Source of the DNA: a bacterium
GTDB taxonomy: Bacteria > Patescibacteriota > Andersenbacteria > UBA10190 > CAIZMI01
Reading direction: 5' to 3'
Assembly: GCA_030647555.1 (NCBI GenBank)
Contig: JAUSJG010000008.1
Coordinates: forward strand, 193,467-257,466
DNA: 64,000 nucleotides
Shown here: positions 1-64,000 of the stretch, one piece after another
Layout of the letters: every line of letters starts with the position of its first letter
Numbering within the stretch: the stretch's first letter is position 1
The notes under the pieces: model-generated
Databases searched by the model: none
Seen by the model: the letters and a program-made list of their open reading frames with translations, nothing else
Told to the model about the DNA's origin: nothing
Program-made: the position numbers and the translations under genes

Positions 1-1
1 C

Positions 2-460
2 AAGTTTCCCGAACGGAAAGAGCCGTGGGTTTGGATGATTCATATGCTCTCGCCATCGGCCTACGATGAAAAACGGTTCAGCGACTTGGTGGAACGCTTG
101 GTGCAATACAATGTCGGCGTGGTTGTTTGTCCCAGTGCTGTTCTCTCAAATCGACAGTTACGGCCGATTATGGCGCCAACGCACAACTCAATCACACGTA
201 TTCTGGAACTTTGTCATCGGCGCGTTCCGATGCGTATTGGAACGGATAATATTTGTGACGTGTTTGTTCCCCAAAGCGATGGGAATATGTTGACGGAATT
301 GAAACTGGCTGGACTTGGTGTGCGATTTTCAATTACACATGTCTGGGCGAAATTGGCGATGAATGTGCCGTTGAATGAAGTTGATCGCGACGCGATTGGG
401 CGCACTTTGTACGAAGATCGGAAGGCGTGGGCGAAATGTGACCCTGCGTGGCCCATTTAG
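2..460 (+). CDS. Partial (5'-truncated by window edge) amidohydrolase, cytosine-deaminase-like C-terminal region
   Basis: The open frame runs to position 2 with no upstream stop. 'RIGTDNICDVFVPQSDGNMLTEL' resembles the CodA 'GxDDVFDPWYPLGTANMLQV' C-terminal metal-binding segment. Confidence 0.35.
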   Translation, partial: KFPERKEPWVWMIHMLSPSAYDEKRFSDLVERLVQYNVGVVVCPSAVLSNRQLRPIMAPTHNSITRILELCHRRVPMRIGTDNICDVFVPQSDGNMLTELKLAGLGVRFSITHVWAKLAMNVPLNEVDRDAIGRTLYEDRKAWAKCDPAWPI

Positions 461-482
461 CGTAACTCTAGAAAAATTGAAA

Positions 483-510
483 CACCGAGGTTATTCCTCG
501 GTTTTTTTGT
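483..510 (+). terminator. Rho-independent terminator
   Basis: Hairpin ACCGAGG-TTATT-CCTCGGT followed by a T7 run. A second palindrome, CTTCGCGAAG, follows it. Confidence 0.7.
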
Positions 511-614
511 TTTTCTTCGCGAAGAAAAACAACCCCGAGCTTGCCCTGGGGTAAGATATATAAAGAGTGTCGGCTTCTCAAGAAGGTGAATTTGTTGTAC
601 ATTAGGCGCAGTCC

Positions 615-2645
615 ATGAGAGTCTTAAACTGTATAAAGAAAAACCGGGGGGTGCTTTTGGAAGCACTGATTATTTTGGTAGTGGCGATTTTGCCGCGACT
701 TTATGGCATTGGGCTTTTTCTCACGGCGGATGAAAAAAATTGGGTTGGCCGTTCGGCAGAATTTATCAAAGCGTGGCGACATTTGCGCATCAATGACACG
801 CTTCAAACAACGCATCCGGGTATCACGGTTTTGTGGGTTTCCGGATTAGCCGTTTACACCGCCCAGCAGGTTTATCATACGGTCTTCAATTTCAACGATA
901 TTTTGAAGTTTGCCGCGTTCGCGCAAGTGCCGATGGCGGTTATTAATTCCTTGCTTGTTGTGGCGATTTTTATTGTTTTACGGAAGCTTTTGCCCCGAAG
1001 TTTGGCGTTTGTCGCAGGGTTGGCGTTAGCGTTGGACCCGTATTTGATCGGGTTTAGTAAAATTGTGCATGTTGATGCTTTTCTCACAGGATTTTTAACG
1101 GTGGCGGTTCTTCTTTTAGTTTTATATGACAAAACAAAATCGCGAAAAGTTTATTTTTTGTCCGCAATTTTCGCATCGTTGGCGATTCTTACAAAATTAC
1201 CGGCAATCGTTATTTTGCCTTTTGCCGGTGTTTTATTTGCTTTTCGAAGTGATTTGTTTAAAAAAGAAGTATTTTGGAAGCAAATTAAATTATATGTCGG
1301 TTGGTTAACGATTGTTCTGGTGTTGGTTGTTATTCTCTGGCCGTCGCTTTGGTGGGTTCCACATCCTTTTGATAATATCAGTCAGGTCGGGAAAGATATG
1401 AAAGTGGCAACCCTGCAACCGCACGATATGGATGAGCCGTATACGATGGAAGCATGGCATTATCCGGCCACGATATTAACGCGCTCCACAATTTCCGTGA
1501 TGTTGGGCGTGGTGGTGCTTATTTCCATGTTGTGTTTTAAAAAAACACGAGAGAAGATATTTCAGATTGCGCACTGGCGTATTTTGTTTTTCCTTAGCTT
1601 GTTTGTTTTGATTTTTATGGTAGAAATGACAATTGGTGCCAAAAAAGGCGATCGGTATGTGTTGCCTGTTTTTCCGGCAATAACGATTTTGGGATGCATT
1701 GGTATATACGGAGCAGTTTCGGTGCTAAATCATAATAAATTATCAAAATATGCGCGAAGTGCGGTTGTCGCAGCATTGGTTTTAGTATCCGCCGGTGTGG
1801 CATTAATTAAATTAGGACCTTATGAATTGGCTTATTATAATCCATTGTTTCCGCCAAACATGAGCCAGGAATTAGGTTGGGGTGAAGGTTTTGATAAGGT
1901 CGCAAAATTCTTGGATGCGCAACCGGATAAAAACTATGTCGCCTCATGGTACCCCGAGGAGTTGGGTGCTTTAACAAAAAAGACCGTTTTGACGATTAGT
2001 GCTTATCAGGAAAATCGAATGGGTTACGTAGTTTTGTATCGCAATATGTTTGGTCGTAATCCGGATCATTGGGCAAATAATTTTATAGATGAATATTACA
2101 AAAAACGTACGCCAATTTTTACGGCACGTGTAAATGGTTTGGATTATGCTTGGGTTTACAGGAAACCGGTCGTGAATGCGATTGTCGGTGAAATTTTACC
2201 AGGGCAAGCAGTTGTGGTTGAAAAACAAATAATGGCGGAAAATTTATCGGCCGTGAGTGTCGCGGTGGCGACATATAGCGGAAAAGCAACGGCTGGCAGT
2301 ATGACTTTGCACGTAAAAACCGATTTAGCGGGGCCGGATTTAAGAACTGTTACGGTTGAAGCAAAACAATTACAGGATGGGGGATTAACTAAATTTTCGT
2401 TTGAACCATTGTCGGGTATTATTGGTAAGCAGGCGTATTTTATTTTTACAACATCCGGAACTTATGAAGGCAACGCGCCCACACTTCGAGTCGCCAAGGA
2501 TGAACCCAATTCATTTTATTCATTTATTAAGAGCGGTGTCGTAAATGAAAAAAATATGGAAATAAATACAAAACCCGGCTGGCTTGGTATTGATTGGTAT
2601 TTTATGCGGAATGGTAAGGAGATTTCGCAATTAGAGGTAAAATAA
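615..2645 (+). CDS. GT-C fold membrane glycosyltransferase, ArnT/PMT (GT39/GT83-like) family
   Basis: Multi-TM N-terminus with a 'TADEKNW' DE motif in the first loop, plus a large C-terminal extracytoplasmic domain. Confidence 0.6.
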   Translation: MRVLNCIKKNRGVLLEALIILVVAILPRLYGIGLFLTADEKNWVGRSAEFIKAWRHLRINDTLQTTHPGITVLWVSGLAVYTAQQVYHTVFNFNDILKFAAFAQVPMAVINSLLVVAIFIVLRKLLPRSLAFVAGLALALDPYLIGFSKIVHVDAFLTGFLTVAVLLLVLYDKTKSRKVYFLSAIFASLAILTKLPAIVILPFAGVLFAFRSDLFKKEVFWKQIKLYVGWLTIVLVLVVILWPSLWWVPHPFDNISQVGKDMKVATLQPHDMDEPYTMEAWHYPATILTRSTISVMLGVVVLISMLCFKKTREKIFQIAHWRILFFLSLFVLIFMVEMTIGAKKGDRYVLPVFPAITILGCIGIYGAVSVLNHNKLSKYARSAVVAALVLVSAGVALIKLGPYELAYYNPLFPPNMSQELGWGEGFDKVAKFLDAQPDKNYVASWYPEELGALTKKTVLTISAYQENRMGYVVLYRNMFGRNPDHWANNFIDEYYKKRTPIFTARVNGLDYAWVYRKPVVNAIVGEILPGQAVVVEKQIMAENLSAVSVAVATYSGKATAGSMTLHVKTDLAGPDLRTVTVEAKQLQDGGLTKFSFEPLSGIIGKQAYFIFTTSGTYEGNAPTLRVAKDEPNSFYSFIKSGVVNEKNMEINTKPGWLGIDWYFMRNGKEISQLEVK

Positions 2646-4657
2646 TGAACAAAAAAAGGATTTTGCTTAGTGTATTGCCGATACTGTTATTTACCGCGGT
2701 TGCTATTGTTTGGTTTTTTCCGGTAATAAGGAATTTTTCAACCTCTGTCGCGGGAATTGGCGGTGACCCCTACCAAACACTATGGCGGTTTAATCGTTTA
2801 GGAGAAACGGTAAGTCAAGGATCATTATTCGTTCCTGAAGAAAAATCGCTTCCGAATTTGGCGCCGCTTCCTTGGTTGCCGGTTTTTTATTTGTTTGGGG
2901 ACGTGGTTGCGTACAACACGGCGTGGTTGGTGTCCGCCATTTTGGCGGGTTATCTTTGTTTTGTTTTAGCGCGACTTTGGGGAGCACAATTTTGGCCGGC
3001 ACTTGTCGCCGGGTTATTGGTCGAGTTTGCGCCGTATCGCATTGCCCAGTCATTGGGCCATTTTGGGGCGATGCAGTTTTGGGTACTATTGGCCGTTTTG
3101 ATTTGTTTAACGGCTTGGTATCGCAAAAATAATCTGTGGTTTTTTCTGCTTGGAATGCTTTTCTCAATTTGGACGGCATGGACCGATCATCAGTTGTTTA
3201 TAGTTTTGATGATAATTATTGGCGTTGTAGCGTTAATTTATTGGCGAGAAACCATTCGTAACGTTAAAAAGACGCCACTTCTGGTGTTAATTGCAGTGGT
3301 GATGGTTTGTATTTCGGTTTTGCCTTTCGCGAGATCGATATTTACTGTTTCCGATAATAGCAACCACTTTAATTTGGGTGGTGTACAGCGCGATAGTTAT
3401 TCCGCGACGTTGCGGTCAGTGCTTTTGCCCGCGCCTTTTTCATTAATTGGATCGCGGGTTTATAGTTTCAATTTGGCGACGGACAATGTGCAGGCGCTTG
3501 GTGTGGTTTTGCCTGTTGTGGTGTTGGTTCTTTTCATTGTGTCCAATAAAATGAAAAAAGATGTTGGGTTTGCAATTCTTATTTTGCTCGGATTGGTTCT
3601 TTCCTTTGGTGCGTCAGTGAGTATTCGTGGAATAAATATTCCTCTACCCGGAAAGTTGTTATTTGAATTGCCCATATTGTCCTCGATTCGTACAATTGGA
3701 CGGTTTGTTGTTTTGCCGGTGATTTTTTTACCAATTTATTTGGCAATCAAATGGGTGGCGAAGAAAAATATATATTGGTTTGTTATTGCTTTATTTTGCT
3801 TGTTGGAAATTATTCCCATTGCCGGTTTTCCTGTTTTAGTAATTGAACATACTAAAGCTAAACAAGTTGCCGAAAATTTGGGTACCGGTTCCGTGTTGGC
3901 GATACCCGCTTATACCAATTACCAATACGGATCAGAACAATTATATTATTCTTTGGATTATCAAAAACCAGTAGTCGGCAATTCGGCGCTTTCGCGCATT
4001 ATTGATCCAAAATCTTTGGAAGAATTTTTGGCGACGCCGGTAATTCGTGATTTGGTTTTATTGCGACTTTCGGATTTTGATTTGCCGACAATATTTGGAC
4101 AGGCCAATAAAGACATTGTTAATCTGGCATTCGCTTCGCAGGAAATTGGTAATGTTTTGTTGGAGACTAATCCATTGGGTGGCATGGTTTCGTTGGAAGG
4201 AAATAAACAAACTACTTTGGATAGTGTAAAAATTGAACAAGTAAAAAAATATTTGCGTGACAGTCTTGGTTTAAAAGAGAGTATGGTTGGAACAAGCACG
4301 TTTGTTTATGGTTTGCCCGTTAGCGGTATCGGGACCGCACAGTATTTTGTAATGGAGGGAAAAGGGTGGCAGATAAAGAAAAAGCTTGCTGATCGTAGTG
4401 TCGTTGAGCTACAAAAAGTTTCGGAGTTTTTTGTTTATTCCACCGAAAACAATGTTTTGGATTTGAGTATGACGGTTCTTGATTCGGCCGGAAATAGTGA
4501 TGTGATTATGCGAAGCGACCAAGGTGAACAAAGGGTATCATTTGGAACAAATGAGCGCATAAATATGGAGCTGGAAACGCAGGCAAACAAATTGGTTAAA
4601 TATACTCTTATACTTGACAAAAACCCTATTTTGGTGGAAAATCCACGGATAAAATAA
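2645..4657 (+). CDS. Polytopic integral membrane protein with a large C-terminal soluble domain (possible GT-C/YfhO-like glycosyltransferase)
   Basis: About 12 hydrophobic segments. ATGA start/stop overlap with the upstream GT-C gene. No soluble catalytic motif recognised. Confidence 0.4.
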   Translation: MNKKRILLSVLPILLFTAVAIVWFFPVIRNFSTSVAGIGGDPYQTLWRFNRLGETVSQGSLFVPEEKSLPNLAPLPWLPVFYLFGDVVAYNTAWLVSAILAGYLCFVLARLWGAQFWPALVAGLLVEFAPYRIAQSLGHFGAMQFWVLLAVLICLTAWYRKNNLWFFLLGMLFSIWTAWTDHQLFIVLMIIIGVVALIYWRETIRNVKKTPLLVLIAVVMVCISVLPFARSIFTVSDNSNHFNLGGVQRDSYSATLRSVLLPAPFSLIGSRVYSFNLATDNVQALGVVLPVVVLVLFIVSNKMKKDVGFAILILLGLVLSFGASVSIRGINIPLPGKLLFELPILSSIRTIGRFVVLPVIFLPIYLAIKWVAKKNIYWFVIALFCLLEIIPIAGFPVLVIEHTKAKQVAENLGTGSVLAIPAYTNYQYGSEQLYYSLDYQKPVVGNSALSRIIDPKSLEEFLATPVIRDLVLLRLSDFDLPTIFGQANKDIVNLAFASQEIGNVLLETNPLGGMVSLEGNKQTTLDSVKIEQVKKYLRDSLGLKESMVGTSTFVYGLPVSGIGTAQYFVMEGKGWQIKKKLADRSVVELQKVSEFFVYSTENNVLDLSMTVLDSAGNSDVIMRSDQGEQRVSFGTNERINMELETQANKLVKYTLILDKNPILVENPRIK

Positions 4658-4660
4658 TTT

Positions 4661-5806
4661 ATGAAGATTCTCCTGATTAACTATGAGTATCCTCCGCTGG
4701 GTGGCGGTGGGGGCATTGAGGCGCAAGATTTGGCGGAGCAACTGGCCAAAACGCATGAGGTGACAGTGTTAACTACCGGTTTTCATAATCTGCCACACAA
4801 AGAGACACGAAATGGAGTAAAAATTTATCGCGTGCCGGTTTTTGGACGCACTGATTTGCCGACCGCTTCTACGGTTTCGCTTGTTTCTTTTTTCCCGTTC
4901 GCGCTTGTGTATGGTTTGTTTTTAGTACCACGAATTAAACCAAATGTCATTAACGCCCATTTTGCGATTCCATCTGGATTACCAGCCGCATTTTTGGCAA
5001 AAATATATCGGATTCCTTTTGTGTTAACACTAATTGGTGGAGACATCTATGATCCCAGCAAGGGCATTTCACCGCATCGTCATGCAATTTTGCGTTGGAC
5101 GATTAGACGCATTATGCGTTGCGCGGATAAAATTACGGCCATTTCTCATGATACGAAAGAACGGGCGATTCGTTATTATCAGGCGCCGGAAGGCATTGAG
5201 GTGATTCCATTGGGGCTAGTTCCACCAAAGGATCTAGTTGCCGAAGCTAGTGTGAAGGAAGTGAGTGATAAAATAAACTTTGTTTCGATTGGTCGGTTGG
5301 TGGCAAGAAAGGGCTACTTTGACTTGTTTCGAGCTTTTGCTGAAATGGAGAAAAAGAACGCAGTTTTGCATATTATCGGCGATGGACCATTGTTGCCGGA
5401 ACTACGAACGGAGATTAAAAACCTCGGTGTCGAAGAAAGAATCGTGATGCATGGTCGCGCGACCGAGGAAGGAAAATATAATATATTAAAAATGTCGGAT
5501 ATATATGTATCGGCATCGCACCACGAAGGTTTTGGGATTTGTTTTCTTGAGGCGATGTATACCGGGTTACCGATTATTACAACCAACATCGGAGGACAAA
5601 CTGATTTTCTCGTTCCGGGACGAAACGCTATTCTTGTTAATGTCGGTGATATCAATAAGCTCACTAAGGCGATGGACCAGTTGGTAATGGATGCGGAGAT
5701 GAGAAAAAATATCGGTGAGGTGAACAAAAAGGATGTTGAAAATTTTTTGATAGAAAACACAACGAAACGTTATGAAATTATTTTTCAAGAATTAAACGCT
5801 CACTAA
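4661..5806 (+). CDS. Glycosyltransferase family 4
   Basis: N-terminal 'YPPLGGGGG' and C-terminal 'EGFGICFLEAMYTGLPIITTNIGGQTDFL' GT4 EX7E motif. Confidence 0.85.
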   Translation: MKILLINYEYPPLGGGGGIEAQDLAEQLAKTHEVTVLTTGFHNLPHKETRNGVKIYRVPVFGRTDLPTASTVSLVSFFPFALVYGLFLVPRIKPNVINAHFAIPSGLPAAFLAKIYRIPFVLTLIGGDIYDPSKGISPHRHAILRWTIRRIMRCADKITAISHDTKERAIRYYQAPEGIEVIPLGLVPPKDLVAEASVKEVSDKINFVSIGRLVARKGYFDLFRAFAEMEKKNAVLHIIGDGPLLPELRTEIKNLGVEERIVMHGRATEEGKYNILKMSDIYVSASHHEGFGICFLEAMYTGLPIITTNIGGQTDFLVPGRNAILVNVGDINKLTKAMDQLVMDAEMRKNIGEVNKKDVENFLIENTTKRYEIIFQELNAH

Positions 5807-5807
5807 A

Positions 5808-6917
5808 ATGGCTCGGATTGCCCTTGAGGCGCGTTCATTGTCGACACTCGGTGGTGGCGTGCGTACTTACACAAAAGAAGTAATTAGTAGGATTTTGAAG
5901 GCTGAATCAAGTGATGAATATATTATTTATCACGATAGCAAAAAGAATCTCAGCAGTTTTCCCGGTGCGGAAGAAAAAGTTGTTTCGGTAGGGCACCCAT
6001 TGTTTCGCATCGGTTGGGACTATTTTTTACTGCCACAGGCGTTGAAACGGGACAAGATTGATTTCATTCATTATTTTAAACCGGCGACTACGCCATTTAA
6101 AAAACCCGTCGCGATTGCGACAATGTACGATGTTATTCCTTTGCTTTATCCGGAAACGCAAACGGCAATTCAGTTGGCTTATTGGCGCAAACAGTTACCG
6201 CTTACGGCGAAAACCTGCGCGCATTTGATAACGATATCGGAATGTTCAAAACGCGACATTGTGAGACTGTTGCAGGTTGATCCGGCCAAGATAACAGTGA
6301 CGCCACTCGGGGTTGATTCCAAGTTTAAACCGGTGTCGGAGATCGAAAAAATAGCGATGCGCGAAAAATATCGCTTGCCTGAAAAATATATATTGTATCT
6401 TGGTACAATAGAACCGCGAAAAAATGTCGCGCGATTAATTCGAGCGTTTAATAAAGTGGCCGGTAATATTCCACACAGTTTAGTGTTGGCTGGAAAATGG
6501 GGCTGGAGTTATGAGGATGTAAAAGAGGAAATTGCCAAATCGCCATTTAAAGACAGAATCATTAGTTTGTCATATGTCGAGTCGGAGTATTTGCCGTCAC
6601 TTTGTAGCGCCGCCAGTATATTTGTTTTTCCAAGCTTATATGAAGGTTATGGCTTGCCGCCACTGGAGGCAATGGCATGCGGAACGCCGGTAATTACATC
6701 AAATGTTTCCAGTTTACCGGAAGTGGTAGGTGACGCCGCGTTGACTGTTGATCCTTTGGACGAAGATGCTTTAAGTAAAGCAATTGAACGATTGGCTTTG
6801 GATACTGCGTTACAAAACGAATTAAGTGAAAAAGGATTAGCAAGAGCAAAACAATTTAATTGGGACAAGACAGCAGAAATGACGTTGGGTGTATACAAGA
6901 AAGTATTTCAATTATGA
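5808..6917 (+). CDS. Glycosyltransferase family 4
   Basis: 'EGYGLPPLEAMACGTPVITSNVSSLPEVVGDAA' GT4 signature. Confidence 0.85.
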   Translation: MARIALEARSLSTLGGGVRTYTKEVISRILKAESSDEYIIYHDSKKNLSSFPGAEEKVVSVGHPLFRIGWDYFLLPQALKRDKIDFIHYFKPATTPFKKPVAIATMYDVIPLLYPETQTAIQLAYWRKQLPLTAKTCAHLITISECSKRDIVRLLQVDPAKITVTPLGVDSKFKPVSEIEKIAMREKYRLPEKYILYLGTIEPRKNVARLIRAFNKVAGNIPHSLVLAGKWGWSYEDVKEEIAKSPFKDRIISLSYVESEYLPSLCSAASIFVFPSLYEGYGLPPLEAMACGTPVITSNVSSLPEVVGDAALTVDPLDEDALSKAIERLALDTALQNELSEKGLARAKQFNWDKTAEMTLGVYKKVFQL

Positions 6918-8227
6918 AAATCGCTTTCCTTTCCTCGCGTTTTCCGCCTGATTTTATTGGTGGTGGGGAATGGTCGACAAAATATATTGCAGAAGGCCTG
7001 GTCGCACTTGGTCACGACGTGACTGTTATTTGTGGTGCGGAAGAAAATAAAGAGGAAATAATTAATGGCTTAAAAGTTAAACGCGTCAAAGCGTTGTTTG
7101 GTCTTTGGGACAAACCGCTTTTGGAAAAACGAAAAAGTAAAAAACTGGCGTTGGTTCTAAAGAAAGAGCTTGATGAAAAATTCGACATAGTTCACGCGCA
7201 TGATTTTCGCACCGCGCAAGCTTTAGCATTATTGAATTTGCCAAACGCGGTTGTAACAATTCGTGATTTCGCGCCAATCTGTGGGACAACTAATAATATG
7301 TTGTTTGACGGTCAATCTTGTAATGGTTGTACGTTGGCAAGTGTTTGTTTTAAGTGTCATCGTGTGCGCGAAGCGTCGTTTGCGCGGAAGCCGTTTAGAA
7401 TTTGGCAATACAAATTCAATTTGGCTTTTCGCAATGAAACATATCAAAATATTAAGAATCAAATTTATATCAGTGAGGCATTGCGTTCGCGCGTCGTATC
7501 ACGACTGGAATTGCCAAAAAATACGGCGGTCATTTCGAATCCAGTTAGTCCGGATTGGTTGCAACCGATCATGTCGCAATTCCCTCCTTTGTTAAATGGC
7601 GCGGCGGGTTCCCCGAAAACATCCAGTGAATGTTTGAGAGGGTGCCAGCGCCGGCACATCAGTGCCGTGCTGGGCGGGGGTGGATTCCGAAATAAAATTG
7701 TTTACGCTGGCACGGTTGATGACTACAAGGGAGTAAAAATTTTAATCGATGCGTTCGCAAAGTTTCAGAAAATAGAAAAAGATGTTGAGTTGATAATTAT
7801 TGGTAAGGGCAAAATCGCAGAATATCAAAAATACATCGCGCAAAATTGTATCGATATATCGATACAATTTGTCGGTAAAAAAACACAAGAAGAAGTGAGA
7901 GAATATTTTGACGAGGCGTTGGTAATTGTACAGCCGAGTATTTGGGAAGAGCCGTTTGGCAGAACGATTATCGAAGCCTACGCGCGCGGTCGCGCCGTTG
8001 TGGCGTCTAATGTTGGCGGAATTAAAGAAACGTTCAAAGAAGGCACCGGTTATTTGGTAAAACCCGGGAGTGTTGATGAATTGCATTTAGCTCTTAAAAA
8101 GATTGTGGAAAACAAAGAAGAAACCCAAAAAATGGGCGAAATCGGCAGAGCATATGTAGAACAAAATTTTACCGCGCAAATTGTTGCGCAGAAATATTTG
8201 GATTATTATAATCATGCGACCAAATAG
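6914..8227 (+). CDS. Glycosyltransferase family 4 carrying a Cys-rich insertion and an in-frame repeat element
   Basis: Start taken at the ATG overlapping the upstream TGA (ATGA) rather than the ORF-track 6860. 'FPPDFIGGGEW' N-terminus and 'EEPFGRTIIEAYARGRAVVASNVGGIKE' C-terminus. The C-X12-C-X2-C-X5-C-X2-C segment lies at 7281-7370 and the repeat at 7579-7692. Confidence 0.8.
   Translation: MKIAFLSSRFPPDFIGGGEWSTKYIAEGLVALGHDVTVICGAEENKEEIINGLKVKRVKALFGLWDKPLLEKRKSKKLALVLKKELDEKFDIVHAHDFRTAQALALLNLPNAVVTIRDFAPICGTTNNMLFDGQSCNGCTLASVCFKCHRVREASFARKPFRIWQYKFNLAFRNETYQNIKNQIYISEALRSRVVSRLELPKNTAVISNPVSPDWLQPIMSQFPPLLNGAAGSPKTSSECLRGCQRRHISAVLGGGGFRNKIVYAGTVDDYKGVKILIDAFAKFQKIEKDVELIIIGKGKIAEYQKYIAQNCIDISIQFVGKKTQEEVREYFDEALVIVQPSIWEEPFGRTIIEAYARGRAVVASNVGGIKETFKEGTGYLVKPGSVDELHLALKKIVENKEETQKMGEIGRAYVEQNFTAQIVAQKYLDYYNHATK
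7579..7692. repeat. Composite hairpin repeat family A/B, copy 1 (left end plus A core), in-frame inside the GT4 CDS
   Basis: Near-identical to 27530-27645, including ...GAGGGTGCCAGCGCCGGCACATCAGTGCCGTGCYGGGCGGGGGTGGATTC. It is 114 bp, i.e. 38 codons. Confidence 0.8.
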
Positions 8228-8279
8228 TTAATTATAGAGAAAGATATTTATTCTTAAAACAAATTTATGACTGAGGATT

Positions 8280-8642
8280 TTGCGTCAAAATATCCGAAAG
8301 GGTTCACATGGTAATAAACAATATGCCTGGTCCGGAGGCCACATGGAATACATGGAGTCTTTTGTGGAAACCGCTAAACGGGAAGTTAAGGAAGAAACAG
8401 GTATGGAAATTGATAATATTAGATTCCTGCGTTTGTTAAATCTTAAAACCTACGCCCCAAAACATTATGTTGATCTTGGGTTTATTGCAGACTGGAAAAG
8501 TGGTGAACCGAAAGTAATGGAACCTGACCGCTGTGAGGGTTGGGGTTGGTATGAGATTGATAATTTACCGCAACCGGTCTTTGATACTATCCCAAGTTTC
8601 TTAGAAGCATACAGGACTGGCCGTAATTTCTGGGACGCTTAA
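8280..8642 (+). pseudogene. N-terminally truncated NUDIX hydrolase fragment (paralog of 16529-16993)
   Basis: Nudix box 'GGHMEYMESFVETAKREVKEETG' present, but the ~35 aa N-terminal β-strands are missing. Only 52 bp separate it from the upstream gene. Confidence 0.45.
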
Positions 8643-8656
8643 AACCATCTTTACGG

Positions 8657-10048
8657 TTATCGATCCGCTTTTTCGAGCATAAAGAATCTAGAGAGGACTA
8701 ATTTGTTTTCGCGGGCCACGGTGGCGATTATTTCATCGCCGTTTTGAATTACTTCGGCTGTGCCATCGCCACGATTGGTGCTGATTAGATTATATATTAT
8801 GTGGCCATTTCTTTGATCTATATCGGCCATTTTCAAAATATCTTTTTCAAAGAAGAGGATTTGGTGTGAACCGGCGTACCACGTTGGTTTGCGAATCGCG
8901 GAGGAAAGGCGGGCAATGAGTTCTGGAGAAAAATGGTTGAGTGGAGAGCGTTTTTCGTGTAGGTTCATTACCCAAAGGTCGAATTCCGATTCTTGCCAGG
9001 CGATTTTGTCTCCCTCTGGTGACCAGCTGACCGATTCTGCGTGCGTGGTAACGTTGTGCCACACTCGCTCGCTGTTATCCCAAACAATTAAACTTTGTGT
9101 TGGTTGAACAAGAATGGCAATATCTCCCGTTGGCGAGTAGATAAGATTGCTGATTGAGTTTTTGCTGAGTGTGGGAGTTTCAATTTGGTCTTGCTCGTTG
9201 CCACTGGAAGAGTAGGTGCGGATCGTGTATTTTTCGGCGTTATTTTCCAGGATCGCAAACCCGTTGGCCGTAAAACTAATTGCTTCCGCGTCTTGTGAAA
9301 TTGTTTCGGTGCCCGAACTTTTAAGGGAAGTAATGATTGCTTTCTTGTTTTTTAAAATAATTAATTTTTCTTCGGTGAGTGTCGCGATCCAGCCGACCAA
9401 TTTTGATTCATCATCCGTTAGCGGGGTTGCGGTGCCGGTACTGATTTCAATAAGATAATGACGGCTGGATTTTCCGGTGGTTAGCGTGAGAGCAATAAAA
9501 TCCTCGTTCGGTGACCATAAAATGTTGGCCGATTCTTTTTTATTGATAGAAAGTTTAACAATTGTTCCCGTATCAGAGTATTTATTAATCGGAACAATCC
9601 TTAATTGATACCCGTTCTTAATTTGTTCAAAGATACCCAGCAGTTGCCTTTTGGGGGAAATATTAAAATTAACTACGTTTGAGCGCATTACATCTTCTTC
9701 AATGTTGAATGGAACAAGTCGTACATCGCGCGCGTCGGTAATCATTGTGCCAATGATGGGCAGGTTTTTCACCCAAGATCGATAACCATCTTTTTCCAAT
9801 TTAATGTTGTAGTTTCCCGGCAGTAGATTTTGAATCGAGGTTGGTGTTTTATTGGAAAGTTTTTTGTCATTGATTGTTATTGTCGCGCTATTGGGAATTG
9901 TGCGAATTAAAAATGTACCAACCGAAACCGAGTTGGGAGAGATGGGCGTGAATCGGTGACCCATAGAATAGCTGATTAGAAAGGGCGCAACCAAAAGAAA
10001 AACCAGCCAAGCAAGGATGTTGACAATGAGGCGAATGCGAGGCGTCAT
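8657..10048 (-). CDS. Membrane-anchored PEGA-domain / TolB-like β-propeller protein
   Basis: N-terminal TM segment. 'GNYNIKLEKDGYRSW' is PEGA-like. Repeated 'WSPNEDFIAL / YSPTGDIAIL / WSPEGDKIAW' blades. Confidence 0.45.
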   Translation of the reverse strand: MTPRIRLIVNILAWLVFLLVAPFLISYSMGHRFTPISPNSVSVGTFLIRTIPNSATITINDKKLSNKTPTSIQNLLPGNYNIKLEKDGYRSWVKNLPIIGTMITDARDVRLVPFNIEEDVMRSNVVNFNISPKRQLLGIFEQIKNGYQLRIVPINKYSDTGTIVKLSINKKESANILWSPNEDFIALTLTTGKSSRHYLIEISTGTATPLTDDESKLVGWIATLTEEKLIILKNKKAIITSLKSSGTETISQDAEAISFTANGFAILENNAEKYTIRTYSSSGNEQDQIETPTLSKNSISNLIYSPTGDIAILVQPTQSLIVWDNSERVWHNVTTHAESVSWSPEGDKIAWQESEFDLWVMNLHEKRSPLNHFSPELIARLSSAIRKPTWYAGSHQILFFEKDILKMADIDQRNGHIIYNLISTNRGDGTAEVIQNGDEIIATVARENKLVLSRFFMLEKADR

Positions 10049-10119
10049 AGGATAATTAGTGAAATGATAGTTGAAATTGTTCTTTATTACCAGGGCTTTT
10101 TTGGGTAAAAATTATTCAT

Positions 10120-10246
10120 AAAATCCCAATGACCAAATCTCAAATCCCAACAAAACTCTAAAACCTTAAATGACCAAAACTTTAGTTTTTGGGATTTAGG
10201 TAATTATGATTTTGTTGGACATTGGGGTTTGGTCATTGGGATTTAA
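10120..10246. repeat. Intergenic imperfect palindrome, family D, copy 1
   Basis: Left arm AAATCCCAATGACCAAATCTCAAATCCCAACAAAAC. Right arm GATTTTGTTGGACATTGGGGTTTGGTCATTGGGATTT. Confidence 0.8.
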
Positions 10247-10318
10247 AAATATTGTAAATTTTGATTGAAATTATAGTGCTTCAGTGCTACATTGAGCCAA
10301 CTAACAACTACTCTATAA

Positions 10319-11329
10319 ATGTTTAACCATCGCATCGGCATCGATCTGGGAACCGCAAATACGCTGGTCTATTTGCCAAAGCGGGGCGTGGTTCTCTCTG
10401 AACCTACAGTGGTGGCTGTTTCAGTTGAAGATAACAGAATTTTAGCTGTTGGAAATGAAGCAAAGGAAATGTTGGGAAGAACTCCGGAAAGCGTCATAAC
10501 GTCGCGTCCTTTGCGTGACGGAGTAATTGCTGATTTTCGTGTTACAGAAGCCATGTTACGCTATTTTATCGAGCGCGCGCTGGGGCGTGGAATTAGTTTT
10601 TTTCGACCGGATGTGATGATTGCCGTGCCTGCCGGTATTACCAGCACGGAAAGACGTGCTGTGACAGAGGCGGCCTTGTCGGCGGGCGCGAAAAACGCTT
10701 ATTTGGTTAAAGAACCGTTGGCGGCGGCAATCGGCGCGGGTATTCCGATTGGTGAGTCTTCAGGGAATATGGTGATCGATATCGGTGGTGGTACGTCGGA
10801 AGTGGCGGTGATTTCGCTTGGTGGAATCGTGGCATCGCATTCCGCGCGGGTTGGCGGTAATAAAATTGATGCGGCCATTGCCGAATACATTCGTAAACGT
10901 CACGGATTGTCTATTGGCGAAAGAACGGCGGAAGACGTGAAAATTGCCATTGGTAGCGCGCTCCCGGTAGAAGAGCAAAAAGAATATGTCATACGTGGTC
11001 GTGATGTTAGTAGTGGGTTGCCAAAAGAGATATCTATTTCTTCATATGAAGTAACGGAAGCAATTCAGGATGAGTTGGAGAATATTACGCAAGCAATAAA
11101 ACTTGTTTTGCAAGATACGCCACCGGAACTTTCAGCGGATGTTATCGATAAGGGGATTGTTTTATCGGGTGGTGGTTCGTTATTGCGCAATATGGATAAG
11201 CTTGTCGCCAAGGTTACAAGTGTGCCGTGTTCAATCGCTGAAAATCCTTTGCAGTGTGTGATTAAGGGTGTTGGCGTGGCGGTGGAAAATTTGGAAGTGT
11301 ACAAAAAAAGCTTACTGGCCGCACGCTAA
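10319..11329 (+). CDS. mreB: Rod shape-determining protein MreB
   Basis: 'IGIDLGTANTLVY', 'DIGGGTSEVAVISLGG' and 'LSGGGSLLRNMDKL' actin-fold motifs. Confidence 0.9.
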   Translation: MFNHRIGIDLGTANTLVYLPKRGVVLSEPTVVAVSVEDNRILAVGNEAKEMLGRTPESVITSRPLRDGVIADFRVTEAMLRYFIERALGRGISFFRPDVMIAVPAGITSTERRAVTEAALSAGAKNAYLVKEPLAAAIGAGIPIGESSGNMVIDIGGGTSEVAVISLGGIVASHSARVGGNKIDAAIAEYIRKRHGLSIGERTAEDVKIAIGSALPVEEQKEYVIRGRDVSSGLPKEISISSYEVTEAIQDELENITQAIKLVLQDTPPELSADVIDKGIVLSGGGSLLRNMDKLVAKVTSVPCSIAENPLQCVIKGVGVAVENLEVYKKSLLAAR

Positions 11330-11333
11330 AGCC

Positions 11334-12365
11334 ATGCACATCGGAATTGACGGGTCACGCTGTAGTTCGAAAAAATCTACCGGCGTTGAACGCTATAGTT
11401 TGCTGGTATTGTTGCCTTTAATAAAAGAACTTAAAAAACGAGGGCATCAAGTTACGATTTATGCGCGTGAAAATTCTGATGTATTTAACGGTGCAAACGT
11501 TAAAGTTTTTCAGCTTCGTTATTTTTGGACACATTTATTTTTGGGTATAAAATCGCAATTCGATAAAGTTGATTGTTTGTTTGTTCCGTCGCATGTTTTG
11601 CCCATTATTCGTCCAAAACGAAACGTGCTGTTTGTACACGATGTTTGCTTTGAAGAATTTCCCGAAGCATATTCATTTTTTGATCGTATTTATTTGAGGT
11701 TTACCACGGCGAATGCCGTGCGCTCGGCAAATATCATTACGCACTCCACGTCCACTAAAGAAAAAATTGCAAACTTTTATGGCGCAAAAAAAGTTACTGT
11801 TATTAAGCCTGCGGCTATATCGGTGGTGAAGCGGGAGACATCAATTGCGTGGCCTAAGCCGTACTTACTATTTGTGGGGCGCATTGAGACAAAAAAGAAT
11901 GTCAAACTATTGTTGGAAGCATTTGATCATCTTCTTTCCAGAAAACCGGAAATCAAACATAATCTGGTTTTGTTGGGCAAGGATGGTTTTGGATCCGCCG
12001 AAATCAAGGATTTTGCCGAAAAACTGCGTCACAAGAATAGAATTATTTTTAATGGATACGCATCAGATGGTTTGCGAGATCAGGCGTTGAGAGAAGCAAG
12101 CGGTTTGGTTTTGCCAAGTCTTTGCGAAGGAAGTAGTTTGGTCTTATTGGAAGCGCGGATGGCGCGAGTGCCTTTTGCCTCTTCCGCGTGTGTACCTTGT
12201 GTTGAAGCGGGTGGTGATACCGGGATTTATGTCCAAAAACCGACAACTGCGAATTGGATTACGGCACTTGAGAATTTGATTTTTAAACCGGTAACACCGG
12301 CGCCCGCTTCCTATCGGACATGGGAAGACGTGGCGCGTGAAATCGCGGAAGTGATTACTTCATAA
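11334..12365 (+). CDS. Glycosyltransferase family 4
   Basis: Start chosen at the ATG (MHIGIDGS) just after the mreB stop rather than the overlapping 11268. 'CEGSSLVLLEARMARVPFASS' GT4-like C-terminus. Confidence 0.75.
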   Translation: MHIGIDGSRCSSKKSTGVERYSLLVLLPLIKELKKRGHQVTIYARENSDVFNGANVKVFQLRYFWTHLFLGIKSQFDKVDCLFVPSHVLPIIRPKRNVLFVHDVCFEEFPEAYSFFDRIYLRFTTANAVRSANIITHSTSTKEKIANFYGAKKVTVIKPAAISVVKRETSIAWPKPYLLFVGRIETKKNVKLLLEAFDHLLSRKPEIKHNLVLLGKDGFGSAEIKDFAEKLRHKNRIIFNGYASDGLRDQALREASGLVLPSLCEGSSLVLLEARMARVPFASSACVPCVEAGGDTGIYVQKPTTANWITALENLIFKPVTPAPASYRTWEDVAREIAEVITS

Positions 12366-12386
12366 TAACTCTCTCATAAAAATATT

Positions 12387-13496
12387 ATGAATGTCGCACT
12401 GGTACATGAGTCGTTGACACGGTTGGGCGGGGCAGAACGGGTATTGGCTGAAATGCATCGTCTTTATCCTGAAGCGCCAATTTACGCGTTACTGCATGAG
12501 AGTGCGGTTACGAAGGCCTTATTTCCGGGTGCCAATTTGCATTTTTCTTTTTTACGTCGATTTCCGGAATTTCTAAGAAAACGTGAAAGGTTATTTTTAC
12601 CACTTTTGCCGGTTGTTCCCGAGACGTTTGATTTGAGTCGGTATGATGTGGTGATTAGTAGCGCTTCGGCGTTCGCAAAGGGTGTTGTAACACGTCCGGG
12701 AACAATGCACATTTGTTATTGTCATTCGCCGACGCGCTATTTGTGGGATTGGTACCCACACGTTCTTGAGGAGTTTGGCGGTGGAACGATTAAATACGGA
12801 ATTCTCTCTATTTTATTGCATTATCTGCGTTTGTGGGATGCTGCGGCATCGCGTCGTGTTGATTTTTTTATTGCCAATTCAAAAACAACGGCTGGTCGGA
12901 TTAAAAAATATTATGGAAGAGATTCGGACGTAATTTATCCACCTGTTAACGTAAAAAGATTTAAACCAACGAAAGAGAACAAGGGGTATTTTTTAATTGT
13001 GTCTCGGTTGTCTCCCTACAAAAGGATAGACGTAGCAATTCACGCTTTTAATAAATTAGAGTTGTCGCTTGTTATTATTGGCGAGGGGCGCGATCGGGAA
13101 CGATTGCAGAGTATTGCCGGTGCGACAATTAAATTCAAAGGGTTTGTGAGCGACGAAAAATTGCCGGATTATTATGCCGGTGCCAGGGCGATAATTTTCC
13201 CGGGTGAAGATGATTTTGGTATTGTACCGGTGGAAGCAATGGCAAGTGGTAAACCGGTGATTGCGCTTCGACGCGGTGGGGCGATGGAAACGATCGTTGA
13301 GGGTATAACGGGTGAATTTTTTGACGAACCACACGAAGCACTCTTGGCGGAGGCAGTACGTGGCTTTATGGAAAAAGAAAGCTCGTATGATTATTTAAAA
13401 ATCAGGGAAAGAGCGGAACTATATTCGGAGGAAAAGTTTAAAGAGAAGCTTCAAAAATATGTGGAAGAAAAGTGGAACGAATGGCAAAATAGATAA
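12387..13496 (+). CDS. Glycosyltransferase family 4
   Basis: 'MNVALVHESLTRLGGAERV' N-terminus and 'EDDFGIVPVEAMASGKPVIALRRGGAMETI' C-terminus. Confidence 0.85.
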   Translation: MNVALVHESLTRLGGAERVLAEMHRLYPEAPIYALLHESAVTKALFPGANLHFSFLRRFPEFLRKRERLFLPLLPVVPETFDLSRYDVVISSASAFAKGVVTRPGTMHICYCHSPTRYLWDWYPHVLEEFGGGTIKYGILSILLHYLRLWDAAASRRVDFFIANSKTTAGRIKKYYGRDSDVIYPPVNVKRFKPTKENKGYFLIVSRLSPYKRIDVAIHAFNKLELSLVIIGEGRDRERLQSIAGATIKFKGFVSDEKLPDYYAGARAIIFPGEDDFGIVPVEAMASGKPVIALRRGGAMETIVEGITGEFFDEPHEALLAEAVRGFMEKESSYDYLKIRERAELYSEEKFKEKLQKYVEEKWNEWQNR

Positions 13497-13627
13497 GAAT
13501 TTTCAATTATCAATGACCAATTTTCAATCAATTATTAAATGGCTTAATTATCAAATAACGACGCCCCCATTGATAATTTAAGAATTGATCATTAATTGAT
13601 AATTGGTCATTGATAATTGAAAATTAG
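13497..13627. repeat. Intergenic palindromic element, family E, copy 1
   Basis: Perfect 25-bp inverted repeat AATTTTCAATTATCAATGACCAATT ... AATTGGTCATTGATAATTGAAAATT flanking a spacer of about 70 bp. Confidence 0.85.
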
Positions 13628-13706
13628 TTACAATGTTTTTATGGCACAGACAAGAGTGGTCCCCTTGTGAAATGTTGATATTTATTGCAATATAAAGCAT
13701 CAATAT

Positions 13707-16313
13707 ATGACCGCACTATTTGACCGTTTTATGGGCCGTGATTCGGCAAAACTTGAGAAAATCAAAAAAATTGCCGATCAGGTTCTTGTTTTAGAACCAG
13801 AAATGAGGAAGCTTTCGGATACCGGTTTGCCGGAAAAATTGAACGAACTTAAGTCTGCCGCAAAGGAAAAGACGGTAGACGAGTTATTGCCGGAAACTTT
13901 CGCGTTGGTACGCGAAACGGCGCGACGTGTGCTTGGCGAACATCCATTTCCTGTGCAAGTAATGGGTGGCATTATTTTGCACCAAGGAAATATTTCGGAA
14001 ATGAAAACAGGTGAGGGAAAAACTCTGGTTTCAACAATGCCGATAGTTTTGAATGCTTTGTATGGCAAGGGCGTGCACTTGGTAACCGCCAATGAATATC
14101 TGGCAAAACGTGACGCGGATTGGATGGGAAAAATTTATCAGGCATTGGGTTTATCGGTTGGCGTAACGGCGCATGGTCAAACGTCTGCCGAAAAACGCGC
14201 CGCTTACGCTTCTGATATAACTTATGGAACAAACAACGAATTCGGTTTTGATTATCTGCGAGATAATATGGCCTATCGCGTCGAAGAAAAAGTGCAACGC
14301 GAGTTACAATACGCGATCGTTGATGAGGTAGACTCGATTTTGATTGATGAGGCACGTACGCCATTAATTATTTCGGCGCCGGATGAAGAGTCTAGTAAAC
14401 AGTACGCAGAATTTGCGCGTATCGCACCGCAATTGGAAAAAGAAAAACATTACGAAGTGGATGAGAAAGAGCGGGCGGTTACATTGACTGATGAAGGTAT
14501 TTCCCGTGTGGAAAAAATATTAGGGGTTGAAAACATATACGGTTCCGGTGAAGTAAAAGTTGTGCACCACTTGGAGCAAGCCTTACGGGCCATGGCGTTA
14601 TATAAGCGCGATGTGGATTATGTCGTCAAAGAAGGTGAAGTGATGATTGTGGATTCTTTTACCGGTCGATTAATGCCGGGACGTCGTTATTCCGAAGGGC
14701 TTCATCAAGCCATTGAAGCAAAAGAAGGCGTGAAGGTGCAACAAGAAAGTCGCACAATGGCGACGATTACGTTTCAAAATTATTTTCGTTTATACAAAAA
14801 GTTGGCTGGTATGACCGGTACGGCAAAAACTTCCGAAGAAGAGTTTCAAAAAGTTTATAACTTGGATGTTTTGGTTGTGCCAACCAATAAGAATTTAATT
14901 AGAAATGATCAGGCGGATAGGATTTATCGAACAGAATTGGGAAAGTTTAGGAACGTTGTAAAAGAAATCAAGGAACGTAATAAGGCCGGTCAGCCCGTGT
15001 TGGTTGGTACGGTTGCCATTGAAAAATCGGAGTTATTGAGCAATATGCTTATTCGCGAAGGAGTGAAGCATGAAGTACTGAATGCAAAAAACCATGCGCG
15101 TGAAGCGGAAATTGTGGCGAATGCCGGACAAAAAGATTCCGTGACGATTTCCACGAACATGGCCGGTCGCGGAACGGATATAAAACTTGGCGAGGGTGTG
15201 CGTGAAGTTGGTGGGTTGCACATTATCGGAACCGAACGACATGAGGCCCGTCGCATCGATAATCAGTTGCGTGGCCGTGCCGGACGTCAGGGTGACCCCG
15301 GTAGTTCGCAGTTCTTTATTTCGGCCGAAGATGATGTGATGCGTATTTTTGGCGCGGACAGAATGAAGAATTTGTTGACGCGGTTTAATATTCCGGAAGA
15401 CGAACCGATTGAAAGTCGCCTTGTATCGAAAGCGGTAGAGAGCGCGCAAGCACGGGTGGAAGGTTTCTACTTTGATTCCAGAAAACATGTTTTGGATTAC
15501 GACGATGTGATGAATAAACAACGTGAAGCATTTTATCGTCTGCGCAATAATGTTTTGGAAACACAAGGCGATAATTCGAAATTGCGTGGCATTGTTACCG
15601 ATCTACTGTCACAAACGCTTGATGAAGTAACCAACACAGCGCTGATTGCGCCGGCGCCGGTAGAAAGTGAAACAGAGCACAATGTTGAAGCAGAGGTTAA
15701 AAAAGCGATTGAAAGATTGATTAATCTTACGGACACCGAATGGCAGACAATTAAAGAAACAATTCCGGTTGATGCCACGAGTGGTATTTCCGATAAAACA
15801 AAGGAAGTACTACATGGTTTTGTAGAACGTCACTATGATTCACAGGAAGAGCGAACGAATAAAGATCCAATGTTCTACGATGTGATTCGCAGCATCGTTT
15901 TGCGGGCTTTGGATTTTCTTTGGACGGATCATTTGGATACGATGGAATATTTGCGCACGGGGATCGGTTTGCGTGGTTATGGACAGCGGGACCCGTTGGT
16001 TGAATATCGTCGCGAGGGTCATCAGTTATTCCAAAATCTCATGGCGACATTTCGACAGGAAGCGGCCGCGGCAATTTTCCATTTGGATATCCATCCGCAA
16101 GCGGCGCCGCGTGTAGAGGAAATGCAGCCGAAAAATATCACAATGGTACATCCTGACGCGGTTAAACCAAACGAAGCGCTTGTTCCTGCCGGTTCAGTTT
16201 CTACAAATAACGCTACCGAGCAGTTACCAGCTAAAAAGAAACCGACAATCGGTCGCAACGACCCCTGTTTTTGCGGATCAGGCAAAAAATATAAGAAGTG
16301 CCACGGGAAATAA
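13707..16313 (+). CDS. secA: Preprotein translocase ATPase SecA
   Basis: DEAD-motor motifs ('GEGKTLVSTMP', 'VDEVDSILIDEARTPLIIS') and the C-terminal Zn finger 'CFCGSGKKYKKCHG'. Confidence 0.95.
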   Translation: MTALFDRFMGRDSAKLEKIKKIADQVLVLEPEMRKLSDTGLPEKLNELKSAAKEKTVDELLPETFALVRETARRVLGEHPFPVQVMGGIILHQGNISEMKTGEGKTLVSTMPIVLNALYGKGVHLVTANEYLAKRDADWMGKIYQALGLSVGVTAHGQTSAEKRAAYASDITYGTNNEFGFDYLRDNMAYRVEEKVQRELQYAIVDEVDSILIDEARTPLIISAPDEESSKQYAEFARIAPQLEKEKHYEVDEKERAVTLTDEGISRVEKILGVENIYGSGEVKVVHHLEQALRAMALYKRDVDYVVKEGEVMIVDSFTGRLMPGRRYSEGLHQAIEAKEGVKVQQESRTMATITFQNYFRLYKKLAGMTGTAKTSEEEFQKVYNLDVLVVPTNKNLIRNDQADRIYRTELGKFRNVVKEIKERNKAGQPVLVGTVAIEKSELLSNMLIREGVKHEVLNAKNHAREAEIVANAGQKDSVTISTNMAGRGTDIKLGEGVREVGGLHIIGTERHEARRIDNQLRGRAGRQGDPGSSQFFISAEDDVMRIFGADRMKNLLTRFNIPEDEPIESRLVSKAVESAQARVEGFYFDSRKHVLDYDDVMNKQREAFYRLRNNVLETQGDNSKLRGIVTDLLSQTLDEVTNTALIAPAPVESETEHNVEAEVKKAIERLINLTDTEWQTIKETIPVDATSGISDKTKEVLHGFVERHYDSQEERTNKDPMFYDVIRSIVLRALDFLWTDHLDTMEYLRTGIGLRGYGQRDPLVEYRREGHQLFQNLMATFRQEAAAAIFHLDIHPQAAPRVEEMQPKNITMVHPDAVKPNEALVPAGSVSTNNATEQLPAKKKPTIGRNDPCFCGSGKKYKKCHGK

Positions 16314-16334
16314 TTTTGCCTATGCAAAATTATT

Positions 16335-16488
16335 AAATCCCAATATCCAAACCCCAAATCCCAACAAAATCCCAATTATTTAAATCTCAAACCCCATGTT
16401 TGGTCATTTGTGGAATTAGGGTTTTGTTGGACATTGCCTGCCGGCCATAGCTTTAGCGACGGCTGGGTCATTAGGTTTTGGGATTTTT
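16335..16488. repeat. Intergenic imperfect palindrome, family D, copy 2
   Basis: Arms AAATCCCAATATCCAAACCCCAAATCCCAACAAAATCCC ... GGTCATTAGGTTTTGGGATTTTT, with an internal GTTTTGTTGGACATTG shared with copy 1. Confidence 0.8.
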
Positions 16489-16528
16489 GTATTGGTTATT
16501 GATAATAAAATTGGTGTATAATGGCTGT

Positions 16529-16993
16529 ATGGTTGAAATAGCTAATCACATTCATGATTTAAAACGGGGGGTTGATTTTATCGGTGTTGGCGTGGTTTTT
16601 ATTTGTCATGATGGGCACGGTCGGGTTTTGTTGCACAAACGCAGTAATAAATGTCGTGATGAACATGGACGCTGGAACAACGGGGGTGGGGCGGTAGAAT
16701 TTGGAGAAGACCTGGACACGGCGGTTCGTCGTGAGGTAATGGAAGAATATGGAGTTGAGCCGATTGAATTGAAATATCTCGAGCATAAGAATGTCATTAG
16801 ACAAAATGGCGACCATCAAACGCATTGGGTGGCAATGCGTTATTCAGTGTTAGTAGATCCTGAAAAAGTGATTAATGGTGACCCCGAAAAGATTGATGAA
16901 TTTGGTTGGTTTACGCTTGATAATTTACCGACGCCCCTACATGGGGTTTTGGCAAATGAACTCGAATTGGTAAAAAAGGTTTTGGGGGTGTAA
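16529..16993 (+). CDS. NUDIX hydrolase
   Basis: Nudix box 'GGGAVEFGEDLDTAVRREVMEEYGV'. Start moved to the internal ATG (MVEIANH) because the upstream ATG at 16478 lies inside the family-D repeat. Confidence 0.75.
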   Translation: MVEIANHIHDLKRGVDFIGVGVVFICHDGHGRVLLHKRSNKCRDEHGRWNNGGGAVEFGEDLDTAVRREVMEEYGVEPIELKYLEHKNVIRQNGDHQTHWVAMRYSVLVDPEKVINGDPEKIDEFGWFTLDNLPTPLHGVLANELELVKKVLGV

Positions 16994-17070
16994 TAATAAA
17001 GGTATGATGTAAAAGATAATTTTCACTAACCAAACAAGTGATGATTATTTTTAATGAATGAAGAACAGAT

Positions 17071-18366
17071 ATGAATAAAATCGCATTACAAAAAAGTGAT
17101 CCCGAAGTTTACGCGGCAGTAGAGGGAGAGATGCAAAGACAGCGCGAAGGCGTTGAATTAATTGCGTCTGAAAATTATGTTTCTCCGGCGGTGTTGGAGG
17201 CGCTTGGTAGTCATCTTACAAATAAGTATGCGGAAGGATTCCCTGGAAAACGCTATTATGGTGGTCAGGAGTTTACGGATGCGGTCGAGACCCTGGCGAT
17301 TGAAAGGGCGAAAAAAATCTTCCGTTGTGATCACGCTAATGTGCAACCGCTTTCCGGTGCGCCGGCAAATATTGCCGTCTATTTTTCTTGGTTAGAGCCG
17401 GGTGATGCAATTATGGGAATGGATCTCTCGCATGGTGGTCATTTAACGCACGGTAGCCCAGTTACATACATGTCGAAGCTTTTTAACTTTGTGCGTTATA
17501 AGATGGGTGATCCTGAAACCGGTGCGATTGATTACGACGATATGTTAAAAGTGGCGAAACAGGAAAAAGTGAAAATTATTCTCGCCGGCTTTTCAGCCTA
17601 TCCGCGGGAACTCGATTACGCTAAAATTCGTGCGATTGCGGACGAAGTGGGCGCAATTGCGATGGCGGACGTGGCGCATGTGGCCGGTTTGATTGCGGCC
17701 GGTGAGTTAAAGAATCCGTTTGATTTTGGCTTTAATGTTGTTACAACAACAACCCACAAAACCTTGCGTGGTCCGCGTGGGGGAATGATTATGTCGCGTG
17801 GAAAAGTATCGAACCCATTGAAAGCTGTCGAAAAAACAGTGGAGAATTTGCCCACACTAATCGATCGCAGTGTTTTCCCGGGGTTTCAGGGTGGTCCACA
17901 CATGAATAATATCGCCGCGATTGCGGTGGCTTTGGGTGAAGCGATGCAACCGGAATATAAAGTTTATGCCAAGCAGGTGATTGCTAATGCCAAAACGATG
18001 GCGGCGAGGCTAATGGCTAATGGTTGCAAACTGGTTACCAATGGTACCGATAATCACATGATGGTAGTGGATTGTGTAAAGTCGTTTGGTTTGAATGGCA
18101 AAGAAGCCCAACATATTTTGGATGAAGTGGGGATCAGTGCCAGTAAAAGCACGGTGCCGGACGATACATTACCGCCATATTCACCGAGCGGGTTGCGTTT
18201 GGGTACGCCGGCCGTAACAACGCGTGGTATGAAGGCGCCGGAAATTGAAAAACTCACCGATTTTATGCTACAAGCGATTCGCGAACATGAAGATACGGCA
18301 AAAATGGCACAACTAAAAAATGAAGTGCGTGAGTTTTGTTTGTCGTTTCCGTTGCCGGGGATGTAA
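17071..18366 (+). CDS. glyA: Serine hydroxymethyltransferase
   Basis: 'SHLTNKYAEGFPGKRYYGGQEF' and 'TTTTHKTLRGPRGGMI' (PLP-binding Lys). Confidence 0.95.
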   Translation: MNKIALQKSDPEVYAAVEGEMQRQREGVELIASENYVSPAVLEALGSHLTNKYAEGFPGKRYYGGQEFTDAVETLAIERAKKIFRCDHANVQPLSGAPANIAVYFSWLEPGDAIMGMDLSHGGHLTHGSPVTYMSKLFNFVRYKMGDPETGAIDYDDMLKVAKQEKVKIILAGFSAYPRELDYAKIRAIADEVGAIAMADVAHVAGLIAAGELKNPFDFGFNVVTTTTHKTLRGPRGGMIMSRGKVSNPLKAVEKTVENLPTLIDRSVFPGFQGGPHMNNIAAIAVALGEAMQPEYKVYAKQVIANAKTMAARLMANGCKLVTNGTDNHMMVVDCVKSFGLNGKEAQHILDEVGISASKSTVPDDTLPPYSPSGLRLGTPAVTTRGMKAPEIEKLTDFMLQAIREHEDTAKMAQLKNEVREFCLSFPLPGM

Positions 18367-18369
18367 CGC

Positions 18370-18460
18370 AAGGTCGGACTTTGCGAAAAGGTCCGACCTT
18401 GATTGGTCGGCAAGAAGGATGCGACCAATGAGGGTCGGACCCCGCGAGGAGTCCGACCCT
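18370..18460 (+). repeat. Three consecutive perfect hairpins (GGTCGGAC family C) directly after the glyA stop
   Basis: Hairpin 1: AGGTCGGACTTT-GCG-AAAGGTCCGACCT. Hairpin 2: ATTGGTCG-N12-CGACCAAT. Hairpin 3: GGGTCGGAC-CCCGCGAGGA-GTCCGACCC. Related copies lie at 62151-62192 and 63169-63215. Confidence 0.75.
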
Positions 18461-18514
18461 GCTTACGGTTAAATATGTTGTTTAATTGTAATAATTCTGC
18501 TATAATATTTTACT

Positions 18515-19375
18515 ATGAATCCACAAATTCTCGACGGTCGAAAATTAGCTTCAAAAATCGATGAGCAATTAGCGCGTCGTATTGCCGTGCTTAAGACGGC
18601 CGGAACTACTCCCGGGCTGGCGATTTTGCTAAAAGAAGGAGATAAAGAGAGCGCAATTTTTGTTCGTCAAAAGGAAAAGAAATGTGAATTGCTGGGTATT
18701 GAGGTTGTTATTGAAACATTGCCCAAAGAAGGTTTTTTGGAGAATGCCACGAAGATTGTTGCAAGATGGAACGCAAATCCAAAACTGCATGGTATTGTGA
18801 TTCAGGTCCCGCGGGGTGATGCGAGTGAAATGCGCGAAGTGACAAAGATGGTGGATCCAAAAAAAGACGTGGATTGTTTGCATCCGGAAAATATTGGTTT
18901 GCTGTCTTTTAGTAAGCCAAGATTTTTACCCCCAACACCGGCCGGTATTCATCAGTTGTTAATCAAAAATAAAATAAATTTTGACGGTAAACACGTTGTA
19001 ATAATCGGTCGCGGAAATTTAGTGGGGAAGCCGTTGGCATTATTGCTTTTGCAAAAGAAAAAAGACGCTAATGCGACCGTGACCGTTTGTCATCGTCACA
19101 CAAAAGATTTAGCTCATCACACAAAACAAGCCGATATTTTAGTTGTGGCGATCGGACAAAAAGAATTTATCGGCAGGGAATACATTAATAAAGGATGTGT
19201 GTTGGTTGATGTTGGAATTCACAAGGTTGGTGATAGTTGGTTCGGTGATGTAAAACATTCGGAAGTTGACAGATTAGTTTCCGCGGTAACACCTGTGCCG
19301 GGTGGCGTTGGTCCGATGACGGTGACGATGCTGTTGTCGAATGTAATTTTATCAGCAGAGAATTATTTAGTTTAG
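18515..19375 (+). CDS. folD: Bifunctional methylenetetrahydrofolate dehydrogenase / methenyl-THF cyclohydrolase
   Basis: 'ILDGRKLA...', 'GLAILLKEGDKESAIFVRQKEK' and 'VIIGRGNLVGKPLALLL' motifs. Confidence 0.9.
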   Translation: MNPQILDGRKLASKIDEQLARRIAVLKTAGTTPGLAILLKEGDKESAIFVRQKEKKCELLGIEVVIETLPKEGFLENATKIVARWNANPKLHGIVIQVPRGDASEMREVTKMVDPKKDVDCLHPENIGLLSFSKPRFLPPTPAGIHQLLIKNKINFDGKHVVIIGRGNLVGKPLALLLLQKKKDANATVTVCHRHTKDLAHHTKQADILVVAIGQKEFIGREYINKGCVLVDVGIHKVGDSWFGDVKHSEVDRLVSAVTPVPGGVGPMTVTMLLSNVILSAENYLV

Positions 19376-19407
19376 TTTTCCATAAAAAGTTTTTGTGGGT
19401 CGCTGAT

Positions 19408-19445
19408 TTGTATATAGTATTTGGTATATAGTATATGGATTTAGT
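19408..19445. repeat. Short repeat H (TGTATATAGTATATGGATTTA), copy 1
   Basis: Matches 51787-51808. It is inverted at 51891-51918. Confidence 0.6.
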
Positions 19446-19493
19446 GGGCAATAATTTCGCTAGAATTTTTACGAATAGAAGTAGTTAAACATA

Positions 19494-19527
19494 AAAAAAC
19501 ACCGAGCAAGGGTTACTTGCTCGGTTG
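19494..19527 (-). terminator. Rho-independent terminator for the minus-strand GC-rich gene
   Basis: CACCGAGCAAG-GGTTA-CTTGCTCGGTG hairpin with a T7 run on the minus strand. Confidence 0.65.
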
Positions 19528-19559
19528 TTGGGGTTTCTGAAAGAACGTTTTTTGCGACT

Positions 19560-20513
19560 CTACTTAGCCGCGAACTTCTCGAACGTCTCCGACTCGGGGT
19601 CGAAGACCAGCGGATCTCCGTCCCACGCGGTCAGGAGAATTTTGCCGTCGGCCTGTTTTTCGGCGCCCCGCACCATCGTGCCTTTGATCGGGCACTCGAC
19701 GAAACGCCAGGCGTTTTCATCGTCGGGGACGAGTAGTCCGCCGAAGATTGATGCGCTGGAGTGAGCCACTCGAATGAATTGGTCCTCTACGCCGGAGATG
19801 TAGGCAGGCCCCTCTGAAACGACGCGTATAACGACGCGATCGCCAAACGGACGCTCGGTGTCGGGGGACCACTCCAAAATCTGGTGGGAGGACACGATAA
19901 AGGTTTTTCCTCCTACTTCGAAGATGTTGGAAATGTTCGGTCCGACTGGAAACATCCGATATTTTCCTCCGGACGGCGCAACGAACACATCATGGCGCAT
20001 TCCGCCGTGATTATGTCCTTCGCCGTTTGCGCTGAAACGGCCGTAGCATGACACAACGGCGAATGTGCCGGCGGATGTCGTGTACTCTTCACGCCGATTT
20101 TGTGACGGATGATATTGGATCACCTTCCCCTCATTTGTCATCTTCGCCTCTTCGTAGGCGATTCCGACTTCAGTGGAGAAGTCTTCAATTTCCATTTTGG
20201 CCTCGTCGGCATCACTTATTTTTCGCCAAGAGTCGGCGAGCGACACTTGGCTAGCCCCGAACTCAAGTTGGATGGCCGGTGGGTTCTCTTGCTCGTATTT
20301 CCGCGCAGCCTCCGCGAGCGCCGTGTAATCGATCATGGGCGCGTTCGGCGCGACCGCGACTTCCGCCACTTTCTTCGGCGGGACAACTTTGTCCATCTCG
20401 GCGATCTGCCATTTGAGCATCATGATCCCGGCGACCGACAGGGCGCCGACAGCCACGAGAAAGTTGAGAAACAAAACCGTGGCCACCAAATTCACCGACC
20501 GTTGCGAGTGCAT
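19560..20513 (-). CDS. GC-rich (about 58% GC), probably horizontally acquired membrane-anchored protein of unknown function
   Basis: Start set at the internal ATG (MHSQRSVNL...) with a GGAGG 9 nt upstream. One N-terminal TM helix, then a soluble domain of about 280 aa. Composition differs sharply from its neighbours. Confidence 0.55.
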   Translation of the reverse strand: MHSQRSVNLVATVLFLNFLVAVGALSVAGIMMLKWQIAEMDKVVPPKKVAEVAVAPNAPMIDYTALAEAARKYEQENPPAIQLEFGASQVSLADSWRKISDADEAKMEIEDFSTEVGIAYEEAKMTNEGKVIQYHPSQNRREEYTTSAGTFAVVSCYGRFSANGEGHNHGGMRHDVFVAPSGGKYRMFPVGPNISNIFEVGGKTFIVSSHQILEWSPDTERPFGDRVVIRVVSEGPAYISGVEDQFIRVAHSSASIFGGLLVPDDENAWRFVECPIKGTMVRGAEKQADGKILLTAWDGDPLVFDPESETFEKFAAK

Positions 20514-20683
20514 GTAGCACCTCCATTGGGACAGAAACACGAAACAGAAACAACGCAAATTGTGAAAAAACAAGATAGTATTATACACCCGCTGGTTGAA
20601 TTTGTCAAGCCTGCCTAGTGTAACCGCTTTTATGATTATTTTACGGGGTAGGCACAATTTACATTATCCTATATAATTTTTTT

Positions 20684-22015
20684 GTGACGACTAAGAACAA
20701 ATCACTGCTCGGGGTATTGGGGATTGTTTTGCTGACAGTTTTGGCAGTTTTGATCATTATTCCCAATGGTCGTATTCCGGTTGTTAACAAGATTTTTAAT
20801 AAGAGTTTTCGGCTTGGTTTAGATTTACAGGGTGGAACCCAGCTTGTTTATCATGCCGATTTGGCATCAATAAAATCCGACAATAAAACTGAATCATTGC
20901 AAGGTGTGCGTGATGTTATCGAACGCAGGGTAAATGCCTTTGGTGTTTCCGAACCGCGCGTGCAAATTACCGGTGGTATTTCGGAAGCACGCATTGTGGT
21001 GGAATTGGCGGGTATTAAAAATCCGGATGACGCGATAAAGCTTATCGGCGAAACACCAATTTTAGATTTTCGCGAAGAAGGACAAATTAATGCCGAGAAT
21101 ATTAAAACAGAAAATGGGGCGTTGCCGATTGTTTGGAAGCCGACGGAATTAACGGGTCGTAATTTAACCAATGCGGCGGTGGAATATAATCAAAATTCAA
21201 ACGCGCCGGAAATTTCTTTGCAATTCGACAGTCAAGGTGCAAAACTATTTGAAGATATTACGGGACGCAATGTTGGTAAGAGGGTGGGAATTTTCCTGGA
21301 CGGTTCGGTGTTAACCGCGCCGACGGTTCAAACAAAAATTTCCGATGGTCGCGCCGTTATCACCGGCGCCTACAAGGTCGATGAAGCGAAACAACTGGCC
21401 ACTCGTTTAAACGCGGGTGCTTTGCCTGTCGCTATCACGCTGATCAATCGCACTTCCGTTGGTCCAACGTTGGGGCGTGATTCACTTGGTCGCAGTATGG
21501 TGGCCGGTGTGATTGGACTTTTGACGATGATTATTTATATGCTTGTTTTGTATCGCTACCCGGGTCTTCTTGCCGCCTATGCATTGGTGCTATACGCATT
21601 ACTCAATCTTGCAGTCTACAAAATTTTGGGCGTTACCATGACCTTGGCCGGTATTGCAGGCTTTATTCTGTCGATTGGGATGGCTGTGGACGCGAATGTC
21701 TTGATTTTTGAACGACTCAAAGAAGAACTGCGCAATGGTCGGCAACTTATTCCCGGTGTGACCGGGGCGTTTACGGAGGCTTGGGCTTCGATCCGCGATT
21801 CGAACGTATCGAGTCTAATTACCTGCGCGCTTTTGTATATGCTTGGCTCCAGTATTGTTAAAGGTTTCGCGTTAACGCTGGCGATTGGTATTCTTATCAG
21901 TATGTTTTCCGCAATTTCCGTTACTCGGACACTTCTGATGGCGTCGTCAAACATGAAACTTTTTCACAATAAGAAAATTTATACCGACGGGTTAACCACG
22001 GAGGTTAAGAAGTAA
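20684..22015 (+). CDS. secD: Protein translocase subunit SecD
   Basis: 'LGLDLQGGTQLVY', the periplasmic domain and the C-terminal six-TM bundle. Confidence 0.9.
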   Translation: MTTKNKSLLGVLGIVLLTVLAVLIIIPNGRIPVVNKIFNKSFRLGLDLQGGTQLVYHADLASIKSDNKTESLQGVRDVIERRVNAFGVSEPRVQITGGISEARIVVELAGIKNPDDAIKLIGETPILDFREEGQINAENIKTENGALPIVWKPTELTGRNLTNAAVEYNQNSNAPEISLQFDSQGAKLFEDITGRNVGKRVGIFLDGSVLTAPTVQTKISDGRAVITGAYKVDEAKQLATRLNAGALPVAITLINRTSVGPTLGRDSLGRSMVAGVIGLLTMIIYMLVLYRYPGLLAAYALVLYALLNLAVYKILGVTMTLAGIAGFILSIGMAVDANVLIFERLKEELRNGRQLIPGVTGAFTEAWASIRDSNVSSLITCALLYMLGSSIVKGFALTLAIGILISMFSAISVTRTLLMASSNMKLFHNKKIYTDGLTTEVKK

Positions 22016-22914
22016 TGCTGCTTAAGTTTCTAAGTATTTCAAAAACAGCGCGTTATTGGTTTAGTTTTTCCAGTGTTTTGATTGTGTTGAGTTTTGTTGC
22101 GATGGGTGTTTGGGGGTTGCGTCCCGGGATCGATTTTGTCGGTGGCAGTATTATGGAAGTGCGTGGGCAAAACGCGACGGTTGTCTCTATTAGAACGGCC
22201 CTTGAGAAAAATAACCAAAAAAGCATTGAAGTGCAGTCCACCGGCAACAATAGCGTTCAGGTGAGGATGCAACAATTGGATAACGATCAGCACACGAAAC
22301 TTTTGGCGGATTTGTTGAAGGAATTTCCCGGGTTAGAAGAACTGCGTTTTGACAGTGTTGGCCCAATCTTTAGCAAGGACTTGGTTTTCAAATCTATTTT
22401 GGCAATCGTGTTGTCTTCGTTTGGAATTCTTATTTATCTGGCGTTCGTATTTAATAAATCCAGCGCGATTGTTTCTTCGTGGGCATTTGGTATTTTCGCT
22501 GTAGTTGCCCTTATTCATGATGTAGTGATTATTGCCGGTTTCTTCGCGGTTTATGCGCACTATTTCAGTGCCTCGGCGGACTCATTGTTTGTTTCCGCTA
22601 TTTTGACGGTGATCGGCTTTTCGGTGCACGACACCATTGTTATTTATAATCGGGTGAAATCCAATTTAAGGATATTGCGGTTGCCGTTTGGCGAATTAGT
22701 TGATTTGAGTGTATTGGAAACATTTACGCGTTCCGTAAATACATCGGTAACAACGTTATTGGTTTTGCTTTCCTTGTTGTTCTTCGGTGGTAGCACTATT
22801 CGACCATTTGTCGCGACACTCTGTTTTGGTATTATTTTGGGTTCCTATTCCTCGGTCTTCGTAGCCGCACCACTTTTGGTTTGGTGGCAGGAACGGAACA
22901 AAAAGAAAAAATAA
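22015..22914 (+). CDS. secF: Protein translocase subunit SecF
   Basis: ATGA-coupled to secD. 'GIDFVGGSIMEV' and 'HDVVIIAGFFAV' match the SecF topology. Confidence 0.9.
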   Translation: MLLKFLSISKTARYWFSFSSVLIVLSFVAMGVWGLRPGIDFVGGSIMEVRGQNATVVSIRTALEKNNQKSIEVQSTGNNSVQVRMQQLDNDQHTKLLADLLKEFPGLEELRFDSVGPIFSKDLVFKSILAIVLSSFGILIYLAFVFNKSSAIVSSWAFGIFAVVALIHDVVIIAGFFAVYAHYFSASADSLFVSAILTVIGFSVHDTIVIYNRVKSNLRILRLPFGELVDLSVLETFTRSVNTSVTTLLVLLSLLFFGGSTIRPFVATLCFGIILGSYSSVFVAAPLLVWWQERNKKKK

Positions 22915-22971
22915 TTGGTTATTCGGTATTCTGTTTAGTAATTGGTGGGCGTGTTTGGCTAGAAAGCTTTT

Positions 22972-23096
22972 AAACCCCAAATCCTAAACACCAATGTCCA
23001 ACAAAATCCTAATTATTTAAATCACAAAAAATACGTTTTAGTCATTAGGTTTTTTTGATTTTTGTTGGGATTTGGTCATTGGGATTTGGGTTTTTA
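22972..23096. repeat. Intergenic imperfect palindrome, family D, copy 3
   Basis: AAACCCCAAATCCTAAACACCAATGTCCAACAAAATCC ... TTTTTGTTGGGATTTGGTCATTGGGATTTGGG. Confidence 0.8.
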
Positions 23097-23137
23097 TATT
23101 GCTTGGTTTCTCGTTATGAGTCTGTTAATGTGTCATT

Positions 23138-24100
23138 ATGCCAATTATACAAAACAAGATTATCGGCAATTCCGCCCTCGTCGATTTTCTAAATAAGCTT
23201 GTCGATGCCGACAAAATGCCCACTTCCGTCCTCTTGGCCGGTCCGGCAATGGTTGGTAAGTCGACGATATTGGATAGTGTTGCTCAACGGATTATTTGTG
23301 TTGATGGAACAATTTGCGGTCATTGTTCCGGTTGTACAATCGGAACAATAAACCATCCGGATGTTTTGCGTCTTGGTGCTTCCGAAGAAGAATCGTTGCG
23401 AAAGGGAATAAGCAATCTTTTGAAACGTATTCACCAAAAACCGGTGCTTGGGAAAAAACTGATTGTTTTTCTGGAAAATATTGATGAATTTTATTGGGCG
23501 TCATCACCGCTTTTATTAAAAGCGTTGGAAGACGCGCCAAGTTTTGTAATCTTCTTCTTAACCGCGGAAAATTTGGAAGCGGTGCTTCCCACAATTCGGT
23601 CTCGTTCGATGGTGCGGTATGTTGGCCCGATTGGCGCTATTGCTTTAAAAGAGCAACTTTCTCGACAGTTTGTCGCAAGGGGTAAACAGGTTCCGCCGAG
23701 TTCTCAAACTGCCGTCAATGATGTAGATTTAATAGACCAGATAGTTTCGCTGGCCGGCGGTCGGCCGGGTCTGGCGATAAGGCTTTTTGAAGATAGCGTG
23801 CTACGAGAGAAATATGGGTCTTGGCGCGCTAACTTGCTGAATATGCCAAATCTGACCGTTGGTGAAAGGTCGCAATTTGCGGAAACGATCGATAAGGCCG
23901 GAGAGGGAAAGGAAGTAATGAATTTATTACAAAGTTTGCTAAGAGAGCGTTTAGCGGAAGATGCTATCGTGAAAAAAGTGCGCATCGGCAGTTTTAAGAA
24001 TTTTTTAGGAACCATTAGGCGCAGTCGCGAGGCCACGGCAATGTTTAAGGCCAATATTCCTCAAAGATTGGTTCTGGAATACGTTTTCTTTAATCAATAA
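23138..24100 (+). CDS. holB: DNA polymerase III δ' subunit
   Basis: 'LLAGPAMVGKST', Zn module 'CGHCSGC', and 'TIRSRS' sensor. Confidence 0.75.
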   Translation: MPIIQNKIIGNSALVDFLNKLVDADKMPTSVLLAGPAMVGKSTILDSVAQRIICVDGTICGHCSGCTIGTINHPDVLRLGASEEESLRKGISNLLKRIHQKPVLGKKLIVFLENIDEFYWASSPLLLKALEDAPSFVIFFLTAENLEAVLPTIRSRSMVRYVGPIGAIALKEQLSRQFVARGKQVPPSSQTAVNDVDLIDQIVSLAGGRPGLAIRLFEDSVLREKYGSWRANLLNMPNLTVGERSQFAETIDKAGEGKEVMNLLQSLLRERLAEDAIVKKVRIGSFKNFLGTIRRSREATAMFKANIPQRLVLEYVFFNQ

Positions 24101-24119
24101 AAAATAATAGTGTCAAATT

Positions 24120-24668
24120 ATGAAAAACATAAAGTTATCTCCAAATTTTGAGCCGGCTGTCAGTCATCTGACAGAACAGTTGCGTGGTATTCGTACCGGT
24201 CGTGCGTCAACCGGCTTAGTGGAGGGGGTAACTGTCGATTATTATGGAACACAAACGCGTCTAAAAGATATGGCGTCTATCACCACCCCCGGCGCGCAAC
24301 TTATTCAAATTGAACCATGGGACAAAAATGCGGTTAGCAATGTTGTAAAAGCGATTGAAATTTCTTCCTTGGGCCTTAATCCAACCGTTGCCGGTTCAAT
24401 TATTCGTTTAAATTTACCGCAACTTACGGAAGATCGAAGAAAAGAGTTGGTAAAAGTTGTTGGCAAATATGTTGAAGAAGCAAAAATCGCCGTCAGGAAT
24501 GTGCGGGAAAAATTATTGCGTGAAATTAAAAACCAATTGGATGCCAAAGACCTTTCAGAGGATGAACATCGTGGCGAAAAAGATACGATTCAAAAAGAAG
24601 TGAATGATGCGTTGCTTGTAATTGACGAAGAAGGTAAGGAAAAGGAAGCTGAACTTCTTTCTGTCTAA
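24120..24668 (+). CDS. frr: Ribosome recycling factor
   Basis: 'ASITTPGAQLIQIEPWDKN' and 'IRLNLPQLTEDRRKELVK'. Confidence 0.9.
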   Translation: MKNIKLSPNFEPAVSHLTEQLRGIRTGRASTGLVEGVTVDYYGTQTRLKDMASITTPGAQLIQIEPWDKNAVSNVVKAIEISSLGLNPTVAGSIIRLNLPQLTEDRRKELVKVVGKYVEEAKIAVRNVREKLLREIKNQLDAKDLSEDEHRGEKDTIQKEVNDALLVIDEEGKEKEAELLSV

Positions 24669-24670
24669 CA

Positions 24671-25762
24671 ATGGTAACAATAATAATCTTCGTTCTTGTT
24701 CTCCTCGTACTGATTGTTTCGCACGAGTTTGGACACGCTATGGCGGCTTGGTTAACGGGTTGTCGGGTGGAGGAATTTGGTGTTGGATTCCCGCCAAAAT
24801 TATTCGGAAAAAAAATTGGTGATACATTGTTTACCGTCAATGCTGTGCCATTGGGCGGGTTTGTGCGGATTACCGGTGAAGACGGAGTGACCGGCGTGGA
24901 CGGCACAACCACAGTTGATAAAAAGTCGTTTGCGAATAAAAACTTTGTCGTAAAATTGATTATTTTGGTCGCGGGGGTGACGATGAATATCTTGTTGGCG
25001 GTGGTAATTTATACGATTATTGCCGGTGTTGGTTCCAGTGTTCCTATTGAAGGAATTCCCGCCAACCTGCCGATTGTGGATAAGCGAGTTGAGATTGTCG
25101 CCGTAGAAAAAAATGATATTCTAGCAAAAACAAACATTAAGGCCGGAGATGTAATTAGTAAAGTTGGGGATCAAATTGTCGCAGATTCGGCAGCCGCCGC
25201 TACGGCGATTAAAAGTTTTACGGGAAGCGAACTTTTCTTGACATTAAAAAACGAAAAAGAGACCAGAATTGTTAATATAAAATTTAACGGCCAACACGAG
25301 GCGGGAAAACCGGTCGGTCTTTCTTTGCTGGATGTTGGTACTTATCGCGTGGTTTGGTATCAAGCGCCGATCGAGGGCGTAAGGGCAACCGTGCGCGTGG
25401 TCAAAATGACGGCAACCGGTATAGGTGGTCTTTTTTACAATCTTATTTGGCAAAGACAGGTTCCATCTGATGTTGCCGGTCCGGTTGGGATTGCAAAGAT
25501 TGTTGGACAAGTTGGCAGTCAGGGGGTACTTCCACTAATGGAACTAATGGCGGTCTTGAGCGTAAATTTGGCGTTGATAAATATCTTACCAATTCCTGCC
25601 CTAGACGGCGGTCGGGTGTTGTTTGTGATAATCGAGGCGTTGGGAATTCGCACATTTAGAGGGAAAATTGAACAAATGGCCCATTCGATTGGGTTTGTCT
25701 TGCTCATTTTACTGGTTTTGCTTATAACAATTAATGATATTAGACGTATCATTCATCCATGA
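24671..25762 (+). CDS. rseP: Site-2 protease RseP (zinc metalloprotease with PDZ domain)
   Basis: 'HEFGHAMAA' HExxH, a PDZ segment, and the C-terminal 'NLALINILPIPALDGG'. Confidence 0.85.
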   Translation: MVTIIIFVLVLLVLIVSHEFGHAMAAWLTGCRVEEFGVGFPPKLFGKKIGDTLFTVNAVPLGGFVRITGEDGVTGVDGTTTVDKKSFANKNFVVKLIILVAGVTMNILLAVVIYTIIAGVGSSVPIEGIPANLPIVDKRVEIVAVEKNDILAKTNIKAGDVISKVGDQIVADSAAAATAIKSFTGSELFLTLKNEKETRIVNIKFNGQHEAGKPVGLSLLDVGTYRVVWYQAPIEGVRATVRVVKMTATGIGGLFYNLIWQRQVPSDVAGPVGIAKIVGQVGSQGVLPLMELMAVLSVNLALINILPIPALDGGRVLFVIIEALGIRTFRGKIEQMAHSIGFVLLILLVLLITINDIRRIIHP

Positions 25763-27513
25763 AAACCATGAAAAAACCATCTCAAAAAGTCCAAAGACAG
25801 TCTAAGTATTTTTGTAAAACCACAAGGGAAACACCCAAGGATGTTGAGTCCAATTCGCACGCATTTTTAATCAGGGGCGGGTATATTCGTGAATCCGTCG
25901 CGGGGCGTTATTACTTCTTACCGTTGGGTTATAAAGTGCAACAAAAAATAATGGATGTAGTGAGAGAAGAAATGAATAATGTCGGTGCGCAAGAAATGTT
26001 AGCACCAATTTTGCATCCTCTGGAACTTTGGAAAGAAACTAATCGCACAAACACAACCGGCTTTGAGTTGATGAAAGTCAAAGATCGTCGGGGAGGAGAA
26101 TTCGCGCTTGGCGGTACAGCAGAAGAAATGTTTGTTGATCTTGTTAGACAATTTAAATTGAGCTACAAAGATTTGCCATTTCAGCTATATCAATTCTCAA
26201 CAAAGTTTAGAGATGAACTAAGGGCGCGTGGTGGTTTACTGCGCGTGCGTGAATTTATTATGAAAGATGGTTATTCATTTCATCGCAACGAGGAAGATTT
26301 CAAAGAGACTTATGAAAAAATGAAAATTGCTTATACGAAAATGTTTGACCGTCTGGGTCTCAAAACGGCAATTGTTGAGTCGGATAACGGTTATATCGGT
26401 GGCGAATATTGCCACGAGTTTATTGTTGAATCAGAAATCGGCGAGAGTAAATATTTTACAACCGATGATGGTGCTTATTCGGCGCATGAAGATGTGGCGA
26501 AATTTAGAAAATTGGATGTAGAAAACACAGATGAGGCGGAGAAAGAAAGAGAGGATGTGGAAGGGGTCGGTATTGTTGGTGTGGAAGAGCTTGCTAAGTT
26601 TTTAAAAATTCCGGCCGAAAAAACAACAAAGACTATTCTTTTTGAAAATGAAAAGGGTGAAGTGGTCGCGGTAGCAGTAAGCGGTATTTATGACATCAAT
26701 GAAACGAAACTAAAAAACGTTCTTGATTGTACGCAATTAAAATTGGCTTCGCCGGAAGTTGTAGAAAAAGTTACCGGGGCAACAGTTGGATATGCAGGTA
26801 TTCTGAATTTACCCAATGGTGTAAAAGTTGTGATGGACGAATCACTTCAGGGTCGAAAGAATTTTGAGTGCGGTGCCAATAAGACAAATTTTCATTCGAT
26901 TAACATTAATTTTGGACGCGATTTGCCTGAACCGGAAAAATATTATGATATTGCTTTGGCCAAAGCGGGATATTTGGCACCAGATGGAAAGCAGAAACTA
27001 ATCGAGAAAAAGGGAATTGAGGTGGGGAACATTTTCCAGCTCGGGTATCATTACACAAAATTAATGAAGGGCGCGGTTTATATTGACGCGGATGGAAAAG
27101 AAAAGCCGTTTTATATGGGTTGTTATGGTTTTGGGATCGGACGTACAATGGCGACCATCGCCGAAAAATATCACGATGAAAAAGGATTGATGTGGCCAAG
27201 CGTGGTAGCGCCATTTGATGTTCACGTTGTTTCGCTTAAGGACAATGAGTACGCGGGTAAAGTGGCGGAAACGCTAAGCAATGAAGGTTTTGAAGTTTTG
27301 TTTGACGAACGGGATGGCGCGTCGGTTGGTGAAAAATTCGCGGATAGCGAACTAATCGGTATTCCCGTGCAGGTGATCGTTAGTGAACGCGGAGCGAAGG
27401 AAAATATCGTCGAAATCAGACAGCGTCGAGATTTGAAAAATTCACAAAAAATTAGTCGTGATAGCGAACAAATATTGGTAGTGGTTAATAAAATGTTGGA
27501 GGCGGTTAAGTGA
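25759..27513 (+). CDS. proS: Prolyl-tRNA synthetase
   Basis: 'LIRGGYIRESVAGRYYFLPLGYKV', class II motifs and the anticodon-binding C-terminus. Confidence 0.9.
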   Translation: MKTMKKPSQKVQRQSKYFCKTTRETPKDVESNSHAFLIRGGYIRESVAGRYYFLPLGYKVQQKIMDVVREEMNNVGAQEMLAPILHPLELWKETNRTNTTGFELMKVKDRRGGEFALGGTAEEMFVDLVRQFKLSYKDLPFQLYQFSTKFRDELRARGGLLRVREFIMKDGYSFHRNEEDFKETYEKMKIAYTKMFDRLGLKTAIVESDNGYIGGEYCHEFIVESEIGESKYFTTDDGAYSAHEDVAKFRKLDVENTDEAEKEREDVEGVGIVGVEELAKFLKIPAEKTTKTILFENEKGEVVAVAVSGIYDINETKLKNVLDCTQLKLASPEVVEKVTGATVGYAGILNLPNGVKVVMDESLQGRKNFECGANKTNFHSININFGRDLPEPEKYYDIALAKAGYLAPDGKQKLIEKKGIEVGNIFQLGYHYTKLMKGAVYIDADGKEKPFYMGCYGFGIGRTMATIAEKYHDEKGLMWPSVVAPFDVHVVSLKDNEYAGKVAETLSNEGFEVLFDERDGASVGEKFADSELIGIPVQVIVSERGAKENIVEIRQRRDLKNSQKISRDSEQILVVVNKMLEAVK

Positions 27514-27529
27514 GTATCGGTGTTGGAGT

Positions 27530-27720
27530 CATTCCCTCCTTTATCAAATGGCGCGGCGGATGCCCCGAGAACATCCGGTGGATGTTCGAGAGGGTGCCAG
27601 CGCCGGCACATCAGTGCCGTGCCGGGCGGGGGTGGATTCTGAAAAGAATTCGTAATAATTACTTAATCCCTCCCATCCTCCCTTTGGTAAAGGGAGGAGA
27701 CGCGGTGATTTCGCAGAATT
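27530..27720. repeat. Full-length composite hairpin repeat (A core plus B hairpin arm), intergenic copy
   Basis: TTCCCTCCTTT...GTGCCAGCGCCGGCAC...GGGGTGGATTC...TTAATCCCTCCCATCCTCCCTTTGGTAAAGGGAGGAGACG. It is partly shared with 7579-7692 and 48121-48242. Confidence 0.8.
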
Positions 27721-27747
27721 ATTTTCAATTACGTATAAAAACCCTAA

Positions 27748-28800
27748 ATGTTTGATCGACTATTCGGAAAATTTTCCCAGGATTTAGGGATCGATTTGGG
27801 CACCGCCAACACGCTTGTCTACAGCAAGGGAAAGGGAATTGTAATAAACGAACCATCGGTAGTGGCAATGAACACCAAGACCAAACAGATTTTGGCGATT
27901 GGCACCGAGGCGCGAAAAATGGTTGGTAAAACACCGGCCCACATTGTCGCCACGCGCCCACTCCGTGATGGTGTTATTTCCGATTTCGAAATTACCGAGC
28001 ACATGTTGCGTTATTTTATTGACAAAGTGCATCATGATTCGTTTTCGTTGGTGCCAAGACCACGCGTAATTATCGGTGTCCCGTCCGGTGTTACGGAGGT
28101 GGAAAAACGCGCCGTGGAAGACGCGGCCATGCGCGCCGGGGCACGCAAAGCTTTTCTTATTGAGGAACCAATGGCCGCGGCGATTGGTTCGAGACTTCCT
28201 GTTCAAGATTCGGCGGGAAATTTAATCGTTGATATTGGTGGAGGTACAACCGAAGTGGCCGTTATCTCTTTGGGAGGTGTCGTAGTGAGCCGTTCATTAA
28301 GAATTGCCGGAGACGAATTGAGCGAAAACGTCATTCAATACGCGCGTGATGAATTTAATTTGCTTTTGGGTGAACGTACAGCGGAAGGAATAAAAATCGG
28401 GATTGGGTCGGCTTGGGAACTTTCGGAACCGTTAGAAATGCCGATGCGAGGACGCGATCTTGTAACCGGACTTCCAAAGGAAGTAATTGTGAACGATACG
28501 CAAATTCGTGAAGCGTTAAGTCGTTCTGTGCGGACAATCGTCAACAGCGTTAAGGCCACAGTAGAAGAAACACCGCCGGAATTATTAGCCGATATTATGG
28601 AGCGGGGAATTGTCTTATCGGGTGGTGGCGCGCTTTTAAGAGGGTTAGATAAATTAATCGCGTCAACAACACATATTCCAACGCGTGTTGCCGATGATCC
28701 GTTAACCGCCGTCGTGCGAGGCACAGGCATTGTGTTGGAGGAATTGGAGTCATTACAGGAAGTGTTAGCCCCCTCCCCATCCCCAAAACCGTTGCGCTAG
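27748..28800 (+). CDS. mreB: MreB/Mbl actin-like paralog
   Basis: 'LGIDLGTANTLVY', 'DIGGGTTEVAVISLGG' and 'LSGGGALLRGLDKL'. Confidence 0.85.
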   Translation: MFDRLFGKFSQDLGIDLGTANTLVYSKGKGIVINEPSVVAMNTKTKQILAIGTEARKMVGKTPAHIVATRPLRDGVISDFEITEHMLRYFIDKVHHDSFSLVPRPRVIIGVPSGVTEVEKRAVEDAAMRAGARKAFLIEEPMAAAIGSRLPVQDSAGNLIVDIGGGTTEVAVISLGGVVVSRSLRIAGDELSENVIQYARDEFNLLLGERTAEGIKIGIGSAWELSEPLEMPMRGRDLVTGLPKEVIVNDTQIREALSRSVRTIVNSVKATVEETPPELLADIMERGIVLSGGGALLRGLDKLIASTTHIPTRVADDPLTAVVRGTGIVLEELESLQEVLAPSPSPKPLR

Positions 28801-28824
28801 TATTTACATTTTTCTATTAATCAA

Positions 28825-30303
28825 ATGATGATTTCTAAAACCGAATATATGATGTTTTTGAAGCACCCGGCTTGGCTGTGGTTAAAAAAACATAACCCAA
28901 AAAAACTTCCACCGGTTACGGCCGGCACGCAAGCGCTTTTTGATTCCGGTCACCGGTTTGAGCAATATGCCGAGAAACTTTTTCCCGTTGGCGTTCGTCT
29001 TGGTTTTGATAATTATGGCGAATATCTATCATTACCCGAGCGTACCACGAAGGCACTGGCTGATGGCGCAAAGACGATATTTCAGGGTCGTTTTGAGTTT
29101 AATCAACTCACTTTTATTTGTGACATTGTGGATGTTGTTGGGGATAAAACCGTTGATCTTATTGAAATAAAATCGAGTACGACGGCAAAAGATGAACACG
29201 AATTTGATTTGGCATTTCAAATGGTCGTGCTTGAAGGGTGTGGTTTTACGGTACGCAATATCTCGGTTATTCATGTCAATAATGATTATGTACGTGAAGG
29301 AGAAGTTGATCCGAAAGCAATAACAAAAACAAGCGAAATTACCGAAGCGGTGAAGGCTAAACGTGAATATACCAAGGAGCGAATTGAGCAGGCGTTGAAG
29401 GTGGCAAATTCGGATAAGTGTCCCGATCTTTCTCCCTCGTTTGTTCAGCTTGGTTCGGTTGGGGATTGGCTGAATATCTACAGAAGTCTTGCGGACGTTA
29501 AACCATTGAGTATTTATGACTTGTGTAGCATTAGCGCGCAAACAATCGGCGAGTTGGAAAAGTCGGGTGTAGAGTTGATTGTTGATATACGCGACGATGT
29601 TAAATTAAACTTTAAACAGTCGCTTCAGGTGCGCGCTACCAAACAAGGGGGAGCAATTATTAATAAAGATACAATCAAGCAGTTTTTGGATGAACTGATA
29701 TTTCCACTTTATTTCTTTGATTATGAAACTCTTTCCAGCAGTGTGCCTTATTTTGATGGGATGCGTCCGTATAAACAATATCCATTTCAGTATTCGTTGC
29801 ATATTCTTGACGCACCGGACTTAGAGCTTCGTCATATGGGTTATTTGCACAAAGACAACTCCGATCCGGCGGAAGTGTTGAGTAAAACTCTAAGGGCGCA
29901 AATTGGGGAATCCGGTTCCGTTGTTACGTGGAATATGGGTTTTGAAAAAGGTTGCAACGAACTTATCGGTTCCAGGTTGCCGGAATATGCCGATTTTTAT
30001 AAATCGCTCAACAATAGAATTGTCGATTTGATGACTCCTTTTTCGACGGGTTTGTATGTTGATAAGGATTTCAAAGGAAGCGCTTCGATTAAAAATGTTT
30101 TACCTGTTTTGGTGCCGGAGTTGTCTTATAAGAATTTAGGAATTCAAGAAGGCGGTTCGGCGCAACGGCTGTGGATGGAGGCTATTTTGGATGGCAAGCG
30201 AATAAACGAGAAAGAAAAGATTCTAAGTGATCTGCACGAATACTGTAAGCTCGATACATTGGCGATGGTGGAAATATACAGGAGACTTAGAGGACTGACG
30301 TAA
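28825..30303 (+). CDS. PD-(D/E)xK nuclease-like N-terminal domain plus DUF2779-like C-terminal domain protein
   Basis: 'DLIEIKSSTTAKDEHEFDLAFQ' is a RecB/Cas4-like motif. 'FFDYETLSSSVPYFDGMRPYKQYPFQYSLH' resembles the DUF2779 'DFET...PFQ' signature. Confidence 0.45.
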   Translation: MMISKTEYMMFLKHPAWLWLKKHNPKKLPPVTAGTQALFDSGHRFEQYAEKLFPVGVRLGFDNYGEYLSLPERTTKALADGAKTIFQGRFEFNQLTFICDIVDVVGDKTVDLIEIKSSTTAKDEHEFDLAFQMVVLEGCGFTVRNISVIHVNNDYVREGEVDPKAITKTSEITEAVKAKREYTKERIEQALKVANSDKCPDLSPSFVQLGSVGDWLNIYRSLADVKPLSIYDLCSISAQTIGELEKSGVELIVDIRDDVKLNFKQSLQVRATKQGGAIINKDTIKQFLDELIFPLYFFDYETLSSSVPYFDGMRPYKQYPFQYSLHILDAPDLELRHMGYLHKDNSDPAEVLSKTLRAQIGESGSVVTWNMGFEKGCNELIGSRLPEYADFYKSLNNRIVDLMTPFSTGLYVDKDFKGSASIKNVLPVLVPELSYKNLGIQEGGSAQRLWMEAILDGKRINEKEKILSDLHEYCKLDTLAMVEIYRRLRGLT

Positions 30304-30337
30304 AGGATCAGACGGTTAAACTGATTCCCGCCCTTCA

Positions 30338-30364
30338 GGGCGAGGCTCGCCCAGATGGGCGGCC
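30338..30364. repeat. 25-nt GC-rich repeat G, intergenic copy
   Basis: GGGCGAGGCTCGCCCAGATGGGCGGCC, nested inside CCCGCCC...GGGCGG. Confidence 0.8.
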
Positions 30365-30451
30365 TGCTTGATACAGGAATGACACGGCGGGAGATTTAGT
30401 TCTTAGTACCGGGTTGCGGCGGTAACCACTAATTTCGTTTCTTGTGGTAAA

Positions 30452-31264
30452 GTGTTTTTGAAGATGGCTAAAGAAAAGAAAAAAAGACCGATAATTGCTT
30501 TTGTGGTCCTGTTTATGGCCGTGATTTATGTTTTTAGTCGTGGGTGGCTGGCGCCCTTTCAGGGGGCTTTTTTGCGATTAATTTCCCCGATAACTGCTCC
30601 AAGCGCAAGTGCGACGCAAACGGTTGGGGCGTATTTTTTGTCGTTTCTTCGTGTTGGAACCCTCAGTCGCACGGTGCGTATTCTTGAAAACACGATCGTG
30701 GAAGACCAAGTATTATTGGCGAAATATTCCGGCATTGACGCGGAAAATAAAGTCCTGCGAGAACAATTACGCTTACTACCCAAAAACAAATTTCAGTTAG
30801 TGAGCGCTGATGTGATCGCTCATAGCACCGACGGCGGTAAGGATGTCTTAATTATAAATAGAGGTAATCGTGACGGCATTAAGGAGAATATGCCGGTGAT
30901 TATGAATGATGGAGTGGTGGTTGGTAAAATAGCGCGAGCGGACAATCTTGTGGCGACCGTTATGTTAATGACGGATGTCGATTTTAAGTTGGCGGCAATT
31001 GTAGTCGGAACGAAGGCCCCAGGGCTTATTCATGGAACAAAGGGCTTGGACGTTTCATTGGAGGAAGTGCCGCGTGCGGAAAAGATAAAGATCGGAGAAT
31101 CGGTTGTTACTACGGGGGTTGATGGTGTTTTTCCTCCGGATTTATTAGTGGGGAAAATAAGATCAGTGGACGCGCCGGAAAATGAAATTTTTCAGTCGGC
31201 CAAAGTAACACCGGTTATTGATATCCGACAAGCAAGAATTGTTAGTGTTATAAGGGCTTGGTAA
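30452..31264 (+). CDS. mreC: Rod shape-determining protein MreC
   Basis: N-terminal TM and coiled coil, then 'LREQLRLL' and a β-rich 'GKDVLIINRGNRDGI...GVVVGKI' domain. Confidence 0.7.
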   Translation: MFLKMAKEKKKRPIIAFVVLFMAVIYVFSRGWLAPFQGAFLRLISPITAPSASATQTVGAYFLSFLRVGTLSRTVRILENTIVEDQVLLAKYSGIDAENKVLREQLRLLPKNKFQLVSADVIAHSTDGGKDVLIINRGNRDGIKENMPVIMNDGVVVGKIARADNLVATVMLMTDVDFKLAAIVVGTKAPGLIHGTKGLDVSLEEVPRAEKIKIGESVVTTGVDGVFPPDLLVGKIRSVDAPENEIFQSAKVTPVIDIRQARIVSVIRAW

Positions 31265-31783
31265 ATGAAATATTATCTGACACTAATTGGTTTTTTTGTT
31301 GTTTTGGTCGGTTTGGACATGTTTTTTTCACGGTTGTTTATGCGATCGAATGTATCGTTGGTATTGGCGTTTTTACTCACGACAGCTTTTATTATTCCGC
31401 AAAAAACACGTTATATTTTTAGAACATTAATTCCTCTGATGCTGATTTGCGGTTTGGCGGGAGATAGTATGTCTGCCGTTTCGCCCGGGATAATATTTAT
31501 AACTTATTGTTTATTGGCAATTATTGTTTTATCGATTTCTAAAAATATACCCAGTGCCGATAGTATCGGCTATTTAATACTCGTTGTATTTTCTGTTTGT
31601 CTTATCTATCGTCTTTTCTTTGGTGTTGTATTTAATGGAATTAGTTTTGAGATTGTCTCTTCTGTTTTATTACCTTCTTTTTTCTCGGCAATCTATACGA
31701 CAGTTGGCGCAGTAGTGATTGCTTATTTGTTTGAGACGTCATTCGGGCGTGGTCTCGGAAAAATTATTTTTAATGAAGATTAA
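31265..31783 (+). CDS. mreD: Probable MreD (small polytopic membrane protein)
   Basis: Five hydrophobic segments. Position between mreC and PBP2. Confidence 0.5.
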   Translation: MKYYLTLIGFFVVLVGLDMFFSRLFMRSNVSLVLAFLLTTAFIIPQKTRYIFRTLIPLMLICGLAGDSMSAVSPGIIFITYCLLAIIVLSISKNIPSADSIGYLILVVFSVCLIYRLFFGVVFNGISFEIVSSVLLPSFFSAIYTTVGAVVIAYLFETSFGRGLGKIIFNED

Positions 31784-33797
31784 TAATACCGGTAAAATAA
31801 GGGCGCGACAGATTCTCACAAATATACACAGTTCCAGTCAGACTAGTGGCGAGGATTTTTTTGTTCTGCCAACCGGAGAATTGCATCCTATGGCTGATGC
31901 TGTTCCGATAAATCGTCTAAAGTTTTTAGGTTTTGCGGGTATTTTATTACTTGGAATTTTAGTTTTAAGAGGGACGTATCTTCAAGCATCACAGGGTATT
32001 TTCAGAAAACAAGTGCAGAATAATTGGTTGCGTTTGCGGGTTGAATACGCACCACGTGGCGTGATATTTGATCATAAGGGTCAGCAACTCGTGCAAAATG
32101 TTGCTTCGACCGACTTGGTTATTTATCCTATTCAACTGCCAAAAGATATTGAATCAGAAATTACAATTTTAAGAGAGATATTTACGAATGTACCGGCCGA
32201 AGCCTTTCAGGAAATCATGAATGGGGCAAATAGAACTTCAACGTTGCCGGTGCCGCTTTTATCGAATATCACACACGAACAAATGGTGGCCGTTCTTGCC
32301 AGAGAGGATGAGCTTCCGGGTTTAAGTGTTGAAAATTTGCCGACGCGTGAATACAAAGACGGAAATATCTTCGCGCATATTATGGGTTACATGGGCCGAA
32401 TTAGCGAGGAAGAACATAAAAAGAATCCGGATTATTTATTGACCGAATCCTTGGGGAAAAACGGTGTAGAGAGCGCGTACGAAAGTGTGCTTAGGGGTGA
32501 ACACGGGGCAAGGCGAGAAGAAGTGAATTCGAGTGGGCGTATTATTAATGATTTGGGTACCGTTCCCGCTAAACCGGGATTGAATTTAAAATTGAATATT
32601 GATGCCGATTTGCAAAAAAGACTATATCAAGATTTGGAGATTGAACTAAAAAATGCGGGGGCGTCCAGAGCAACGGCGGTCGCGCTTGATCCAAGAACCG
32701 GCGGTGTGCTGGCGATGGTGAGTATTCCGTCGTTTGATAATACGAAATTAACGCAGGGAATTTCCGGTAAAGACGCTACGGATCTGTTTTCCAACAAAGA
32801 CACGCCAATGCTGAATCGCGCGATTCAAGGAGAATATCCTCCCGGTTCAACATTTAAGTTGGCCGTTGCGATTGCCGGGTTAGAGGAAAAAATTATTACA
32901 TCGGAAACTACCATAAACAGTACCGGGGGAATTAGAGTGGGATCTTGGTTTTTCCCTGATTGGAAACCGGGTGGTCATGGAATTACAAATCTTAATAAGG
33001 CTATCGCGGAATCGGTAAATACTTATTTTTATACATTGGGTGGAGGTTTGGATAATGTAAAAGGGCTCGGAATTGAAAAAATGGAAAGTTGGGCAAAAAA
33101 AATGGGTTTTGGCGGACAAGTCGGCATTGATATTCCCGGTGAAGTCGATGGTTTCTTGCCAACCGCGGATTGGAAGTTAAAAGTTAAAAAAGAACCTTGG
33201 TATATTGGCGATACTTATCATGCCGCGATTGGTCAAGGAGATATCTTAGTAACGCCGTTGCAGATCGCCCAGATTACCGCCGTGATTGCCAATGGTGGAA
33301 TATTTTACGAGCCGCGGATTGTGAATAGTTTGGTAAAAAACGATGGGGGGGTAGTTGAAGAAATTAAGCCGGTAAAACGTCCCGGAAGCTCGATTGATGC
33401 TTCTATCGCCAATATAATGCGTCAGGCGATGCGTGAGACGGTATTAACCGGTTCGGGCAGGGCACTGGGTGATTTGTCGGTTGCTGTGGCCGGTAAGACG
33501 GGCACCGCTCAATCGGCGAGCGGGTTGGAGAATACCCATGCCTGGTTTACGTCATTCGCGCCTTATGATAATCCGCAAATCGCGCTGACAATTTTATTGG
33601 AAAAAGCGGGTGGAGGAGATAAAATTGCCGTTCCAATCGCCAAAGATATTTATGGTTGGTATTTTGGGGACAGGACGAAGGAGAGCACGTTACTAAAATC
33701 CAATGATGTATCTACGGTAAAACCGCCTTTGAGTGTGGTCCCGACACTACTACCAAGTATAAAGCCTGTTCCTGCTGTTTTGCCAAAGAATAATTAA
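31783..33797 (+). CDS. mrdA: Penicillin-binding protein 2 (peptidoglycan D,D-transpeptidase)
   Basis: Start at the TAATG overlap with mreD. 'PPGSTFKLAVAIAG' (SxxK) and 'KTGTAQ'. Confidence 0.85.
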
Positions 33798-33802
33798 TAA
33801 GT

Positions 33803-33940
33803 GAGTCAATTTGAAATTTGAAATTTAGAATTTGAAATCAATTTTTAATATCTAAATTTGAAATACGAACGCGTTTTTTCAAATTAATTTATTACGATAT
33901 TTCAAATTGATTAAAAATTTCAAATTATAAATTAAAAATT
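33803..33940. repeat. Intergenic palindromic element, family F (TTGAAATTT words)
   Basis: TCAATTTGAAATTTGAAATTTAGAATTTGAAATCAATTTTTAA ... ATTTCAAATTGATTAAAAATTTCAAATT. Confidence 0.75.
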
Positions 33941-34148
33941 GGGGAACCCATATTGTGCATTGTTTGGAATATTATTATTGATGCCACTTTCCCCTTGACG
34001 TCAATTTGAATGTCGTGTACCGTATCTGTCCATAGCACATAAAAAATCAGTGTTTGGCATGGCGAAGTGACCATATAACGGTTATTGTCACAAGCCCCAA
34101 GCACGAAATTATGTGTTTAAGATTAATTTGTCAGTAACCAATAACATC

Positions 34149-34610
34149 ATGTATCAGAAAAAAAATCCGATAACCGAAGAAGGTCTGCGAAAATTACAGG
34201 AAGAGTTGAATATTTTGAAGACCACCCGTCGTCATGAGGTTGCGCAAGCAATTCAAACGGCGAAGGAACAAGGTGATTTGTCTGAAAATGCCGAATATGT
34301 TGACGCGAAGGACGCGCAAGGTTTGTTGGAACAACGGATTATCGATTTGGAAGCACTCTTAAAAAATGCCGAAATTATCCATAAGGATTCCAATGGCCGG
34401 ATCAATGTTGGCGATACTGTTAAAGTCGATATGGCCGGTAAAGAAACTTTGTTTACAATTGTTGGGCCGAATGAGGCGGAACCCGCCAAAGGAAAAATTT
34501 CCAATGAATCACCTTTGGGCGTCGCGTTGCAGGGAAAAAAAGCGGGTGATGTTGCATCGGTTCGCACACCAAACGGCAACAAGCAAGTGAAGGTATTGAG
34601 CGTCGGGTAA
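34149..34610 (+). CDS. greA: Transcription elongation factor GreA
   Basis: Start at MYQKKNPIT. 'GDLSENAEYVDAKDAQGLLEQRIIDLEALL' coiled coil and the FKBP-like C-terminus. Confidence 0.85.
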   Translation: MYQKKNPITEEGLRKLQEELNILKTTRRHEVAQAIQTAKEQGDLSENAEYVDAKDAQGLLEQRIIDLEALLKNAEIIHKDSNGRINVGDTVKVDMAGKETLFTIVGPNEAEPAKGKISNESPLGVALQGKKAGDVASVRTPNGNKQVKVLSVG

Positions 34611-34625
34611 GAAATAGGAATGCTA

Positions 34626-34656
34626 AAAATAGCGACCGGTTTGGTCGCTATTTTTG
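34626..34656 (+). terminator. Rho-independent terminator after greA
   Basis: ATAGCGACC-GGTT-TGGTCGCTAT followed by TTTTT. Confidence 0.7.
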
Positions 34657-34668
34657 TAACCGGCGTAC

Positions 34669-34712
34669 CACTCCCGAAGTGGCCCAACGGATTCACTTCG
34701 GGAGTGGTTTTC
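34669..34712 (+). other. Second perfect 14-bp stem hairpin, 13 nt downstream of the greA terminator
   Basis: CCACTCCCGAAGTG-N12-CACTTCGGGAGTGG followed by TTTTCGG. Confidence 0.5.
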
Positions 34713-34745
34713 GGTTGGCGTCAATTTTTGTAGTATCATTAGGTA

Positions 34746-36323
34746 ATGCTCCAAAAAGAAGTTCTTGATATTCTTAAGACCGGTGCCTCGGTTTTTTTGA
34801 CCGGTGAACCCGGTAGTGGGAAGACACACGTTATTCGCGAATATATCAGATATTTGCGTTCCGTGAAAATTGATGTCGCGGTTACCGCTTCTACTGGAAT
34901 TGCGGCGACGCACCTTGGTGGCGTGACGATTAATTCTTGGAGCGGGATTGGGATTAAGAAAATTCTTTCGAAATATGATCTCGATTACATCGCGAGTAAT
35001 GAGTATTTGGTAAAAAGAATTACTAAAACGAAGGTGCTCATTATTGATGAGGTATCGATGTTGGATGGTAGTACATTGGATAGTATTGAACGTGTTTGTC
35101 GCGCCATCAAACAGTCGGAGTTGCCTTTTGGCGGGATGCAAACTGTTTTGGTTGGTGATTTTTTTCAACTTCCGCCCGTGGCCAGACAGGGCGAACCGCC
35201 GGCCAAATTCGCGTTTGATTGCGCCGCTTGGTTTAAGGGGAAATTTTTGGTCTGTTATTTGCATGAGCAGTTTCGGCAAAGTGATCAAGATTTTTTAAAT
35301 GTTTTATCGGCCGTGCGAAAAAACGCGGTAACAGATGAACATTTAGCGCATTTGGATAAGCGATGTGTGGAACTGGATTTTAGCGGTGCGACGCCCGCCC
35401 CGGGAGGCGAGGCTCGCCCTGATGGGCGGCAATTAACACGGTTATATTCACATAATTTGGATGTTGATAATGTTAATAATGAGGCGCTAAAGAAAATTCC
35501 CGGCGAGGCAAAGATATTTAAAATGGAAACAACCGGACGCAGAATATTGGTTGATCAAATTAAACGCGGTTGCTTATCGCCGGAAACTTTAGTGTTAAAA
35601 AAGGACGCAGTGGTGATGTTTACCAAAAATAGCCCCAAAGGATTGTTTGTTAACGGTACTTTGGGTCGTGTGGTGGAATTTAATTCATTTAGCGGAATGC
35701 CGGTGGTAAAAACAAAAGACGGCAGAAAGATTGAAACCGAAAAAATGGATTGGGCGATTGATGACAACGGGCGCGTGTTGGCGCGGGTCAGTCAAATTCC
35801 ATTGCGTCTGGCATGGGCTTTAACTGTTCATAAGAGTCAGGGGATGTCGCTGGACGTGGCGTTTATCGACTTGAGAACCGCTTTTGTGGCCGGTCAGGGT
35901 TATGTGGCATTATCGCGCGTGCGAACATTGCAGGGTTTGTTTTTGTGCGGGTATAACAAACAGGCTTTATTGGTGCATCCGGAAGTTTTAGTGAAAGATG
36001 TGGATTTTCGGGCGCAATCGGAAGCCCTGTCGCAAGAGTTTTCTAAATTATCGGCAGAGGAACTGGAAAAGATGCATCGGAATTATATTCAAGGAATGGG
36101 CGGTGTTTTGAAAACTAGCGGGGAAAGTGAAAAAAAATATTCCTTGGAAATAATTCGCGAAAAATTTAAAAATGCGTACGCCAAATGGACGGAGGAAGAT
36201 GACAAATTATTGGCGGAATTATTTGGCCAGGGCAGGGGATATAAGGATATGGCCAATCACTTTGGTCGTAAAACCGGCGCGATTACGGCGCGTTTAAAGA
36301 AACTAAAGCTGATTGAGGAATAA
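34746..36323 (+). CDS. SF1B RecD/Pif1-family DNA helicase with a C-terminal HTH-like tail
   Basis: 'LTGEPGSGKTH', 'LIIDEVSMLD' and 'VHKSQGMSLD'. Contains repeat G in-frame at 35406-35430. Confidence 0.75.
   Translation: MLQKEVLDILKTGASVFLTGEPGSGKTHVIREYIRYLRSVKIDVAVTASTGIAATHLGGVTINSWSGIGIKKILSKYDLDYIASNEYLVKRITKTKVLIIDEVSMLDGSTLDSIERVCRAIKQSELPFGGMQTVLVGDFFQLPPVARQGEPPAKFAFDCAAWFKGKFLVCYLHEQFRQSDQDFLNVLSAVRKNAVTDEHLAHLDKRCVELDFSGATPAPGGEARPDGRQLTRLYSHNLDVDNVNNEALKKIPGEAKIFKMETTGRRILVDQIKRGCLSPETLVLKKDAVVMFTKNSPKGLFVNGTLGRVVEFNSFSGMPVVKTKDGRKIETEKMDWAIDDNGRVLARVSQIPLRLAWALTVHKSQGMSLDVAFIDLRTAFVAGQGYVALSRVRTLQGLFLCGYNKQALLVHPEVLVKDVDFRAQSEALSQEFSKLSAEELEKMHRNYIQGMGGVLKTSGESEKKYSLEIIREKFKNAYAKWTEEDDKLLAELFGQGRGYKDMANHFGRKTGAITARLKKLKLIEE
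35406..35430. repeat. 25-nt GC-rich repeat G, in-frame copy inside the helicase CDS
   Basis: GGCGAGGCTCGCCCTGATGGGCGGC. It encodes ...GGEARPDGRQ... Confidence 0.8.
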
Positions 36324-36351
36324 AAAAAACCGTAGCTCGTAAGCTACGGGG
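36323..36351. terminator. Bidirectional terminator between convergent genes
   Basis: A8-CCGTAGCT-CGTA-AGCTACGG. Confidence 0.6.
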
Positions 36352-37807
36352 GAGTCGGATTTTGTTCACTCAGCAACCATTTGGCTGCATCCTCGGCGGT
36401 GTAGGAATTTCCCGGGCCTGTCATAAGATGTCGAAGGAAGTCGACATTTCCAAGTGTAACAATTGCCGGTTCTCCTTCATTGTTCATTCCTGCTGTCGTG
36501 AGAAGACCATTGCAAAGGCATTTTCGTCCTTCTGTGTCCTCTCTGATGCCTCCTTGGGCAACATAGTGGTCGATGGGCCCGCTTGGACATCGGTACCCGA
36601 TTGTGCCATCGGATTTTTGGTAAGGTGTACAAAGTACACCATGGTCACAAATGCGTTCGCGATTTTCGAAAACCTTGGTTTCTGCAACGGTTCCTTCCAG
36701 CATGGCAACCATAAAGGGGTAACCAGTCGGCGACACTTGCATGTCCTGGTTAGTTTTCAGTTTCCCAAAAAAACCTAGAGCACGCAGTCTTCTGCGCAGT
36801 TTTGGATCCATCCCTGATTCCTCGCAGAGAGCAAAAATGGAACCAACTTGAACTCCTTGTGCGCCCAATGCCAAGGCTTCGGCAAGTTTTTTTGGCGAAG
36901 CATAATTGCCTCCGATCCAAAACGGAAGGCCGAGGGAGGCAATTCTGGCGTGATCAATTACGTCTTTCTCTCCATAGATCGGAAGCATTTTTCCACCAGC
37001 ATCGAAAACTGGACGTCGTGGAGGAGCGTTGTGCCCGGCCGCGGTGTTTTCCTCAACGCCAAATCCGGAAATGCTTCCTTTGGGGAGTCTGCTGGACAAC
37101 CTGACAAAGGCATTTGCAGCTGCATAAGAAGAAACGACTGGGATAAATCCTGGTCTTTCCATTGTAGGCAACTTAGCCCCAAAGAATGACTCAAAATCAA
37201 ACAACACCGTGTGTTTATTTGATTTTGAACCTAGAACAGGGACTTCATAGTGCGCGGGCCTTCCTTCGAGGATGTCTGTGATCATTGCCGGAACAGACAA
37301 AGCCATTCCCGCCCCCATTGTGATGAAGTTTGCGTTGGCGAGCATTGCTCCCACAACAGCGAAGGGATGGGGCATAGCGATCTTTTCGAGGTAGTTGATC
37401 GTGATCGGATGATCGTGTCCTTCTTTGGCAAGCCAAACGAAGGAGTAGTTTGCGCAAACTACGAGGGCAATGAGGAGTCTGCTTGGGTTGACCGTAAAAG
37501 AGGGCGCATTTTTGAAGCGACCTTTCTTTACACCACCGGCGACGAAGTATTTATCCATTACTTCATTAACAACGGCTTGAAATGGAAATGTTGCCAACGC
37601 GCGACGAATGTTTTCATCGGGGTCGCCTCGTTGCAAAATGGCCACCAACACCCTTTCCAGCGCGACACCGGAAACGGTGCCGTATTGGCCTAACATGGCG
37701 ATAGTCTTTGCTAGTCTTGGGCAGGAAATGTTTACACCCATTCCGCCACAACGAATCATTCCGAAGGTTTTGTTGCTCACTGTATGTTCCTTATTTTTGA
37801 GTGTCAA
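36344..37807 (-). CDS. Nitronate monooxygenase / NMO-family FMN oxidoreductase-like protein
   Basis: 'MIRCGGMGVNIS' N-terminus and glycine-rich TIM-barrel segments. About 50% GC, slightly above background. Confidence 0.45.
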   Translation of the reverse strand: MTLKNKEHTVSNKTFGMIRCGGMGVNISCPRLAKTIAMLGQYGTVSGVALERVLVAILQRGDPDENIRRALATFPFQAVVNEVMDKYFVAGGVKKGRFKNAPSFTVNPSRLLIALVVCANYSFVWLAKEGHDHPITINYLEKIAMPHPFAVVGAMLANANFITMGAGMALSVPAMITDILEGRPAHYEVPVLGSKSNKHTVLFDFESFFGAKLPTMERPGFIPVVSSYAAANAFVRLSSRLPKGSISGFGVEENTAAGHNAPPRRPVFDAGGKMLPIYGEKDVIDHARIASLGLPFWIGGNYASPKKLAEALALGAQGVQVGSIFALCEESGMDPKLRRRLRALGFFGKLKTNQDMQVSPTGYPFMVAMLEGTVAETKVFENRERICDHGVLCTPYQKSDGTIGYRCPSGPIDHYVAQGGIREDTEGRKCLCNGLLTTAGMNNEGEPAIVTLGNVDFLRHLMTGPGNSYTAEDAAKWLLSEQNPTPP

Positions 37808-37860
37808 TGTTCAATCCCACGGTTAGAATAGCAGAAAAGGAGAAAAAATCTATATTTGTC

Positions 37861-39363
37861 ATGAGTAGTGAATTTCAGTATAATCACTGCATGCGCGAAG
37901 ATTTGATTACAACCCGTGAAGAACATGTTAAACGGCTTCAAGACGCGGGCCGAAATCTTTATCCAACTTGGAATGGGCGGACACATTCCGTAACCGACAT
38001 CCATGAACAAAGTGAAGTATTAATAAGTGATAAAACTGTTGTTACTACGGCGGGGAGGTTGAGTGCAAAAAGGAAACATGGCGGGTCTACATTCGCGGAT
38101 ATTGTCGATGGTGGTGGAAAAATTCAAATTTGGATAAAGCGCGACTTGGTTGGCGTTGAAAATTATACATTGATCGAAGCTTTGGATTTGGGTGATATTG
38201 TGGCGTTTACGGGGGCAGTTATTAAAACAGAGGCCGGTGAGTTAACGGTGCAGTGTGAAAAATGGGAGCTCCTTACAAAGTCTCTTACACCGCTTCCCGA
38301 TACTTGGTATGGCCTAAAAGATGTTGAAGTACGTGCCAGACAACGCGAGTTGGATTTGTTGATAAATAAAGAATCAAGAGAGACGTTTGTGATGCGAAGC
38401 AAAATTATTCAAGCGATGCGCGAATTTCTTTTACGGAATAATTTTATGGAAGTGGAAACACCTGTTTTGCAGAGTATTGCGGGTGGGGCTTCGGCGCGTC
38501 CGTTTACAACGCATCATAACGCTTTGGATTTGGATTTATTTTTGCGTATTTCGCCGGAACTTTATTTGAAGCGGATGGTTGTAGGTGGTTTTGAACGTGT
38601 GTTTGAAGTGGCGCGCAATTTTCGTAATGAGGGCGTGGATCGCCAACATAATCCGGAATTTACAATGTGTGAGTTTTATATGGCCTACGCGAACATTGAT
38701 GATTTGATCAGTTTATCCGAAAAAATGTTTTCCGCGATTTTTTCCGGCGTTGGCAAAGGGGACAAAATTACATACCAGGGCGTTGAACTGGATTTCAAAG
38801 CGCCATGGAAACAAATATCTTATGTTGATACGATTAAAAAAGAAACGGGGATTGATGTATTAGAAGATGTTGACCCGCAAATTTATATTAATTATATGAA
38901 TGATAATAATTTTGATTTACCGGAATCAAAATCATTGCCGGCACTGGTTGATACGTTATTTAAGGAAGCGATTCGCAAGAAAGTAGTACAGCCGGTAATT
39001 GTGAGGGATTTTCCGACGTATATGGAACCTCTGGCAAAACGCGTAGAAGGTAATCCAAAATTGGTACAGCGTGCGCAATTGGTGGCGATGGGGGCGGAAT
39101 TATTTAAAGCTTATACCGAATTAAACGATCCGATTGATCAGGAGAAGCGTTTTATTGAACAGGAACGATATCGTGAGGCCGGCGACGCGGAAGCCCAACA
39201 TATCGATCAAGCTTTTTTGACGGCACTGAAAATAGGTTTACCGCCAACGGCCGGCTGGGGAATGGGTATTGATCGTTTAACAATGCTTTTAACCGATCAA
39301 TCACACATCCGAGACGTGATTACTTTTCCCCTAATGCGCCCGGAGACTGACTCAAATGCTTGA
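37861..39363 (+). CDS. lysS: Lysyl-tRNA synthetase, class II
   Basis: OB domain, then 'RISPELYLKRMVVGGFERVFEVARNFRNEG' and 'GWGMGIDRL'. Confidence 0.9.
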   Translation: MSSEFQYNHCMREDLITTREEHVKRLQDAGRNLYPTWNGRTHSVTDIHEQSEVLISDKTVVTTAGRLSAKRKHGGSTFADIVDGGGKIQIWIKRDLVGVENYTLIEALDLGDIVAFTGAVIKTEAGELTVQCEKWELLTKSLTPLPDTWYGLKDVEVRARQRELDLLINKESRETFVMRSKIIQAMREFLLRNNFMEVETPVLQSIAGGASARPFTTHHNALDLDLFLRISPELYLKRMVVGGFERVFEVARNFRNEGVDRQHNPEFTMCEFYMAYANIDDLISLSEKMFSAIFSGVGKGDKITYQGVELDFKAPWKQISYVDTIKKETGIDVLEDVDPQIYINYMNDNNFDLPESKSLPALVDTLFKEAIRKKVVQPVIVRDFPTYMEPLAKRVEGNPKLVQRAQLVAMGAELFKAYTELNDPIDQEKRFIEQERYREAGDAEAQHIDQAFLTALKIGLPPTAGWGMGIDRLTMLLTDQSHIRDVITFPLMRPETDSNA

Positions 39364-40666
39364 TATAAATTTTGTTAAGGAAAATCTTACATTAGTAAAA
39401 AACGTTTGTCGGGATAAAAATATTGACGTCGATGTTGATAGGCTTGTTGCATTGAATTTGGAAATCGTTAAAAAGAAACAGGAAATTGATGGTCTAAACG
39501 CGGAAAGAAATAAGCTAGCCAAAAGTACCGGTGGCGGAAAACCGACGGAAGAACAATTAAAATTGGCGAGAGAACTGAAGGAAAAAATTGCCACAGTTAC
39601 TGATGGTGCAAATTTGAATGCGCTAGAAAAAGAATATGTCGTTTTGCTCGAAAAACTGCCGAATATTCCTACCGGCGACACGCCTATCGGGAAAAATGAG
39701 GATGAAAATGTTGTTTTGAGTCAATGGGGCGAGATTAAAAAGTTGGATTTCAAACCTCGCGAACACTGGGAAATCGCGGAAAAATTAAATTTGTTGGATA
39801 CGGAAAGAGCAACAAAAGTTTCCGGTTCCCGTTTCGTTTATTTGAGAGGGGATTTGGTGCTTTTGCAATATGCGTTAATCCAGCAAGCTATGGGAATTTT
39901 GATGAGTAGAGAAGCGTTGGCAAAAATAATTGCAGAATTCGGATTATCTGTTTCCGATAAGCCTTTTACTCCGGTTATTCCTCCCGTAATTGTTAAAGCT
40001 GAGGTAATGCAGAGAATGGCGCGGTTGGAGCCCAAAGAGGAACGCTATCACATCGAACAAGACGATTTGTATTTAGTTGGCAGTGCCGAACACACACTTG
40101 GACCAACCTATATGGATGAAACATTAAACGCGGAAGAATTGCCAATTCGTTTAGTAGGTGTTTCATCGGCTTTTAGAAGAGAAGCGGGATCATATGGTAA
40201 AGATACGAAAGGAATGATTCGTTTGCATCAGTTTGAAAAGTGTGAAATGGAATCTTTTTCCGCGCCGGATGCGTCACTGGAAGAACATAAACTGTTTTCG
40301 GCGATTCAGGAAACTTTGATGCGGACATTAAATATTCCTTACCAGGTAATTCTAAAATGCACGGGTGATATGGGTACGCCAAACGCGAGAGCAGCTGATA
40401 TTGAAGCTTGGTTTCCGGGGCAAAATAAATATCGTGAAACGCACACCGCGGATTATATGACGGATTATCAAACGCGTCGTTTGAAGACAAAAATCAAAAT
40501 GAAAGACGGCACTACGACATTCGCGCACATGAATGATGGGACAGCTTTTGCCGGACGAACGATTGCCGCCATTATTGAAAACTATCAACAAGAAGACGGA
40601 AGTGTGATTATTCCGGAAGTGTTGCGCGGTTACTTTGGAGGACGAGAGAAAATTTTAGCCGTCTAA
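39356..40666 (+). CDS. serS: Seryl-tRNA synthetase
   Basis: N-terminal coiled coil. 'SSAFRREAGSYGKDTKGMIRLHQFEKCE' class II motifs. Confidence 0.9.
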   Translation: MLDINFVKENLTLVKNVCRDKNIDVDVDRLVALNLEIVKKKQEIDGLNAERNKLAKSTGGGKPTEEQLKLARELKEKIATVTDGANLNALEKEYVVLLEKLPNIPTGDTPIGKNEDENVVLSQWGEIKKLDFKPREHWEIAEKLNLLDTERATKVSGSRFVYLRGDLVLLQYALIQQAMGILMSREALAKIIAEFGLSVSDKPFTPVIPPVIVKAEVMQRMARLEPKEERYHIEQDDLYLVGSAEHTLGPTYMDETLNAEELPIRLVGVSSAFRREAGSYGKDTKGMIRLHQFEKCEMESFSAPDASLEEHKLFSAIQETLMRTLNIPYQVILKCTGDMGTPNARAADIEAWFPGQNKYRETHTADYMTDYQTRRLKTKIKMKDGTTTFAHMNDGTAFAGRTIAAIIENYQQEDGSVIIPEVLRGYFGGREKILAV

Positions 40667-40679
40667 TTTTTTAAGACCG

Positions 40680-41501
40680 ATGACGCGAGAGGTCAAATCG
40701 GAATCGCAGTCTTTTTTGCAAAAAGACCCGTCAAGAACGTGGTTGTGGGTGTTTGGTGGAATAATTATTCTAATAATTTTGGTTGGTTTGGGAAGTGTAT
40801 TTTTACCGGAACAATTTATGGTAAAAAATGTGGTTGTTAGCAATACCCGACCGGAAGTGGCGCAACAAATTAAAAACTATGTTCAGGAGGTTGTACAAAA
40901 TAAGTCAAAATTATTTGGCAAGACAAGTATCTTTCTTGTTCCGCGAGATTTCTTAGAGTATGAATTACCGAATAAATTTGCCATTATCAAAACAGTACAA
41001 ATACTGCGTGAATTGCCAAGTACGGTTCATATTGTTATTCAAGAAAAAGTTCCCGTGGCGGTTTTGATATCGGGCGGGGTAAGTTACGCGCTTGATCCCG
41101 GCGGTGTGGCCTTTGAAGAATTTTCCCAAGAGAGAATGCAGACAAATAAATATCCGATTATCAGCGACGAGCGAAAAACGACGGAAATAGATGTTGGTAA
41201 ATCCGTAATGGATCCGAGGATTTTGACTATGATGCACGATATCGCCCGTCTATTTCCCGAAAGGTTTGGGATACAAATTGATAAAATTACGATCCCCGCG
41301 ATTGGTAGTCAGGAATTGCATGTTTACACCAGTGAAGGTTGGATGTTAGTTTTGGACAATAGCAGAACGCTGGATGAGCAGTTTTTGGTACTGGAAAAAA
41401 TACTCACGGAACAGATCACTAATGATAAAAGACCAATGTTGAGCTATATTGACCTAAGGGCGGCAGGAAAAGCTTTTTTTAAGTTTAAGGATGGCACATG
41501 A
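40680..41501 (+). CDS. FtsQ/DivIB-like (POTRA) membrane protein
   Basis: One TM segment followed by an extracytoplasmic α/β domain of about 200 aa. Position upstream of the Mur-ligase gene. Confidence 0.45.
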   Translation: MTREVKSESQSFLQKDPSRTWLWVFGGIIILIILVGLGSVFLPEQFMVKNVVVSNTRPEVAQQIKNYVQEVVQNKSKLFGKTSIFLVPRDFLEYELPNKFAIIKTVQILRELPSTVHIVIQEKVPVAVLISGGVSYALDPGGVAFEEFSQERMQTNKYPIISDERKTTEIDVGKSVMDPRILTMMHDIARLFPERFGIQIDKITIPAIGSQELHVYTSEGWMLVLDNSRTLDEQFLVLEKILTEQITNDKRPMLSYIDLRAAGKAFFKFKDGT

Positions 41502-42307
41502 TACTAACGGAAGAAGAAATCGAAATCGACGGTATTTCATATCGTTATTTGCATGGCGGAAAAAGCGGTGGAATTCCGATTTTGTTTTTACATGGCTGGG
41601 GCAGTAAGGCGGAAAGCTACCGAAAAGCGAGCACTTTTTTTCCGGATGATTTTCCGGAAATTGTTATTCCCAATCTTCCTGGTTTTGGATTTGCCCCGGT
41701 ACCGAGCACAATTTGGGGTATTAAAGAATACACTGACTGGGTAAACAAGCTCATTCAAAAACTTGGCTGGTCAAAACTGTTTTTGGCTGGACATTCATTT
41801 GGCGGTCGTTTGACTATATATATTGCTTCTCATCAGCCGGAGTTGTTATCGGGAATTATTTTATACGCCACGGCGGGAACAACAAGGCGCAACCAAAAAA
41901 GACTCTCATTCTTTAATATTATCGCCAAATTAGGAAAGGCGATATTGAGTTTGCCAGGGCTTCATTTTATTTATCCAATCGCGGAAAAAACTCTATACAA
42001 ATTAGTTGGCAACACAGATTACTTGTATGCGGGAGAAAAACGCGAAATATTCAAAAAAGTTATTAACGAGGACCTTTCTGGGTTAGTAAAAGATATTTTT
42101 GTTCCAACGAAGCTCCTTTGGGGAAAAGATGATTTTCAAACACCGCTCGCCGATGCCGAATATATTCATCAAAACATAAAGGGTTCGGAACTTAAGGTAA
42201 TCTCTGGCGAGGGGCATATTATGCACTCGAGAAATCCGGAACTGTTTGCAAAAGAATTTTCCGAATTGGTTGCTAAATTATTGAGTGAAACAAGCCATGG
42301 TAAATAG
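41498..42307 (+). CDS. α/β-hydrolase fold protein
   Basis: 'LHGWGS' and the 'GHSFGG' nucleophile elbow. Confidence 0.7.
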   Translation: MILTEEEIEIDGISYRYLHGGKSGGIPILFLHGWGSKAESYRKASTFFPDDFPEIVIPNLPGFGFAPVPSTIWGIKEYTDWVNKLIQKLGWSKLFLAGHSFGGRLTIYIASHQPELLSGIILYATAGTTRRNQKRLSFFNIIAKLGKAILSLPGLHFIYPIAEKTLYKLVGNTDYLYAGEKREIFKKVINEDLSGLVKDIFVPTKLLWGKDDFQTPLADAEYIHQNIKGSELKVISGEGHIMHSRNPELFAKEFSELVAKLLSETSHGK

Positions 42308-43895
42308 TATTTTGGTATTTGCGATCGGTGTACTGTGGTTGATTGCGATTTGTCGCTTGATTATTTTGCAGGTGGCTACCTGGCAATTAAAAGAATATCG
42401 TTGGGACAGAATGCGTGAATATCTTCGGTTGGGAAGCACGAAACAGGTTCTTATGAGTCCGATAGAATTGGCCAAATGGTTGTTGCTATTTCTGTTTTTT
42501 GCCGGAAACACCTTATTTGGTTTATATTCCTGGTTTGTACTCGCGATATATATTCTTGATTTATTGTTATTAGTAAAAGAGTTAAGACGACACATGATCA
42601 TACGGCCGGCAATGACGATAAAGGCAATCGGTATGATAGCAATATCTCTTTCGGTCATCTTTGCGCTCTTAGGTCTAATGTTTCTTAACGGGGTATTTAT
42701 TGTGGCGACGTTGGTGTTTCTGGATCGTCTCACGGCGGTTATTGTTACGACATTTGTGTTTTTATTTTTTCCATTGTCTGCAATACTAAAGCGACGAAAA
42801 ATTAACGCGGCAAAAAAATTACGCGGAGGCCTGGGACAAGTTGTAGTGATTGGTATTACCGGAAGTTATGGTAAGTCGAGTACAAAAAATATTTTAGCTA
42901 CAATATTAGATGGCGATAATATATTGGTGACTCCCGGCAACACGAACACAGAAATTGGTGTTGCGCAATTGATGCTTAATCAACTAACAGAAAACATAAA
43001 CTATTTTGTTGCGGAAATGGGTGCTTATCGTATTGGAGAAATTAAGAGTTTGGCCGAATTAGTTCAGCCCAAAATTGGCATTCTTACGGCAGTGGGGAAT
43101 CAGCATCTTGGGCTTTTTGGTTCCCATGAAAATATCAGAAAGGCAAAATCCGAACTTATTGCATCGTTGCCGGCAGACGGGACAGCAATATTAAATGCGG
43201 ATGATCCGATTTGTTTCGATATATCGAAACAAATTACGCACTGTGAGGTTTTGACGTATGGACTGTCGGATGAGGCCGATTTGCAAGCAAAAATAATTAG
43301 TTCTAATGAAAATGGAATTGAGGTTAAAATATTTGGATTAGTGCCGGAAACGATGATTGTTATGCCTGTAGTTGGACAGCATCAACTTGGTAATGTTTTG
43401 GCCGGCATTTTAACGGCTATTGTCCTTGGAAAAAAATGGCCGGAAATTCAATTAAAACTTCAAAATATCAGGATGGTTAAACAAACGATGGAAAAATATA
43501 CTACCGCGCAAGGCGCATTGGTTATCAACGATTCTTATAATGCCAACGTAAGTGGGGTTATCGCGGCGATAGAAAATCTAAAATCTTTTTCGCAATCCCA
43601 AAAAATTGTTATTTTAACGCCGATGATTGAATTGGGAAGTGACTCGGCAACCGCGCACGAGCAAGTGGGGGCCGTGCTAGCTAGGGTTGCGACGCGTGTT
43701 TATTATACCGGGACGGATTTTAAAAATGAACTCTTGGCGGGCGCTAAATTAGTAAATCCCGATTTCAAAATTAAAACTCAGACGCAAGCAAGTGAAATTA
43801 TTAAAGATCTGTATCCTGTCCTCGGAAATGACGCGGTTGTACTGCTAGAGGGCCGTGTTCCGAAATTAATTCGAGAATCATTGCATACAAAATGA
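42285..43895 (+). CDS. Mur-ligase family enzyme (MurF-like) with an N-terminal polytopic membrane domain of about 170 aa
   Basis: 4-5 TM helices, then 'VIGITGSYGKSSTKN' P-loop and 'INDSYNAN' MurF-type C-terminal motif. Confidence 0.7.
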   Translation: MKQAMVNSILVFAIGVLWLIAICRLIILQVATWQLKEYRWDRMREYLRLGSTKQVLMSPIELAKWLLLFLFFAGNTLFGLYSWFVLAIYILDLLLLVKELRRHMIIRPAMTIKAIGMIAISLSVIFALLGLMFLNGVFIVATLVFLDRLTAVIVTTFVFLFFPLSAILKRRKINAAKKLRGGLGQVVVIGITGSYGKSSTKNILATILDGDNILVTPGNTNTEIGVAQLMLNQLTENINYFVAEMGAYRIGEIKSLAELVQPKIGILTAVGNQHLGLFGSHENIRKAKSELIASLPADGTAILNADDPICFDISKQITHCEVLTYGLSDEADLQAKIISSNENGIEVKIFGLVPETMIVMPVVGQHQLGNVLAGILTAIVLGKKWPEIQLKLQNIRMVKQTMEKYTTAQGALVINDSYNANVSGVIAAIENLKSFSQSQKIVILTPMIELGSDSATAHEQVGAVLARVATRVYYTGTDFKNELLAGAKLVNPDFKIKTQTQASEIIKDLYPVLGNDAVVLLEGRVPKLIRESLHTK

Positions 43896-45133
43896 TTGCT
43901 ATTTCCCTCGCTCCAAATTTTGAAACAAAGGACGCTTTATTGGCACTGAAACAGCTGTTTTTGCCATGGCGTTGGCGTAAAGGTACTGCCAATCAAAGAT
44001 TGGTCGCTAAATTACAAGCAATACTTGGCAGGAAGGAAATTTATACGGTTAATAGCGCGCGTTGGGGACTATATTTATTGCTTCAGAATTTGCGTCTTGA
44101 GAAAGATACGGAAGTTTTATTGCAGGCGTTTACTTGCGTCTCCGTTCCAGGCCCGGTGCTCTGGAATAATTTGAAACCGGTTTACGTTGATATTCTGGAA
44201 AGAGAATTAACAATGGATCCTCTTGATCTGGAGCGAAAAATTACAGCTAAAAGTCGGGTAATTATTGTTCAACACACTTTTGGCATACCGGCTCGGATGG
44301 ACGAAATAATGACGATTGCCAAGAAACACAACTTAATTGTGATCGAGGATTGCGCACATACGCTTGGAGGGAAACATCGCGATAAGCTTTTGGGCACGAT
44401 TGGTGACGCCTCAATTTTTAGTTTTGGTCGCGACAAAGCAATCTCAAGTGTTTTTGGTGGTGCAATTATGGTTAATAATCAAAAAGTGTTTACTAGTATT
44501 AAGTCTGCTGTGGCAGAATTGCCATTGAGTAAAAACGGGTGGGTTCTCCAGCAACTGATGCATCCGATTTTGTTTGAGTTGATTATTAAGCCATTATATT
44601 TCACGGCGCAGATCGGAAAGATAAAATTAGTCTTCGCTCAGAAGGTCGGTCTGCTTTCTAAAGCCATCGCGTCACATGAAAAGTCTGGCGGTAAGCCCGC
44701 TTTTGAATGCGCAAAATTATCAAACGCGTTGGCGGAACTGGCCTGTTTTCAATTAAGCCGGTTAGAGGCATTTAACGCGCGTCGTCGCGAAATCGTTGAA
44801 ATATACAACAAGGAATTACACCAATCTGGTTTTGATGGACAGAGTTTATTGCGTTATCCGATTTTTGTTGATGAACCGCGAAAATTGTTATTAGCGGCTC
44901 GCAAAGAAAAGATTTTGCTAGGGGACTGGTATGAAGTGATTGCGCCAAAAGACACGGATCTAAAGGCCGTACAATATGTCGCGGGTTCTTGTCCAGTGGC
45001 GGAATCGGTCGCTAAGAGAGAGATAAATTTACCGACCTACTACACGCTAAAAAACAGTGACCTAAAGAAAATCGTGGAGTTTACTTTAAGGACTGTCCCT
45101 AAAGTAAACGGCTACTTTAGGGACAGTCCTTAA
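43892..45133 (+). CDS. DegT/DnrJ/EryC1/ArnB-family PLP-dependent sugar aminotransferase
   Basis: 'DASIFSFGRDKAISSVFGGAI' (PLP Lys region) and 'IIVQHTFGIPARMDEI'. Confidence 0.7.
   Translation: MIAISLAPNFETKDALLALKQLFLPWRWRKGTANQRLVAKLQAILGRKEIYTVNSARWGLYLLLQNLRLEKDTEVLLQAFTCVSVPGPVLWNNLKPVYVDILERELTMDPLDLERKITAKSRVIIVQHTFGIPARMDEIMTIAKKHNLIVIEDCAHTLGGKHRDKLLGTIGDASIFSFGRDKAISSVFGGAIMVNNQKVFTSIKSAVAELPLSKNGWVLQQLMHPILFELIIKPLYFTAQIGKIKLVFAQKVGLLSKAIASHEKSGGKPAFECAKLSNALAELACFQLSRLEAFNARRREIVEIYNKELHQSGFDGQSLLRYPIFVDEPRKLLLAARKEKILLGDWYEVIAPKDTDLKAVQYVAGSCPVAESVAKREINLPTYYTLKNSDLKKIVEFTLRTVPKVNGYFRDSP
45090..45129 (+). other. Perfect 17-bp stem hairpin within the last 14 codons of the aminotransferase CDS
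   Basis: GGACTGTCCCTAAAGTA-AACGGC-TACTTTAGGGACAGTCC. Confidence 0.6.
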
Positions 45134-45145
45134 AGTGTTAAACCT

Positions 45146-46153
45146 ATGCAAATAAAAGAAATCACGAGTAAGTCGGACTGGGAAGGATTCTTGATAACCC
45201 AAAACTCCAACACGTTTTTACATGGTTGGAATTATGGTGTAATGCAGGAAAAACTCGGCGAAAAAGTAATTCGTTTTGGGTGTTACGAAAATGATGTTCT
45301 TGTTGGTGTTGCGATGGGTGTTTCGGTTACGGCAAGACGCGGTAAATTTTTGTTTTGCCCGCATGGCCCGATCGTTGTAAATAATGATTCTGAAAAAACG
45401 GAAGCTTTAATTTTGGCATTAAAGAAATCTGCGCAAGAAATCAGCTCGGCGTTTTTGCGGATCAGTCCGTTAGAATTGCAGGATGGTAAAAACGCCGAAC
45501 TCTATAAAAAACTGGGGATGCGACCGGCACCGATGCATATGCACGCCGAAACGATGTGGGTTTTGGATATTAAACCTTTCGAAGAAGATTTAATGAAGGG
45601 AATGCGTAAAACAACTCGGAATTTAGTGCGTCGTGCCGAGCGCGATGGTGTAAAAATTCGCATCAGTCGTGACGCAAAAGATTTGGATGTTTTTGAACAG
45701 CTGTACAAAGAAACAGCGGACCGCGAGAACTTTGTTGGATTTTCACGCAAATATTTGGAGGCGGAATTTAACGCGCTGGTGAATGACGGGCAAGTTTTCA
45801 TCGCTTTAGCGGAATATCAGGGCGATGTAATTTCCACAGCTCTTATTACTGTTTACGGCAATACCGGTTTTTATCATCAGGGCGCGTCAACGCGCAAACA
45901 TGCGAAAGTGCCGGGTGCGTATCTGCTCCAGTGGGAAATTATTCGCGAATTAAAGCGTCTTGGGATTCAGCGTTATAACTTTTGGGGTATCTCTGATGAT
46001 ATAAAACACCCTTGGGCGGGCTTATCGCTCTTCAAGCAGGGTTTTGGCGGTTATCGAGAAGATTACCTGCACGCACAGGATCTGCCACTAAAACCGTCAT
46101 ATTGGCTAACATACATAATCGAGCAAATAAGACGCAAAAAACGGGGGTATTGA
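45146..46153 (+). CDS. FemAB-family (aminoacyl-tRNA-dependent) peptidyltransferase-like protein
   Basis: GNAT-like duplicated fold. Motifs and length are typical of FemX/FemAB (PF02388). Confidence 0.6.
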   Translation: MQIKEITSKSDWEGFLITQNSNTFLHGWNYGVMQEKLGEKVIRFGCYENDVLVGVAMGVSVTARRGKFLFCPHGPIVVNNDSEKTEALILALKKSAQEISSAFLRISPLELQDGKNAELYKKLGMRPAPMHMHAETMWVLDIKPFEEDLMKGMRKTTRNLVRRAERDGVKIRISRDAKDLDVFEQLYKETADRENFVGFSRKYLEAEFNALVNDGQVFIALAEYQGDVISTALITVYGNTGFYHQGASTRKHAKVPGAYLLQWEIIRELKRLGIQRYNFWGISDDIKHPWAGLSLFKQGFGGYREDYLHAQDLPLKPSYWLTYIIEQIRRKKRGY

Positions 46154-46237
46154 CATGAATCTAGTCTGGTAGTAGGGTTACATCTTGTTGTTTACAATCT
46201 ACGTTGTGTTTGTGTTTCTTTTTCAAGGAGGTGTTCC

Positions 46238-46465
46238 ATGGACACCGGAATTGTGGCTATCGTGGTTGGGGTAATCGGTGCGGGTTTGTTTTTGATCGGT
46301 GCCCTTGTCTGGGCTGGGAGTCGTGTCTCTAAAGGTTGGACCGGTCGAGACACGGTGATTGTGATCATAATGGTCGTATTGGTGATTCCTGTCGCAGTCG
46401 TCGCCCCTGGAGTGATTGTTCGATGGCAAGTTGCTCACGATGCAACTAGCACAATCGCGAAATAA
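46238..46465 (+). CDS. Small 2-TM membrane protein (75 aa), about 52% GC, with a strong SD
   Basis: AAGGAGG 7 nt upstream of the ATG. Two hydrophobic helices. Terminator hairpin at 46481-46510. Confidence 0.4.
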   Translation: MDTGIVAIVVGVIGAGLFLIGALVWAGSRVSKGWTGRDTVIVIIMVVLVIPVAVVAPGVIVRWQVAHDATSTIAK

Positions 46466-46480
46466 TGCGACTAATTCGTT

Positions 46481-46510
46481 GTGGTTGATTCAGAATAGGT
46501 AACACCTGTT
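46481..46510 (+). terminator. Rho-independent terminator
   Basis: CAGAATAGGTAACACCTGTTCTG followed by T8. Confidence 0.6.
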
Positions 46511-46539
46511 CTGTTTTTTTATTTCTTTGTTTATCCACT

Positions 46540-48249
46540 TTAAGGGTTACCCTTAAAGTACTTTCTCACCACGATATCTCCTTGATATCCAAACAGTTCC
46601 GAAAAACTTTTTTCCGATTCTAGTTTATATTCATCCGATACTGATAGTTTTGAACCTCCGAAACCGGTTGTGTCCACCGCCCAAATTACATCCGGTTTTT
46701 CTTGAAATATTTCGGGGCCGACAATATCATCTTTTGTTAGAATCGGTCCGCCACTGAAATGGGAAAGTTCGCCTGTTTCAGAATATAAACGCGGTGGCGT
46801 AATCTCCCCTTGCCCCGCTCTGATGAGCGAGGCTCGCCCAGATGGGCGGCCCTCTTTATTAAAGAAGGGAACGCTTGAGTGAAACAAGACCGAAAAATAG
46901 ACAAAACTGGAACTAACAAGGATTGGTTCGTTTTGATTGGCATTTTGTCGGAGATATTGTACGGCCGTGACTGTTCCGGGGTGATCTTGAAAATGCAGTG
47001 ATGTCCAGAATTGATTGACTGTATAAAAGCCATATCCGGCTATTATTAGCGCCACAACGGAACTAATATAAAACTTTTTTGGTAATAACGAAATACTGCG
47101 GGCAAGCAAGATAATTAATGGAATAGACGCAAAAACAAAGTAGCGGTCTTGGTAGATACTTGTTCCGCGTGATAGATACCACGCGCCAAGAAATGGAATA
47201 ATGAATGATGAAACAAGAAGCCAGTCGCCTTTTTTTCGACCAAATAATAGAGGAATAATTAATAATAAGGCAACCAAGACGGTGCAAATTATTGCGGTTT
47301 GATGAGAGAAATCACTTACTCCACCCAAGAGAAGGCGGGACATTGTGTTTGGAATCGACCAATCGTTCATCGGCGGAATCCAGTAGCTTTGTTGGACTTG
47401 GGCACGCTGTTTCAGGAAAGTTGTAAGCCAGGGCAGAAAAATGAGAACGGATAAAATCATACCGGATACTAATGACCATGTGTTGGCACTGCGAAGAGTC
47501 ACTAATGGTTTTTTAACAAGACGCAATATTAAATATCCGCCGATAAAAATAAAAATTCCCACGATGCTAAACAGGGCAAAGTAGTGGACATGAAATAACG
47601 CACCGATCAAAAGTCCTAAAATGATTCCGTCTCGCCAAATTTTTTTCGTCTCGGTTTGTTGTGCCGTCTTAATCATATATACCAACGCAAAACAGAGAAT
47701 TAGCGTACCGAGAGTGTACATTCTGGTTTCCCATGCGTATTGCACTTGAAAGGCGGAGACAGACGTTAAAAGGGCGCCAATAATCCCAACGCGTCTTGAG
47801 TTGAATAAAACTTTACCAGAAAAATAAACACCAAGGACTGTGGCGAAGGAAAGCAGTACGGAAAGAAGACGCAACCAAAATAAACTCACGTCTATTCCAA
47901 GTATGTGGAGAGGCGCGTTCCATAACCAAAGAATTAAGTAATAAAGAATCGGATGCACATCAGCGGCGGCGCGCTGTAAAAATTCCAGAAATGGGAATTG
48001 GATGAGACGCCACGAAAAGGCTTCGTCAAACCAAAGGGAACGGTCGGTGAGATGGGTAAGGCGGATAAGGAATGCAGACAGAAGAATGATGAACAGCGTG
48101 AAAGTAGTTATCAAGTTGTGCGCGTCGCGTTTCCCTCCCTTATTCAAGGGAGGGAGAGGGTGGGTTAGGAATGGGATCGCGCAAAACTTTCTTAATCCCT
48201 CCCAACCTCCCTTTGGTAAAGGGAGGAGACGACGCGACACCATTTTCAC
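46540..48249 (-). CDS. GT-C glycosyltransferase, ArnT/PMT-like, with a repeat-encoded N-terminus and a soluble C-terminal domain
   Basis: 'LWFDEAFSWRL' DE motif after TM1. GTG start. Residues about 3-43 are encoded by the composite repeat. Repeat G lies in-frame at 46825-46851. Confidence 0.6.
   Translation of the reverse strand: MKMVSRRLLPLPKGGWEGLRKFCAIPFLTHPLPPLNKGGKRDAHNLITTFTLFIILLSAFLIRLTHLTDRSLWFDEAFSWRLIQFPFLEFLQRAAADVHPILYYLILWLWNAPLHILGIDVSLFWLRLLSVLLSFATVLGVYFSGKVLFNSRRVGIIGALLTSVSAFQVQYAWETRMYTLGTLILCFALVYMIKTAQQTETKKIWRDGIILGLLIGALFHVHYFALFSIVGIFIFIGGYLILRLVKKPLVTLRSANTWSLVSGMILSVLIFLPWLTTFLKQRAQVQQSYWIPPMNDWSIPNTMSRLLLGGVSDFSHQTAIICTVLVALLLIIPLLFGRKKGDWLLVSSFIIPFLGAWYLSRGTSIYQDRYFVFASIPLIILLARSISLLPKKFYISSVVALIIAGYGFYTVNQFWTSLHFQDHPGTVTAVQYLRQNANQNEPILVSSSFVYFSVLFHSSVPFFNKEGRPSGRASLIRAGQGEITPPRLYSETGELSHFSGGPILTKDDIVGPEIFQEKPDVIWAVDTTGFGGSKLSVSDEYKLESEKSFSELFGYQGDIVVRKYFKGNP
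46825..46851. repeat. 25-nt GC-rich repeat G, in-frame copy inside the GT-C CDS
   Basis: GAGCGAGGCTCGCCCAGATGGGCGGCC. On the minus strand it encodes ...EGRPSGRASLIRAG... Confidence 0.8.
48121..48242. repeat. Composite hairpin repeat, short variant with terminal inverted repeats
   Basis: CGCGTCGCGTTTCCCTCCCTTATTCAAGGGAGGG...CTTAATCCCTCCCAACCTCCCTTTGGTAAAGGGAGGAGACGACGCGAC. Confidence 0.8.
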
Positions 48250-49841
48250 GGCTTTAATCCAAAAACAATCATTGTCGTTTCTTCGAACTGGTTTTTAGTA
48301 CGCATTAATTCTTTTATTTCCGGATGTTTGTTTATGTATCGCTCAGCGTCGGGCAGAGTGGATTGATTGAAGATTATTACATCACCTTGTTGAATGGTGG
48401 TTGTTTCACACTTTTCCGGTTTTAACAAAATATATGGGTAATTATATTTTGTCGTAAGAAAGTGAACGGTTTGTACAGAAAACTCGTCTAAAACCAGATA
48501 TGATCTTCCGGAATTGAGTTTCGCGCGTTGGTTAAGATAATTACTCACTGTTGTTAAATCACTGCGGTATTCGTACCAGTATTTTGGCAGGGAAGCAGAG
48601 ACGCCAAAATAGAGAAATAAATCATAAACACATGTTAGTGCCAAGAGAATCAATAATGCACCCATGGCAATTCTGCGAGCGTTGAGTGATGGTAATCTTT
48701 TTAGTCGATGAATAAACCATGCTCCACCGATTCCCGCGAGCCAAAAAACGACGGGGATTTCGCCAATTGAACGAAGACCATGGGGAATTCCTTCTGCTGT
48801 CGCGACGGCCGGTACCAGCATTATTGCTAACAACAAAAGCATAATAAAAAAGGCGAGAGTTTGTCCTGTGTGTCTTCCGCGAAGTAGGCGATGAAGGTAT
48901 TGAATAGAACGAATTAGTGCGATTATTATGCCGATTAAGCCAAAGACAGCGGGAATTGGTGACAGAAATGGATAACCGGGCACATTGTGACGAGGATTAA
49001 CATCACCGGCGGTGAAAAAAGCCAATATGCTTTTTTCCAGTACATCAGTTGCCGTACCGAGTAAGTTTCCTTTATTGATATCCGGATTAAGGATTGAAAC
49101 TTGCCCCGATCGACCGGCAAAAGACCCAGGGTGATTGTTGAAATATGCAAAAAGCGGGGTCATAGTAACGACCGCTGATAAAAATAGCGCAACTATTGCT
49201 CCGCGATACATTTTAAAGCCGAAAAGACGAGGTTTCCTAAGTAAACTTTGCAGTAGTAAGACAACGGCAACAATCACGATAACGCCCACGAATGCGCGAA
49301 AAGCGATATATGTGTACCAACCTAATCCAAAGGACACACCACAACCGATGGCTTGCCAAATTCGCGTCTTTGGATTTTTAGTTTGAAAAAGTCCCATAAA
49401 AAAATAAACCGTAAGGGCCATAAATAAAGGAATAGTGATCGCGCGAAAACCTGTTCTTGATAATGAAACATGCCACTGATTCGTGGCGATAAATAACCCG
49501 GCTAAAATTCCTACCAGATCGCCAAACATTCGCCGGCCCGCGGCATAGGTGAAATACACCGTCGCCGTTCCAACCAACGCCGAGGCAAAAAACATTGGCC
49601 AGACGCCGATGCCGAAAATGGCGATTAAGACAGCTTGCAGGTAGAAAAATAGCGCCTCGCGCCCGTTGCCACGTTCATAAAATGGCTGCAAGTGTCCATG
49701 GAGAATTGAAATCGCGTCCTCACCATTGGCAGCTTGATCGGGGAAAAGACCGCCCGGCATGGTGGTGATGTGCCAGAATCTGCCAAAAATCGCGAGCAAC
49801 AAAATTATTCCCACTAATATTTTTCTGTTTGCTGGTGTCAT
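48246..49841 (-). CDS. GT-C glycosyltransferase, ArnT/PMT (GT39/GT83-like) family
   Basis: 'GGLFPDQAANGEDAISIL' first-loop acidic motif and about 11 TM helices. Confidence 0.7.
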   Translation of the reverse strand: MTPANRKILVGIILLLAIFGRFWHITTMPGGLFPDQAANGEDAISILHGHLQPFYERGNGREALFFYLQAVLIAIFGIGVWPMFFASALVGTATVYFTYAAGRRMFGDLVGILAGLFIATNQWHVSLSRTGFRAITIPLFMALTVYFFMGLFQTKNPKTRIWQAIGCGVSFGLGWYTYIAFRAFVGVIVIVAVVLLLQSLLRKPRLFGFKMYRGAIVALFLSAVVTMTPLFAYFNNHPGSFAGRSGQVSILNPDINKGNLLGTATDVLEKSILAFFTAGDVNPRHNVPGYPFLSPIPAVFGLIGIIIALIRSIQYLHRLLRGRHTGQTLAFFIMLLLLAIMLVPAVATAEGIPHGLRSIGEIPVVFWLAGIGGAWFIHRLKRLPSLNARRIAMGALLILLALTCVYDLFLYFGVSASLPKYWYEYRSDLTTVSNYLNQRAKLNSGRSYLVLDEFSVQTVHFLTTKYNYPYILLKPEKCETTTIQQGDVIIFNQSTLPDAERYINKHPEIKELMRTKNQFEETTMIVFGLKP

Positions 49842-49945
49842 GTGTATATTATAGGACTTTCGCTAATGGTTGACAAAAATGGTAAAAAGGAATATAATTG
49901 TGTGTTCTTTCCCAACCCCAGGAGTCTTTTTAAAGGAGTGAAGGA

Positions 49946-50413
49946 ATGGTTGCAAATACAACCAAAAGAAAGACGACGGCTTCGAAAATTAGTGCGATTA
50001 AGGTTCGCGCCAACGATTTGTTCAATGCGATGGAACGCATTGCCAACAAGTTGTTCGACGACGACGAGCTGGAGGATACCTGCCGTCGCGTCGACATCGG
50101 CGACACGCAACTGTGGCTGAAACCGCCACCGATGCCCAACACGACGAATTTTTCGGTTCTTGTTACAACCGCAAAAATCGCAGGGTGGCGAATTACTAAG
50201 GAGTTGAAGGAGCGGATCAACTCCACATCCCTCGATTCTTCCTGGATTGCGTGGATTCTCGACGGTCTCGCGGGGATCGTTCAAGACCTGCAGGACAACA
50301 GGGCAACAGGTTTCGCCGCTACGTACAACGTCTGCTTTTATGAGACGGTCGTGGATGGCTACGAAACCGTCCTCGCACCGCTCTTGAAAAAGGCGGAAGA
50401 AGCCGGCTTGTAA
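49946..50413 (+). CDS. GC-rich (about 55% GC) hypothetical protein, 155 aa
   Basis: AAGGAGTGAAGGA SD. Followed by a terminator at 50445-50477. Composition is atypical. Confidence 0.35.
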   Translation: MVANTTKRKTTASKISAIKVRANDLFNAMERIANKLFDDDELEDTCRRVDIGDTQLWLKPPPMPNTTNFSVLVTTAKIAGWRITKELKERINSTSLDSSWIAWILDGLAGIVQDLQDNRATGFAATYNVCFYETVVDGYETVLAPLLKKAEEAGL

Positions 50414-50444
50414 GTAGTAAGTCGATTCGAGAAGCCGCGAGTCA

Positions 50445-50477
50445 ACCGGAAGCTAAACCTAGCCTCCGGTTTTTTTA
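50445..50477 (+). terminator. Rho-independent terminator (imperfect stem)
   Basis: AACCGGAAGC-TAAACCTAG-CCTCCGGTT followed by T7. Confidence 0.5.
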
Positions 50478-50573
50478 TTCCTCTAGACAAAAATTTCCCC
50501 CTATGCTATTTTCCAAGCAGTTAGTAGGGGGAGGAAATACTAACACAAAGACAATTTAAATAAGACATTTTAT

Positions 50574-51197
50574 ATGGCATCATTAGAACCCGAAACAATC
50601 GCTCTTTTAAGGCGTCGCTTAGAGGAGGCGGAACGTAATATACAACTTTGTAGGCAATTACTCGGCGGAACCGCCCCAGGGAGCGGGTCGGATGTTTCAT
50701 TACTCGTTTTTTCGTCATCGGCAAAGATGGACGCGATTGAAGTAGACGAAAATTTTGGAGGAAAAATTATTCACGGTGAGTTTGATGGCGAACACATGAA
50801 AGGCGAAGATGGTCAGTTGTATCCGGTTCCGGCCAACTATGCTTCAAAATCAAAATTGGTCGAAGGTGATAAACTTAAATTGGCTATCGAACAGGATGGC
50901 GCGTTTGTCTATAAACAGGTAGGACCAACTGATCGCATCCGTGTGCGCGGTGTTTTTGATATCAATGAACAAGGGCAGTATGTTGTAAAATCAGAAGATA
51001 AAGAATACCGCCTCCTGTTAGCATCCGTTACTTTTTATCACATTGACCGTGGCGATACCGTTACAATTTTGTTGCCGGCCGAAGGCAAAGCGGTTTGGGG
51101 TGCGGTGGAAAATGTTATCAAGGCCGGAAGTAAAAAAAGCGATGAAATAAGTGACGATGACGATGAAAAGGATGAAGAATTAGATGAAATTATCTAA
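50574..51197 (+). CDS. Hypothetical cytoplasmic protein with a poly-acidic C-terminal tail
   Basis: No recognisable motif. Tail 'SDDDDEKDEELDEII'. Overlaps the gtrA start. Confidence 0.4.
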   Translation: MASLEPETIALLRRRLEEAERNIQLCRQLLGGTAPGSGSDVSLLVFSSSAKMDAIEVDENFGGKIIHGEFDGEHMKGEDGQLYPVPANYASKSKLVEGDKLKLAIEQDGAFVYKQVGPTDRIRVRGVFDINEQGQYVVKSEDKEYRLLLASVTFYHIDRGDTVTILLPAEGKAVWGAVENVIKAGSKKSDEISDDDDEKDEELDEII

Positions 51198-51714
51198 CTT
51201 ACTAAAGATTTTTTTGTCTGGAGAGTTTATTCGGTTCGCCGTTGTCGGAGGAATCGGTTTTTGCGTGGACTTTGGCAGTTATTTGGTGATGACACGCATT
51301 CTCGGTTTGCGTTCAGTTTTTTGTTATGGCTTAGGTGAACAGCAATCATATTGGACGGCCCTGACGCAAAACGCCAGCGAAACGTGCAGTGTTTCGCATT
51401 TTCCGATCATTTTGGCCACGATGATCAGTGTCTTGTTGGCGATATTATCAAATTTTCTTTTCAATAAGTTTTGGACTTTCCGCAAGACTGCCGGAACGGG
51501 CGATGTGGCAAAACAAGGTTTAAGTTATTTTGGGTTAAATTTTGTAACTTATATTATGAATCAACTATTGGTTGGGTTTTTTGTTTCCGATTTTGGTCTG
51601 CTACGAGTTTTCCCAAACTACGTCGATGTGTCCGCGAAAGTCCTGGCCGTCGGTATTGTGCTTTTTTTCAATTTTTTCGGCTCAAAGTTTTTGGTGTTTC
51701 GGCGGGGGGAATAG
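51184..51714 (+). CDS. GtrA-family polyprenyl-phosphate-sugar flippase-like membrane protein
   Basis: 'FIRFAVVGGIGFCVDF' GtrA N-terminal signature and 4 TM segments. Confidence 0.65.
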   Translation: MKLSNLLKIFLSGEFIRFAVVGGIGFCVDFGSYLVMTRILGLRSVFCYGLGEQQSYWTALTQNASETCSVSHFPIILATMISVLLAILSNFLFNKFWTFRKTAGTGDVAKQGLSYFGLNFVTYIMNQLLVGFFVSDFGLLRVFPNYVDVSAKVLAVGIVLFFNFFGSKFLVFRRGE

Positions 51715-51772
51715 ATTTTACCTGCCGTAGAGACATTTGTCTGCGATAGAATTATTTTTGATATTCAGAACA

Positions 51773-51918
51773 ATGTATATGGTATTTTGTATATAGTATA
51801 TGGATTTATTGACCGAAGACATGAAACGAAATATTTTAAAAAAACTTTTATTGGTGCGGAATACTTGACGACAGATTCGCCTTCTAAATCAATATACTAC
51901 ATACCATATACAAAATAC
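51773..51918. repeat. Inverted pair of H repeats flanking about 80 bp upstream of dnaX
   Basis: CAATGTATATGGTATTTTGTATATAGTATATGG and its inverted partner AATATACTACATACCATATACAAAATAC. Confidence 0.6.
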
Positions 51919-51946
51919 TCGCCGGCAGTGTTACACTGGAATTTCA

Positions 51947-53647
51947 ATGGAAAATAACATCTCATCTCTAAACCAAGAGCGTACTCTTTATCGTAAGCAT
52001 CGACCCCAAGCATTGTCGGATGTCTCCGGTCAGCAACATATTTTGGCGGTTATTAAAAATGCTTTAAGTGGGGGGAAAATTACGCATGCCTATCTGTTTT
52101 CCGGCCCTCGTGGAACCGGTAAAACTACTATCGCGCGTATTATAGCGAAGCGACTTAATTGCCAAAACGCGCAAGGTTCGGATCCTTGCGGGCAATGTTC
52201 ACAATGTATTGCGTTTCAAAATAAAGCCTGCCTTGATCTGATAGAAATTGATGCTGCCAGTAATCGGGGTATCGACGAAATTCGCGCCCTAAAAGATCGG
52301 ATTAGCTTGGCGCCAACAGCGGGAAAATATAAAGTCTATATTATCGACGAAGTGCATATGCTTACCAAAGAAGCATTTAATGCATTACTTAAAACGCTGG
52401 AGGAACCGCCAAGTCACGCTATCTTCATTTTAGCCACGACGGAGTTGCACAAAGTTCCCGAGACAATCAAGTCGCGCTGTCAGACTTTTATTTTTCGCAG
52501 GGCTTCGGCAGAACAATTAATTGAACGCTTGAAAAAGATTTCCGGGATTGAAAATGTGGAGATTGAAGACAGTGTGTTGAGTTTAATCGCGAGTCATAGC
52601 GAGGGTTGTTTTCGCGACGCCGAAGGTTTGCTCGGACAAGTAATTTCAATGCAGAGCGGTAAAATTTCCATTGGCGATGTGGAAACTATGCTTGGCGTAA
52701 TTGGTTTTAAGGAAATTCAGAATTTTGTTGATAATATCTTGACCAGAAACGCGCAGGGTTCACTTCAGCAATTATTAAGAGTAATAGAGAGAGGCGCATC
52801 ATTGAGACGCTTCGCGGATGACATCACGCGTTATTTGCGAGCGGTGGCAACTTTTACCATCGCGCAAACTTCTAACGAGTCTTTTGATCCGGAGGTTATG
52901 GAAAAATTGCAAATTCACGCGAAAAGTTACACTTTGGATAGTTTTACAAAATTATTAAGATTATTTTTACGTGCCAAATCGGAAATGCGCGACGTAACAT
53001 ATGAAGAATTGCCATTAGAACTGGTGATTATGGAGTGGTGCGGGGAAGTGCAAAACACAACATCATTGATTACTAAAACACAAAGTGTTGTTTCTCAACA
53101 ACCAATTCAACAACCTGTCCAACCGTCGGTATTAGGAAAAATGGCTCAACCAATTATGAACGCGCCAATAATTGCTAGGGAATCTCCGGTACCTACAATC
53201 AATCGCTCACAGGACAAATTGGCGACAGATCAGCGAAATTCCATGGTGGAAAACCTAGAGTTATTTGAGAAGGTAATGGTGGTTTGGTCGCAATTTTTGG
53301 AAAAAACGAGGACATTAAATCCGCTTTTGCTTTCTACACTTGAGGCTTGTAAGCCAAGTATTGTAAGGGGAAATATGTTATATATGATTACCGAATTTAA
53401 TCTCTACAAGGAACGCGTGACAGATAATCAGGTGCGTGAGTCTCTTGAAGACTTGTTGGCAAGCCTGGTTGGTGAAAAAATTCTGATGCGTGTGGCGCTT
53501 AAGAGTGAGGCTGTGGGAATGCGTTTACCTGAACCAAAATCTGGTAGCACAGTAGTAGTTGCCTCCATTGAAAGTCCTATTGCGATAAATACAAACCCAA
53601 CAGCAGAAGCCCTGGCAGTATTAGGCGGGGAATTGGTGGGTGGGTAA
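51947..53647 (+). CDS. dnaX: DNA polymerase III τ/γ subunit
   Basis: 'YLFSGPRGTGKTTIARIIAK', Zn module 'CGQCSQC', and 'VYIIDEVHML'. Confidence 0.9.
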   Translation: MENNISSLNQERTLYRKHRPQALSDVSGQQHILAVIKNALSGGKITHAYLFSGPRGTGKTTIARIIAKRLNCQNAQGSDPCGQCSQCIAFQNKACLDLIEIDAASNRGIDEIRALKDRISLAPTAGKYKVYIIDEVHMLTKEAFNALLKTLEEPPSHAIFILATTELHKVPETIKSRCQTFIFRRASAEQLIERLKKISGIENVEIEDSVLSLIASHSEGCFRDAEGLLGQVISMQSGKISIGDVETMLGVIGFKEIQNFVDNILTRNAQGSLQQLLRVIERGASLRRFADDITRYLRAVATFTIAQTSNESFDPEVMEKLQIHAKSYTLDSFTKLLRLFLRAKSEMRDVTYEELPLELVIMEWCGEVQNTTSLITKTQSVVSQQPIQQPVQPSVLGKMAQPIMNAPIIARESPVPTINRSQDKLATDQRNSMVENLELFEKVMVVWSQFLEKTRTLNPLLLSTLEACKPSIVRGNMLYMITEFNLYKERVTDNQVRESLEDLLASLVGEKILMRVALKSEAVGMRLPEPKSGSTVVVASIESPIAINTNPTAEALAVLGGELVGG

Positions 53648-53652
53648 GAACG

Positions 53653-54336
53653 TTAATTACCGAGAAATTTTTTGGTTGATAATTCCGTCCAGATTGAAAT
53701 TTGTCGATTGAGCCAGGTACTTTTTTTAACAGTTAGCCGAATCAATCCAATATAGTTTGCGTCTTTATTGTGACGAAATACTGAATTATTGTTCTTAATT
53801 ACAACTAGTAAATCATTCGGTTGAATCTGTAGTTTTTGTGACCATTGTATTCGTGATAAATTTATATCAGCGGTTTTGTGGATATATAGACTATATATTA
53901 ATTCGGAGTCCTGTTTATTGGCATAGGTTTTCAACCATTGACGCATAATCATAATCGCCGATGGATCAGAGTTGCTGAATTGAACCCGCGCGGACACGTT
54001 CCATGGTTTTTGTTTTGATCCTTCGGCCCAATAAAGTGAAAGTCCGAAATTAAAGAATGGGTCAGAATATAGGTTGCTAAAATTTGCGGTGATTTCGTTT
54101 TTTAGTGAATTGGTTTTAGAAATTCTTTGATTTCTTTTTGCGAGTGCCCCCGCATTTTGACCGGCTTTACGTAGTGAATCCAGGCGTTTTTTTAATGGGG
54201 GCGCCAACTTGATTTTGCAAAGCCATGTAGAAAGAGTAGACTTTGTTACAGGAATTTGTTGAGCAATTTCACTATAGGAAAAACCTTGAAGTCGTAATTG
54301 TTCTGCCTCATGCCTTTCTTTAGTTTTAGATATCAT
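53653..54336 (-). CDS. Hypothetical protein with an N-terminal HTH and a degenerate LAGLIDADG-like segment
   Basis: 'GFSYSEIAQQIPVTKSTLSTWL' HTH and 'FNFGLSLYWAEGSK'. No confident family assignment. Confidence 0.35.
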   Translation of the reverse strand: MISKTKERHEAEQLRLQGFSYSEIAQQIPVTKSTLSTWLCKIKLAPPLKKRLDSLRKAGQNAGALAKRNQRISKTNSLKNEITANFSNLYSDPFFNFGLSLYWAEGSKQKPWNVSARVQFSNSDPSAIMIMRQWLKTYANKQDSELIYSLYIHKTADINLSRIQWSQKLQIQPNDLLVVIKNNNSVFRHNKDANYIGLIRLTVKKSTWLNRQISIWTELSTKKFLGN

Positions 54337-54415
54337 ATCAATTGGTGAGTTATTAGATGATATTGATTAGAACCAAGGTTAATAGTACCATAATAATAGA
54401 TTGATAGTTAGTTAA

Positions 54416-54489
54416 TCCGGGATCGTCTAACGGCAGGACGCCGCTCTTTGGAAGCGATAATCTTGGTTCGATTCCAAGTCCCGGAGCCA
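54416..54489 (+). tRNA. tRNA-Gln (anticodon UUG)
   Basis: Acceptor stem TCCGGGA/TCCCGGA, T-arm CTTGG-TTCGATT-CCAAG, anticodon loop CTTTGGA, discriminator G, and an encoded CCA. Confidence 0.8.
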
Positions 54490-54497
54490 AAAAATAT

Positions 54498-54524
54498 GGC
54501 CACCTTTAGGTGGCTGTATTTTTT
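54498..54524. terminator. Bidirectional terminator between the tRNA and the convergent methyltransferase gene
   Basis: GGCCACC-TTT-AGGTGGC, with T-runs on both strands. Confidence 0.6.
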
Positions 54525-54559
54525 GTGCGTTAGGGAAGCAACCACCTGCGTTGCTTGCT

Positions 54560-55309
54560 TTATGCGCCCATACCAATATTTTTCTTAATCCTTCCAAACG
54601 CGAATATCGCCGGTTTTAAAATTCCGGGAGCAAACTTTTGGTGAAAAACTCCTAAAAAATAAATAATTTTTGAAAATGAAAGATAGGATGGTTCAGCCTC
54701 ATAACCGTATGCAACTCCATCAATACCGTATTTTTTCATAATCTTTTTTAATTTTCGAATACTATTACATTTGTAAATAGTCGGAAAAACATCTTCCTCG
54801 GTTCTACTATTTTGGACAACAGAAGTTATGCGCGAATGGTACTTATTGGGGATTAACCTCGCGATTATTGCGACATAGCTCCATCGATTGGGCGTTCTTA
54901 CGCACAAATAACCGCCTTTTTTCAACACACGACGCACTTCCGAAAACAGCAAATCTGGATTTGAAATATGCTCCAAAACATTATCGCAGACGATTAGATC
55001 AACTGAATTGCTCTCAACCGGCCAGGAGTCACCCTTAATAAGACGGAACTCGTCTATAAACGGATTGTTTTGGGCTCGCTGATCAACATCAATCCCAATA
55101 ACTCGCGCAACTTTTCCTTTTAGAATTCTAAGATTCCGCCTGAATGGTACGACATCATCATTAAATTCACCTCTTCCGCAACCGACATCAAGAATTACAA
55201 AAGACGAATTAATAAGCGAATTGACTCTATTGAAGAAAGCGATTGTTCCATCAACATCCGTAAACCCGCCGAATTTTGATTCAGGATAGAATGTTTCTCT
55301 GTTATTCAT
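54560..55309 (-). CDS. Class I SAM-dependent methyltransferase
   Basis: 'ILDVGCGRGEF' motif I and 'LIVCDNVLEH'. Confidence 0.8.
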   Translation of the reverse strand: MNNRETFYPESKFGGFTDVDGTIAFFNRVNSLINSSFVILDVGCGRGEFNDDVVPFRRNLRILKGKVARVIGIDVDQRAQNNPFIDEFRLIKGDSWPVESNSVDLIVCDNVLEHISNPDLLFSEVRRVLKKGGYLCVRTPNRWSYVAIIARLIPNKYHSRITSVVQNSRTEEDVFPTIYKCNSIRKLKKIMKKYGIDGVAYGYEAEPSYLSFSKIIYFLGVFHQKFAPGILKPAIFAFGRIKKNIGMGA

Positions 55310-55326
55310 CTGAGTGTTTCAGTTTT

Positions 55327-56193
55327 CTAGCTTCCCTGGATTCCGAATTTTCGCCAGATAAAACGGAAGGAATAACCGGCCATAAAAATCAACACCAAAG
55401 CAACAATACTAACGTAAAGAATATCAAAAAACGATACTCTTCCGGTACCGAGCCAGGCCGTTCGTGCAAACGAGAGCGCGGTATTGAGCGGATTGTAGCG
55501 AATCAACGGATCCAATAGGATATTTAAGGGGTGGGGAAGTTTGTCGATAACTTCAATCGGGTAGAAAAACGGCGTCAGAAAAGTAAACGCCGAAATTATG
55601 TATGACAAAAACGGCGTAATGTTTTCCGTAGCCAATGAAGCGCCACCAAAAATTAATCCCACACATAAACCGATTAAAGTTACTAAAATAAACATGAGAA
55701 ATGCGAGTAAAAAACCGGCAAAAGTGGTAGGGTATATAACCCATAAGGCCAAAAGGAAGGCGAAAAAAGTGGGAGTATTTTTAACAATTTCTGATATTCC
55801 AAAACCAACAATAATCGCGGAGGTTTTTACCGGAGTAATAAATAAAAGCTCAACAGTACGCGACCACTTGTCTCTTTGAAATTTATCTTTAAAAACCGAG
55901 GTGCTGGCACGCCAAGTAGTGTGAAATATTATTCCTAAAGCCAAAAAAGGAATATATGTTTCCTTCGTTAAGCCGGGGATTGGAGAAATGGCGTTTTGAC
56001 CCACCGTTGCCACATAAACCGTAAGAATCGGGATAAGTCGGCCAAGCGGTGAGACGATGCTTTGAAAAATATAAGAGATCGCGAATCGTAAATCGATCTG
56101 TATTTCTTTGCGGGCGATCGCCAACGTCTCGCGGATAGTGTTATTTTGATAAAACATGTTTTTTGTGAAGGGTTGGACAATAATTTTTATCAC
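55327..56193 (-). CDS. ABC-2 type polysaccharide exporter permease (Wzm/TagG-like)
   Basis: Six TM segments. Translationally overlaps the ATPase gene. The true start is possibly an internal Met. Confidence 0.7.
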   Translation of the reverse strand: MIKIIVQPFTKNMFYQNNTIRETLAIARKEIQIDLRFAISYIFQSIVSPLGRLIPILTVYVATVGQNAISPIPGLTKETYIPFLALGIIFHTTWRASTSVFKDKFQRDKWSRTVELLFITPVKTSAIIVGFGISEIVKNTPTFFAFLLALWVIYPTTFAGFLLAFLMFILVTLIGLCVGLIFGGASLATENITPFLSYIISAFTFLTPFFYPIEVIDKLPHPLNILLDPLIRYNPLNTALSFARTAWLGTGRVSFFDILYVSIVALVLIFMAGYSFRFIWRKFGIQGS

Positions 56194-56989
56194 CGGATAA
56201 GGTTTTTCTTAGCAGTCCCTGTACAAATTCAATAATGGAGAGGGTTTTTTTGCCGACGTGAGTTGGGGCAACCTCGGACAAATCCGTAAAATTAACATCC
56301 CTGACAAGCTCGCCTCGATGCAAAAGAATTAATCGCTCTGTCATATTTTCAATATCCTCCAAGTTGTGTGTCGCTAAAATAATCGTTGCTTTGCTCTTCA
56401 TAATTATTTCTTTTGCTTCTTCCGCGAAATGAAGATCAAACGCGCCAAATGGTTCATCTAAAATTATAAGTGACGGATCGGGTAATAAAACACGCGCAAA
56501 ATCGAGTCGAGAAACCATTCCCGTGGAATATTGTTCGACATATTTATCAATAACGTCTGATAGCCCGACAATCTCTGCCATTTTTTTTATTCTTTCTTCG
56601 CTGTGCTTGATGTGATAAAGATTGGCGATGAATCGTAAATTTTCGTAACCGGTCAGTTGGCGATAAATAAGGGGAAACGCTGCCATATAACCAACAGGTT
56701 GTCTGTCGGGACTGGATGCTTCCACACCATCAATAATCATTGTACCGTTTGCCGGATTAAGAGCTCCTGCCATCGTTCGAAACAATGTTGTCTTTCCCGC
56801 GCCATTCATTCCTACAACACCGACCCGTTCGCCAGGGGAAATATTTAAAGAAATATTGTGAAGAGCCCGAAAATGGTGGTGCGAATGAGTTTGTCCTGTG
56901 CCAAGTAATTGTTTTTTTAGAAACCAATTAAAAGGTAACGGATAATCAACACTAAGATGGTTTATCTCGATAGAACTTCCTTGGATCAT
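56141..56989 (-). CDS. ABC transporter ATP-binding protein (Wzt/TagH-like)
   Basis: Walker A 'GVVGMNGAGKTT', signature 'YSTGMVSRL' and Walker B 'IILDEP'. Confidence 0.85.
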   Translation of the reverse strand: MIQGSSIEINHLSVDYPLPFNWFLKKQLLGTGQTHSHHHFRALHNISLNISPGERVGVVGMNGAGKTTLFRTMAGALNPANGTMIIDGVEASSPDRQPVGYMAAFPLIYRQLTGYENLRFIANLYHIKHSEERIKKMAEIVGLSDVIDKYVEQYSTGMVSRLDFARVLLPDPSLIILDEPFGAFDLHFAEEAKEIIMKSKATIILATHNLEDIENMTERLILLHRGELVRDVNFTDLSEVAPTHVGKKTLSIIEFVQGLLRKTLSGDKNYCPTLHKKHVLSK

Positions 56990-57181
56990 TGAGGATATTA
57001 TAGCGGAAATATAAAGAAAAGTAACTCGAATTGTTGAAAAGAGTGCTTATTGATAAAAATGGGCCTGAATTATGATAATGATCAATGAATGGTGAGTGGA
57101 CAAAGTGGAAACATATTCATAAATCATTAATCATATATCGTTATTCACAAAATGGATGTATTCCACTATCTTTTGTATATG

Positions 57182-57622
57182 GATAAACTGGTTCTCGACA
57201 CAAATGTCTTAATTGATGGTATTAAGGATGAAAATTCCGCCGCCTGGCAGATTATTAATGCCGTGTTTGAGAGAAAGGTTGAACTATATGTTAGCCACCC
57301 TGTCGTGAGAGAATATCGACGCATTTTGCAACGGGAAATTTCCGATCCGGCGTATAGTGAACGTGTTTTGGGTTTGCTCGATCTGGCGATCAAAATTGAT
57401 GTACATAATATTCAGCGCCTGGTTGTGGACGATCCGGAAGATGACAAAGTGATCGCCACGGCACTTACTGCCGGCGCGGACGCGTTGATTTCGGAAGATA
57501 AACATCTATTGGATTTAGACAAGCAATACGATTTAAGAATTATGAAACCGAAGGAATATCTTAATCGTAACCAGCAAGATTCTTCATGGAGTGACTTTGC
57601 TAAGCTAATCGGGTTAAACTAG
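57182..57622 (+). CDS. PIN-domain nuclease (COG1569-type, TA-toxin-like), orphan
   Basis: 'LVLDTNVLIDG' and 'DDPEDDKVIATALTAGADALISED'. No adjacent antitoxin ORF. Confidence 0.7.
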   Translation, partial: DKLVLDTNVLIDGIKDENSAAWQIINAVFERKVELYVSHPVVREYRRILQREISDPAYSERVLGLLDLAIKIDVHNIQRLVVDDPEDDKVIATALTAGADALISEDKHLLDLDKQYDLRIMKPKEYLNRNQQDSSWSDFAKLIGLN

Positions 57623-57627
57623 AGTAG

Positions 57628-58923
57628 ATGGTTATTGATCGTAGGAAAATATTATTTATCGCGTCCGCGATATTTTTTGTGTTGACTGCGAGTGTTAGTA
57701 GAGCGCAAGAGGTAAATAACAATGGTGATGCGGTTATTGATAATTCCGCGGCAATATTGAGTAAAGAAGCGGAATTAAAAGCAGTTCAAGAAAAAATTGA
57801 TGCCCTGAACACGGCGAAAAAGGTGCATGAACTGGAAAAGAATAATTTAGTACGATCGATCGATATAATAAACGATAACATTCAATCAACGCGTCTGGAG
57901 TTAGATAAAACGGCAATTTCAATTGATTTCGCGCGATTGCAAATTAAAGATAATCAACAAGGCATGAAAAATGCGGAAAAACAAGTCAATGGTTTACGAG
58001 TGGAGTTGCAAGGTATTTTGCGAGAGATGAGCGCTTTAGACCAGCTTTCCTTGTGGCAATCTCTATTTTCCAAAGGATCATTCACAGACTTTCTACAGGC
58101 CAATGGGGCGTTTAGCTCTCTCCAGCGCAAGATGATGAATAATATCGTAGTCGCGCAAGACGCGCGAAAAGTGCTGGGAAAACAAAAAAATGATCTAATC
58201 CAGAAGCAAGAAGATCTTTCTCAATTGCAGGGCTTGCAAGAAGCGCAAAAAAACTCTCTTAACGCGGAAGAAGGGAATAAACAAACGGCGCTAACAAAAA
58301 CTGTTGCCGAACAAAAAAAGGTTTCCGGTCTTATCGCTGAAGCGGAACAAGCCAGAACGGAAATCAATCAAAAATTATTTTCTTTGCGCAGTGCCGGAAT
58401 TAGTATGTCATTGACGGATGCCTTAAAAATGGCCAAATATGCCGGAAAAGTGACGGGGGTGAGACCGGCACTATTACTTGGTGTTTTAAAAATTGAATCA
58501 AATCTTGGCACAAATGTCGGTTCCGGTCGCTATCCCGACGATATTCACCCATTGCATCGCGAAGCGTTTCTTCGAGTCGTAAAAAAACTTGGCCTAGACT
58601 TTGCAACGGCGCCGGTTTCCGCAAAACCGAAATCTTATCCGGGTTGGGGTGGGGCAATAGGGCCGGGACAAATTATGCCGGGAATTTGGGAAAGTATCGA
58701 AAATACAGTTGCCGAGCTAACGGGACGCGCCCTTCCATCGCCGTATAATCTGCAAGACGCCTTTGTGGCGACGGCAATTATTTTGCGAAACTCGGGCGCG
58801 GTCTCGGGAAGTGAGTTTGAAGCGGTAAATCGCTACTTCGCGGGAGGAAACTGGCAACGATTTACCTGGTATGGGGATAGAGTGTTGGCTGTCGCTAAGG
58901 AGTATGAGAGTAACGAAATATAG
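57628..58923 (+). CDS. Secreted or anchored coiled-coil protein with a C-terminal MltB-like lytic transglycosylase domain
   Basis: N-terminal hydrophobic segment, a coiled coil of about 250 aa, then 'LGVLKIESNLG', 'GAIGPGQIMP' and 'RYFAGGNW' SLT-type motifs. Confidence 0.5.
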   Translation: MVIDRRKILFIASAIFFVLTASVSRAQEVNNNGDAVIDNSAAILSKEAELKAVQEKIDALNTAKKVHELEKNNLVRSIDIINDNIQSTRLELDKTAISIDFARLQIKDNQQGMKNAEKQVNGLRVELQGILREMSALDQLSLWQSLFSKGSFTDFLQANGAFSSLQRKMMNNIVVAQDARKVLGKQKNDLIQKQEDLSQLQGLQEAQKNSLNAEEGNKQTALTKTVAEQKKVSGLIAEAEQARTEINQKLFSLRSAGISMSLTDALKMAKYAGKVTGVRPALLLGVLKIESNLGTNVGSGRYPDDIHPLHREAFLRVVKKLGLDFATAPVSAKPKSYPGWGGAIGPGQIMPGIWESIENTVAELTGRALPSPYNLQDAFVATAIILRNSGAVSGSEFEAVNRYFAGGNWQRFTWYGDRVLAVAKEYESNEI

Positions 58924-58983
58924 TGTTTCTATTATTATAGTATCGTTATAAAACTTAAGGAACGACTGTGTAAAATTGCCTCC

Positions 58984-59115
58984 AAAATTTTCAATTATCA
59001 ATTTTACAATTTTCAATTAATTTTCAAAATTATAATTATCAAACGATGGCGGTTTTTTGAAAATTTGGTCATTTAGAAATTAATTGAAAATTGGCCATTG
59101 ATAATTGATAATTAA
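58984..59115. repeat. Intergenic palindromic element, family E, copy 2
   Basis: AAATTTTCAATTATCAATTTTACAATTTTCAATTAATTTTC ... GAAAATTGGCCATTGATAATTGATAATT, plus an internal TTTGGTCATTT. Confidence 0.75.
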
Positions 59116-59141
59116 AGATCTTGAGTTATACTCTTTGAGCA

Positions 59142-62069
59142 ATGTCTGTTAAAAAACAAGGGAAAACAAAAAAGATTAGCATCGATCTCTCTGATCTCAA
59201 TACCGAGCAACGCGCGGCCGTAACGCACGAAAAGGGGCCGCTTTTGCTGATTGCCGGCGCCGGTACGGGCAAAACAACGGTAATCGCGAATAAAATTTTG
59301 TGGTTAATCCAAGAACGGGGCATAAGACCGGATAATATACTCGCCCTTACTTTTACGGAAAAAACCGCGAAGGAAATGGAAGAACGCGTTGATCGTTTAC
59401 TTCCTATGGGTTTAAGTAGGGTGCGCATCGCCACCTTTCACGGTTTCTGCGAGCGCCTGCTCCGCGACTACGCGATTGAAATCGGACTCGATCCGTCGTT
59501 TAAAATCTTAACCGTTCCCGAGCAATGGTTGTTGTTGCGGAGGCATCTTTTTGAATTGCCGTTGAATTATTACCGTCCGCTCGGCAATCCCACCAGCTTT
59601 ATCAAAGATATTGTCCGCGCCATCGGTGCTTCTAAAGACCAAGATTTGATGCCCGAACGCTATATTTCCTACGCCGGAGTTTTAAGAGAATCCGCGGAGA
59701 CGGAAAACGACGAAAAAAAGAAAGCGGGTCTGCTCGAATCGGCCGTACGCTGGAACGAATTTGGCGAGGTCTATCGCGCCTACCAGCAAATTGTTTTGCA
59801 AGAAGGAGCGATGGATTTCGGCGATATTATTCTTAACGCTGTACGTCTTTTGGAAGAACGCCCCTCGGTGGCGATGCGTCTCCGCGAAACTTTAGAAGAA
59901 GTTTTAGTGGACGAATTTCAGGACACCAACGGCGCACAAAATACACTTCTTCGCCTTTTAGTGCCGGACAAAAATGGCCAAATCACTGTGGTGGGTGACG
60001 ACGATCAATCCATTTATGCTTGGCGTGGTTCCAATATCGCCAACATTCTCACATTTCAAGAATGGTATCCGGGCGCGAAAAAAATTGTCCTAACCAAAAA
60101 TTATCGTTCCCCCCAAACCTTACTTGATTCGGCGTATAAACTGATTCAGTTTAATAATCCAATGCGGTTGGAAAAAACCGCCAACGTTGATAAGCGCCTG
60201 CAAAGCGCCACGGGGGAACAAAACAGTCTTTCCGTTTCGCACCATCATTTTCCAACCATTGAAGATGAGTGCGCGTTTATCGCCGATCAAATTATTTACG
60301 GCGTGGAAAAAATGAATCGGTCGTTGAGCGACTTTACAATTCTTTTACGCGCCAACGCGCAATCTGATATTATCGTTCCGGCGCTCATTCAGCGAGACAT
60401 TCTTTTTCATGTTTCGGACGCGCGCGGATTACTGCTTCGGCCGGAGGTGCGCGACGTGATCGCCTATTTGCGCGTGGTTTTTAATCCGCGCGACAATGTT
60501 TCTATTTTTCGGCTAATTTCGCATCCGATTTATAATCTCGCGCCATATGAACGCCAGCGTTTATTTAATGACAGTCGGCAGGAAAATTTTGATTTGACGG
60601 AAAAATTACGCACGGCCAGCAAGCAACCGGAATATTCCGAAGAAACTAAAACCGGTTTAAAAAAGTTTATCGATTTGCTCGATCAGCACGTCGCCAGTGC
60701 CCCTTCGGCGCAACCGTCGCGAATCGCGCTCGAATATCTCCAAAAAAGCGGATATTTGGAGTGGGCGATTAAAAATAGCGAGCAAACTCCCGAAATTCTG
60801 CCGAATATCAGCGAGTTTGTGCAATTTATCAAGGAATACGAACGCTCCGACCAAGAAGCCTCGTTATTAAGCTTTTTGGATTATCTTGAACTGGTTGTTT
60901 CCTCCGGCGAAAGCCCCGCGCAAGCTTCATTGAGTGGTGATTTTGAAGCGGTAAAAATTCAAACCGTACACAGCGCGAAAGGCTTGGAATTTCCTGTCGT
61001 GTTTATTTTAGGGGCCACGAAAGATAAATATCCGGGAGCAAACAGAAGCAATCCATTGGAAATTCCAAATTATTTTTCCGACAGCCAGGGAATTGACGAA
61101 CGTGAAGCGCACACAATGGAAGAACGGCGCTTGTTTTACGTGGCGATGACGCGCGCCAAGGAAAGACTTTTTATTACTTCCGCCAGTCAAAGTTTGACCG
61201 GCAAATCGATCAAGAAACCATCGTTATTTATTGAAGAAGCGGAAATTGAAACCGTGGCGGGCAAAGGAACAACCATCGCCCAACAATTAAAATTACCGAT
61301 TAGTTTGGAGAAAAAAGCGACCAAAAATTCGATTTCTTTGACCATTCCTAAAACAACCAGTGTTTCGCAAATTGAAAACTACGAAAAATGCCCATTGCAA
61401 TATAAATTTCAGTATATCTATCGCATTCCTGTTTTACAGGGCCACGCGATGACATTTGGAAATACAATCCATAAAATATTGAAAGAGGTGGCGCAAAAAG
61501 TGACCGCCGGACAAACACTGGAGATTGCCGACGCGCTTTCGTTATATAAAAAACATTGGAACAGTGACGGTTTTGAGGACCGTCAACATGAAGAAGAGCG
61601 TAAAGAAAAAGGAAAAATAATTTTAACCGCCTATCTGGAAGCCAATCCGTACTTGTTAAATACCAAACCGCTTTATGCGGAAGAATCTTTTCGCTTGCGG
61701 ATCGATGATGTAATAGTAAATGGGCGCATCGACCGCGTTGATAAAATTGACGGGCTGATAACGGTTACCGATTTCAAAACAGGAAAAGTAAAAGATCAAA
61801 AAGACGCGGATAAAAGTTTACAGCTTTCCGTGTACGCAATCGCGCTCAAAGACGCTTTTGATATCAAGGCGGAGCGTCTGGTTTTATCATATTTGGAAGG
61901 GCCAACCGACCGTCGCACGACGCGCACCGACGCGGTTTTGAAAAAAACGCGCAAAAGATTGATGGAAACGGTTAACAAAATAGTCGCGCAAGATTTCACC
62001 CCCAAACCGGAAAAAATGACCTGTCACTTCTGCGCCTTCAATAAAATCTGCGACTTCTCGCTGGAGTAA
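59142..62069 (+). CDS. UvrD/PcrA-like SF1A helicase fused to a C-terminal PD-(D/E)xK (RecB/Cas4-like) nuclease domain with a Cys cluster
   Basis: 'LIAGAGTGKTT', 'VDEFQDTN', 'VHSAKGLEFPVVF', then 'RIDRVDK...VTDFKTGK' and 'CHFCAFNKIC'. Confidence 0.85.
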   Translation: MSVKKQGKTKKISIDLSDLNTEQRAAVTHEKGPLLLIAGAGTGKTTVIANKILWLIQERGIRPDNILALTFTEKTAKEMEERVDRLLPMGLSRVRIATFHGFCERLLRDYAIEIGLDPSFKILTVPEQWLLLRRHLFELPLNYYRPLGNPTSFIKDIVRAIGASKDQDLMPERYISYAGVLRESAETENDEKKKAGLLESAVRWNEFGEVYRAYQQIVLQEGAMDFGDIILNAVRLLEERPSVAMRLRETLEEVLVDEFQDTNGAQNTLLRLLVPDKNGQITVVGDDDQSIYAWRGSNIANILTFQEWYPGAKKIVLTKNYRSPQTLLDSAYKLIQFNNPMRLEKTANVDKRLQSATGEQNSLSVSHHHFPTIEDECAFIADQIIYGVEKMNRSLSDFTILLRANAQSDIIVPALIQRDILFHVSDARGLLLRPEVRDVIAYLRVVFNPRDNVSIFRLISHPIYNLAPYERQRLFNDSRQENFDLTEKLRTASKQPEYSEETKTGLKKFIDLLDQHVASAPSAQPSRIALEYLQKSGYLEWAIKNSEQTPEILPNISEFVQFIKEYERSDQEASLLSFLDYLELVVSSGESPAQASLSGDFEAVKIQTVHSAKGLEFPVVFILGATKDKYPGANRSNPLEIPNYFSDSQGIDEREAHTMEERRLFYVAMTRAKERLFITSASQSLTGKSIKKPSLFIEEAEIETVAGKGTTIAQQLKLPISLEKKATKNSISLTIPKTTSVSQIENYEKCPLQYKFQYIYRIPVLQGHAMTFGNTIHKILKEVAQKVTAGQTLEIADALSLYKKHWNSDGFEDRQHEEERKEKGKIILTAYLEANPYLLNTKPLYAEESFRLRIDDVIVNGRIDRVDKIDGLITVTDFKTGKVKDQKDADKSLQLSVYAIALKDAFDIKAERLVLSYLEGPTDRRTTRTDAVLKKTRKRLMETVNKIVAQDFTPKPEKMTCHFCAFNKICDFSLE

Positions 62070-62150
62070 AAAATGGGAACAAAAAGTGGGGAGCCGCCAT
62101 ACCCCTCTTTTTTTAAAGAGGGGCGAGGGGAGATTCCGTCGTCATTCGTA

Positions 62151-62192
62151 GGGGGTCCGTTCCTGTTACGCAGCGTCGGACACTGATCGACG
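62151..62192 (+). repeat. GGTCGGAC hairpin repeat (family C), copy 2
   Basis: GGGGGTCCGTTCCTGTTACGCAGCGTCGGACACTGATCGACG. Confidence 0.6.
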
Positions 62193-62239
62193 TAAAAAAA
62201 CGGAAGGGTGGAATTCAAAATGAGAGAGTCCGGTACTTC

Positions 62240-62268
62240 TTGCAAACAAAACACGAACGATTTATAAT
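62240..62268 (+). promoter_or_regulatory. Near-consensus σ70-type promoter TTGCAA-17-TATAAT upstream of the DinD-like gene
   Basis: TTGCAAacaaaacacgaacgattTATAAT. Duplicated at 63252-63280. Confidence 0.6.
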
Positions 62269-62297
62269 AATGATGTAAAACAATTAATTTAATAAAT

Positions 62298-63134
62298 ATG
62301 AATATTGAAATAACAACACAAATAGCGTTATTCAGAGGTGAAAAAATTAGAAGGACGCTTCATCAAAACGAATGGTGGTTTTCAGTGGTGGACGCGTGCG
62401 GAGTTCTTACAGACAGTAAAGATGCTGGGGCATATTGGCGAAAACTCAAGCAGAGATTAATTGAAGAGGGAAGCGAGGTCGTGACATTTTGTCACGGACT
62501 GAAATTGGAAGCCACAGACGGTAAAAAATACGAAACCGATTGTGCTACAACTGAAGGTCTCTTTCGTATCGCGCAGTCCATCCCATTCTCCAAAGCCGAG
62601 CCTTTTAAGCGCTGGTTGGCCAAGGTGGGGTATGAACGCGTGCAAGAAATTGAAAATCCCGAACTGGCCACAAAAAGAACACGCGTTCTTTACAAACTCA
62701 AAGGATACTCGGATAATTGGATTGAAAAAAGAATGCGTGGTATCGCTATTCGGGAAGAATTGACCGATGAGTGGCTAAAACGGGGAGCACAGGAAGAAAG
62801 AGATTATGCAATTCTTACCGCGGAAATATCCAAAGTGGCTTTTGGTGTTACGCCCAACGAATACAAAAAACTTAAAGGTTTGAAACGGGAAAATCTGCGT
62901 GATCATATGGATGATTTTGAGCTAATTTTTACAATGCTGGGAGAACGATCTACCACGGAAATCCATCGCACTGAAAATTCGAAAGGTGTTCCAAAACTGC
63001 GTAGTGACGCAAAAGCCGGAGGCGAAATTGCCGGTGGCGCAAGAAAAAAACTAGAAGATCGTCTTGGTCGTTCGGTGGTTACGAAAAATAACTTTTTCCA
63101 AAAACCGGCGGATAAAATGGACTTGAAAAAATAG
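62298..63134 (+). CDS. dinD: DinD-like DNA-damage-inducible protein (Bro-N domain)
   Basis: Bro-N-like 'NEWWFSVVDACGVLT' and a DinD-like 'FGVTPNEYKKLKGLKRENLRDHMDDFELIF' segment. Confidence 0.65.
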   Translation: MNIEITTQIALFRGEKIRRTLHQNEWWFSVVDACGVLTDSKDAGAYWRKLKQRLIEEGSEVVTFCHGLKLEATDGKKYETDCATTEGLFRIAQSIPFSKAEPFKRWLAKVGYERVQEIENPELATKRTRVLYKLKGYSDNWIEKRMRGIAIREELTDEWLKRGAQEERDYAILTAEISKVAFGVTPNEYKKLKGLKRENLRDHMDDFELIFTMLGERSTTEIHRTENSKGVPKLRSDAKAGGEIAGGARKKLEDRLGRSVVTKNNFFQKPADKMDLKK

Positions 63135-63168
63135 GATGAACGAATAATTGTTGTTGTTGCGTAGTAAA

Positions 63169-63215
63169 AGGGTCCGTCCTTGCCGTACAAGGTCGGACTC
63201 TGATTGGCGTGCGTC
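63169..63215 (+). repeat. GGTCGGAC hairpin repeat (family C), copy 3
   Basis: GGGTCCGTCCTTGCCGTACAAGGTCGGACTCTGATTGGCG. Confidence 0.6.
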
Positions 63216-63251
63216 GCTCACCCTCCCCAAAAAAACGTCCACAACTCGCTC

Positions 63252-63280
63252 TTGCAAACAATACACGAACGTCATATAAT
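63252..63280 (+). promoter_or_regulatory. Second copy of the TTGCAA-17-TATAAT promoter module
   Basis: TTGCAAacaatacacgaacgtcaTATAAT. The ATG lies 5 nt downstream, so the mRNA may be leaderless. Confidence 0.6.
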
Positions 63281-63284
63281 AATT

Positions 63285-63560
63285 ATGAAAGCGAAGGGGG
63301 AAAGCAATATATTATTAATTCAATTAGTATATGAAATACAAAAAAATAAAATTGTTCCGAATAACAGTTATACGGAATTTTTGCTTTATACCACTCCGAA
63401 CGGCAAGGTAAAAGTTGAAATATTTTTACGAAATGAAGATATCTGGCTGACTCAAGCAAAAATCACTGAACTTTTTGGCGTTGAAAGAAGTGTTGTTACA
63501 AAGCACCTGCAAAATATTTATTTAGACAAGGAGCTCAAAAAGGAAGCAACAAGTCAATAA
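63285..63560 (+). pseudogene. RhuM-family N-terminal fragment (truncated)
   Basis: 'LYTTPNGKVKVEIFLRNEDIWLTQAKITELFGVERSVVTKHLQNIY' matches the RhuM N-terminus. It stops after about 91 aa, whereas the family is about 330 aa. Confidence 0.5.
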
Positions 63561-63632
63561 TTGCACAGGTTAAAATGAGGGAGAAAAATAATAATGAATT
63601 TAAAAAATATCGGGTTTGAAATTAAATAAAAT

Positions 63633-63971
63633 ATGTATATTTTTTTAGACGAAAGCGGACAGTTCATAAAACACAATGACGATGATTATTTTGTTGTAGC
63701 ATCTTTTACTGTTGATGATCCGCGGCGAACGCAAAAAAGATTTAAAACCTGGCAGAAAACAAGGTTCCCCAAAAGAATGCGCAATCAGGCGGAAATAAAA
63801 TATTCTGCGGTAGATATTTCCGAATTACTGCGTTTGAGGACGCTAAAGTTTATTTCTAGACTTGATGTGCGAATAAATTATACATTCCTGAAGAGAAAAA
63901 ATATTCCTGACAATTTTGTTAAGAAAAACAAAAATAAATTATACATTCCTGAAGAGAAAAAATATTCCTGA
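63633..63971 (+). pseudogene. DUF3800-family gene, frameshifted by a 61-bp tandem duplication
   Basis: 'MYIFLDESGQF' DUF3800 N-terminal hallmark. The duplication at 63876-63997 shifts the frame to a premature TGA. Confidence 0.5.
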
Positions 63972-63997
63972 CAATTTTGTTAAGAAAAACAAAACTC
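63876..63997 (+). repeat. Perfect 61-bp tandem duplication (2 copies)
   Basis: AAATTATACATTCCTGAAGAGAAAAAATATTCCTGACAATTTTGTTAAGAAAAACAAAA repeated head-to-tail. Confidence 0.85.
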
Positions 63998-64000
63998 AAC

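Follow-up and report, generated by a model that had tools for sequence, protein, structure and literature searches.

Palindromic repeats that insert in frame into protein-coding genes have been described before, both as Rickettsia palindromic elements (RPEs) and as REP sequences (PMC10969869 section 4.2; PMC3184786; PMC3733652). The RPEs, reported by Ogata et al. in 2000 and 2002 and summarised in PMC10969869, PMC3184786, and PMC3733652, are palindromic repeats of 105 to 150 nt found in small AT-rich genomes, with copies both between genes and in frame within functional genes, at sites that the protein fold tolerates and that lack the insert in orthologs, and with no associated transposase gene. 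The repeat described here is like them in these respects. It differs in its host, which is Patescibacteria-like rather than alphaproteobacterial, in lacking the terminal CGTC tag known from RPEs, and in being known from four copies rather than dozens; moreover, the comparison with RPEs is one of description. Having no CGTC tag and a host other than Rickettsia, it falls outside the RPE families of Rickettsia in the strict sense (RPE-1 to RPE-10; CGTC-1/-4). The original prediction for this DNA had considered such elements poorly catalogued in small AT-rich genomes, which overlooks the RPEs (PMC10969869, PMC3733652). A literature search on MITEs or REPs in CPR/Patescibacteria found nothing relevant, and what is seen here is a known, RPE-type behavior in a lineage for which we found no report of it.

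Bacterial MITEs such as Correia/NEMIS, ERIC, RUP, BOX, Nezha, and Chunjie are likewise small, non-autonomous, repeated, and foldable, may fuse in frame with open reading frames, and leave filled and empty sites among relatives. However, the 114-nt element lacks the 15- to 30-bp terminal inverted repeats (TIRs) and the target-site duplications that define them. GC-rich hairpins also invade AT-rich mitochondrial genomes, including in frame within coding sequences, as the yeast mitochondrial GC clusters in var1 and the double-hairpin elements do; these are found in organelles and are not related to the present element by sequence. With REP sequences and BIMEs, the element shares GC-rich stem-loops, conserved stems with variable loops, a mosaic of modules, a position just downstream of genes, and occasional in-frame intragenic units, along with apparent N-terminal extensions that are probably untranslated (PMC3733652). 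It differs in size, the 114-nt unit being some three times as long as a REP (a 20- to 40-nt stem-loop), and in its tags, since neither CGTC/GACG nor GTAG/CTAC can be read in its sequence.

The repeat, here called A-long, lies in a 64-kb stretch of DNA, the whole of which was analyzed and is referred to as the window. It is best read as a palindromic repeat that is non-autonomous and of the REP/RPE type, and it is probably a small, noncoding, GC-rich element that is spreading, or once spread, in a narrow Patescibacteria-like lineage. The host gene and the two copies in the window are as follows.

6914 to 8227, plus strand: host gene, coding for a 437-aa GT4 glycosyltransferase with a GT-B fold (identical protein, NCBI MDO8512213.1)
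7579 to 7692, plus strand: W1, the A-long copy inside the GT4 coding sequence, in frame as F223 to F258 plus flanking residues (nhmmer E value, 5e-37)
27531 to 27644, plus strand: W2, an intergenic A-long copy downstream of proS (stop at 27513) and upstream of mreB (start at 27748), both of which have its orientation

The regions from 7579 to 7701 and from 27531 to 27653 are 89% identical over 123 nt. The 27-mer GCCAGCGCCGGCACATCAGTGCCGTGC occurs in the window only at 7644 and 27596, even with three mismatches allowed, compared with a chance expectation of 0.00 in shuffled sequences. Both copies are 59 to 62% GC, compared with 42.9% for the window. On these points the original prediction was borne out: it had paired a segment of the GT4 coding sequence with one at 27530 to 27645, had called the element GC-rich and unlike its host, and had quoted a translated peptide that matches the reading of the GT4 open reading frame across the insert (...SQFPPLLNGAAGSPKTSSECLRGCQRRHISAVLGGGGFRNK...). 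It had also given the insert as 114 bp, or 38 codons, of which the in-frame character stands but the exact ends do not. The ends of W1 are uncertain by up to ∼8 nt (left, 7572 to 7580; right, 7687 to 7692), and the body free of ambiguity, TTCCC...GGATTC from 7580 to 7687, comprises 36 codons. Overall, the A-long element measures ∼108 to 120 nt (∼114 nt), and the termini of the 114-nt form are ATTCCCTCC and GGGTGGATT, also given as ATTCCCTCC...GGTGGATTC.

The GT4 gene is a member of a conserved cell-envelope glycosylation cluster, and synteny of the locus is kept at five loci of relatives (L005, L006, L019, L020, and L021). The original prediction had proposed an alignment as a check on whether the residues are extra, and they are: the protein carries 35 to 38 additional residues (F223 to F258) relative to all 16 aligned orthologs (39 to 79% identity, ∼400 aa), and these are missing from the four GT4 paralogs in the window and from the 399- to 405-aa genes at all five syntenic loci. 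The ortholog DNA at two of those five loci, which hold the closest orthologs, has an empty site, and synteny with it breaks at 7570/7571 and returns at 7690 to 7694. The similarity between A-long copies does not run into the GT4 flanks; duplication of a gene fragment was rejected as an origin because the likeness among copies ends at the element borders. W1 and W2 differ by ∼9 to 11%, to be read against a pS of 0.63 between the GT4 gene and its orthologs, which places the insertion after the divergence from those orthologs. At the level of sequence, then, insertion into the GT4 linker postdates the separation of this lineage from every ortholog sampled. The gene stays open because the length of the insert is a multiple of three and that frame contains no stop. 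An intein, an intron, and a translational-bypass element were also considered and set aside, since an insert that is open in frame makes a splice or bypass signal unnecessary.

With a dN/dS ratio of 0.09 to 0.11 against orthologs, the GT4 enzyme is still under purifying selection, and its EX7E-type residues E346 and E354 are invariant in the alignment with the 16 orthologs. The AlphaFold model is a confident GT-B fold (pLDDT, 86.3; pTM, 0.84) in which residues 226 to 257, inside the insert, form the sole segment with a pLDDT below 50. This segment has no secondary structure in the model and lies just N-terminal of the strand formed by residues E260 to 265, in the variable linker that joins the N-terminal Rossmann domain to the C-terminal one. 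The insert is thereby predicted to be a disordered surface loop of 36 to 38 residues, rich in Gly, Ala, Ser, Arg, and Cys, on an otherwise normal GT-B fold. The insert is present in the NCBI protein model.

Four A-long copies are known. A search beyond the window, also foreseen in the original prediction, added to W1 and W2 two intergenic copies in the metagenome-assembled genome (MAG) CAIZMI01.

L001, 6407 to 6508: A-long copy in CAIZMI01, intergenic, after rpoC, in sense orientation, 94% identical
L004, 2262 to 2374: A-long copy in CAIZMI01, intergenic, between yebC and ruvC, antisense to transcription, 93% identical

Relative to transcription, three copies are thus sense and one is antisense. 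The genome scan gave four matches, namely these two and two chance matches in a Pseudomonas genome and a Pseudomonadota MAG. An exact scan of metagenome contigs with the core 20-mer GAGGGTGCCAGCGCCGGCAC, which diverged copies may escape, gave no copy of the element and eight chance matches, seven of them in contigs of 59 to 72% GC and one in a contig of 49% GC. Viral contigs scanned for the core and for the hairpin of module B (described below) yielded no match, and neither did distant blastn searches of phage and plasmid collections. An nhmmer search with four module profiles against ∼120 kb of relatives' loci found no more A-long copies; its matches were module-B-like and A-short-like relatives only. 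A six-frame pseudo-protein search of 5.8 billion proteins gave no match, but its positive control failed, as the host protein P0001 was missed too.

The site at 48121 to 48242 had originally been taken for a third, shorter copy of the repeat. It contains a module that is also found directly downstream of W2, next to a segment that we call A-short.

27651 to 27705, plus strand: module B, a 55-nt hairpin module consisting of TTAATCCCTCCC, the hairpin CCTCCCTTTGGTAAAGGGAGG, and AGACG, directly 3' of W2 (nhmmer E value, 2e-17)
48118 to 48178, plus strand: A-short, consisting of GTGCGCGTCGCG, a 10-bp hairpin (TCCCTCCCTT-ATTC-AAGGGAGGGA), and then GAGGGTGGGTTAGGAA
48180 to 48240, plus strand: second copy of module B, with the right inverted terminus CGACGCGACAC

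The module B sequences at 27651 to 27702 and 48180 to 48231 are 90% identical, and the hairpin CCTCCCTTTGGTAAAGGGAGG is found in the window at these two sites only. A-short has the 5' arm, the loop, and the tail GGGTGG.TT in common with A-long, but not the 76-nt core; a second copy of it, at L004:5797-5849, keeps the stem with a different loop, and a weak relative lies at L019:12985-13025. Together, A-short and the second module B form a three-hairpin composite of ∼123 nt with inverted ends GTGCGCGTCG and CGACGCGACAC (∼11 nt). Because the 76-nt GC core is missing, and because the overlap with A-long plus module B amounts to ∼20 nt at the 5' end, ∼12 nt at GGGTGG.TT, and module B only, this is a related but different composite and not a shorter A-long copy. 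The composite is flanked by two GT39 genes, both on the minus strand, and is itself open on that strand; folded as RNA, its two strands give z-scores of -6.2 and -6.05. In the NCBI annotation it becomes a 43-aa N-terminal extension of GT39 that is absent from 13 homologs; this extension, like the GT4 insert, is found in an NCBI protein model. By analogy, the composite resembles a REP dimer, with its head-to-head arrangement, CGTC...GACG near the outer ends, and a self-complementary spacer. It differs from one in that each tag is offset from its stem, by 5 nt, and in that no RAYT gene was seen in the window; its stems of 8 to 10 bp compare with those of the four described CGTC families, but the composition is different (PMC3733652).

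A second repeat family, D3, is likewise in frame in two other genes of the window. One encodes a PIF1-like helicase, and the 13 residues that D3 contributes there are extra by comparison with 11 homologs; in the other gene, D3 falls in a GT39 loop.

W2 contains two perfect hairpins, GAACATCC-GGT-GGATGTTC and (C)GGCAC-ATCA-GTGCC(G), and A-long as a whole has two conserved hairpins and an outer stem. In silico folding of the copies, another check set by the original prediction, formed the conserved hairpins; its claim of several perfect ones holds for W2, but the first is weakened in W1. W2 is the best-folding copy, with an RNA fold z-score of -3.5 compared with -0.96 for W1, and the DNA fold z-scores of the element are modest, at only about -1 to -2.7. 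Among the three intergenic A-long copies, none of the 52 inner stem columns varies, compared with three of seven hairpin-loop columns, and all four stem changes in A-long are private to W1. Its changes relative to W2 are mostly non-synonymous (8, to 1 synonymous). Judged from these comparisons, W1 is evidently drifting, with its stems eroding, and the stems of the intergenic copies are intact.

Such perfect stem conservation with varying loops, in intergenic copies from two genomes, would also be expected if the repeat were first of all a hairpin structure with a function in RNA or DNA, such as an mRNA stabilizer or a processing or protein-binding site, that is selected between genes and whose GT4 copy is accidental and non-functional. 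The predominance of sense copies (three of four), their location near the 3' ends of upstream genes, as for many REPs (PMC3733652), and the different GC hairpins that relatives have at the same intercistronic junction agree with this. We nonetheless consider it unlikely. One copy, in L004, is antisense to transcription, the fold z-scores given above are modest, and a scan around W2 found no promoter-like or terminator-like site. In an Rfam scan the element matched no family, either at the gathering score or at E values up to 10, where miRNA-like hairpin noise was all that appeared (in the window, the sole match at the gathering score is a tRNA, and the remainder is generic hairpin noise). Copies at unrelated loci, including a coding sequence, would still require a route of spreading.

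It is also conceivable that the 36 to 38 residues are an adaptive, lineage-specific insertion, for example an interaction loop, from which the intergenic copies were derived. The GT4 gene is indeed intact and under purifying selection, and a Cys- and Arg-rich insert could in principle bind something. However, none of the orthologs has the insert, the structure prediction leaves it disordered, and its differences from W2 are mainly non-synonymous; the intergenic copies fold better and are nearer the family consensus than the genic one, the similarity of the copies ends before the GT4 flanks, and the copies in the other genome adjoin unrelated genes, all of which makes this origin very improbable. 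Slighter still is the chance that the assembler wrongly joined a repeat into the GT4 gene, even though the source is a MAG and repeats are prone to such errors. The gene is in frame on both sides of the insert and in perfect synteny with its orthologs, the contig is long (257,598 bp), and W1 is 11% diverged from W2 with private substitutions, and so does not stem from the collapse or duplication of a read path.

A spreading palindromic repeat of the REP/RPE type thus remains our preferred reading, and the properties of an RPE-like in-frame repeat were found together: dispersed copies of ∼100 to 150 nt, an in-frame insertion absent from orthologs, a surface position that the model predicts to be compatible with the fold, and a hairpin-forming palindromic sequence, albeit with modest z-scores. 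The ∼53 open reading frames of the window include no transposase, RAYT, or Y1 gene, so that mobility is deduced from the distribution of copies. There is no target-site duplication, the flanks (GTCGCA...CGAAAT, GGAGTC...TGAAAA, and AGCGGA...TGAAAT) having no direct repeat, and no duplicated bases are seen at the empty site of orthologs. Set against each other as inverted repeats, the ends ATTCCCTCC and GGGTGGATT agree at six of nine positions, a weak match that is not a 15- to 30-bp TIR. A classical MITE or Correia element was rejected on these two grounds, which make REP/RPE-like the better label; of the MITE/REP/Correia-like small non-autonomous element first proposed, the REP-like part stands and the MITE and Correia parts fall for want of their hallmarks. 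The motif GAAA(A/T) adjoins the 3' end in all three complete A-long copies. These are three sites only, and the motif could be the element's own rather than the target's.

The element would presumably be mobilized in trans by an enzyme encoded outside this window, and that enzyme, like a RAYT or an IS200/IS605 tyrosine (HUH) transposase, would most likely act on single-stranded DNA hairpins. The lack of target-site duplications and of long TIRs, the hairpin-rich body, and the shared GAAA(A/T) point to such a single-strand route. The intergenic copies may have a secondary role as hairpins in RNA or DNA, such as the stabilization of mRNA, although no observation made here calls for one. A bolder and rather doubtful proposal is that the lineage may host an active, undescribed hairpin-repeat system, mobilized by a single-strand transposase with a GAAA target, that repeatedly targets the same surface loops of envelope glycosyltransferases and the same intercistronic junctions and generates protein-surface diversity rather than junk. 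On this view, three different hairpin modules would have entered one GT39 loop among four relatives, and three different hairpins one gene junction.

These observations suggest that "selfish DNA inside genes" of the RPE type is not confined to Rickettsia and a few Proteobacteria, and that such repeats are also present in ultra-small, streamlined, uncultured bacteria, where each additional base is commonly taken to be under pressure. A consequence for annotation is that an insert of low complexity or an N-terminal extension confined to one lineage of Patescibacteria may be no functional domain but a translated repeat. Going by this window, inserts encoded by repeated GC-rich palindromes would number 3 to 4 per 64 kb. 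The conserved hairpin modules provide a handle for seeking the mobilizing enzyme in these genomes.

The repeat predicted to be shared by the 7579 and 27530 sites is real. Positions 7579-7701 and 27531-27653 are 89% identical in an ungapped alignment (family D1 of the within-window repeat comparison), and the 27-nt core of the element, here termed A-long, occurs at only those two sites in the window with up to 3 mismatches allowed, with 0 expected by chance. The two A-long copies in the window have a GC content of 59 to 62%, compared to 42.9% for the window. The intergenic copy, W2, was thought to run on into a hairpin arm, and indeed it is followed after 6 nt by a 55-nt module (module B) that contains the perfect hairpin CCTCCCTTTGGTAAAGGGAGG and that occurs a second time at 48180-48234 with 90% identity. 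The shorter third copy proposed at 48121-48242, however, is not the same unit. Positions 48118-48242 have in common with A-long a 5'-terminal stretch of approximately 20 nt (TTCCCTCC.TTAT.CAA) and a GGGTGG.TT motif, and module B is also present, but the 76-nt GC core of A-long is absent.

The reading frame of the GT4 glycosyltransferase gene (6914..8227) runs through the element as ...PIMSQFPPLLNGAAGSPKTSSECLRGCQRRHISAVLGGGGFRNKIVYAGT..., and the protein is a 100% match to NCBI MDO8512213.1, which is encoded on a 257,598-bp contig and annotated as "MAG: glycosyltransferase family 4 protein [bacterium]". The lineage was assigned indirectly, through homologs that carry the names Patescibacteria group, Parcubacteria, and Andersenbacteria. 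Comparison with paralogs and homologs upheld the in-frame insertion, as the extra residues are missing from all 4 glycosyltransferase paralogs in the window and from 16 of 16 aligned orthologs (39 to 79% identity, all about 400 amino acids). At the nucleotide level, the empty site is visible in the two closest orthologs, at loci L005 and L006, whose alignment to the window ends at 7569-7571 and picks up again at 7690-7694. Three more relatives with conserved gene order (PMT_2, DUF6311, three GT4 genes, PEGA, MreB, and so on) have GT4 versions of 399 to 405 amino acids. The window itself contains two MreB paralogs (10319..11329 and 27748..28800, the second with mreC and PBP2 downstream), one of which lies inside the glycosyltransferase cluster. 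Synonymous divergence between the GT4 gene and its orthologs is near saturation (pS 0.63), whereas the genic and intergenic element copies are only ∼9 to 11% different, indicating that the insertion is much younger than the split from the orthologs. The dN/dS of 0.09 to 0.11 shows that the host gene stayed under purifying selection, and the GT4 EX7E-type glutamates E346 and E354 are invariant across the ortholog alignment.

A confident AlphaFold2 model of the GT4 protein (mean pLDDT 86.3, pTM 0.84), built with the ortholog alignment as input, has the GT-B architecture of two Rossmann-like halves. Values of pLDDT below 50 were confined to residues 226-257, which have no secondary structure and lie between a helix (213-216) and the strand that opens the C-terminal domain (260-265). 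This stretch falls within the insert, F223-F258 (nt 7580-7687), and the linker that holds the insert differs in length between the paralogs. On the basis of this model and the linker variation, the insert is a tolerated, probably disordered surface loop.

Beyond the window, an exact-pattern scan of GTDB representatives, one genome per species, yielded two true copies of A-long, both in a single MAG, CAIZMI01 (Loc090907-8-6m_bin-405):
L001:6407-6508, sense, downstream of rpoC and a separate hairpin
L004:2262-2374, antisense to both neighbors, spanning exactly the interval from a yebC-like stop codon to ruvC
Their identity is 93 to 94% to W2 and 85 to 88% to the GT4 copy. No true copy came out of scans of metagenome, viral, phage, and plasmid collections. 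The family therefore looks narrow in distribution, with the caveat that exact-word scans miss diverged copies. A-short, the related module at 48118..48178, is found again at L004:5797-5849 with its stem kept and a different loop, and there is a weak relative in L019. Other short intergenic repeats are common to the window genome and CAIZMI01. Short intergenic sequences in the 83 to 90% identity range are also shared between window 34666-34722 and L004:225-281, and between window 33808-33849 plus 33904-33940 and L005:2807-2848, which suggests that further repeat families may be common to the lineage.

The A-long consensus folds into an outer stem (ATTCCCTCC with GGGTGGATT) closing two hairpins, the first long and interrupted with the cap GAACATCC-NGT-GGATGTTC, and the second GGCAC-NNNN-GTGCC. 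The 52 inner stem columns are identical in the three intergenic copies, whereas 3 of 7 hairpin-loop columns vary, a contrast with a chance of ∼0.001 by direct count. The 4 stem changes are all confined to the GT4 copy. Folding in silico gave W2 a z-score of −3.5, whereas the fold of the GT4 copy is no better than shuffled sequence (−0.96). The GT4 copy differs from W2 by 8 nonsynonymous changes and 1 synonymous change. The invariant stems between genes, the eroded stems in the GT4 copy, and the 8:1 ratio indicate that the hairpins matter for the element, whereas the encoded peptide does not appear to. The consensus is open in all three forward frames, so in-frame survival is easy. Rfam has no family matching A-long, and no promoter-like or terminator-like sites were found around W2.

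The element had been described as MITE-, REP-, or Correia-like, and the REP-like side of that description stands. A-long is hairpin-rich, its ends match weakly in inverted orientation, at 6 of 9 positions, in place of long terminal repeats, no target-site duplication flanks any copy, and none of the ∼53 window ORFs has a transposase, RAYT, or Y1 domain. For these reasons, it fits REP elements or Rickettsia palindromic elements (RPE) better than classical MITEs. The preferred mechanism of mobilization would be a HUH tyrosine transposase that works on hairpins in single-stranded form. The motif (C/T)GAAA(A/T) lies directly 3' of all three complete copies, and at the empty site of the orthologs the sequence is already GGAAAAG or GGCAAAAAA, which suggests a target preference and not element sequence, a hint from three sites. 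The sole transposase-like hint in the window is a weak, subthreshold match to HTH_38, a domain common in IS30-type transposases, in a 227-amino-acid ORF (53653-54336, minus strand) adjoining tRNA-Gln (54416-54489).

In-frame hairpin-repeat behavior is recurrent in the window. A second family, D3, is a GC-rich double hairpin, CCCGCCC-N4-GGGCGAGGCTCGCCC-N4-GGGCGGC, with three copies:
30327-30363, intergenic
35394-35430, in-frame inside a PIF1-like helicase
46814-46850, in-frame in GT39 gene 46540..48249 (minus strand), within a loop
The helicase has 13 extra residues (SGATPAPGGEARP) compared to 11 homologs. In four syntenic relatives, the window included, the same GT39 loop (window 46780-46900) is occupied by different GC hairpin modules: D3 in the window, a module-B-like CCCCCTTTACCAAGGGGGGATTAAGGGGGAT encoding PFTKGGLRGI in L015 (10284-10317) and L017 (6526-6560), and CATTCCTGCGCAAGCAGGCATCC in L016 (approximately 3770-3800). 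In more distant homologs, the loop is an ordinary GVRYGIA. Judging by these sequences, the loop looks like an insertion hot spot. The junction of the two tandem GT39 genes (48118-48249, minus strand) differs from relative to relative in the GC-rich hairpin that it holds (L015:8985-9060, L016:2445-2530, and L017:5240-5290). In the window it is a composite at 48118-48240 of three hairpins with closing inverted ends GTGCGCGTCG / CGACGCGACAC and a fold z-score close to −6 on either strand. With its self-complementary spacer and with CGTC/GACG close to the outer ends, the composite is reminiscent of a head-to-head REP dimer, but differs in that the tag is offset from the stem. The NCBI gene model translates it as a 43-amino-acid N-terminal extension. 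Since 13 homologs lack this extension, translation probably begins farther downstream (TTG near 48113), the same situation as described for REPs at the 5' ends of ORFs (PMC3733652). A hairpin, GGGTCGGACCCCGCGAGGAGTCCGACCC, of the GGTCGGACC type seen in the L015-L017 junctions, also lies between the SHMT and FolD genes at 18432-18468.

The window contains other repeats. An AT-rich palindromic family (AAATCCCAA...TTGGGATTT) is intergenic at 10112-10254, 16325-16436, and 22963-23098, each site being itself an inverted repeat of ∼60 to 70 nt. An AT-rich inverted-repeat family (ATTAATTGATAATTGGTCATTGATAATTGAAAATTA) lies upstream of secA (13498-13626) and of a UvrD/PD-(D/E)XK helicase-nuclease gene (59007-59114). 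The 38-nt motif TGTATATAGTATTTGGTATATAGTATATGGATTTA, at 19405-19446, 51774-51811, and L004:5851-5889, is 92 to 97% conserved and may represent either another repeat or a motif with a regulatory or promoter-like role. At the boundary of the DegT-like aminotransferase and FemAB-like genes (45083-45136), two perfectly matching inverted 24-nt arms flank a 6-nt spacer. At its extreme end, the window has a 61-nt unit in two perfect tandem copies (63872-63993), which overlap ORF 63633..63971.

RPEs of 105 to 150 nt are found inside ORFs likely encoding functional proteins, and earlier work has discussed how compatible they are with the fold of the protein (PMC10969869 section 4.2; PMC3184786; PMC3733652). 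GTAG- and CGTC-tagged REPs are intragenic in several phyla, with REP dimers encoding 20 to 30 residues (PMC3733652), and fusions of ERIC, BOX, and RUP are on record (PMC3184786). The phyla named in these three papers do not include Patescibacteria, and a full-text literature search returned nothing relevant on MITEs or REPs in CPR/Patescibacteria. The original prediction of a small repeat element tolerated in-frame was essentially right. In a lineage for which no report was found, A-long is a new family displaying in-frame insertion, a behavior well documented elsewhere.

Follow-up and report, generated by a model that had tools for sequence, protein, structure and literature searches.

Heptanucleotide-repeat hairpins fill intergenic spacers of a CPR-type bacterial genome and may mark transcript boundaries

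Heptanucleotide repeats have been known in cyanobacteria since 1990, and we know of no established function or origin for them. Mazel et al. reportedly defined, in 1990, STRR2 as TT(G/T)GTCA and STRR1 as CCCCA(A/G)T; presumably STRR2 equals TTGGTCA, the core unit of the elements described below, and STRR1 is close to their units AAATCCC and AAACCCC. The cyanobacterial STRRs are tandem 7-bp intergenic units, which often fold into hairpins, as they do between hupS and hupL, and transcript stability, pausing and termination have been proposed as roles of these hairpins (PMC2670836). In Xanthomonas, 89–93% of the GGGAATC repeats, which mostly comprise 4 units, are intergenic, at a mean distance of 28 nt from the upstream ORF, with 70–75 inverted pairs per genome that are stem-loop capable (Rehm et al. 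2015, PMC4692102). These repeats vary from one related species to another and are frequent start or stop points of transcripts; both they and the Nostoc GGGGA(T/C)T heptamers are dispersed and chromosomal, with none found on plasmids (PMC4692102). More generally, no class of long SSR is reported as more over-represented in bacteria than heptanucleotides (Mrazek 2007, as cited in PMC4679880 and PMC4692102), and LSSRs are summarized as phylogenetically scattered, with slippage proposed as their origin (Mrazek et al. 2007, as summarised in PMC4679880). The TAACTGA heptamers of Beggiatoaceae, Cyanobacteria and Bacteroidetes are likewise intergenic and cross-phylum, with no evident transfer mechanism; they form direct repeats placed a few nt before start codons (of 170 sets, just one contained an indirect repeat) and were proposed as translational-regulator sites (PMC4679880). 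REPINs, finally, are non-coding, extragenic, multi-copy inverted doublets that form ~100-nt hairpins in ssDNA or mRNA; their singlets are read as decayed doublets, and they differ between close strains (PMC3116915).

The window analysed here (the whole stretch of 64,000 nt) contains heptanucleotide-repeat inverted arrays of the STRR/long-SSR kind; this placement follows from their arms, which are tandem arrays of heterogeneous 7-nt units. As in heptanucleotide tandem repeats generally, the unit is 7 nt, at least three units are contiguous, and the arrays are dispersed, mainly intergenic and multi-copy in the window. Seven full elements (about 125–170 nt, AT-rich) were found, and eight elements or arms in the 64 kb, representing at least four word families (three copies of D, two of E, one and a half of F and one of G). 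The six loci singled out in an earlier note on this DNA are indeed imperfect inverted repeats in intergenic DNA and lie where it placed them; its list was incomplete, and F1, an F half-element and weak arrays are added:

10120–10246, no strand: D1, a heptamer-repeat hairpin of period 7, with AAATCCC/AATGACC-type units in the 5′ arm (10121–10181) and TTGGGAT/TTGGTCA/TTGGACA in the 3′ arm (10184–10244), between a divergent pair, a PEGA-domain gene (−) and mreB (+).
13497–13627, no strand: E1, a heptamer-repeat hairpin, reading AATTTTC AATTATC AATGACC ... in the 5′ arm (13498–13538) and TTGATAA TTGGTCA TTGATAA TTGAAAA in the 3′ arm (13585–13625); it begins immediately 3′ of a glycosyltransferase stop codon, with the secA promoter downstream.
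16335–16506, no strand: D2, a decayed D copy 21 nt past the secA stop codon; its 3′ arm is split by a 29-nt GC-rich insertion (16437–16465, unique within the window), beyond which the periodic arm extends to about 16506.
19406–19446, no strand: F half-element, a lone arm of GTATATA/GGTATAT units (TRF period 7/14), matching the left arm of F1 at 92% over 38 nt and lacking an inverted partner, past a folD-like gene in a convergent gap.
22896–22948, no strand: a weak, degenerate 7-nt periodic stretch from the lag-7 scan (19/28 matches), which lies just ahead of D3 and spans the secF stop codon (22912–22914), its first part being within the secF ORF; no partner arm was found for it.
22972–23096, no strand: D3, a D-family hairpin between secF and holB.
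33803–33941, no strand: G, a hairpin of AATTTGA/TTGAAAT units (arms 33807–33857 and 33891–33941), 3′ of a PBP2 gene and 5′ of greA.
51774–51918, no strand: F1, a hairpin of TGTATAT/GGTATTT units (arms 51775–51808 and 51885–51918, 76-nt centre) with a GtrA-like gene and dnaX on either side.
57112–57151, no strand: a weak direct array of ~5 AATCATn units (TRF score 32; 17/28 in the lag-7 scan) just 5′ of a PIN-domain gene; its membership of the family is doubtful.
58983–59123, no strand: E2, an E-family hairpin between an SLT-like gene and a UvrD/PD-(D/E)XK helicase-nuclease gene.

The repeat unit, previously taken to be a 9-mer, is 7 nt long. TRF returned period 7 in every arm, and, with a strong lag window defined as at least 17 matches in 28, the intergenic gaps held 141 windows at lag 7 (4.7 ± 7.4 in Markov resamples), 57 at lag 14 and none at lag 9; the word TTGGGATTT combines a TTGGGAT unit with the two bases that open the following one. 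By TRF, each arm carries 4–5 head-to-tail units that are heterogeneous (65–85% matches), that is, the arrays are imperfect. The arms were also thought to enclose a spacer of 50–80 nt. This stretch is mostly paired instead, and each element is thus one long AT-rich hairpin; in D1, for example, the two 61-nt arms (75% complementary) are only 2 nt apart. All seven full elements fold as near-complete hairpins (z −2.7 to −9.6), and none of 200 shuffles folded as well as any of the seven. The lowest folding energies are those of D1 (−55.4 kcal/mol, z −9.2) and E1 (−45.6 kcal/mol, z −9.6; arms of 41 nt, 90% complementary), followed by D3 (−38.8 kcal/mol, z −4.7), E2 (−36.1 kcal/mol, z −6.2) and G (−30.5 kcal/mol, z −4.5), with F1 (arms of 34 nt, 82% complementary) at z −2.8 and D2 at z −2.7. 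Among five D-family copies, compensatory changes were found at 0 of 30 pairs, so that selection for pairing is unsupported; the covariation term was positive and D2 was poorly paired. Only tRNA scored above the gathering score of Rfam 15 in the window, and no element matched a curated family. At a lax E-value, the elements reached 20–47 bits against plant miRNA precursors, whose cut-offs are 90–200 bits; this likeness is a generic similarity among long hairpins.

The exact core TTGGTCATTG/CAATGACCAA occurs five times, always within elements (10127, −; 10229, +; 13511, −; 13603, +; 23072, +), against 0.14 expected from shuffles (~35-fold enrichment), and with at most one mismatch there are 18 matches (6.3 expected), 13 of them within elements. 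That both families D and E carry this core holds for exact copies in both arms of D1, both arms of E1 and the right arm only of D3; D2 and E2 have no exact copy and carry one-mismatch versions (the core variants of E2 are TTGGCCATTG and TTGGTCATTT), and families F and G lack the core. Similarly, GATTTTGTTGGACATTG, which had been described as common to family D, has exact copies at 10208 (D1, +) and at 22992 (D3, reverse complement), and D2 has in its place the 13-mer TTGTTGGACATTG.

Of the 175 lag-7 windows, 141 start in intergenic gaps, which total 4,969 nt, and heptamer elements occupy 7 of the 11 gaps longer than 200 nt. The description of the elements as lying just upstream of + strand genes captures half of their placement: six of the seven full elements begin 0–62 nt past the preceding stop codon, and the distance from element to next start codon is 26–171 nt. 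The elements fill spacers between transcription units, 3′ of a stop codon and 5′ of the conserved promoter of the next gene, as illustrated at mreB:

10265–10293, + strand: mreB promoter TTGAAA-17-TACATT, found by promoter scan 19 nt downstream of D1 and outside the element.

The mreB promoter block is kept in the relatives L081, L083 and L085, all without D1, and the secA promoter block is kept in relatives without E1. Since these promoters are found past the 3′ side of the elements, and persist in relatives where the elements are missing, the elements do not supply them. The earlier suggestion of a terminator-plus-promoter cassette is therefore plausible in one half: the position past a stop codon fits a hairpin at a transcript end, but supply of the mreB and secA promoters does not hold. 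Compared with intrinsic bidirectional terminators, the elements are alike in forming a hairpin past the stop codon, in their AAAT...ATTT unit ends and in reading the same on both strands, yet intrinsic terminators have GC-rich stems of 5–15 bp. A canonical intrinsic terminator is ruled out by the AT-rich stems of 45–60 bp and by the T-run, which directly follows D2 and D3 only and is missing from the other five of the seven full elements. No canonical terminator was seen by eye in the heptamer-bearing gaps and the terminator scan lists no element; several other gaps in the window have canonical terminators with GC stem plus T-run, or GC-rich hairpins. A replication origin was rejected because GC skew is monotonic across the window.

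Among described repeats, the Xanthomonas/Nostoc heptamers are similar in their 7-nt, possibly heterogeneous units, intergenic location near an upstream stop codon and inverted pairing, and the D units GGGATTT and GGGGTTT are 1–2 bases from the Xanthomonas/Nostoc units. Unlike those, the present elements are longer, composite hairpins built around a conserved centre that lacks periodicity, their arms mix G-rich and TTGGTCA-type units, and the host is a small-genome CPR-type bacterium. The G-quadruplex or i-motif proposed for Xanthomonas does not apply, as families E, F and G are G-poor (no GGG tract, against at most three scattered ones in the D arms). Cyanobacterial STRRs share the tandem, intergenic, hairpin-forming 7-bp units; their strict definition is tied to heterocystous cyanobacteria, and the present genome lies outside the cyanobacteria (its nearest SecA relatives are CPR). 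LSSRs are by definition homogeneous tandem arrays, whereas here units are heterogeneous, arrays are mirrored and inverted, and elements are copied whole. With TAACTGA the elements have in common an intergenic heptamer word found in distant phyla, but TAACTGA forms one-word direct repeats near start codons and the arrays here are inverted. REPINs and MITEs are likewise multi-copy extragenic inverted hairpins, with decayed single arms and differences between close relatives, yet the arms here are periodic arrays of variable length; REP/REPIN proper was rejected, as the arms of D1–D3, E1 and E2 have neither an internal palindrome nor a GTAG head. By eye, GTCCAAC (D3) and GTTGGAC (D1, D2) fit an attC core; integron attC was nevertheless rejected, given that E, F and G lack core sites, that the flanking housekeeping genes are syntenic and have promoters of their own, and that there is no integrase. 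Phase-variable SSRs are unlikely in view of the heterogeneous units, the housekeeping neighbours and arrays that are identical across samples.

The elements are dispersed as whole copies. D1, D2 and D3 align end to end (~125 nt, 74% column identity), a 35-nt centre without periodicity recurs in D2 and D3 with 2 mismatches, and an alignment of the E1 and E2 arms over 36 nt gives 92% identity. Homologues with unrelated flanks were also found in other metagenome contigs, L126 (80% identity to D1 over 137 nt) and L104 (79% identity to D3 over 105 nt), and D1, L126 and L104 have the same word order over about 125 nt. Given the common non-periodic centre and the full-length homologues with unrelated flanks, the D copies are copies of one element and not independent in-place expansions.

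Copies of D-arm sequence extend well beyond this genome. The 21-mer GGGRTTTGGTCATTGGGATTT from a D arm recurred in at least 120 metagenome stretches on contigs of 34–70% GC, with Acidobacteriota-like and Portnoybacteria-like (CPR-like) flanking genes; the words TTGGGAT and TTGGTCA recur in contigs of other phyla across the same GC range. The view that these are not random AT-rich palindromes is thus upheld: they are repeat families with shared words, and in place of a core at AT-rich background and no elements elsewhere, which the earlier note named as the counter-evidence, the ~35-fold core enrichment and these metagenome stretches were found. The D arm order, 5′-(AAWNNYY)n - loop - (RRNNWTT)n-3′, into which units such as GGGATTT and GGTCATT fit as RRNNWTT, predominated at the 21-mer matches (upstream partner arm in 42, downstream in 4); F1 and G have the opposite order to D and E. 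Conserved positions within the heptad were G (.86), G (.90), T (.98) and T (.99) at unit positions 1, 2, 6 and 7. The apparent word conservation in the cross-phylum matches is partly imposed by the query because they were selected by an exact 21-mer. The number of units per arm varies from 3 to 10. Where different samples yielded the same contig, its arrays were unchanged. Crude calls of gene context at the matches (tandem/convergent/divergent 16/3/4 and 8/3/1) are too noisy to serve as evidence. The 21-mer had no match in 2.9 million viral contigs, nor did D1 by blastn against plasmids and phages with the low-complexity filter on. A literature search on the exact words and on heptamer repeats in CPR returned nothing relevant.

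Between close relatives, elements have been gained, lost or replaced. Lag-7 arrays are absent from L083, L085 and L086 (76–82% SecA identity), L081 (93%) carries, in the corresponding position 5′ of secA, a different heptamer hairpin built of TTAGATA/TTAGTAA units, and L082 (91%) has a small array past secA and, at the D3 site, a secF–holB gap of 12 nt. That relatives at 76–93% SecA identity have no elements, or different heptamer hairpins at the same sites, points to fast turnover. The host itself is probably placed near CPR/Patescibacteria, to judge from its nearest named SecA relatives, the CPR lineages Andersenbacteria, Moranbacteria and Kazan (54–58% identity; one related contig is ~1 Mb); the GTDB species representatives include no close relative (best SecA identity 56%). 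In a short-read assembly of this genome, contigs are interrupted within E1 and within D2. In Logan, the SecA contig of this genome measures 2.9 kb.

Overall, the best explanation, to which we assign a probability of roughly 0.55, is that these are dispersed heptamer-repeat hairpins, grown by slippage, spread as whole elements and predicted to serve, dispensably, at transcript boundaries. Arrays would lengthen and shorten by 7-nt replication slippage, the mirror symmetry of the arms may be kept by inverted copying or template switching, and whole elements would disperse, much as REPINs or MITEs do, as non-autonomous hairpin repeats. A transcript of either strand is predicted to fold into a hairpin of 45–60 bp, which may mark or insulate transcript ends through pausing, weak termination or protection of 3′ ends from exonucleases, and would not act as operator or promoter. 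Any such boundary function must be dispensable, since relatives do without the elements, and the location of D1 between divergent genes, where no transcript needs ending, speaks against it.

Part of this evidence would also suit a mobile hairpin repeat that is selfish or neutral, like REPINs or MITEs, copied into tolerated intergenic sites by a transposase encoded elsewhere and with no host function, which we regard as possible, if unlikely. Full-length homologous copies with unrelated flanks are expected of such a repeat, as are well-paired (D1, E1) and decayed (D2, F half-element) copies, as if of different ages, empty orthologous sites in close relatives, the lack of covariation and the assembly breaks at elements. 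Of MITE traits, inverted arms are present, and D1 is flanked by an imperfect direct repeat (AAAAATTATT/AAAAATATT, AAAAAT(T)ATT); target-site duplication is not consistent, none being found at D2, D3, E1 or E2. No transposase, whether RAYT, Y1 or of another kind, was found among the scanned ORFs of the 64-kb window, where genes in 13707–27513 were assigned by synteny only, and the window contains no autonomous insertion sequence with the same ends. Furthermore, the arms of D1–D3, E1 and E2 have no GTAG/CGTC REP head or REP-like mini-palindrome inside them, and their variable counts of 7-nt units are unlike fixed terminal inverted repeats. The occurrence of the same words in phyla of 34–70% GC, with none in the viral contigs, plasmids and phages searched, makes horizontal spread of one mobile element hard to reconcile with the data. 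Alternatively, the arrays would be a mutational by-product made in place, by local slippage with template-switch symmetry and with neither dispersal nor function; this we consider quite improbable. The 7-nt periodicity is universal, appearing with many unrelated word sets in other phyla, close relatives carry different arrays at the same site, units per arm vary in number (3–10), and slippage has been hypothesized for heptamers (Mrazek 2007, as cited in PMC4679880 and PMC4692102). For family D, independent slippage is nonetheless ruled out by the common centre of D2 and D3 and by the word order that D1, L126 and L104 follow over about 125 nt; moreover, slippage does not predict the 42:4 bias in arm order, and unit heterogeneity suppresses it.

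Two regulatory readings fare worse. Operator, centromere-like or nucleoid-protein arrays, in which a protein would bind contiguous 7-bp heptads cooperatively on the duplex and regulate or organize the neighbouring genes, are very unlikely. Ribbon-helix-helix proteins such as omega of pSM19035 do bind contiguous heptads, and the heptads here are contiguous with conserved positions 1, 2, 6 and 7. D1 is sited in a region of divergent promoters, with the −35 box of mreB 19 nt downstream of it, and a Nostoc preprint describes heptamer repeats that modulate NtcA/LexA access, with a postulated binding partner (bioRxiv 10.1101/2022.06.06.494920). However, close relatives keep genes and promoters without the element, one genome holds four word families, most copies lie directly past stop codons and not at fixed promoter distances (26–171 nt to the next start), and no candidate regulator gene is adjacent. 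The shared core, which in the earlier note suggested a common binding protein, does not point to a genome-specific one: the core words recur in unrelated phyla, F and G have no core, and relatives are element-free at the same promoters. The complete terminator-plus-promoter cassette, with the outermost TTGnnnn units acting as −35 box for the downstream gene and the hairpin ending the upstream gene, is hardly credible. Matches of this form exist in D2 (TTGGGA-17-GATAAT), D3 (TGGTCA-16-TATATT) and E2 (TTGATA-16-TATACT), each with the −35 in the last units and the −10 in the flank, and D3 separates secF and holB, genes with just 12 nt between them in a relative. Yet promoter-like matches in the region equal those of shuffles (25 found, 25.0 expected), mreB and secA have promoters that do not depend on the elements, and F1, G and E1 have no convincing match.

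The preferred reading, slippage-grown hairpins spread whole and possibly acting at transcript boundaries, leaves room for a broader and more tentative proposal, which we think improbable as it stands: the D-type elements may form a single pan-bacterial, chromosome-only class of heptad hairpins, kept from CPR to Acidobacteriota because a conserved machine works in 7-nt steps. Such a class would be defined by a shared RRNNWTT vocabulary, ~4 units per arm, a fixed arm order and the same reading on both strands, and candidate writers or readers of 7-nt steps would be the replisome, RNA polymerase with Nus factors or Rho, or an RNase.

What is new here is the occurrence of heptamer hairpins in a reduced CPR-type genome of roughly 1 Mb with scarce non-coding DNA, where they fill most of the long intergenic spacers; the copying of whole elements, not just of units; and the recurrence of the same words and arm order in distant-phylum contigs of 34–70% GC, with none in the viral, plasmid and phage records searched. 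In practical terms, the elements break short-read assemblies, and, if the boundary-hairpin role is true, gene-finding and the prediction of operons and terminators in uncultured lineages should take them into account. If the elements are purely selfish, they would represent a mobile repeat of unusually broad host range; if the pan-bacterial class is real, it would give one general answer to the 35-year-old question of what STRR-type repeats are for.

Each of the six intergenic loci listed in an earlier note proved to be an imperfect inverted repeat. Seven full elements, designated by family (D to G), a half-element and two weak arrays are recognized in the window, and candidate promoter and terminator signals lie outside them:

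10120-10246, D1, before mreB
10265-10293, TTGAAA-17-TACATT block downstream of D1, before mreB
13497-13627, E1, before secA
16335-16506, D2, between secA and a NUDIX gene
22972-23096, D3, between secF and holB
33803-33941, G
51774-51918, F1, an extra full element from period and inverted-repeat scans
58983-59123, E2
19406-19446, F half-element, one arm without a partner, 92% identical to the left arm of F1
22896-22948, weak array from the same scans
57112-57151, weak array from the same scans
~483-510, 34628-34656 and 50446-50476, canonical GC-stem plus T-run terminators in other gaps
19501-19525, minus strand, a further such terminator

The common core proposed for these elements, TTGGTCATTG/CAATGACCAA, occurs in five exact copies in the 64-kb window (at 10127, 10229, 13511, 13603 and 23072), all within elements, versus 0.14 expected from dinucleotide shuffles; with up to one mismatch, 18 were observed versus 6.3 expected, 13 of the 18 being within elements. 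The core is therefore enriched rather than at the chance level that the note had named as evidence against it. D1 contains an exact copy of the family D string GATTTTGTTGGACATTG, and D3 an exact copy of its reverse complement. The unit had been described as a 9-mer (TTGnnAwTT), yet the period is 7 in every arm (Tandem Repeats Finder). The intergenic gaps total 4,969 nt; at lag 7 they yield 141 sliding windows with at least 17 of 28 matches (4.7 ± 7.4 expected from first-order Markov resamples of the gaps), while lag 9 gave none, lag 14 gave 57 and every other lag at most 25. The string read as a 9-mer, TTGGGATTT, consists of one heptamer, TTGGGAT, and the beginning of the following unit.

With these 7-nt periodic arms, all seven full elements have long hairpin potential, being nearly end-to-end hairpins of −27 to −55 kcal mol−1 (z-scores from −2.7 for D2 and F1 to −9.6 for E1; 0 of 200 shuffles as stable). 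The 50–80-nt spacers formerly placed between the arms are largely illusory: the D1 arms are 61 nt long and separated by only 2 nt. In E1 word order is identical in both arms, with 90% complementarity. D2 has a unique 29-nt GC-rich insertion and pairs poorly, and both D2 and the unpartnered F arm at 19406 look like decayed copies.

The window (39–48% GC, strongly positive GC skew, genes mostly co-oriented) encodes cell-envelope and housekeeping functions, namely glycosyltransferases, two MreB paralogues, MreC, PBP2, SecA, SecD and SecF, together with SHMT, FolD, HolB, DnaX, RRF, aminoacyl-tRNA synthetases, GreA and UvrD-type helicases. Eleven intergenic gaps exceed 200 nt, if the 866 nt beyond the last ORF are included as one of them, and seven of the eleven hold a full heptamer hairpin. 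Six elements follow a co-oriented gene and start 0–62 nt past its stop codon, and D1 lies between the divergent PEGA gene and mreB.

Some other gaps hold GC-rich palindromic repeats. Nested hairpins on GGTCCGACC/GGTCGGACC at 18367-18465 and 63165-63200, with Rfam sRNA matches below cut-offs (CC2171, 31.7 bits; Xoo2, 25.8 bits), look like a second, GC-rich palindromic family. A 123-nt GC-rich repeat (89% identity) is found within the glycosyltransferase ORF 6860-8227 (7579-7701) and in the proS-mreB2 gap (27531-27653). The GC-rich repeat CCCGCCC..GAGGCTCGCCCAGATGGGCGGC has three copies (30327-30386, 35394-35430 and 46814-46873), two of them inside long ORFs, one in a PIF1-type helicase gene and one in ORF 46540-48249; this suggests that coding sequence here tolerates insertion or that the ORFs were called wrongly. 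A 52-nt repeat (27651-27702 and 48180-48231; 90% identity) ends in the hairpin CCTCCCTTTGGTAAAGGGAGG, and a similar CCCCTC...GAGGGG hairpin lies past the UvrD-like gene (62100-62125). A perfect 24-nt inverted repeat, ACTTTAAGGACTGTCCCTAAAGTA (45083-45136; 6-nt loop), spans the stop codon of a DegT-type aminotransferase gene immediately before a FemAB-family gene; in the 386-nt gap past the latter, 46238-46465 is a possible small, unannotated hydrophobic ORF of ~75 codons with GGAGG ahead. At the window end (63872-63993), a 61-nt unit with internal ATTCCTGA(A/C) sub-repeats is perfectly duplicated in tandem.

SecA relatives were found at 93, 91, 89, 82, 81, 78, 76 and 74% identity, and one of these sequences belongs to a contig of 1.02 Mb. 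Among named lineages, CPR groups come closest by SecA (54–58%), the best identity among GTDB species representatives being 56%; these SecA neighbours point to an assignment to the CPR/Patescibacteria. Synteny of the secA region is kept in five relatives, but the elements are not. Three relatives (76–82% SecA identity) are essentially without lag-7 signal. At 93% identity, D1 is absent and the exact E1 site is taken by a heptamer hairpin of other units (TTAGATA/TTAGTAA); at 91%, just one short direct array is found, after secA, and 12 nt separate secF from holB, the place of D3 in the window. It follows that the elements can be dispensed with and that their evolution far outpaces that of the flanking sequence. 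In the relative at 81% identity (contig L085), GC-rich palindromic inserts lie at the D1 and E1 sites (5939-6259, 321 nt; 9456-10000, 545 nt); the same spacers are filled by different repeat types in different lineages.

A promoter role had been suggested for the elements upstream of mreB and secA. The promoter blocks, that after D1 and a TTGnnn-17-CAnnnT block downstream of E1, lie outside the elements, and since both are kept in relatives without the element, the elements are not promoters of these genes and are independent of the promoters nearby. Elsewhere, a TATAAT box stands 6 nt before the NUDIX gene's in-frame ATG (16529; region 16517-16531) and TATACT 9 nt before the ATG of the UvrD-like gene (59142; region 59127-59144), so that both mRNAs may have little or no leader. 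A 41-nt repeat (62238-62278 and 63250-63290; 85% identity) with promoter-like TTGCAA-17-TATAAT precedes a Bro-N domain gene in one copy and the following region in the other.

Family D has been copied as whole elements, beyond local slippage alone. D1, D2 and D3 align end to end with 74% column identity, and D2 and D3 have in common a 35-nt non-periodic centre, CCAACAAAATCC(C/T)AATTATTTAAATC(T/A)CAAA. Metagenome contigs with unrelated flanks match D1 (L126; 80% identity over 137 nt) and D3 (L104; 79% over 105 nt), and L126 additionally carries a G-type array. In a Logan short-read assembly of the same genome, the 2,868-bp SecA contig ends inside the E1 right arm (~13597) and D2 (~16462); such breaks are repeat behaviour, and the elements thus fragment assemblies of this lineage. 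A classical mobile element is disfavoured, because target-site duplications are not consistent (the sole candidate, AAAAAT(T)ATT, is repeated imperfectly on either side of D1), the elements have no REP head, and no transposase was found among the window ORFs scanned. Integrase and reverse transcriptase families were likewise absent from these ORFs, the genes at 13707-27513 being assigned by synteny with relatives only.

The words and their arm order recur across phyla. Period-7 arrays with varied word sets, often in inverted pairs, stand beside secA in unrelated phyla, among them Hydrogenedentota, a Firmicute, Holophagae, Dadabacteria, Peribacteria and Sungiibacteriota. The D1/D3 arm 21-mer GGGRTTTGGTCATTGGGATTT was found in at least 120 metagenome stretches in a single scan, versus ~1 chance match (a rough figure, the collection size not being known). 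Among the matches listed are 76 non-redundant loci on contigs of 0.34–0.70 GC, and on those of ≥60% GC the element part is 47% GC. One locus is near Vicinamibacterales (Acidobacteriota; flanking PQQ dehydrogenase 64–65% identity) and another near Candidatus Portnoybacteria (flanking DnaE 68%). At 71 evaluable loci among the matches listed, the partner of the 21-mer lies upstream in 42 and downstream in 4 (42 versus 1 in an ungapped scan at ≥20/35 matches, a hand tally of scores), thus whichever strand is read, the elements run 5′-(AAWNNYY)n - loop - (RRNNWTT)n-3′; in F1 and G the arms are the other way round. Again among the matches listed, arms are mostly of 4 units and the extra 3′-arm units read G(.86) G(.90) G/T A/C T/A T(.98) T(.99), a conservation partly imposed because the query itself selected the loci. 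A few matches lie in coding regions, as with signal peptides in two metagenome contigs (L102 and L157). The 21-mer had no match in 2.9 million viral contigs, and blastn of D1 against plasmid and phage records gave none. Perfect arrays were also seen, (GGCTAAC)x8 and (CAGTAGC)x14 in an Anaerosolibacter MAG (L055; 8931-9009 and 18915-19033) and (AATGACC AAATCCC)n of more than 8 units in a 70% GC contig (L124); in other phyla, then, homogeneous arrays of slippage type are found alongside heterogeneous hairpins.

Heptanucleotide units are, as Mrazek 2007 is cited in two later papers (PMC4679880, PMC4692102), the most over-represented long simple repeats of prokaryotes, with polymerase slippage as proposed cause. 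Xanthomonas has ~185 GGGAATC arrays per genome, mostly of 4 units, 89–93% intergenic at a mean of 28 nt from the upstream ORF, 70–75 in inverted pairs and none on plasmids; they differ from species to species and are preferred sites for transcripts to begin or end (PMC4692102). GGGGA(T/C)T arrays occur in Nostoc (PMC4692102), where heptamer repeats at recF and recO reportedly have regulatory effects (preprint, bioRxiv 10.1101/2022.06.06.494920). The 7-bp STRR of cyanobacteria form hairpins between genes, for which pausing, termination or an effect on transcript stability has been proposed (PMC2670836), TAACTGA repeats are common to several phyla with no known transfer route (PMC4679880), and REPINs are a model for inverted doublets spreading as hairpins (PMC3116915). 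In the literature, no report was found of such elements in CPR bacteria or of their exact word strings, and no Rfam family matches them. The window elements belong to the known heptamer class, the host lineage being new. STRR2 of Mazel et al. 1990 is reportedly TT(G/T)GTCA, and would presumably match the core unit of the window elements.

Arrays would gain and lose units through 7-nt slippage, the arms may be kept in mirror symmetry through inverted copying or template switching, and whole elements would disperse as non-autonomous hairpin repeats, of which transcribed copies may serve as bidirectional transcript-boundary hairpins. This last function is the weak step, because a trailing T-run is found at D2 and D3 only, the D1 site needs no termination, the five D copies show no compensatory changes, and relatives manage without the elements. 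As for the arm-order bias, it is possible that an A/C-rich 5′ arm is unable to misfold before its partner is made, that this arm is similar to Rho loading sites in being rich in C and poor in G, or that the elements imitate bidirectional terminators through their A...T polarity. The finding of the earlier note is real, if partly mis-described, and the elements are not a genome-specific regulator site; the most interesting lead is that one vocabulary and one arm order span phyla.

Follow-up and report, generated by a model that had tools for sequence, protein, structure and literature searches.

The GC-rich motif that occurs three times in the window (the whole 64-kb stretch of DNA analysed here) is probably, at odds that we put at about three in four, the conserved core of a very small, GC-rich, non-coding double-hairpin insertion element that is mobilized in trans and measures 33 to 39 nt across its copies and 36 nt here. 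Comparison with uninterrupted sites shows that all three window copies are clean, lineage-specific insertions made after the split from the nearest sequenced relatives, and the element behaves like one of the smallest selfish insertion elements known. Selfish hairpin DNA as such is familiar; what makes this case of interest is the size, the in-frame spread in essential genes, the nesting in other micro-elements and a core common to distant uncultured lineages.

Extent and folding of the repeat

Exact matches to the 24-mer GCGAGGCTCGCCCWGATGGGCGGC lie at 30340-30363, 35407-35430 and 46827-46850, all on the + strand of the 64-kb window, against an expected count of 0.00 in 100 dinucleotide-preserving shuffles. 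The original prediction, that a 25-mer is present three times and is very unlikely to recur by chance, is borne out on both points. A fourth match with three mismatches, on the - strand at 30327-30350, is the left arm of copy 1 itself. With a repeat finder, the unit grows leftwards to 36-37 nt (30327-30363, 35394-35430 and 46814-46850; 84-86% identity), and the true unit is 36 nt, CCCGCYC-N4-RRGCGAG-G-CTCGCCC-WGAT-GGGCGG, of which the left arm and center can also be written as the pattern CCCGCC-N3-6-GCGAGGCTCGCC. Its termini, CCCGCC...GGGCGG, are inverted repeats. An outer stem CCCGCCC...GGGCGG had been described for the intergenic copy; it belongs to the element in all three. GC content is 72-83% in the element and 42.9% in the window. 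Each window copy is a singleton, at distances of 5 kb and 11 kb from the next, and the other contigs that carry the core have one copy each, with no regularly spaced, CRISPR-like array. The copies, their host genes and the repeats that they interrupt are as follows.

30323..30385, + strand: host hairpin repeat cut by copy 1 (GATT, 36 nt, CCTGCTTGATACAGGAATGACAC)
30327..30362, + strand: copy 1, CCCGCCCTTCAGGGCGAGGCTCGCCCAGATGGGCGG, between the DUF2779 gene and mreC, with an exact core match
34746..36323, + strand: Pif1-family helicase gene, host of copy 2 (Pfam PF05970 PIF1, E = 2.9e-35)
35394..35429, + strand: copy 2, CCCGCCCCGGGAGGCGAGGCTCGCCCTGATGGGCGG, in frame, encoding PAPGGEARPDGR (residues 217-228)
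46540..48249, - strand: GT39-like membrane glycosyltransferase gene, host of copy 3 (NCBI name of the identical protein, 'glycosyltransferase family 39 protein')
46798..46873, + strand: host repeat cut by copy 3 (CGTAATCTCCCCTTGC, 36 nt, CCCTCTTTATTAAAGAAGGGAACG)
46814..46849, + strand: copy 3, CCCGCTCTGATGAGCGAGGCTCGCCCAGATGGGCGG, in frame in the GT39-like gene, which is read from the other strand; encodes GRPSGRASLIRA
62100..62142, - strand: intact paralogue of the copy-3 host repeat, serving as the 'empty site' reference (repeat finder and alignment)

The element consists of two similar 5-bp hairpins, CC-[CGCCC-N4-GGGCG]-AGGCT-[CGCCC-NGAT-GGGCG]-G. The pair of mini-hairpins originally drawn, GGCGAG..CTCGCC and GCCCA..TGGGC, has bases common to both and cannot form in full. 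Because each hairpin is itself a palindrome, one long fold is also possible, so that the two-hairpin structure ([CGCCC-N4-GGGCG] plus [CGCCC-NGAT-GGGCG]) competes with one long imperfect hairpin held by the pairings CCGCCC:GGGCGG and GGGCGAG:CTCGCCC. The long hairpin is the preferred fold of copy 1, at -16.1 kcal/mol (z = -4.5), and the two-hairpin fold that of copies 2 and 3; over 31 copies, the predicted minimum-energy fold is split 18 to 13.

Eight sites vary among the three window copies, seven of them in the left hairpin (loop and closing pairs); the sole variable site on the right is the loop base N, which takes all four values across loci. That the right half is so constant from locus to locus is in part a matter of construction, as the collection scans demanded an exact core; only the additional window copies and, at other loci, a few second copies escape this exact-match bias. 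Left-hairpin changes are compensated in three contexts, copy 3 among the carriers (CGCCC..GGGCG versus CGCTC..GAGCG), as are the stem changes between the orthologous dnaG copies of L029 and L035 (CCCGTC..GGCGGG versus CCCACC..GGTGGG), and hairpin formation therefore seems to matter. The left arm of copy 1 is also found in L012 and the CGCTC..GAGCG arm of copy 3 in L014 and L015. Since these left-arm variants recur in other organisms, the three window copies probably derive from different circulating variants and not from decay in place.

Filled and empty sites of the three copies

The window holds two mreB genes, mreC, PBP2, secA, secDF, several aminoacyl-tRNA synthetase genes, FemAB and PMT_2-type glycosyltransferases, and its GC skew is strong and uniform. 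The nearest named homologues are from Candidatus Andersenbacteria and other Patescibacteria. Approximately 55 kb of syntenic DNA from relatives contains no copy of the element, which makes the three insertions specific to the source lineage. Each of the three filled/empty comparisons gives an addition of 36 nt with the same boundaries and a target duplication of at most one base, a C.

Copy 1 interrupts a hairpin repeat (GATT/CCTGCTTGATACAGGAATGACA) that is restored when the 36 nt are taken out. The family to which this host repeat belongs, GATTCCTG-N7-9-CAGGAATGACA, is intact in the relatives L044, L004, L047 and L048, the last two having three intact repeats each. In L047, L048 and L049, the orthologous DUF2779-mreC spacer is without the copy, and the net gain in the window is 36 nt. 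An intrinsic terminator after the DUF2779 gene was ruled out, as no T-run lies 3' of copy 1.

The original prediction correctly placed the other two copies in frame within genes, as ...ATPAPGGEARPDGRQ... in the helicase and ...EGRPSGRASLIRAG... on the minus strand in the GT39-like open reading frame (ORF). For copy 2, exactly the 12 residues PAPGGEARPDGR are absent in all ten of the closest Pif1 homologues (89-59% identity), and the question of whether orthologues lack the extra residues can be answered more broadly, the insert being absent in 100 of 103 helicase homologues. The nearest relative DNA (L041 and L042) is an empty site (GCGAC-A/CAATT, against GCGAC-G/36 nt/CAATT in the window), so that the net insert is 36 nt and any target duplication is limited to a single C. 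The helicase gene is identical in an independent Logan assembly (L043). In an AlphaFold model (mean pLDDT 88.7), the insert is the lowest-confidence surface coil, lying between a helix (197-204) and a strand (232-234) with well-modeled structure on both sides.

In the GT39-like protein, copy 3 falls in a variable loop that holds other hairpin micro-elements in relatives. When its flanks are joined, they align over the junction with the uninterrupted paralogue at 62100-62142. A Pfam search of the window protein itself gave no match; its homologues carry PF13231 PMT_2. A hammerhead-like reading of copy 3 (CTGATGAGCGAG) was rejected, as no GAAA core follows it and Rfam returned nothing.

Three close relatives each have their own, different element in this loop. 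L045 has the GC-rich hairpin micro-element CCCCCTTTACCAAGGGGGGATTAAGGGGGAT there, in frame and encoding PFTKGGLRGI, and L044 has an unrelated one, CATTCCTGCGCAAGCAGGCATC, in frame and encoding SFLRKQAS. A further GC-rich hairpin micro-element, GATTCCCGCCTTCGCGGGAATGACA, is in frame in the ValRS gene of L004 near position 7018 and encodes DSRLRGNDK. The hairpin repeat CCCTCCCAWCCTCCCTTTGGTAAAGGGAGGAGACG occurs at 27651-27702 and 48180-48231, and the same family is present in a relative's DUF2779-mreC spacer (L049, about 1420-1460). Its copy at 48180-48231 falls inside the annotated N-terminus of the GT39-like ORF (..LPLPKGGWEG..), a stretch absent from homologues, so that the annotated start is probably too far upstream.

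Two of the three window insertions (copies 1 and 3) lie inside other hairpin repeats, and nesting of this kind is frequent. A general preference for hairpin targets is nevertheless unsupported: joined flanks had a median percentile of 0.33, and 6 of 29 fell no higher than 0.10. No motif is common to the 5' flanks of approximately 30 copies, nor is there a conserved target tetranucleotide of the IS200/IS605 type. In 32 of 33 copies, the element is followed on its 3' side by a C. With respect to GC skew, orientation shows a weak trend (17 versus 7, p = 0.06), confounded by coding-frame selection. Differences among copies follow no A-specific or other directional mutation pattern.

Several other repeats were observed in the window. 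A second GC-rich repeat of about 115-123 nt is present at 7579-7701 and 27531-27653 (89% identical). Its first copy is in frame in a GT4 glycosyltransferase gene (6860-8227), at approximately residues 240-280 between two Pfam domains (..SQFPPLLNGAAGSPKTSSECLRGCQRRHISAVLGGGGFRN..), and looks like an RPE-sized in-frame insertion; the second directly follows the ProRS gene, in an intergenic region. Two families of palindromic, AT-rich repeats, about 110-140 nt long, occupy intergenic regions between housekeeping genes (10110-10254, 16325-16436 and 22963-23098, also 13498-13625 and 59052-59113). With motifs such as AAATCCCAA, TTGGGATTT and AATTGGTCATTGATAATTGA, they resemble MITE-like elements or regulatory cassettes shared between genes. 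A 38-nt repeat, TGTATATRGTATTTKGTATATAGTATATGGATTTAKTG, is found in two intergenic regions (19409-19446 and 51774-51811; 92% identical). A perfect 24-nt inverted repeat with a 6-nt spacer (45083-45136; ACTTTAAGGACTGTCCCTAAAGTA / TACTTTAGGGACAGTCCTTAAAGT) spans the stop of a DegT-like gene just before the FemAB gene. The region 62238-63993 is a possible small mobile or phage-derived patch. Its Bro-N domain gene (62298-63134) strongly matches phrog_15286; in addition, a 41-nt repeat precedes each of two neighboring genes (62238 and 63250), and 61 nt are perfectly duplicated in tandem at 63872-63993.

Distribution beyond the window

The exact 23-nt core is present in seven GTDB representative genomes, with one exact copy in each. 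As labeled in the databases, the contigs of these metagenome-assembled genomes belong to Saccharibacteria, Sungiibacteriota, Andersenbacteria, two members of a 'Patescibacteria group' and two short Planctomycetota-binned contigs that may be mis-binned. Thirty metagenome contigs of 39-60% GC, from several projects and several assemblers, also carry the exact core. Together, the two collections give about 33 distinct contexts with unrelated flanks on Patescibacteria-type contigs. The lengths of 31 copies are 33 nt (10 copies), 34 nt (7), 36 nt (9) and 37-39 nt (5).

At least 10 of these approximately 31 copies, or roughly a third, are in frame inside Pfam-supported genes, in loops or between domains. 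Their hosts are genes for ValRS (between the catalytic and anticodon domains), DnaK (the C-terminal tail), DnaG (just after Toprim), ArgRS, UDG, a class-V aminotransferase, UPF0182 and a metallophosphoesterase. Both strands and four frames are represented, with GEARPDGR, RPSGRAS, QARLAPMGG and PPIRASLA as the encoded peptides. The 10 genic copies all measure 33, 36 or 39 nt, whereas every copy of 34, 37 or 38 nt is intergenic (Fisher p = 0.015). This restriction to multiples of three within genes points to real insertions filtered by selection and argues against an assembly artifact.

No true copy was found in 2.9 million viral contigs (IMG/VR), in cultured phages or in plasmids, and therefore no vector for horizontal spread was identified in these collections. 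Three viral-contig matches were dismissed as chance (contigs of 65-72% GC, without the CNGAT loop), and those in cultured phages and plasmids were only partial and in high-GC organisms. A fragment of a conserved RNA (rRNA, RNase P, tmRNA or similar) was likewise rejected, with no Rfam alignment above noise: Rfam identified only a tRNA in the window, and its best match on the element scored 13.7 bits against a threshold of 40. In our literature search, no paper matched the motif string and no account of such elements in Patescibacteria was found.

Some of these loci have features of their own. In L014/L038 and L018/L028, the element lies between GTAG-tagged REP-like hairpins, GTAGGGGCGGACCTCTGCGTCCGCCC and GGGAGCACACAGAGGTGCTCCCCTAC, so classical tagged REPs coexist with it in some organisms. 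The element-bearing DnaG of L035 (dnaG, 4882-7899) has an insert of approximately 440 amino acids between the zinc ribbon and the catalytic core; starting with C and ending in ..VVGNC, it looks like a putative intein. In L019 (1589-1705 and 2428-2545) and L032, the element is part of an intergenic cassette of approximately 115 nt, composed of a terminator-like hairpin with a T-run, the element and CTTCAGGCTCTAG...TATAAAAAGTGGAACTCGATTGTGGAGG. The cassette separates small ORFs without a Pfam or PHROG match on contigs of 50% GC, which may represent an unrecognized mobile genome carrying the element. The paired L019 copies were considered as the ends of a small insertion sequence and rejected: the 838-nt interval contains a 146-amino-acid ORF without a Pfam or PHROG match, and both copies lie in the repeated 115-nt cassette.

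Mode of spread and comparison with known systems

As the element has no coding capacity, it would have to be copied in trans. In such a scheme, the right hairpin would be the sequence-specific recognition part, while the left would need only to be a hairpin, its loop free to vary. The near-identical core across distant lineages would then mean that a pool of variants is still being copied and spread horizontally, rather than inherited vertically from long ago. The most plausible known type of enzyme is a hairpin-recognizing single-strand DNA transposase of the HUH/Y1 type, such as the TnpA of IS200/IS605 or a RAYT, a suggestion that we regard as speculative. No transposase, insertion sequence, HUH/Y1, RAYT, IS200/IS605, TnpB, IscB or reverse transcriptase gene was found among the approximately 53 ORFs in the window, and the four ORFs around the paired L019 copies, out of approximately 320 kb of motif-bearing loci, have no transposase match. 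The IS200, TnpB or IscB gene with matching ends that the original prediction had in mind was thus not found in either place. Also against a mobile element is the small number of exact copies per genome (one per GTDB representative), unlike the bursts of REPs or MITEs.

The few copies per genome, the missing target duplication and the lack of a nearby transposase would suit insertion without a transposase, either as cDNA reverse-transcribed from a small structured RNA or through templated patch repair or gene conversion that carries the hairpin of another copy into breaks. The variable left loop could then mean error-prone or incomplete copying, and several copies lie in or beside other hairpins, where stalled replication and DNA breaks are likely. 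We nonetheless consider this route unlikely: the window encodes no reverse transcriptase, the copies lack a directional mutation pattern, the joined flanks are not generally hairpin-prone (the median percentile of 0.33 and 6 of 29 given above), and gene conversion needs flanking homology, of which there is none. Read as a footprint or solo terminal hairpin, as in the original idea, the motif would be the remnant of a larger parent element, and hairpins without target duplication are indeed what the ends of IS200/IS605-like elements look like. IS200/IS605 excision is precise, however, and leaves no footprint. The whole insert is only 36 nt, with the same ends in three events, no 5' target tetranucleotide is conserved, and the L019 copies belong to a repeated 115-nt cassette beside four ORFs without a transposase match, so that this origin is very improbable.

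An alternative hypothesis is that the repeat is a functional cis element under selection, whether as a protein-binding or recognition site (the other option raised originally), as an RNA stability or termination hairpin, or through the coded peptide GEARPDGR. The invariant 23-nt core, some compensatory stem change and the stable fold would agree with such a role. Presence or absence at orthologous sites largely refutes it, however, as does the inconsistent position relative to genes, with intergenic and genic copies on both strands and in four frames and no single conserved peptide; with neither a T-run terminator after copy 1 nor an Rfam family, we give it very little credence. An identical 23-mer in many unrelated assemblies might also be a chimeric or synthetic oligonucleotide joined into contigs, but such an artifact is scarcely conceivable when frames stay open through the element, genic lengths are always multiples of three, the left half varies between copies (compensated pairs included), several projects and assemblers contribute, and a second assembly reproduces the helicase copy exactly. 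The part of the original prediction that stands is the mobile element itself, with residues absent in orthologues, an empty site in a relative and many copies elsewhere; the combination on which it would have foundered, no further copies and conserved residues, is not what the search for further copies returned.

A bolder version of the insertion-element reading, which we advance only tentatively, is that an active, horizontally circulating family of approximately 36-nt double-hairpin elements exists in Patescibacteria, served by an enzyme outside the REP/RAYT, IS200/IS605 and MITE systems. If so, it would be the smallest bacterial mobile element with a defined recognition core conserved across classes, and would continually supply reduced genomes with new protein loops, including in-frame additions to essential genes. 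The streamlined genomes of Patescibacteria have few classical transposons. They are still invaded by hairpin micro-elements, with at least three further families in the window and its relatives, and these reach essential genes such as those for aminoacyl-tRNA synthetases, DnaK, DnaG and helicases. For annotation, the inserts are a source of spurious low-complexity peptides, make proteins look more divergent than they are and lengthen ORFs into intergenic repeats. For ecology, variants common to co-occurring lineages could mark DNA exchange among uncultured groundwater bacteria. The clean filled and empty sites and the invariant 23-nt core provide a good handle for finding the mechanism.

Among known systems, REPs and REPINs are dispersed, non-coding, GC-rich imperfect palindromes of 20-40 nt, sometimes genic, with two inverted hairpin units (PMC3733652, PMC3116915), and one end of a REP carries an unpaired tag, GTAG or CGTC (PMC3733652). 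The element resembles them as a small, GC-rich, non-coding palindrome of two hairpin units able to fold into a larger one, repeated three times in 64 kb. Unlike REPs, it has no GTAG/CGTC tag, such tags lying beside only 6 of 31 copies in mixed orientation, consistent with chance. Approximately one-third of its copies are genic, with one exact copy per GTDB representative, whereas REPs are mostly extragenic and number hundreds per genome; its core is common to distant lineages, whereas REP families are mostly species- or genus-specific; and no RAYT was found among the approximately 53 window ORFs. With MITEs it shares terminal inverted repeats, differing in its lack of a 2-10 bp target duplication and in being too small. 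IS200/IS605 ends and PATEs have hairpins at both ends, no target duplication and a single-strand biology (PMC6006769). However, those elements exceed 100 nt, are cleaved at a distance of 10-19 nt from the feet of their hairpins and insert on the 3' side of a fixed tetra- or pentanucleotide, whereas the element ends 1-2 nt from its hairpins and has no fixed target.

RPEs, which are mentioned in PMC1779305, offer a likeness of another kind, as the element too is inserted in frame in protein genes and absent from orthologues. RPEs are about 100-150 nt long and not known outside Rickettsia, whereas the element is 33-39 nt long, unrelated in sequence and found in Patescibacteria. Ogata et al. reportedly described RPEs in 2000 as palindromic selfish DNA that enters housekeeping genes in frame and adds a short peptide, which surface loops tolerate. 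The SDRs of Nostocales, reportedly the subject of work by Elhai et al. in 2008, are said to be hairpin mobile repeats of about 21-27 nt, nested in other repeats and occasionally genic; they are not known to have a transposase. Set against that description, the element is likewise very small, hairpin-forming, nested in other repeats and occasionally genic, but differs in sequence, in host group and in being a double hairpin. The GC clusters of yeast and the double-hairpin elements of Allomyces are GC-rich units of 30-60 nt that invade compact, AT-rich mitochondrial genomes, including coding and rRNA genes. To our knowledge, the mechanism has not been established for any of these analogous elements, whether SDRs or mitochondrial GC clusters. 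Repetitive hairpin-forming elements in sponge mitochondria are also GC-rich hairpin or double-hairpin units (PMC2800124). The element shares with mitochondrial GC clusters its GC-rich hairpin units and related sequences common to several species, but it is bacterial and not organellar, so that the likeness is one of analogy and not homology. The element works like REPs/REPINs, RPEs, SDRs and mitochondrial GC-cluster elements, and is itself neither a REP, a MITE, an RPE, an IS200/IS605 end, a CRISPR nor a member of an Rfam family.
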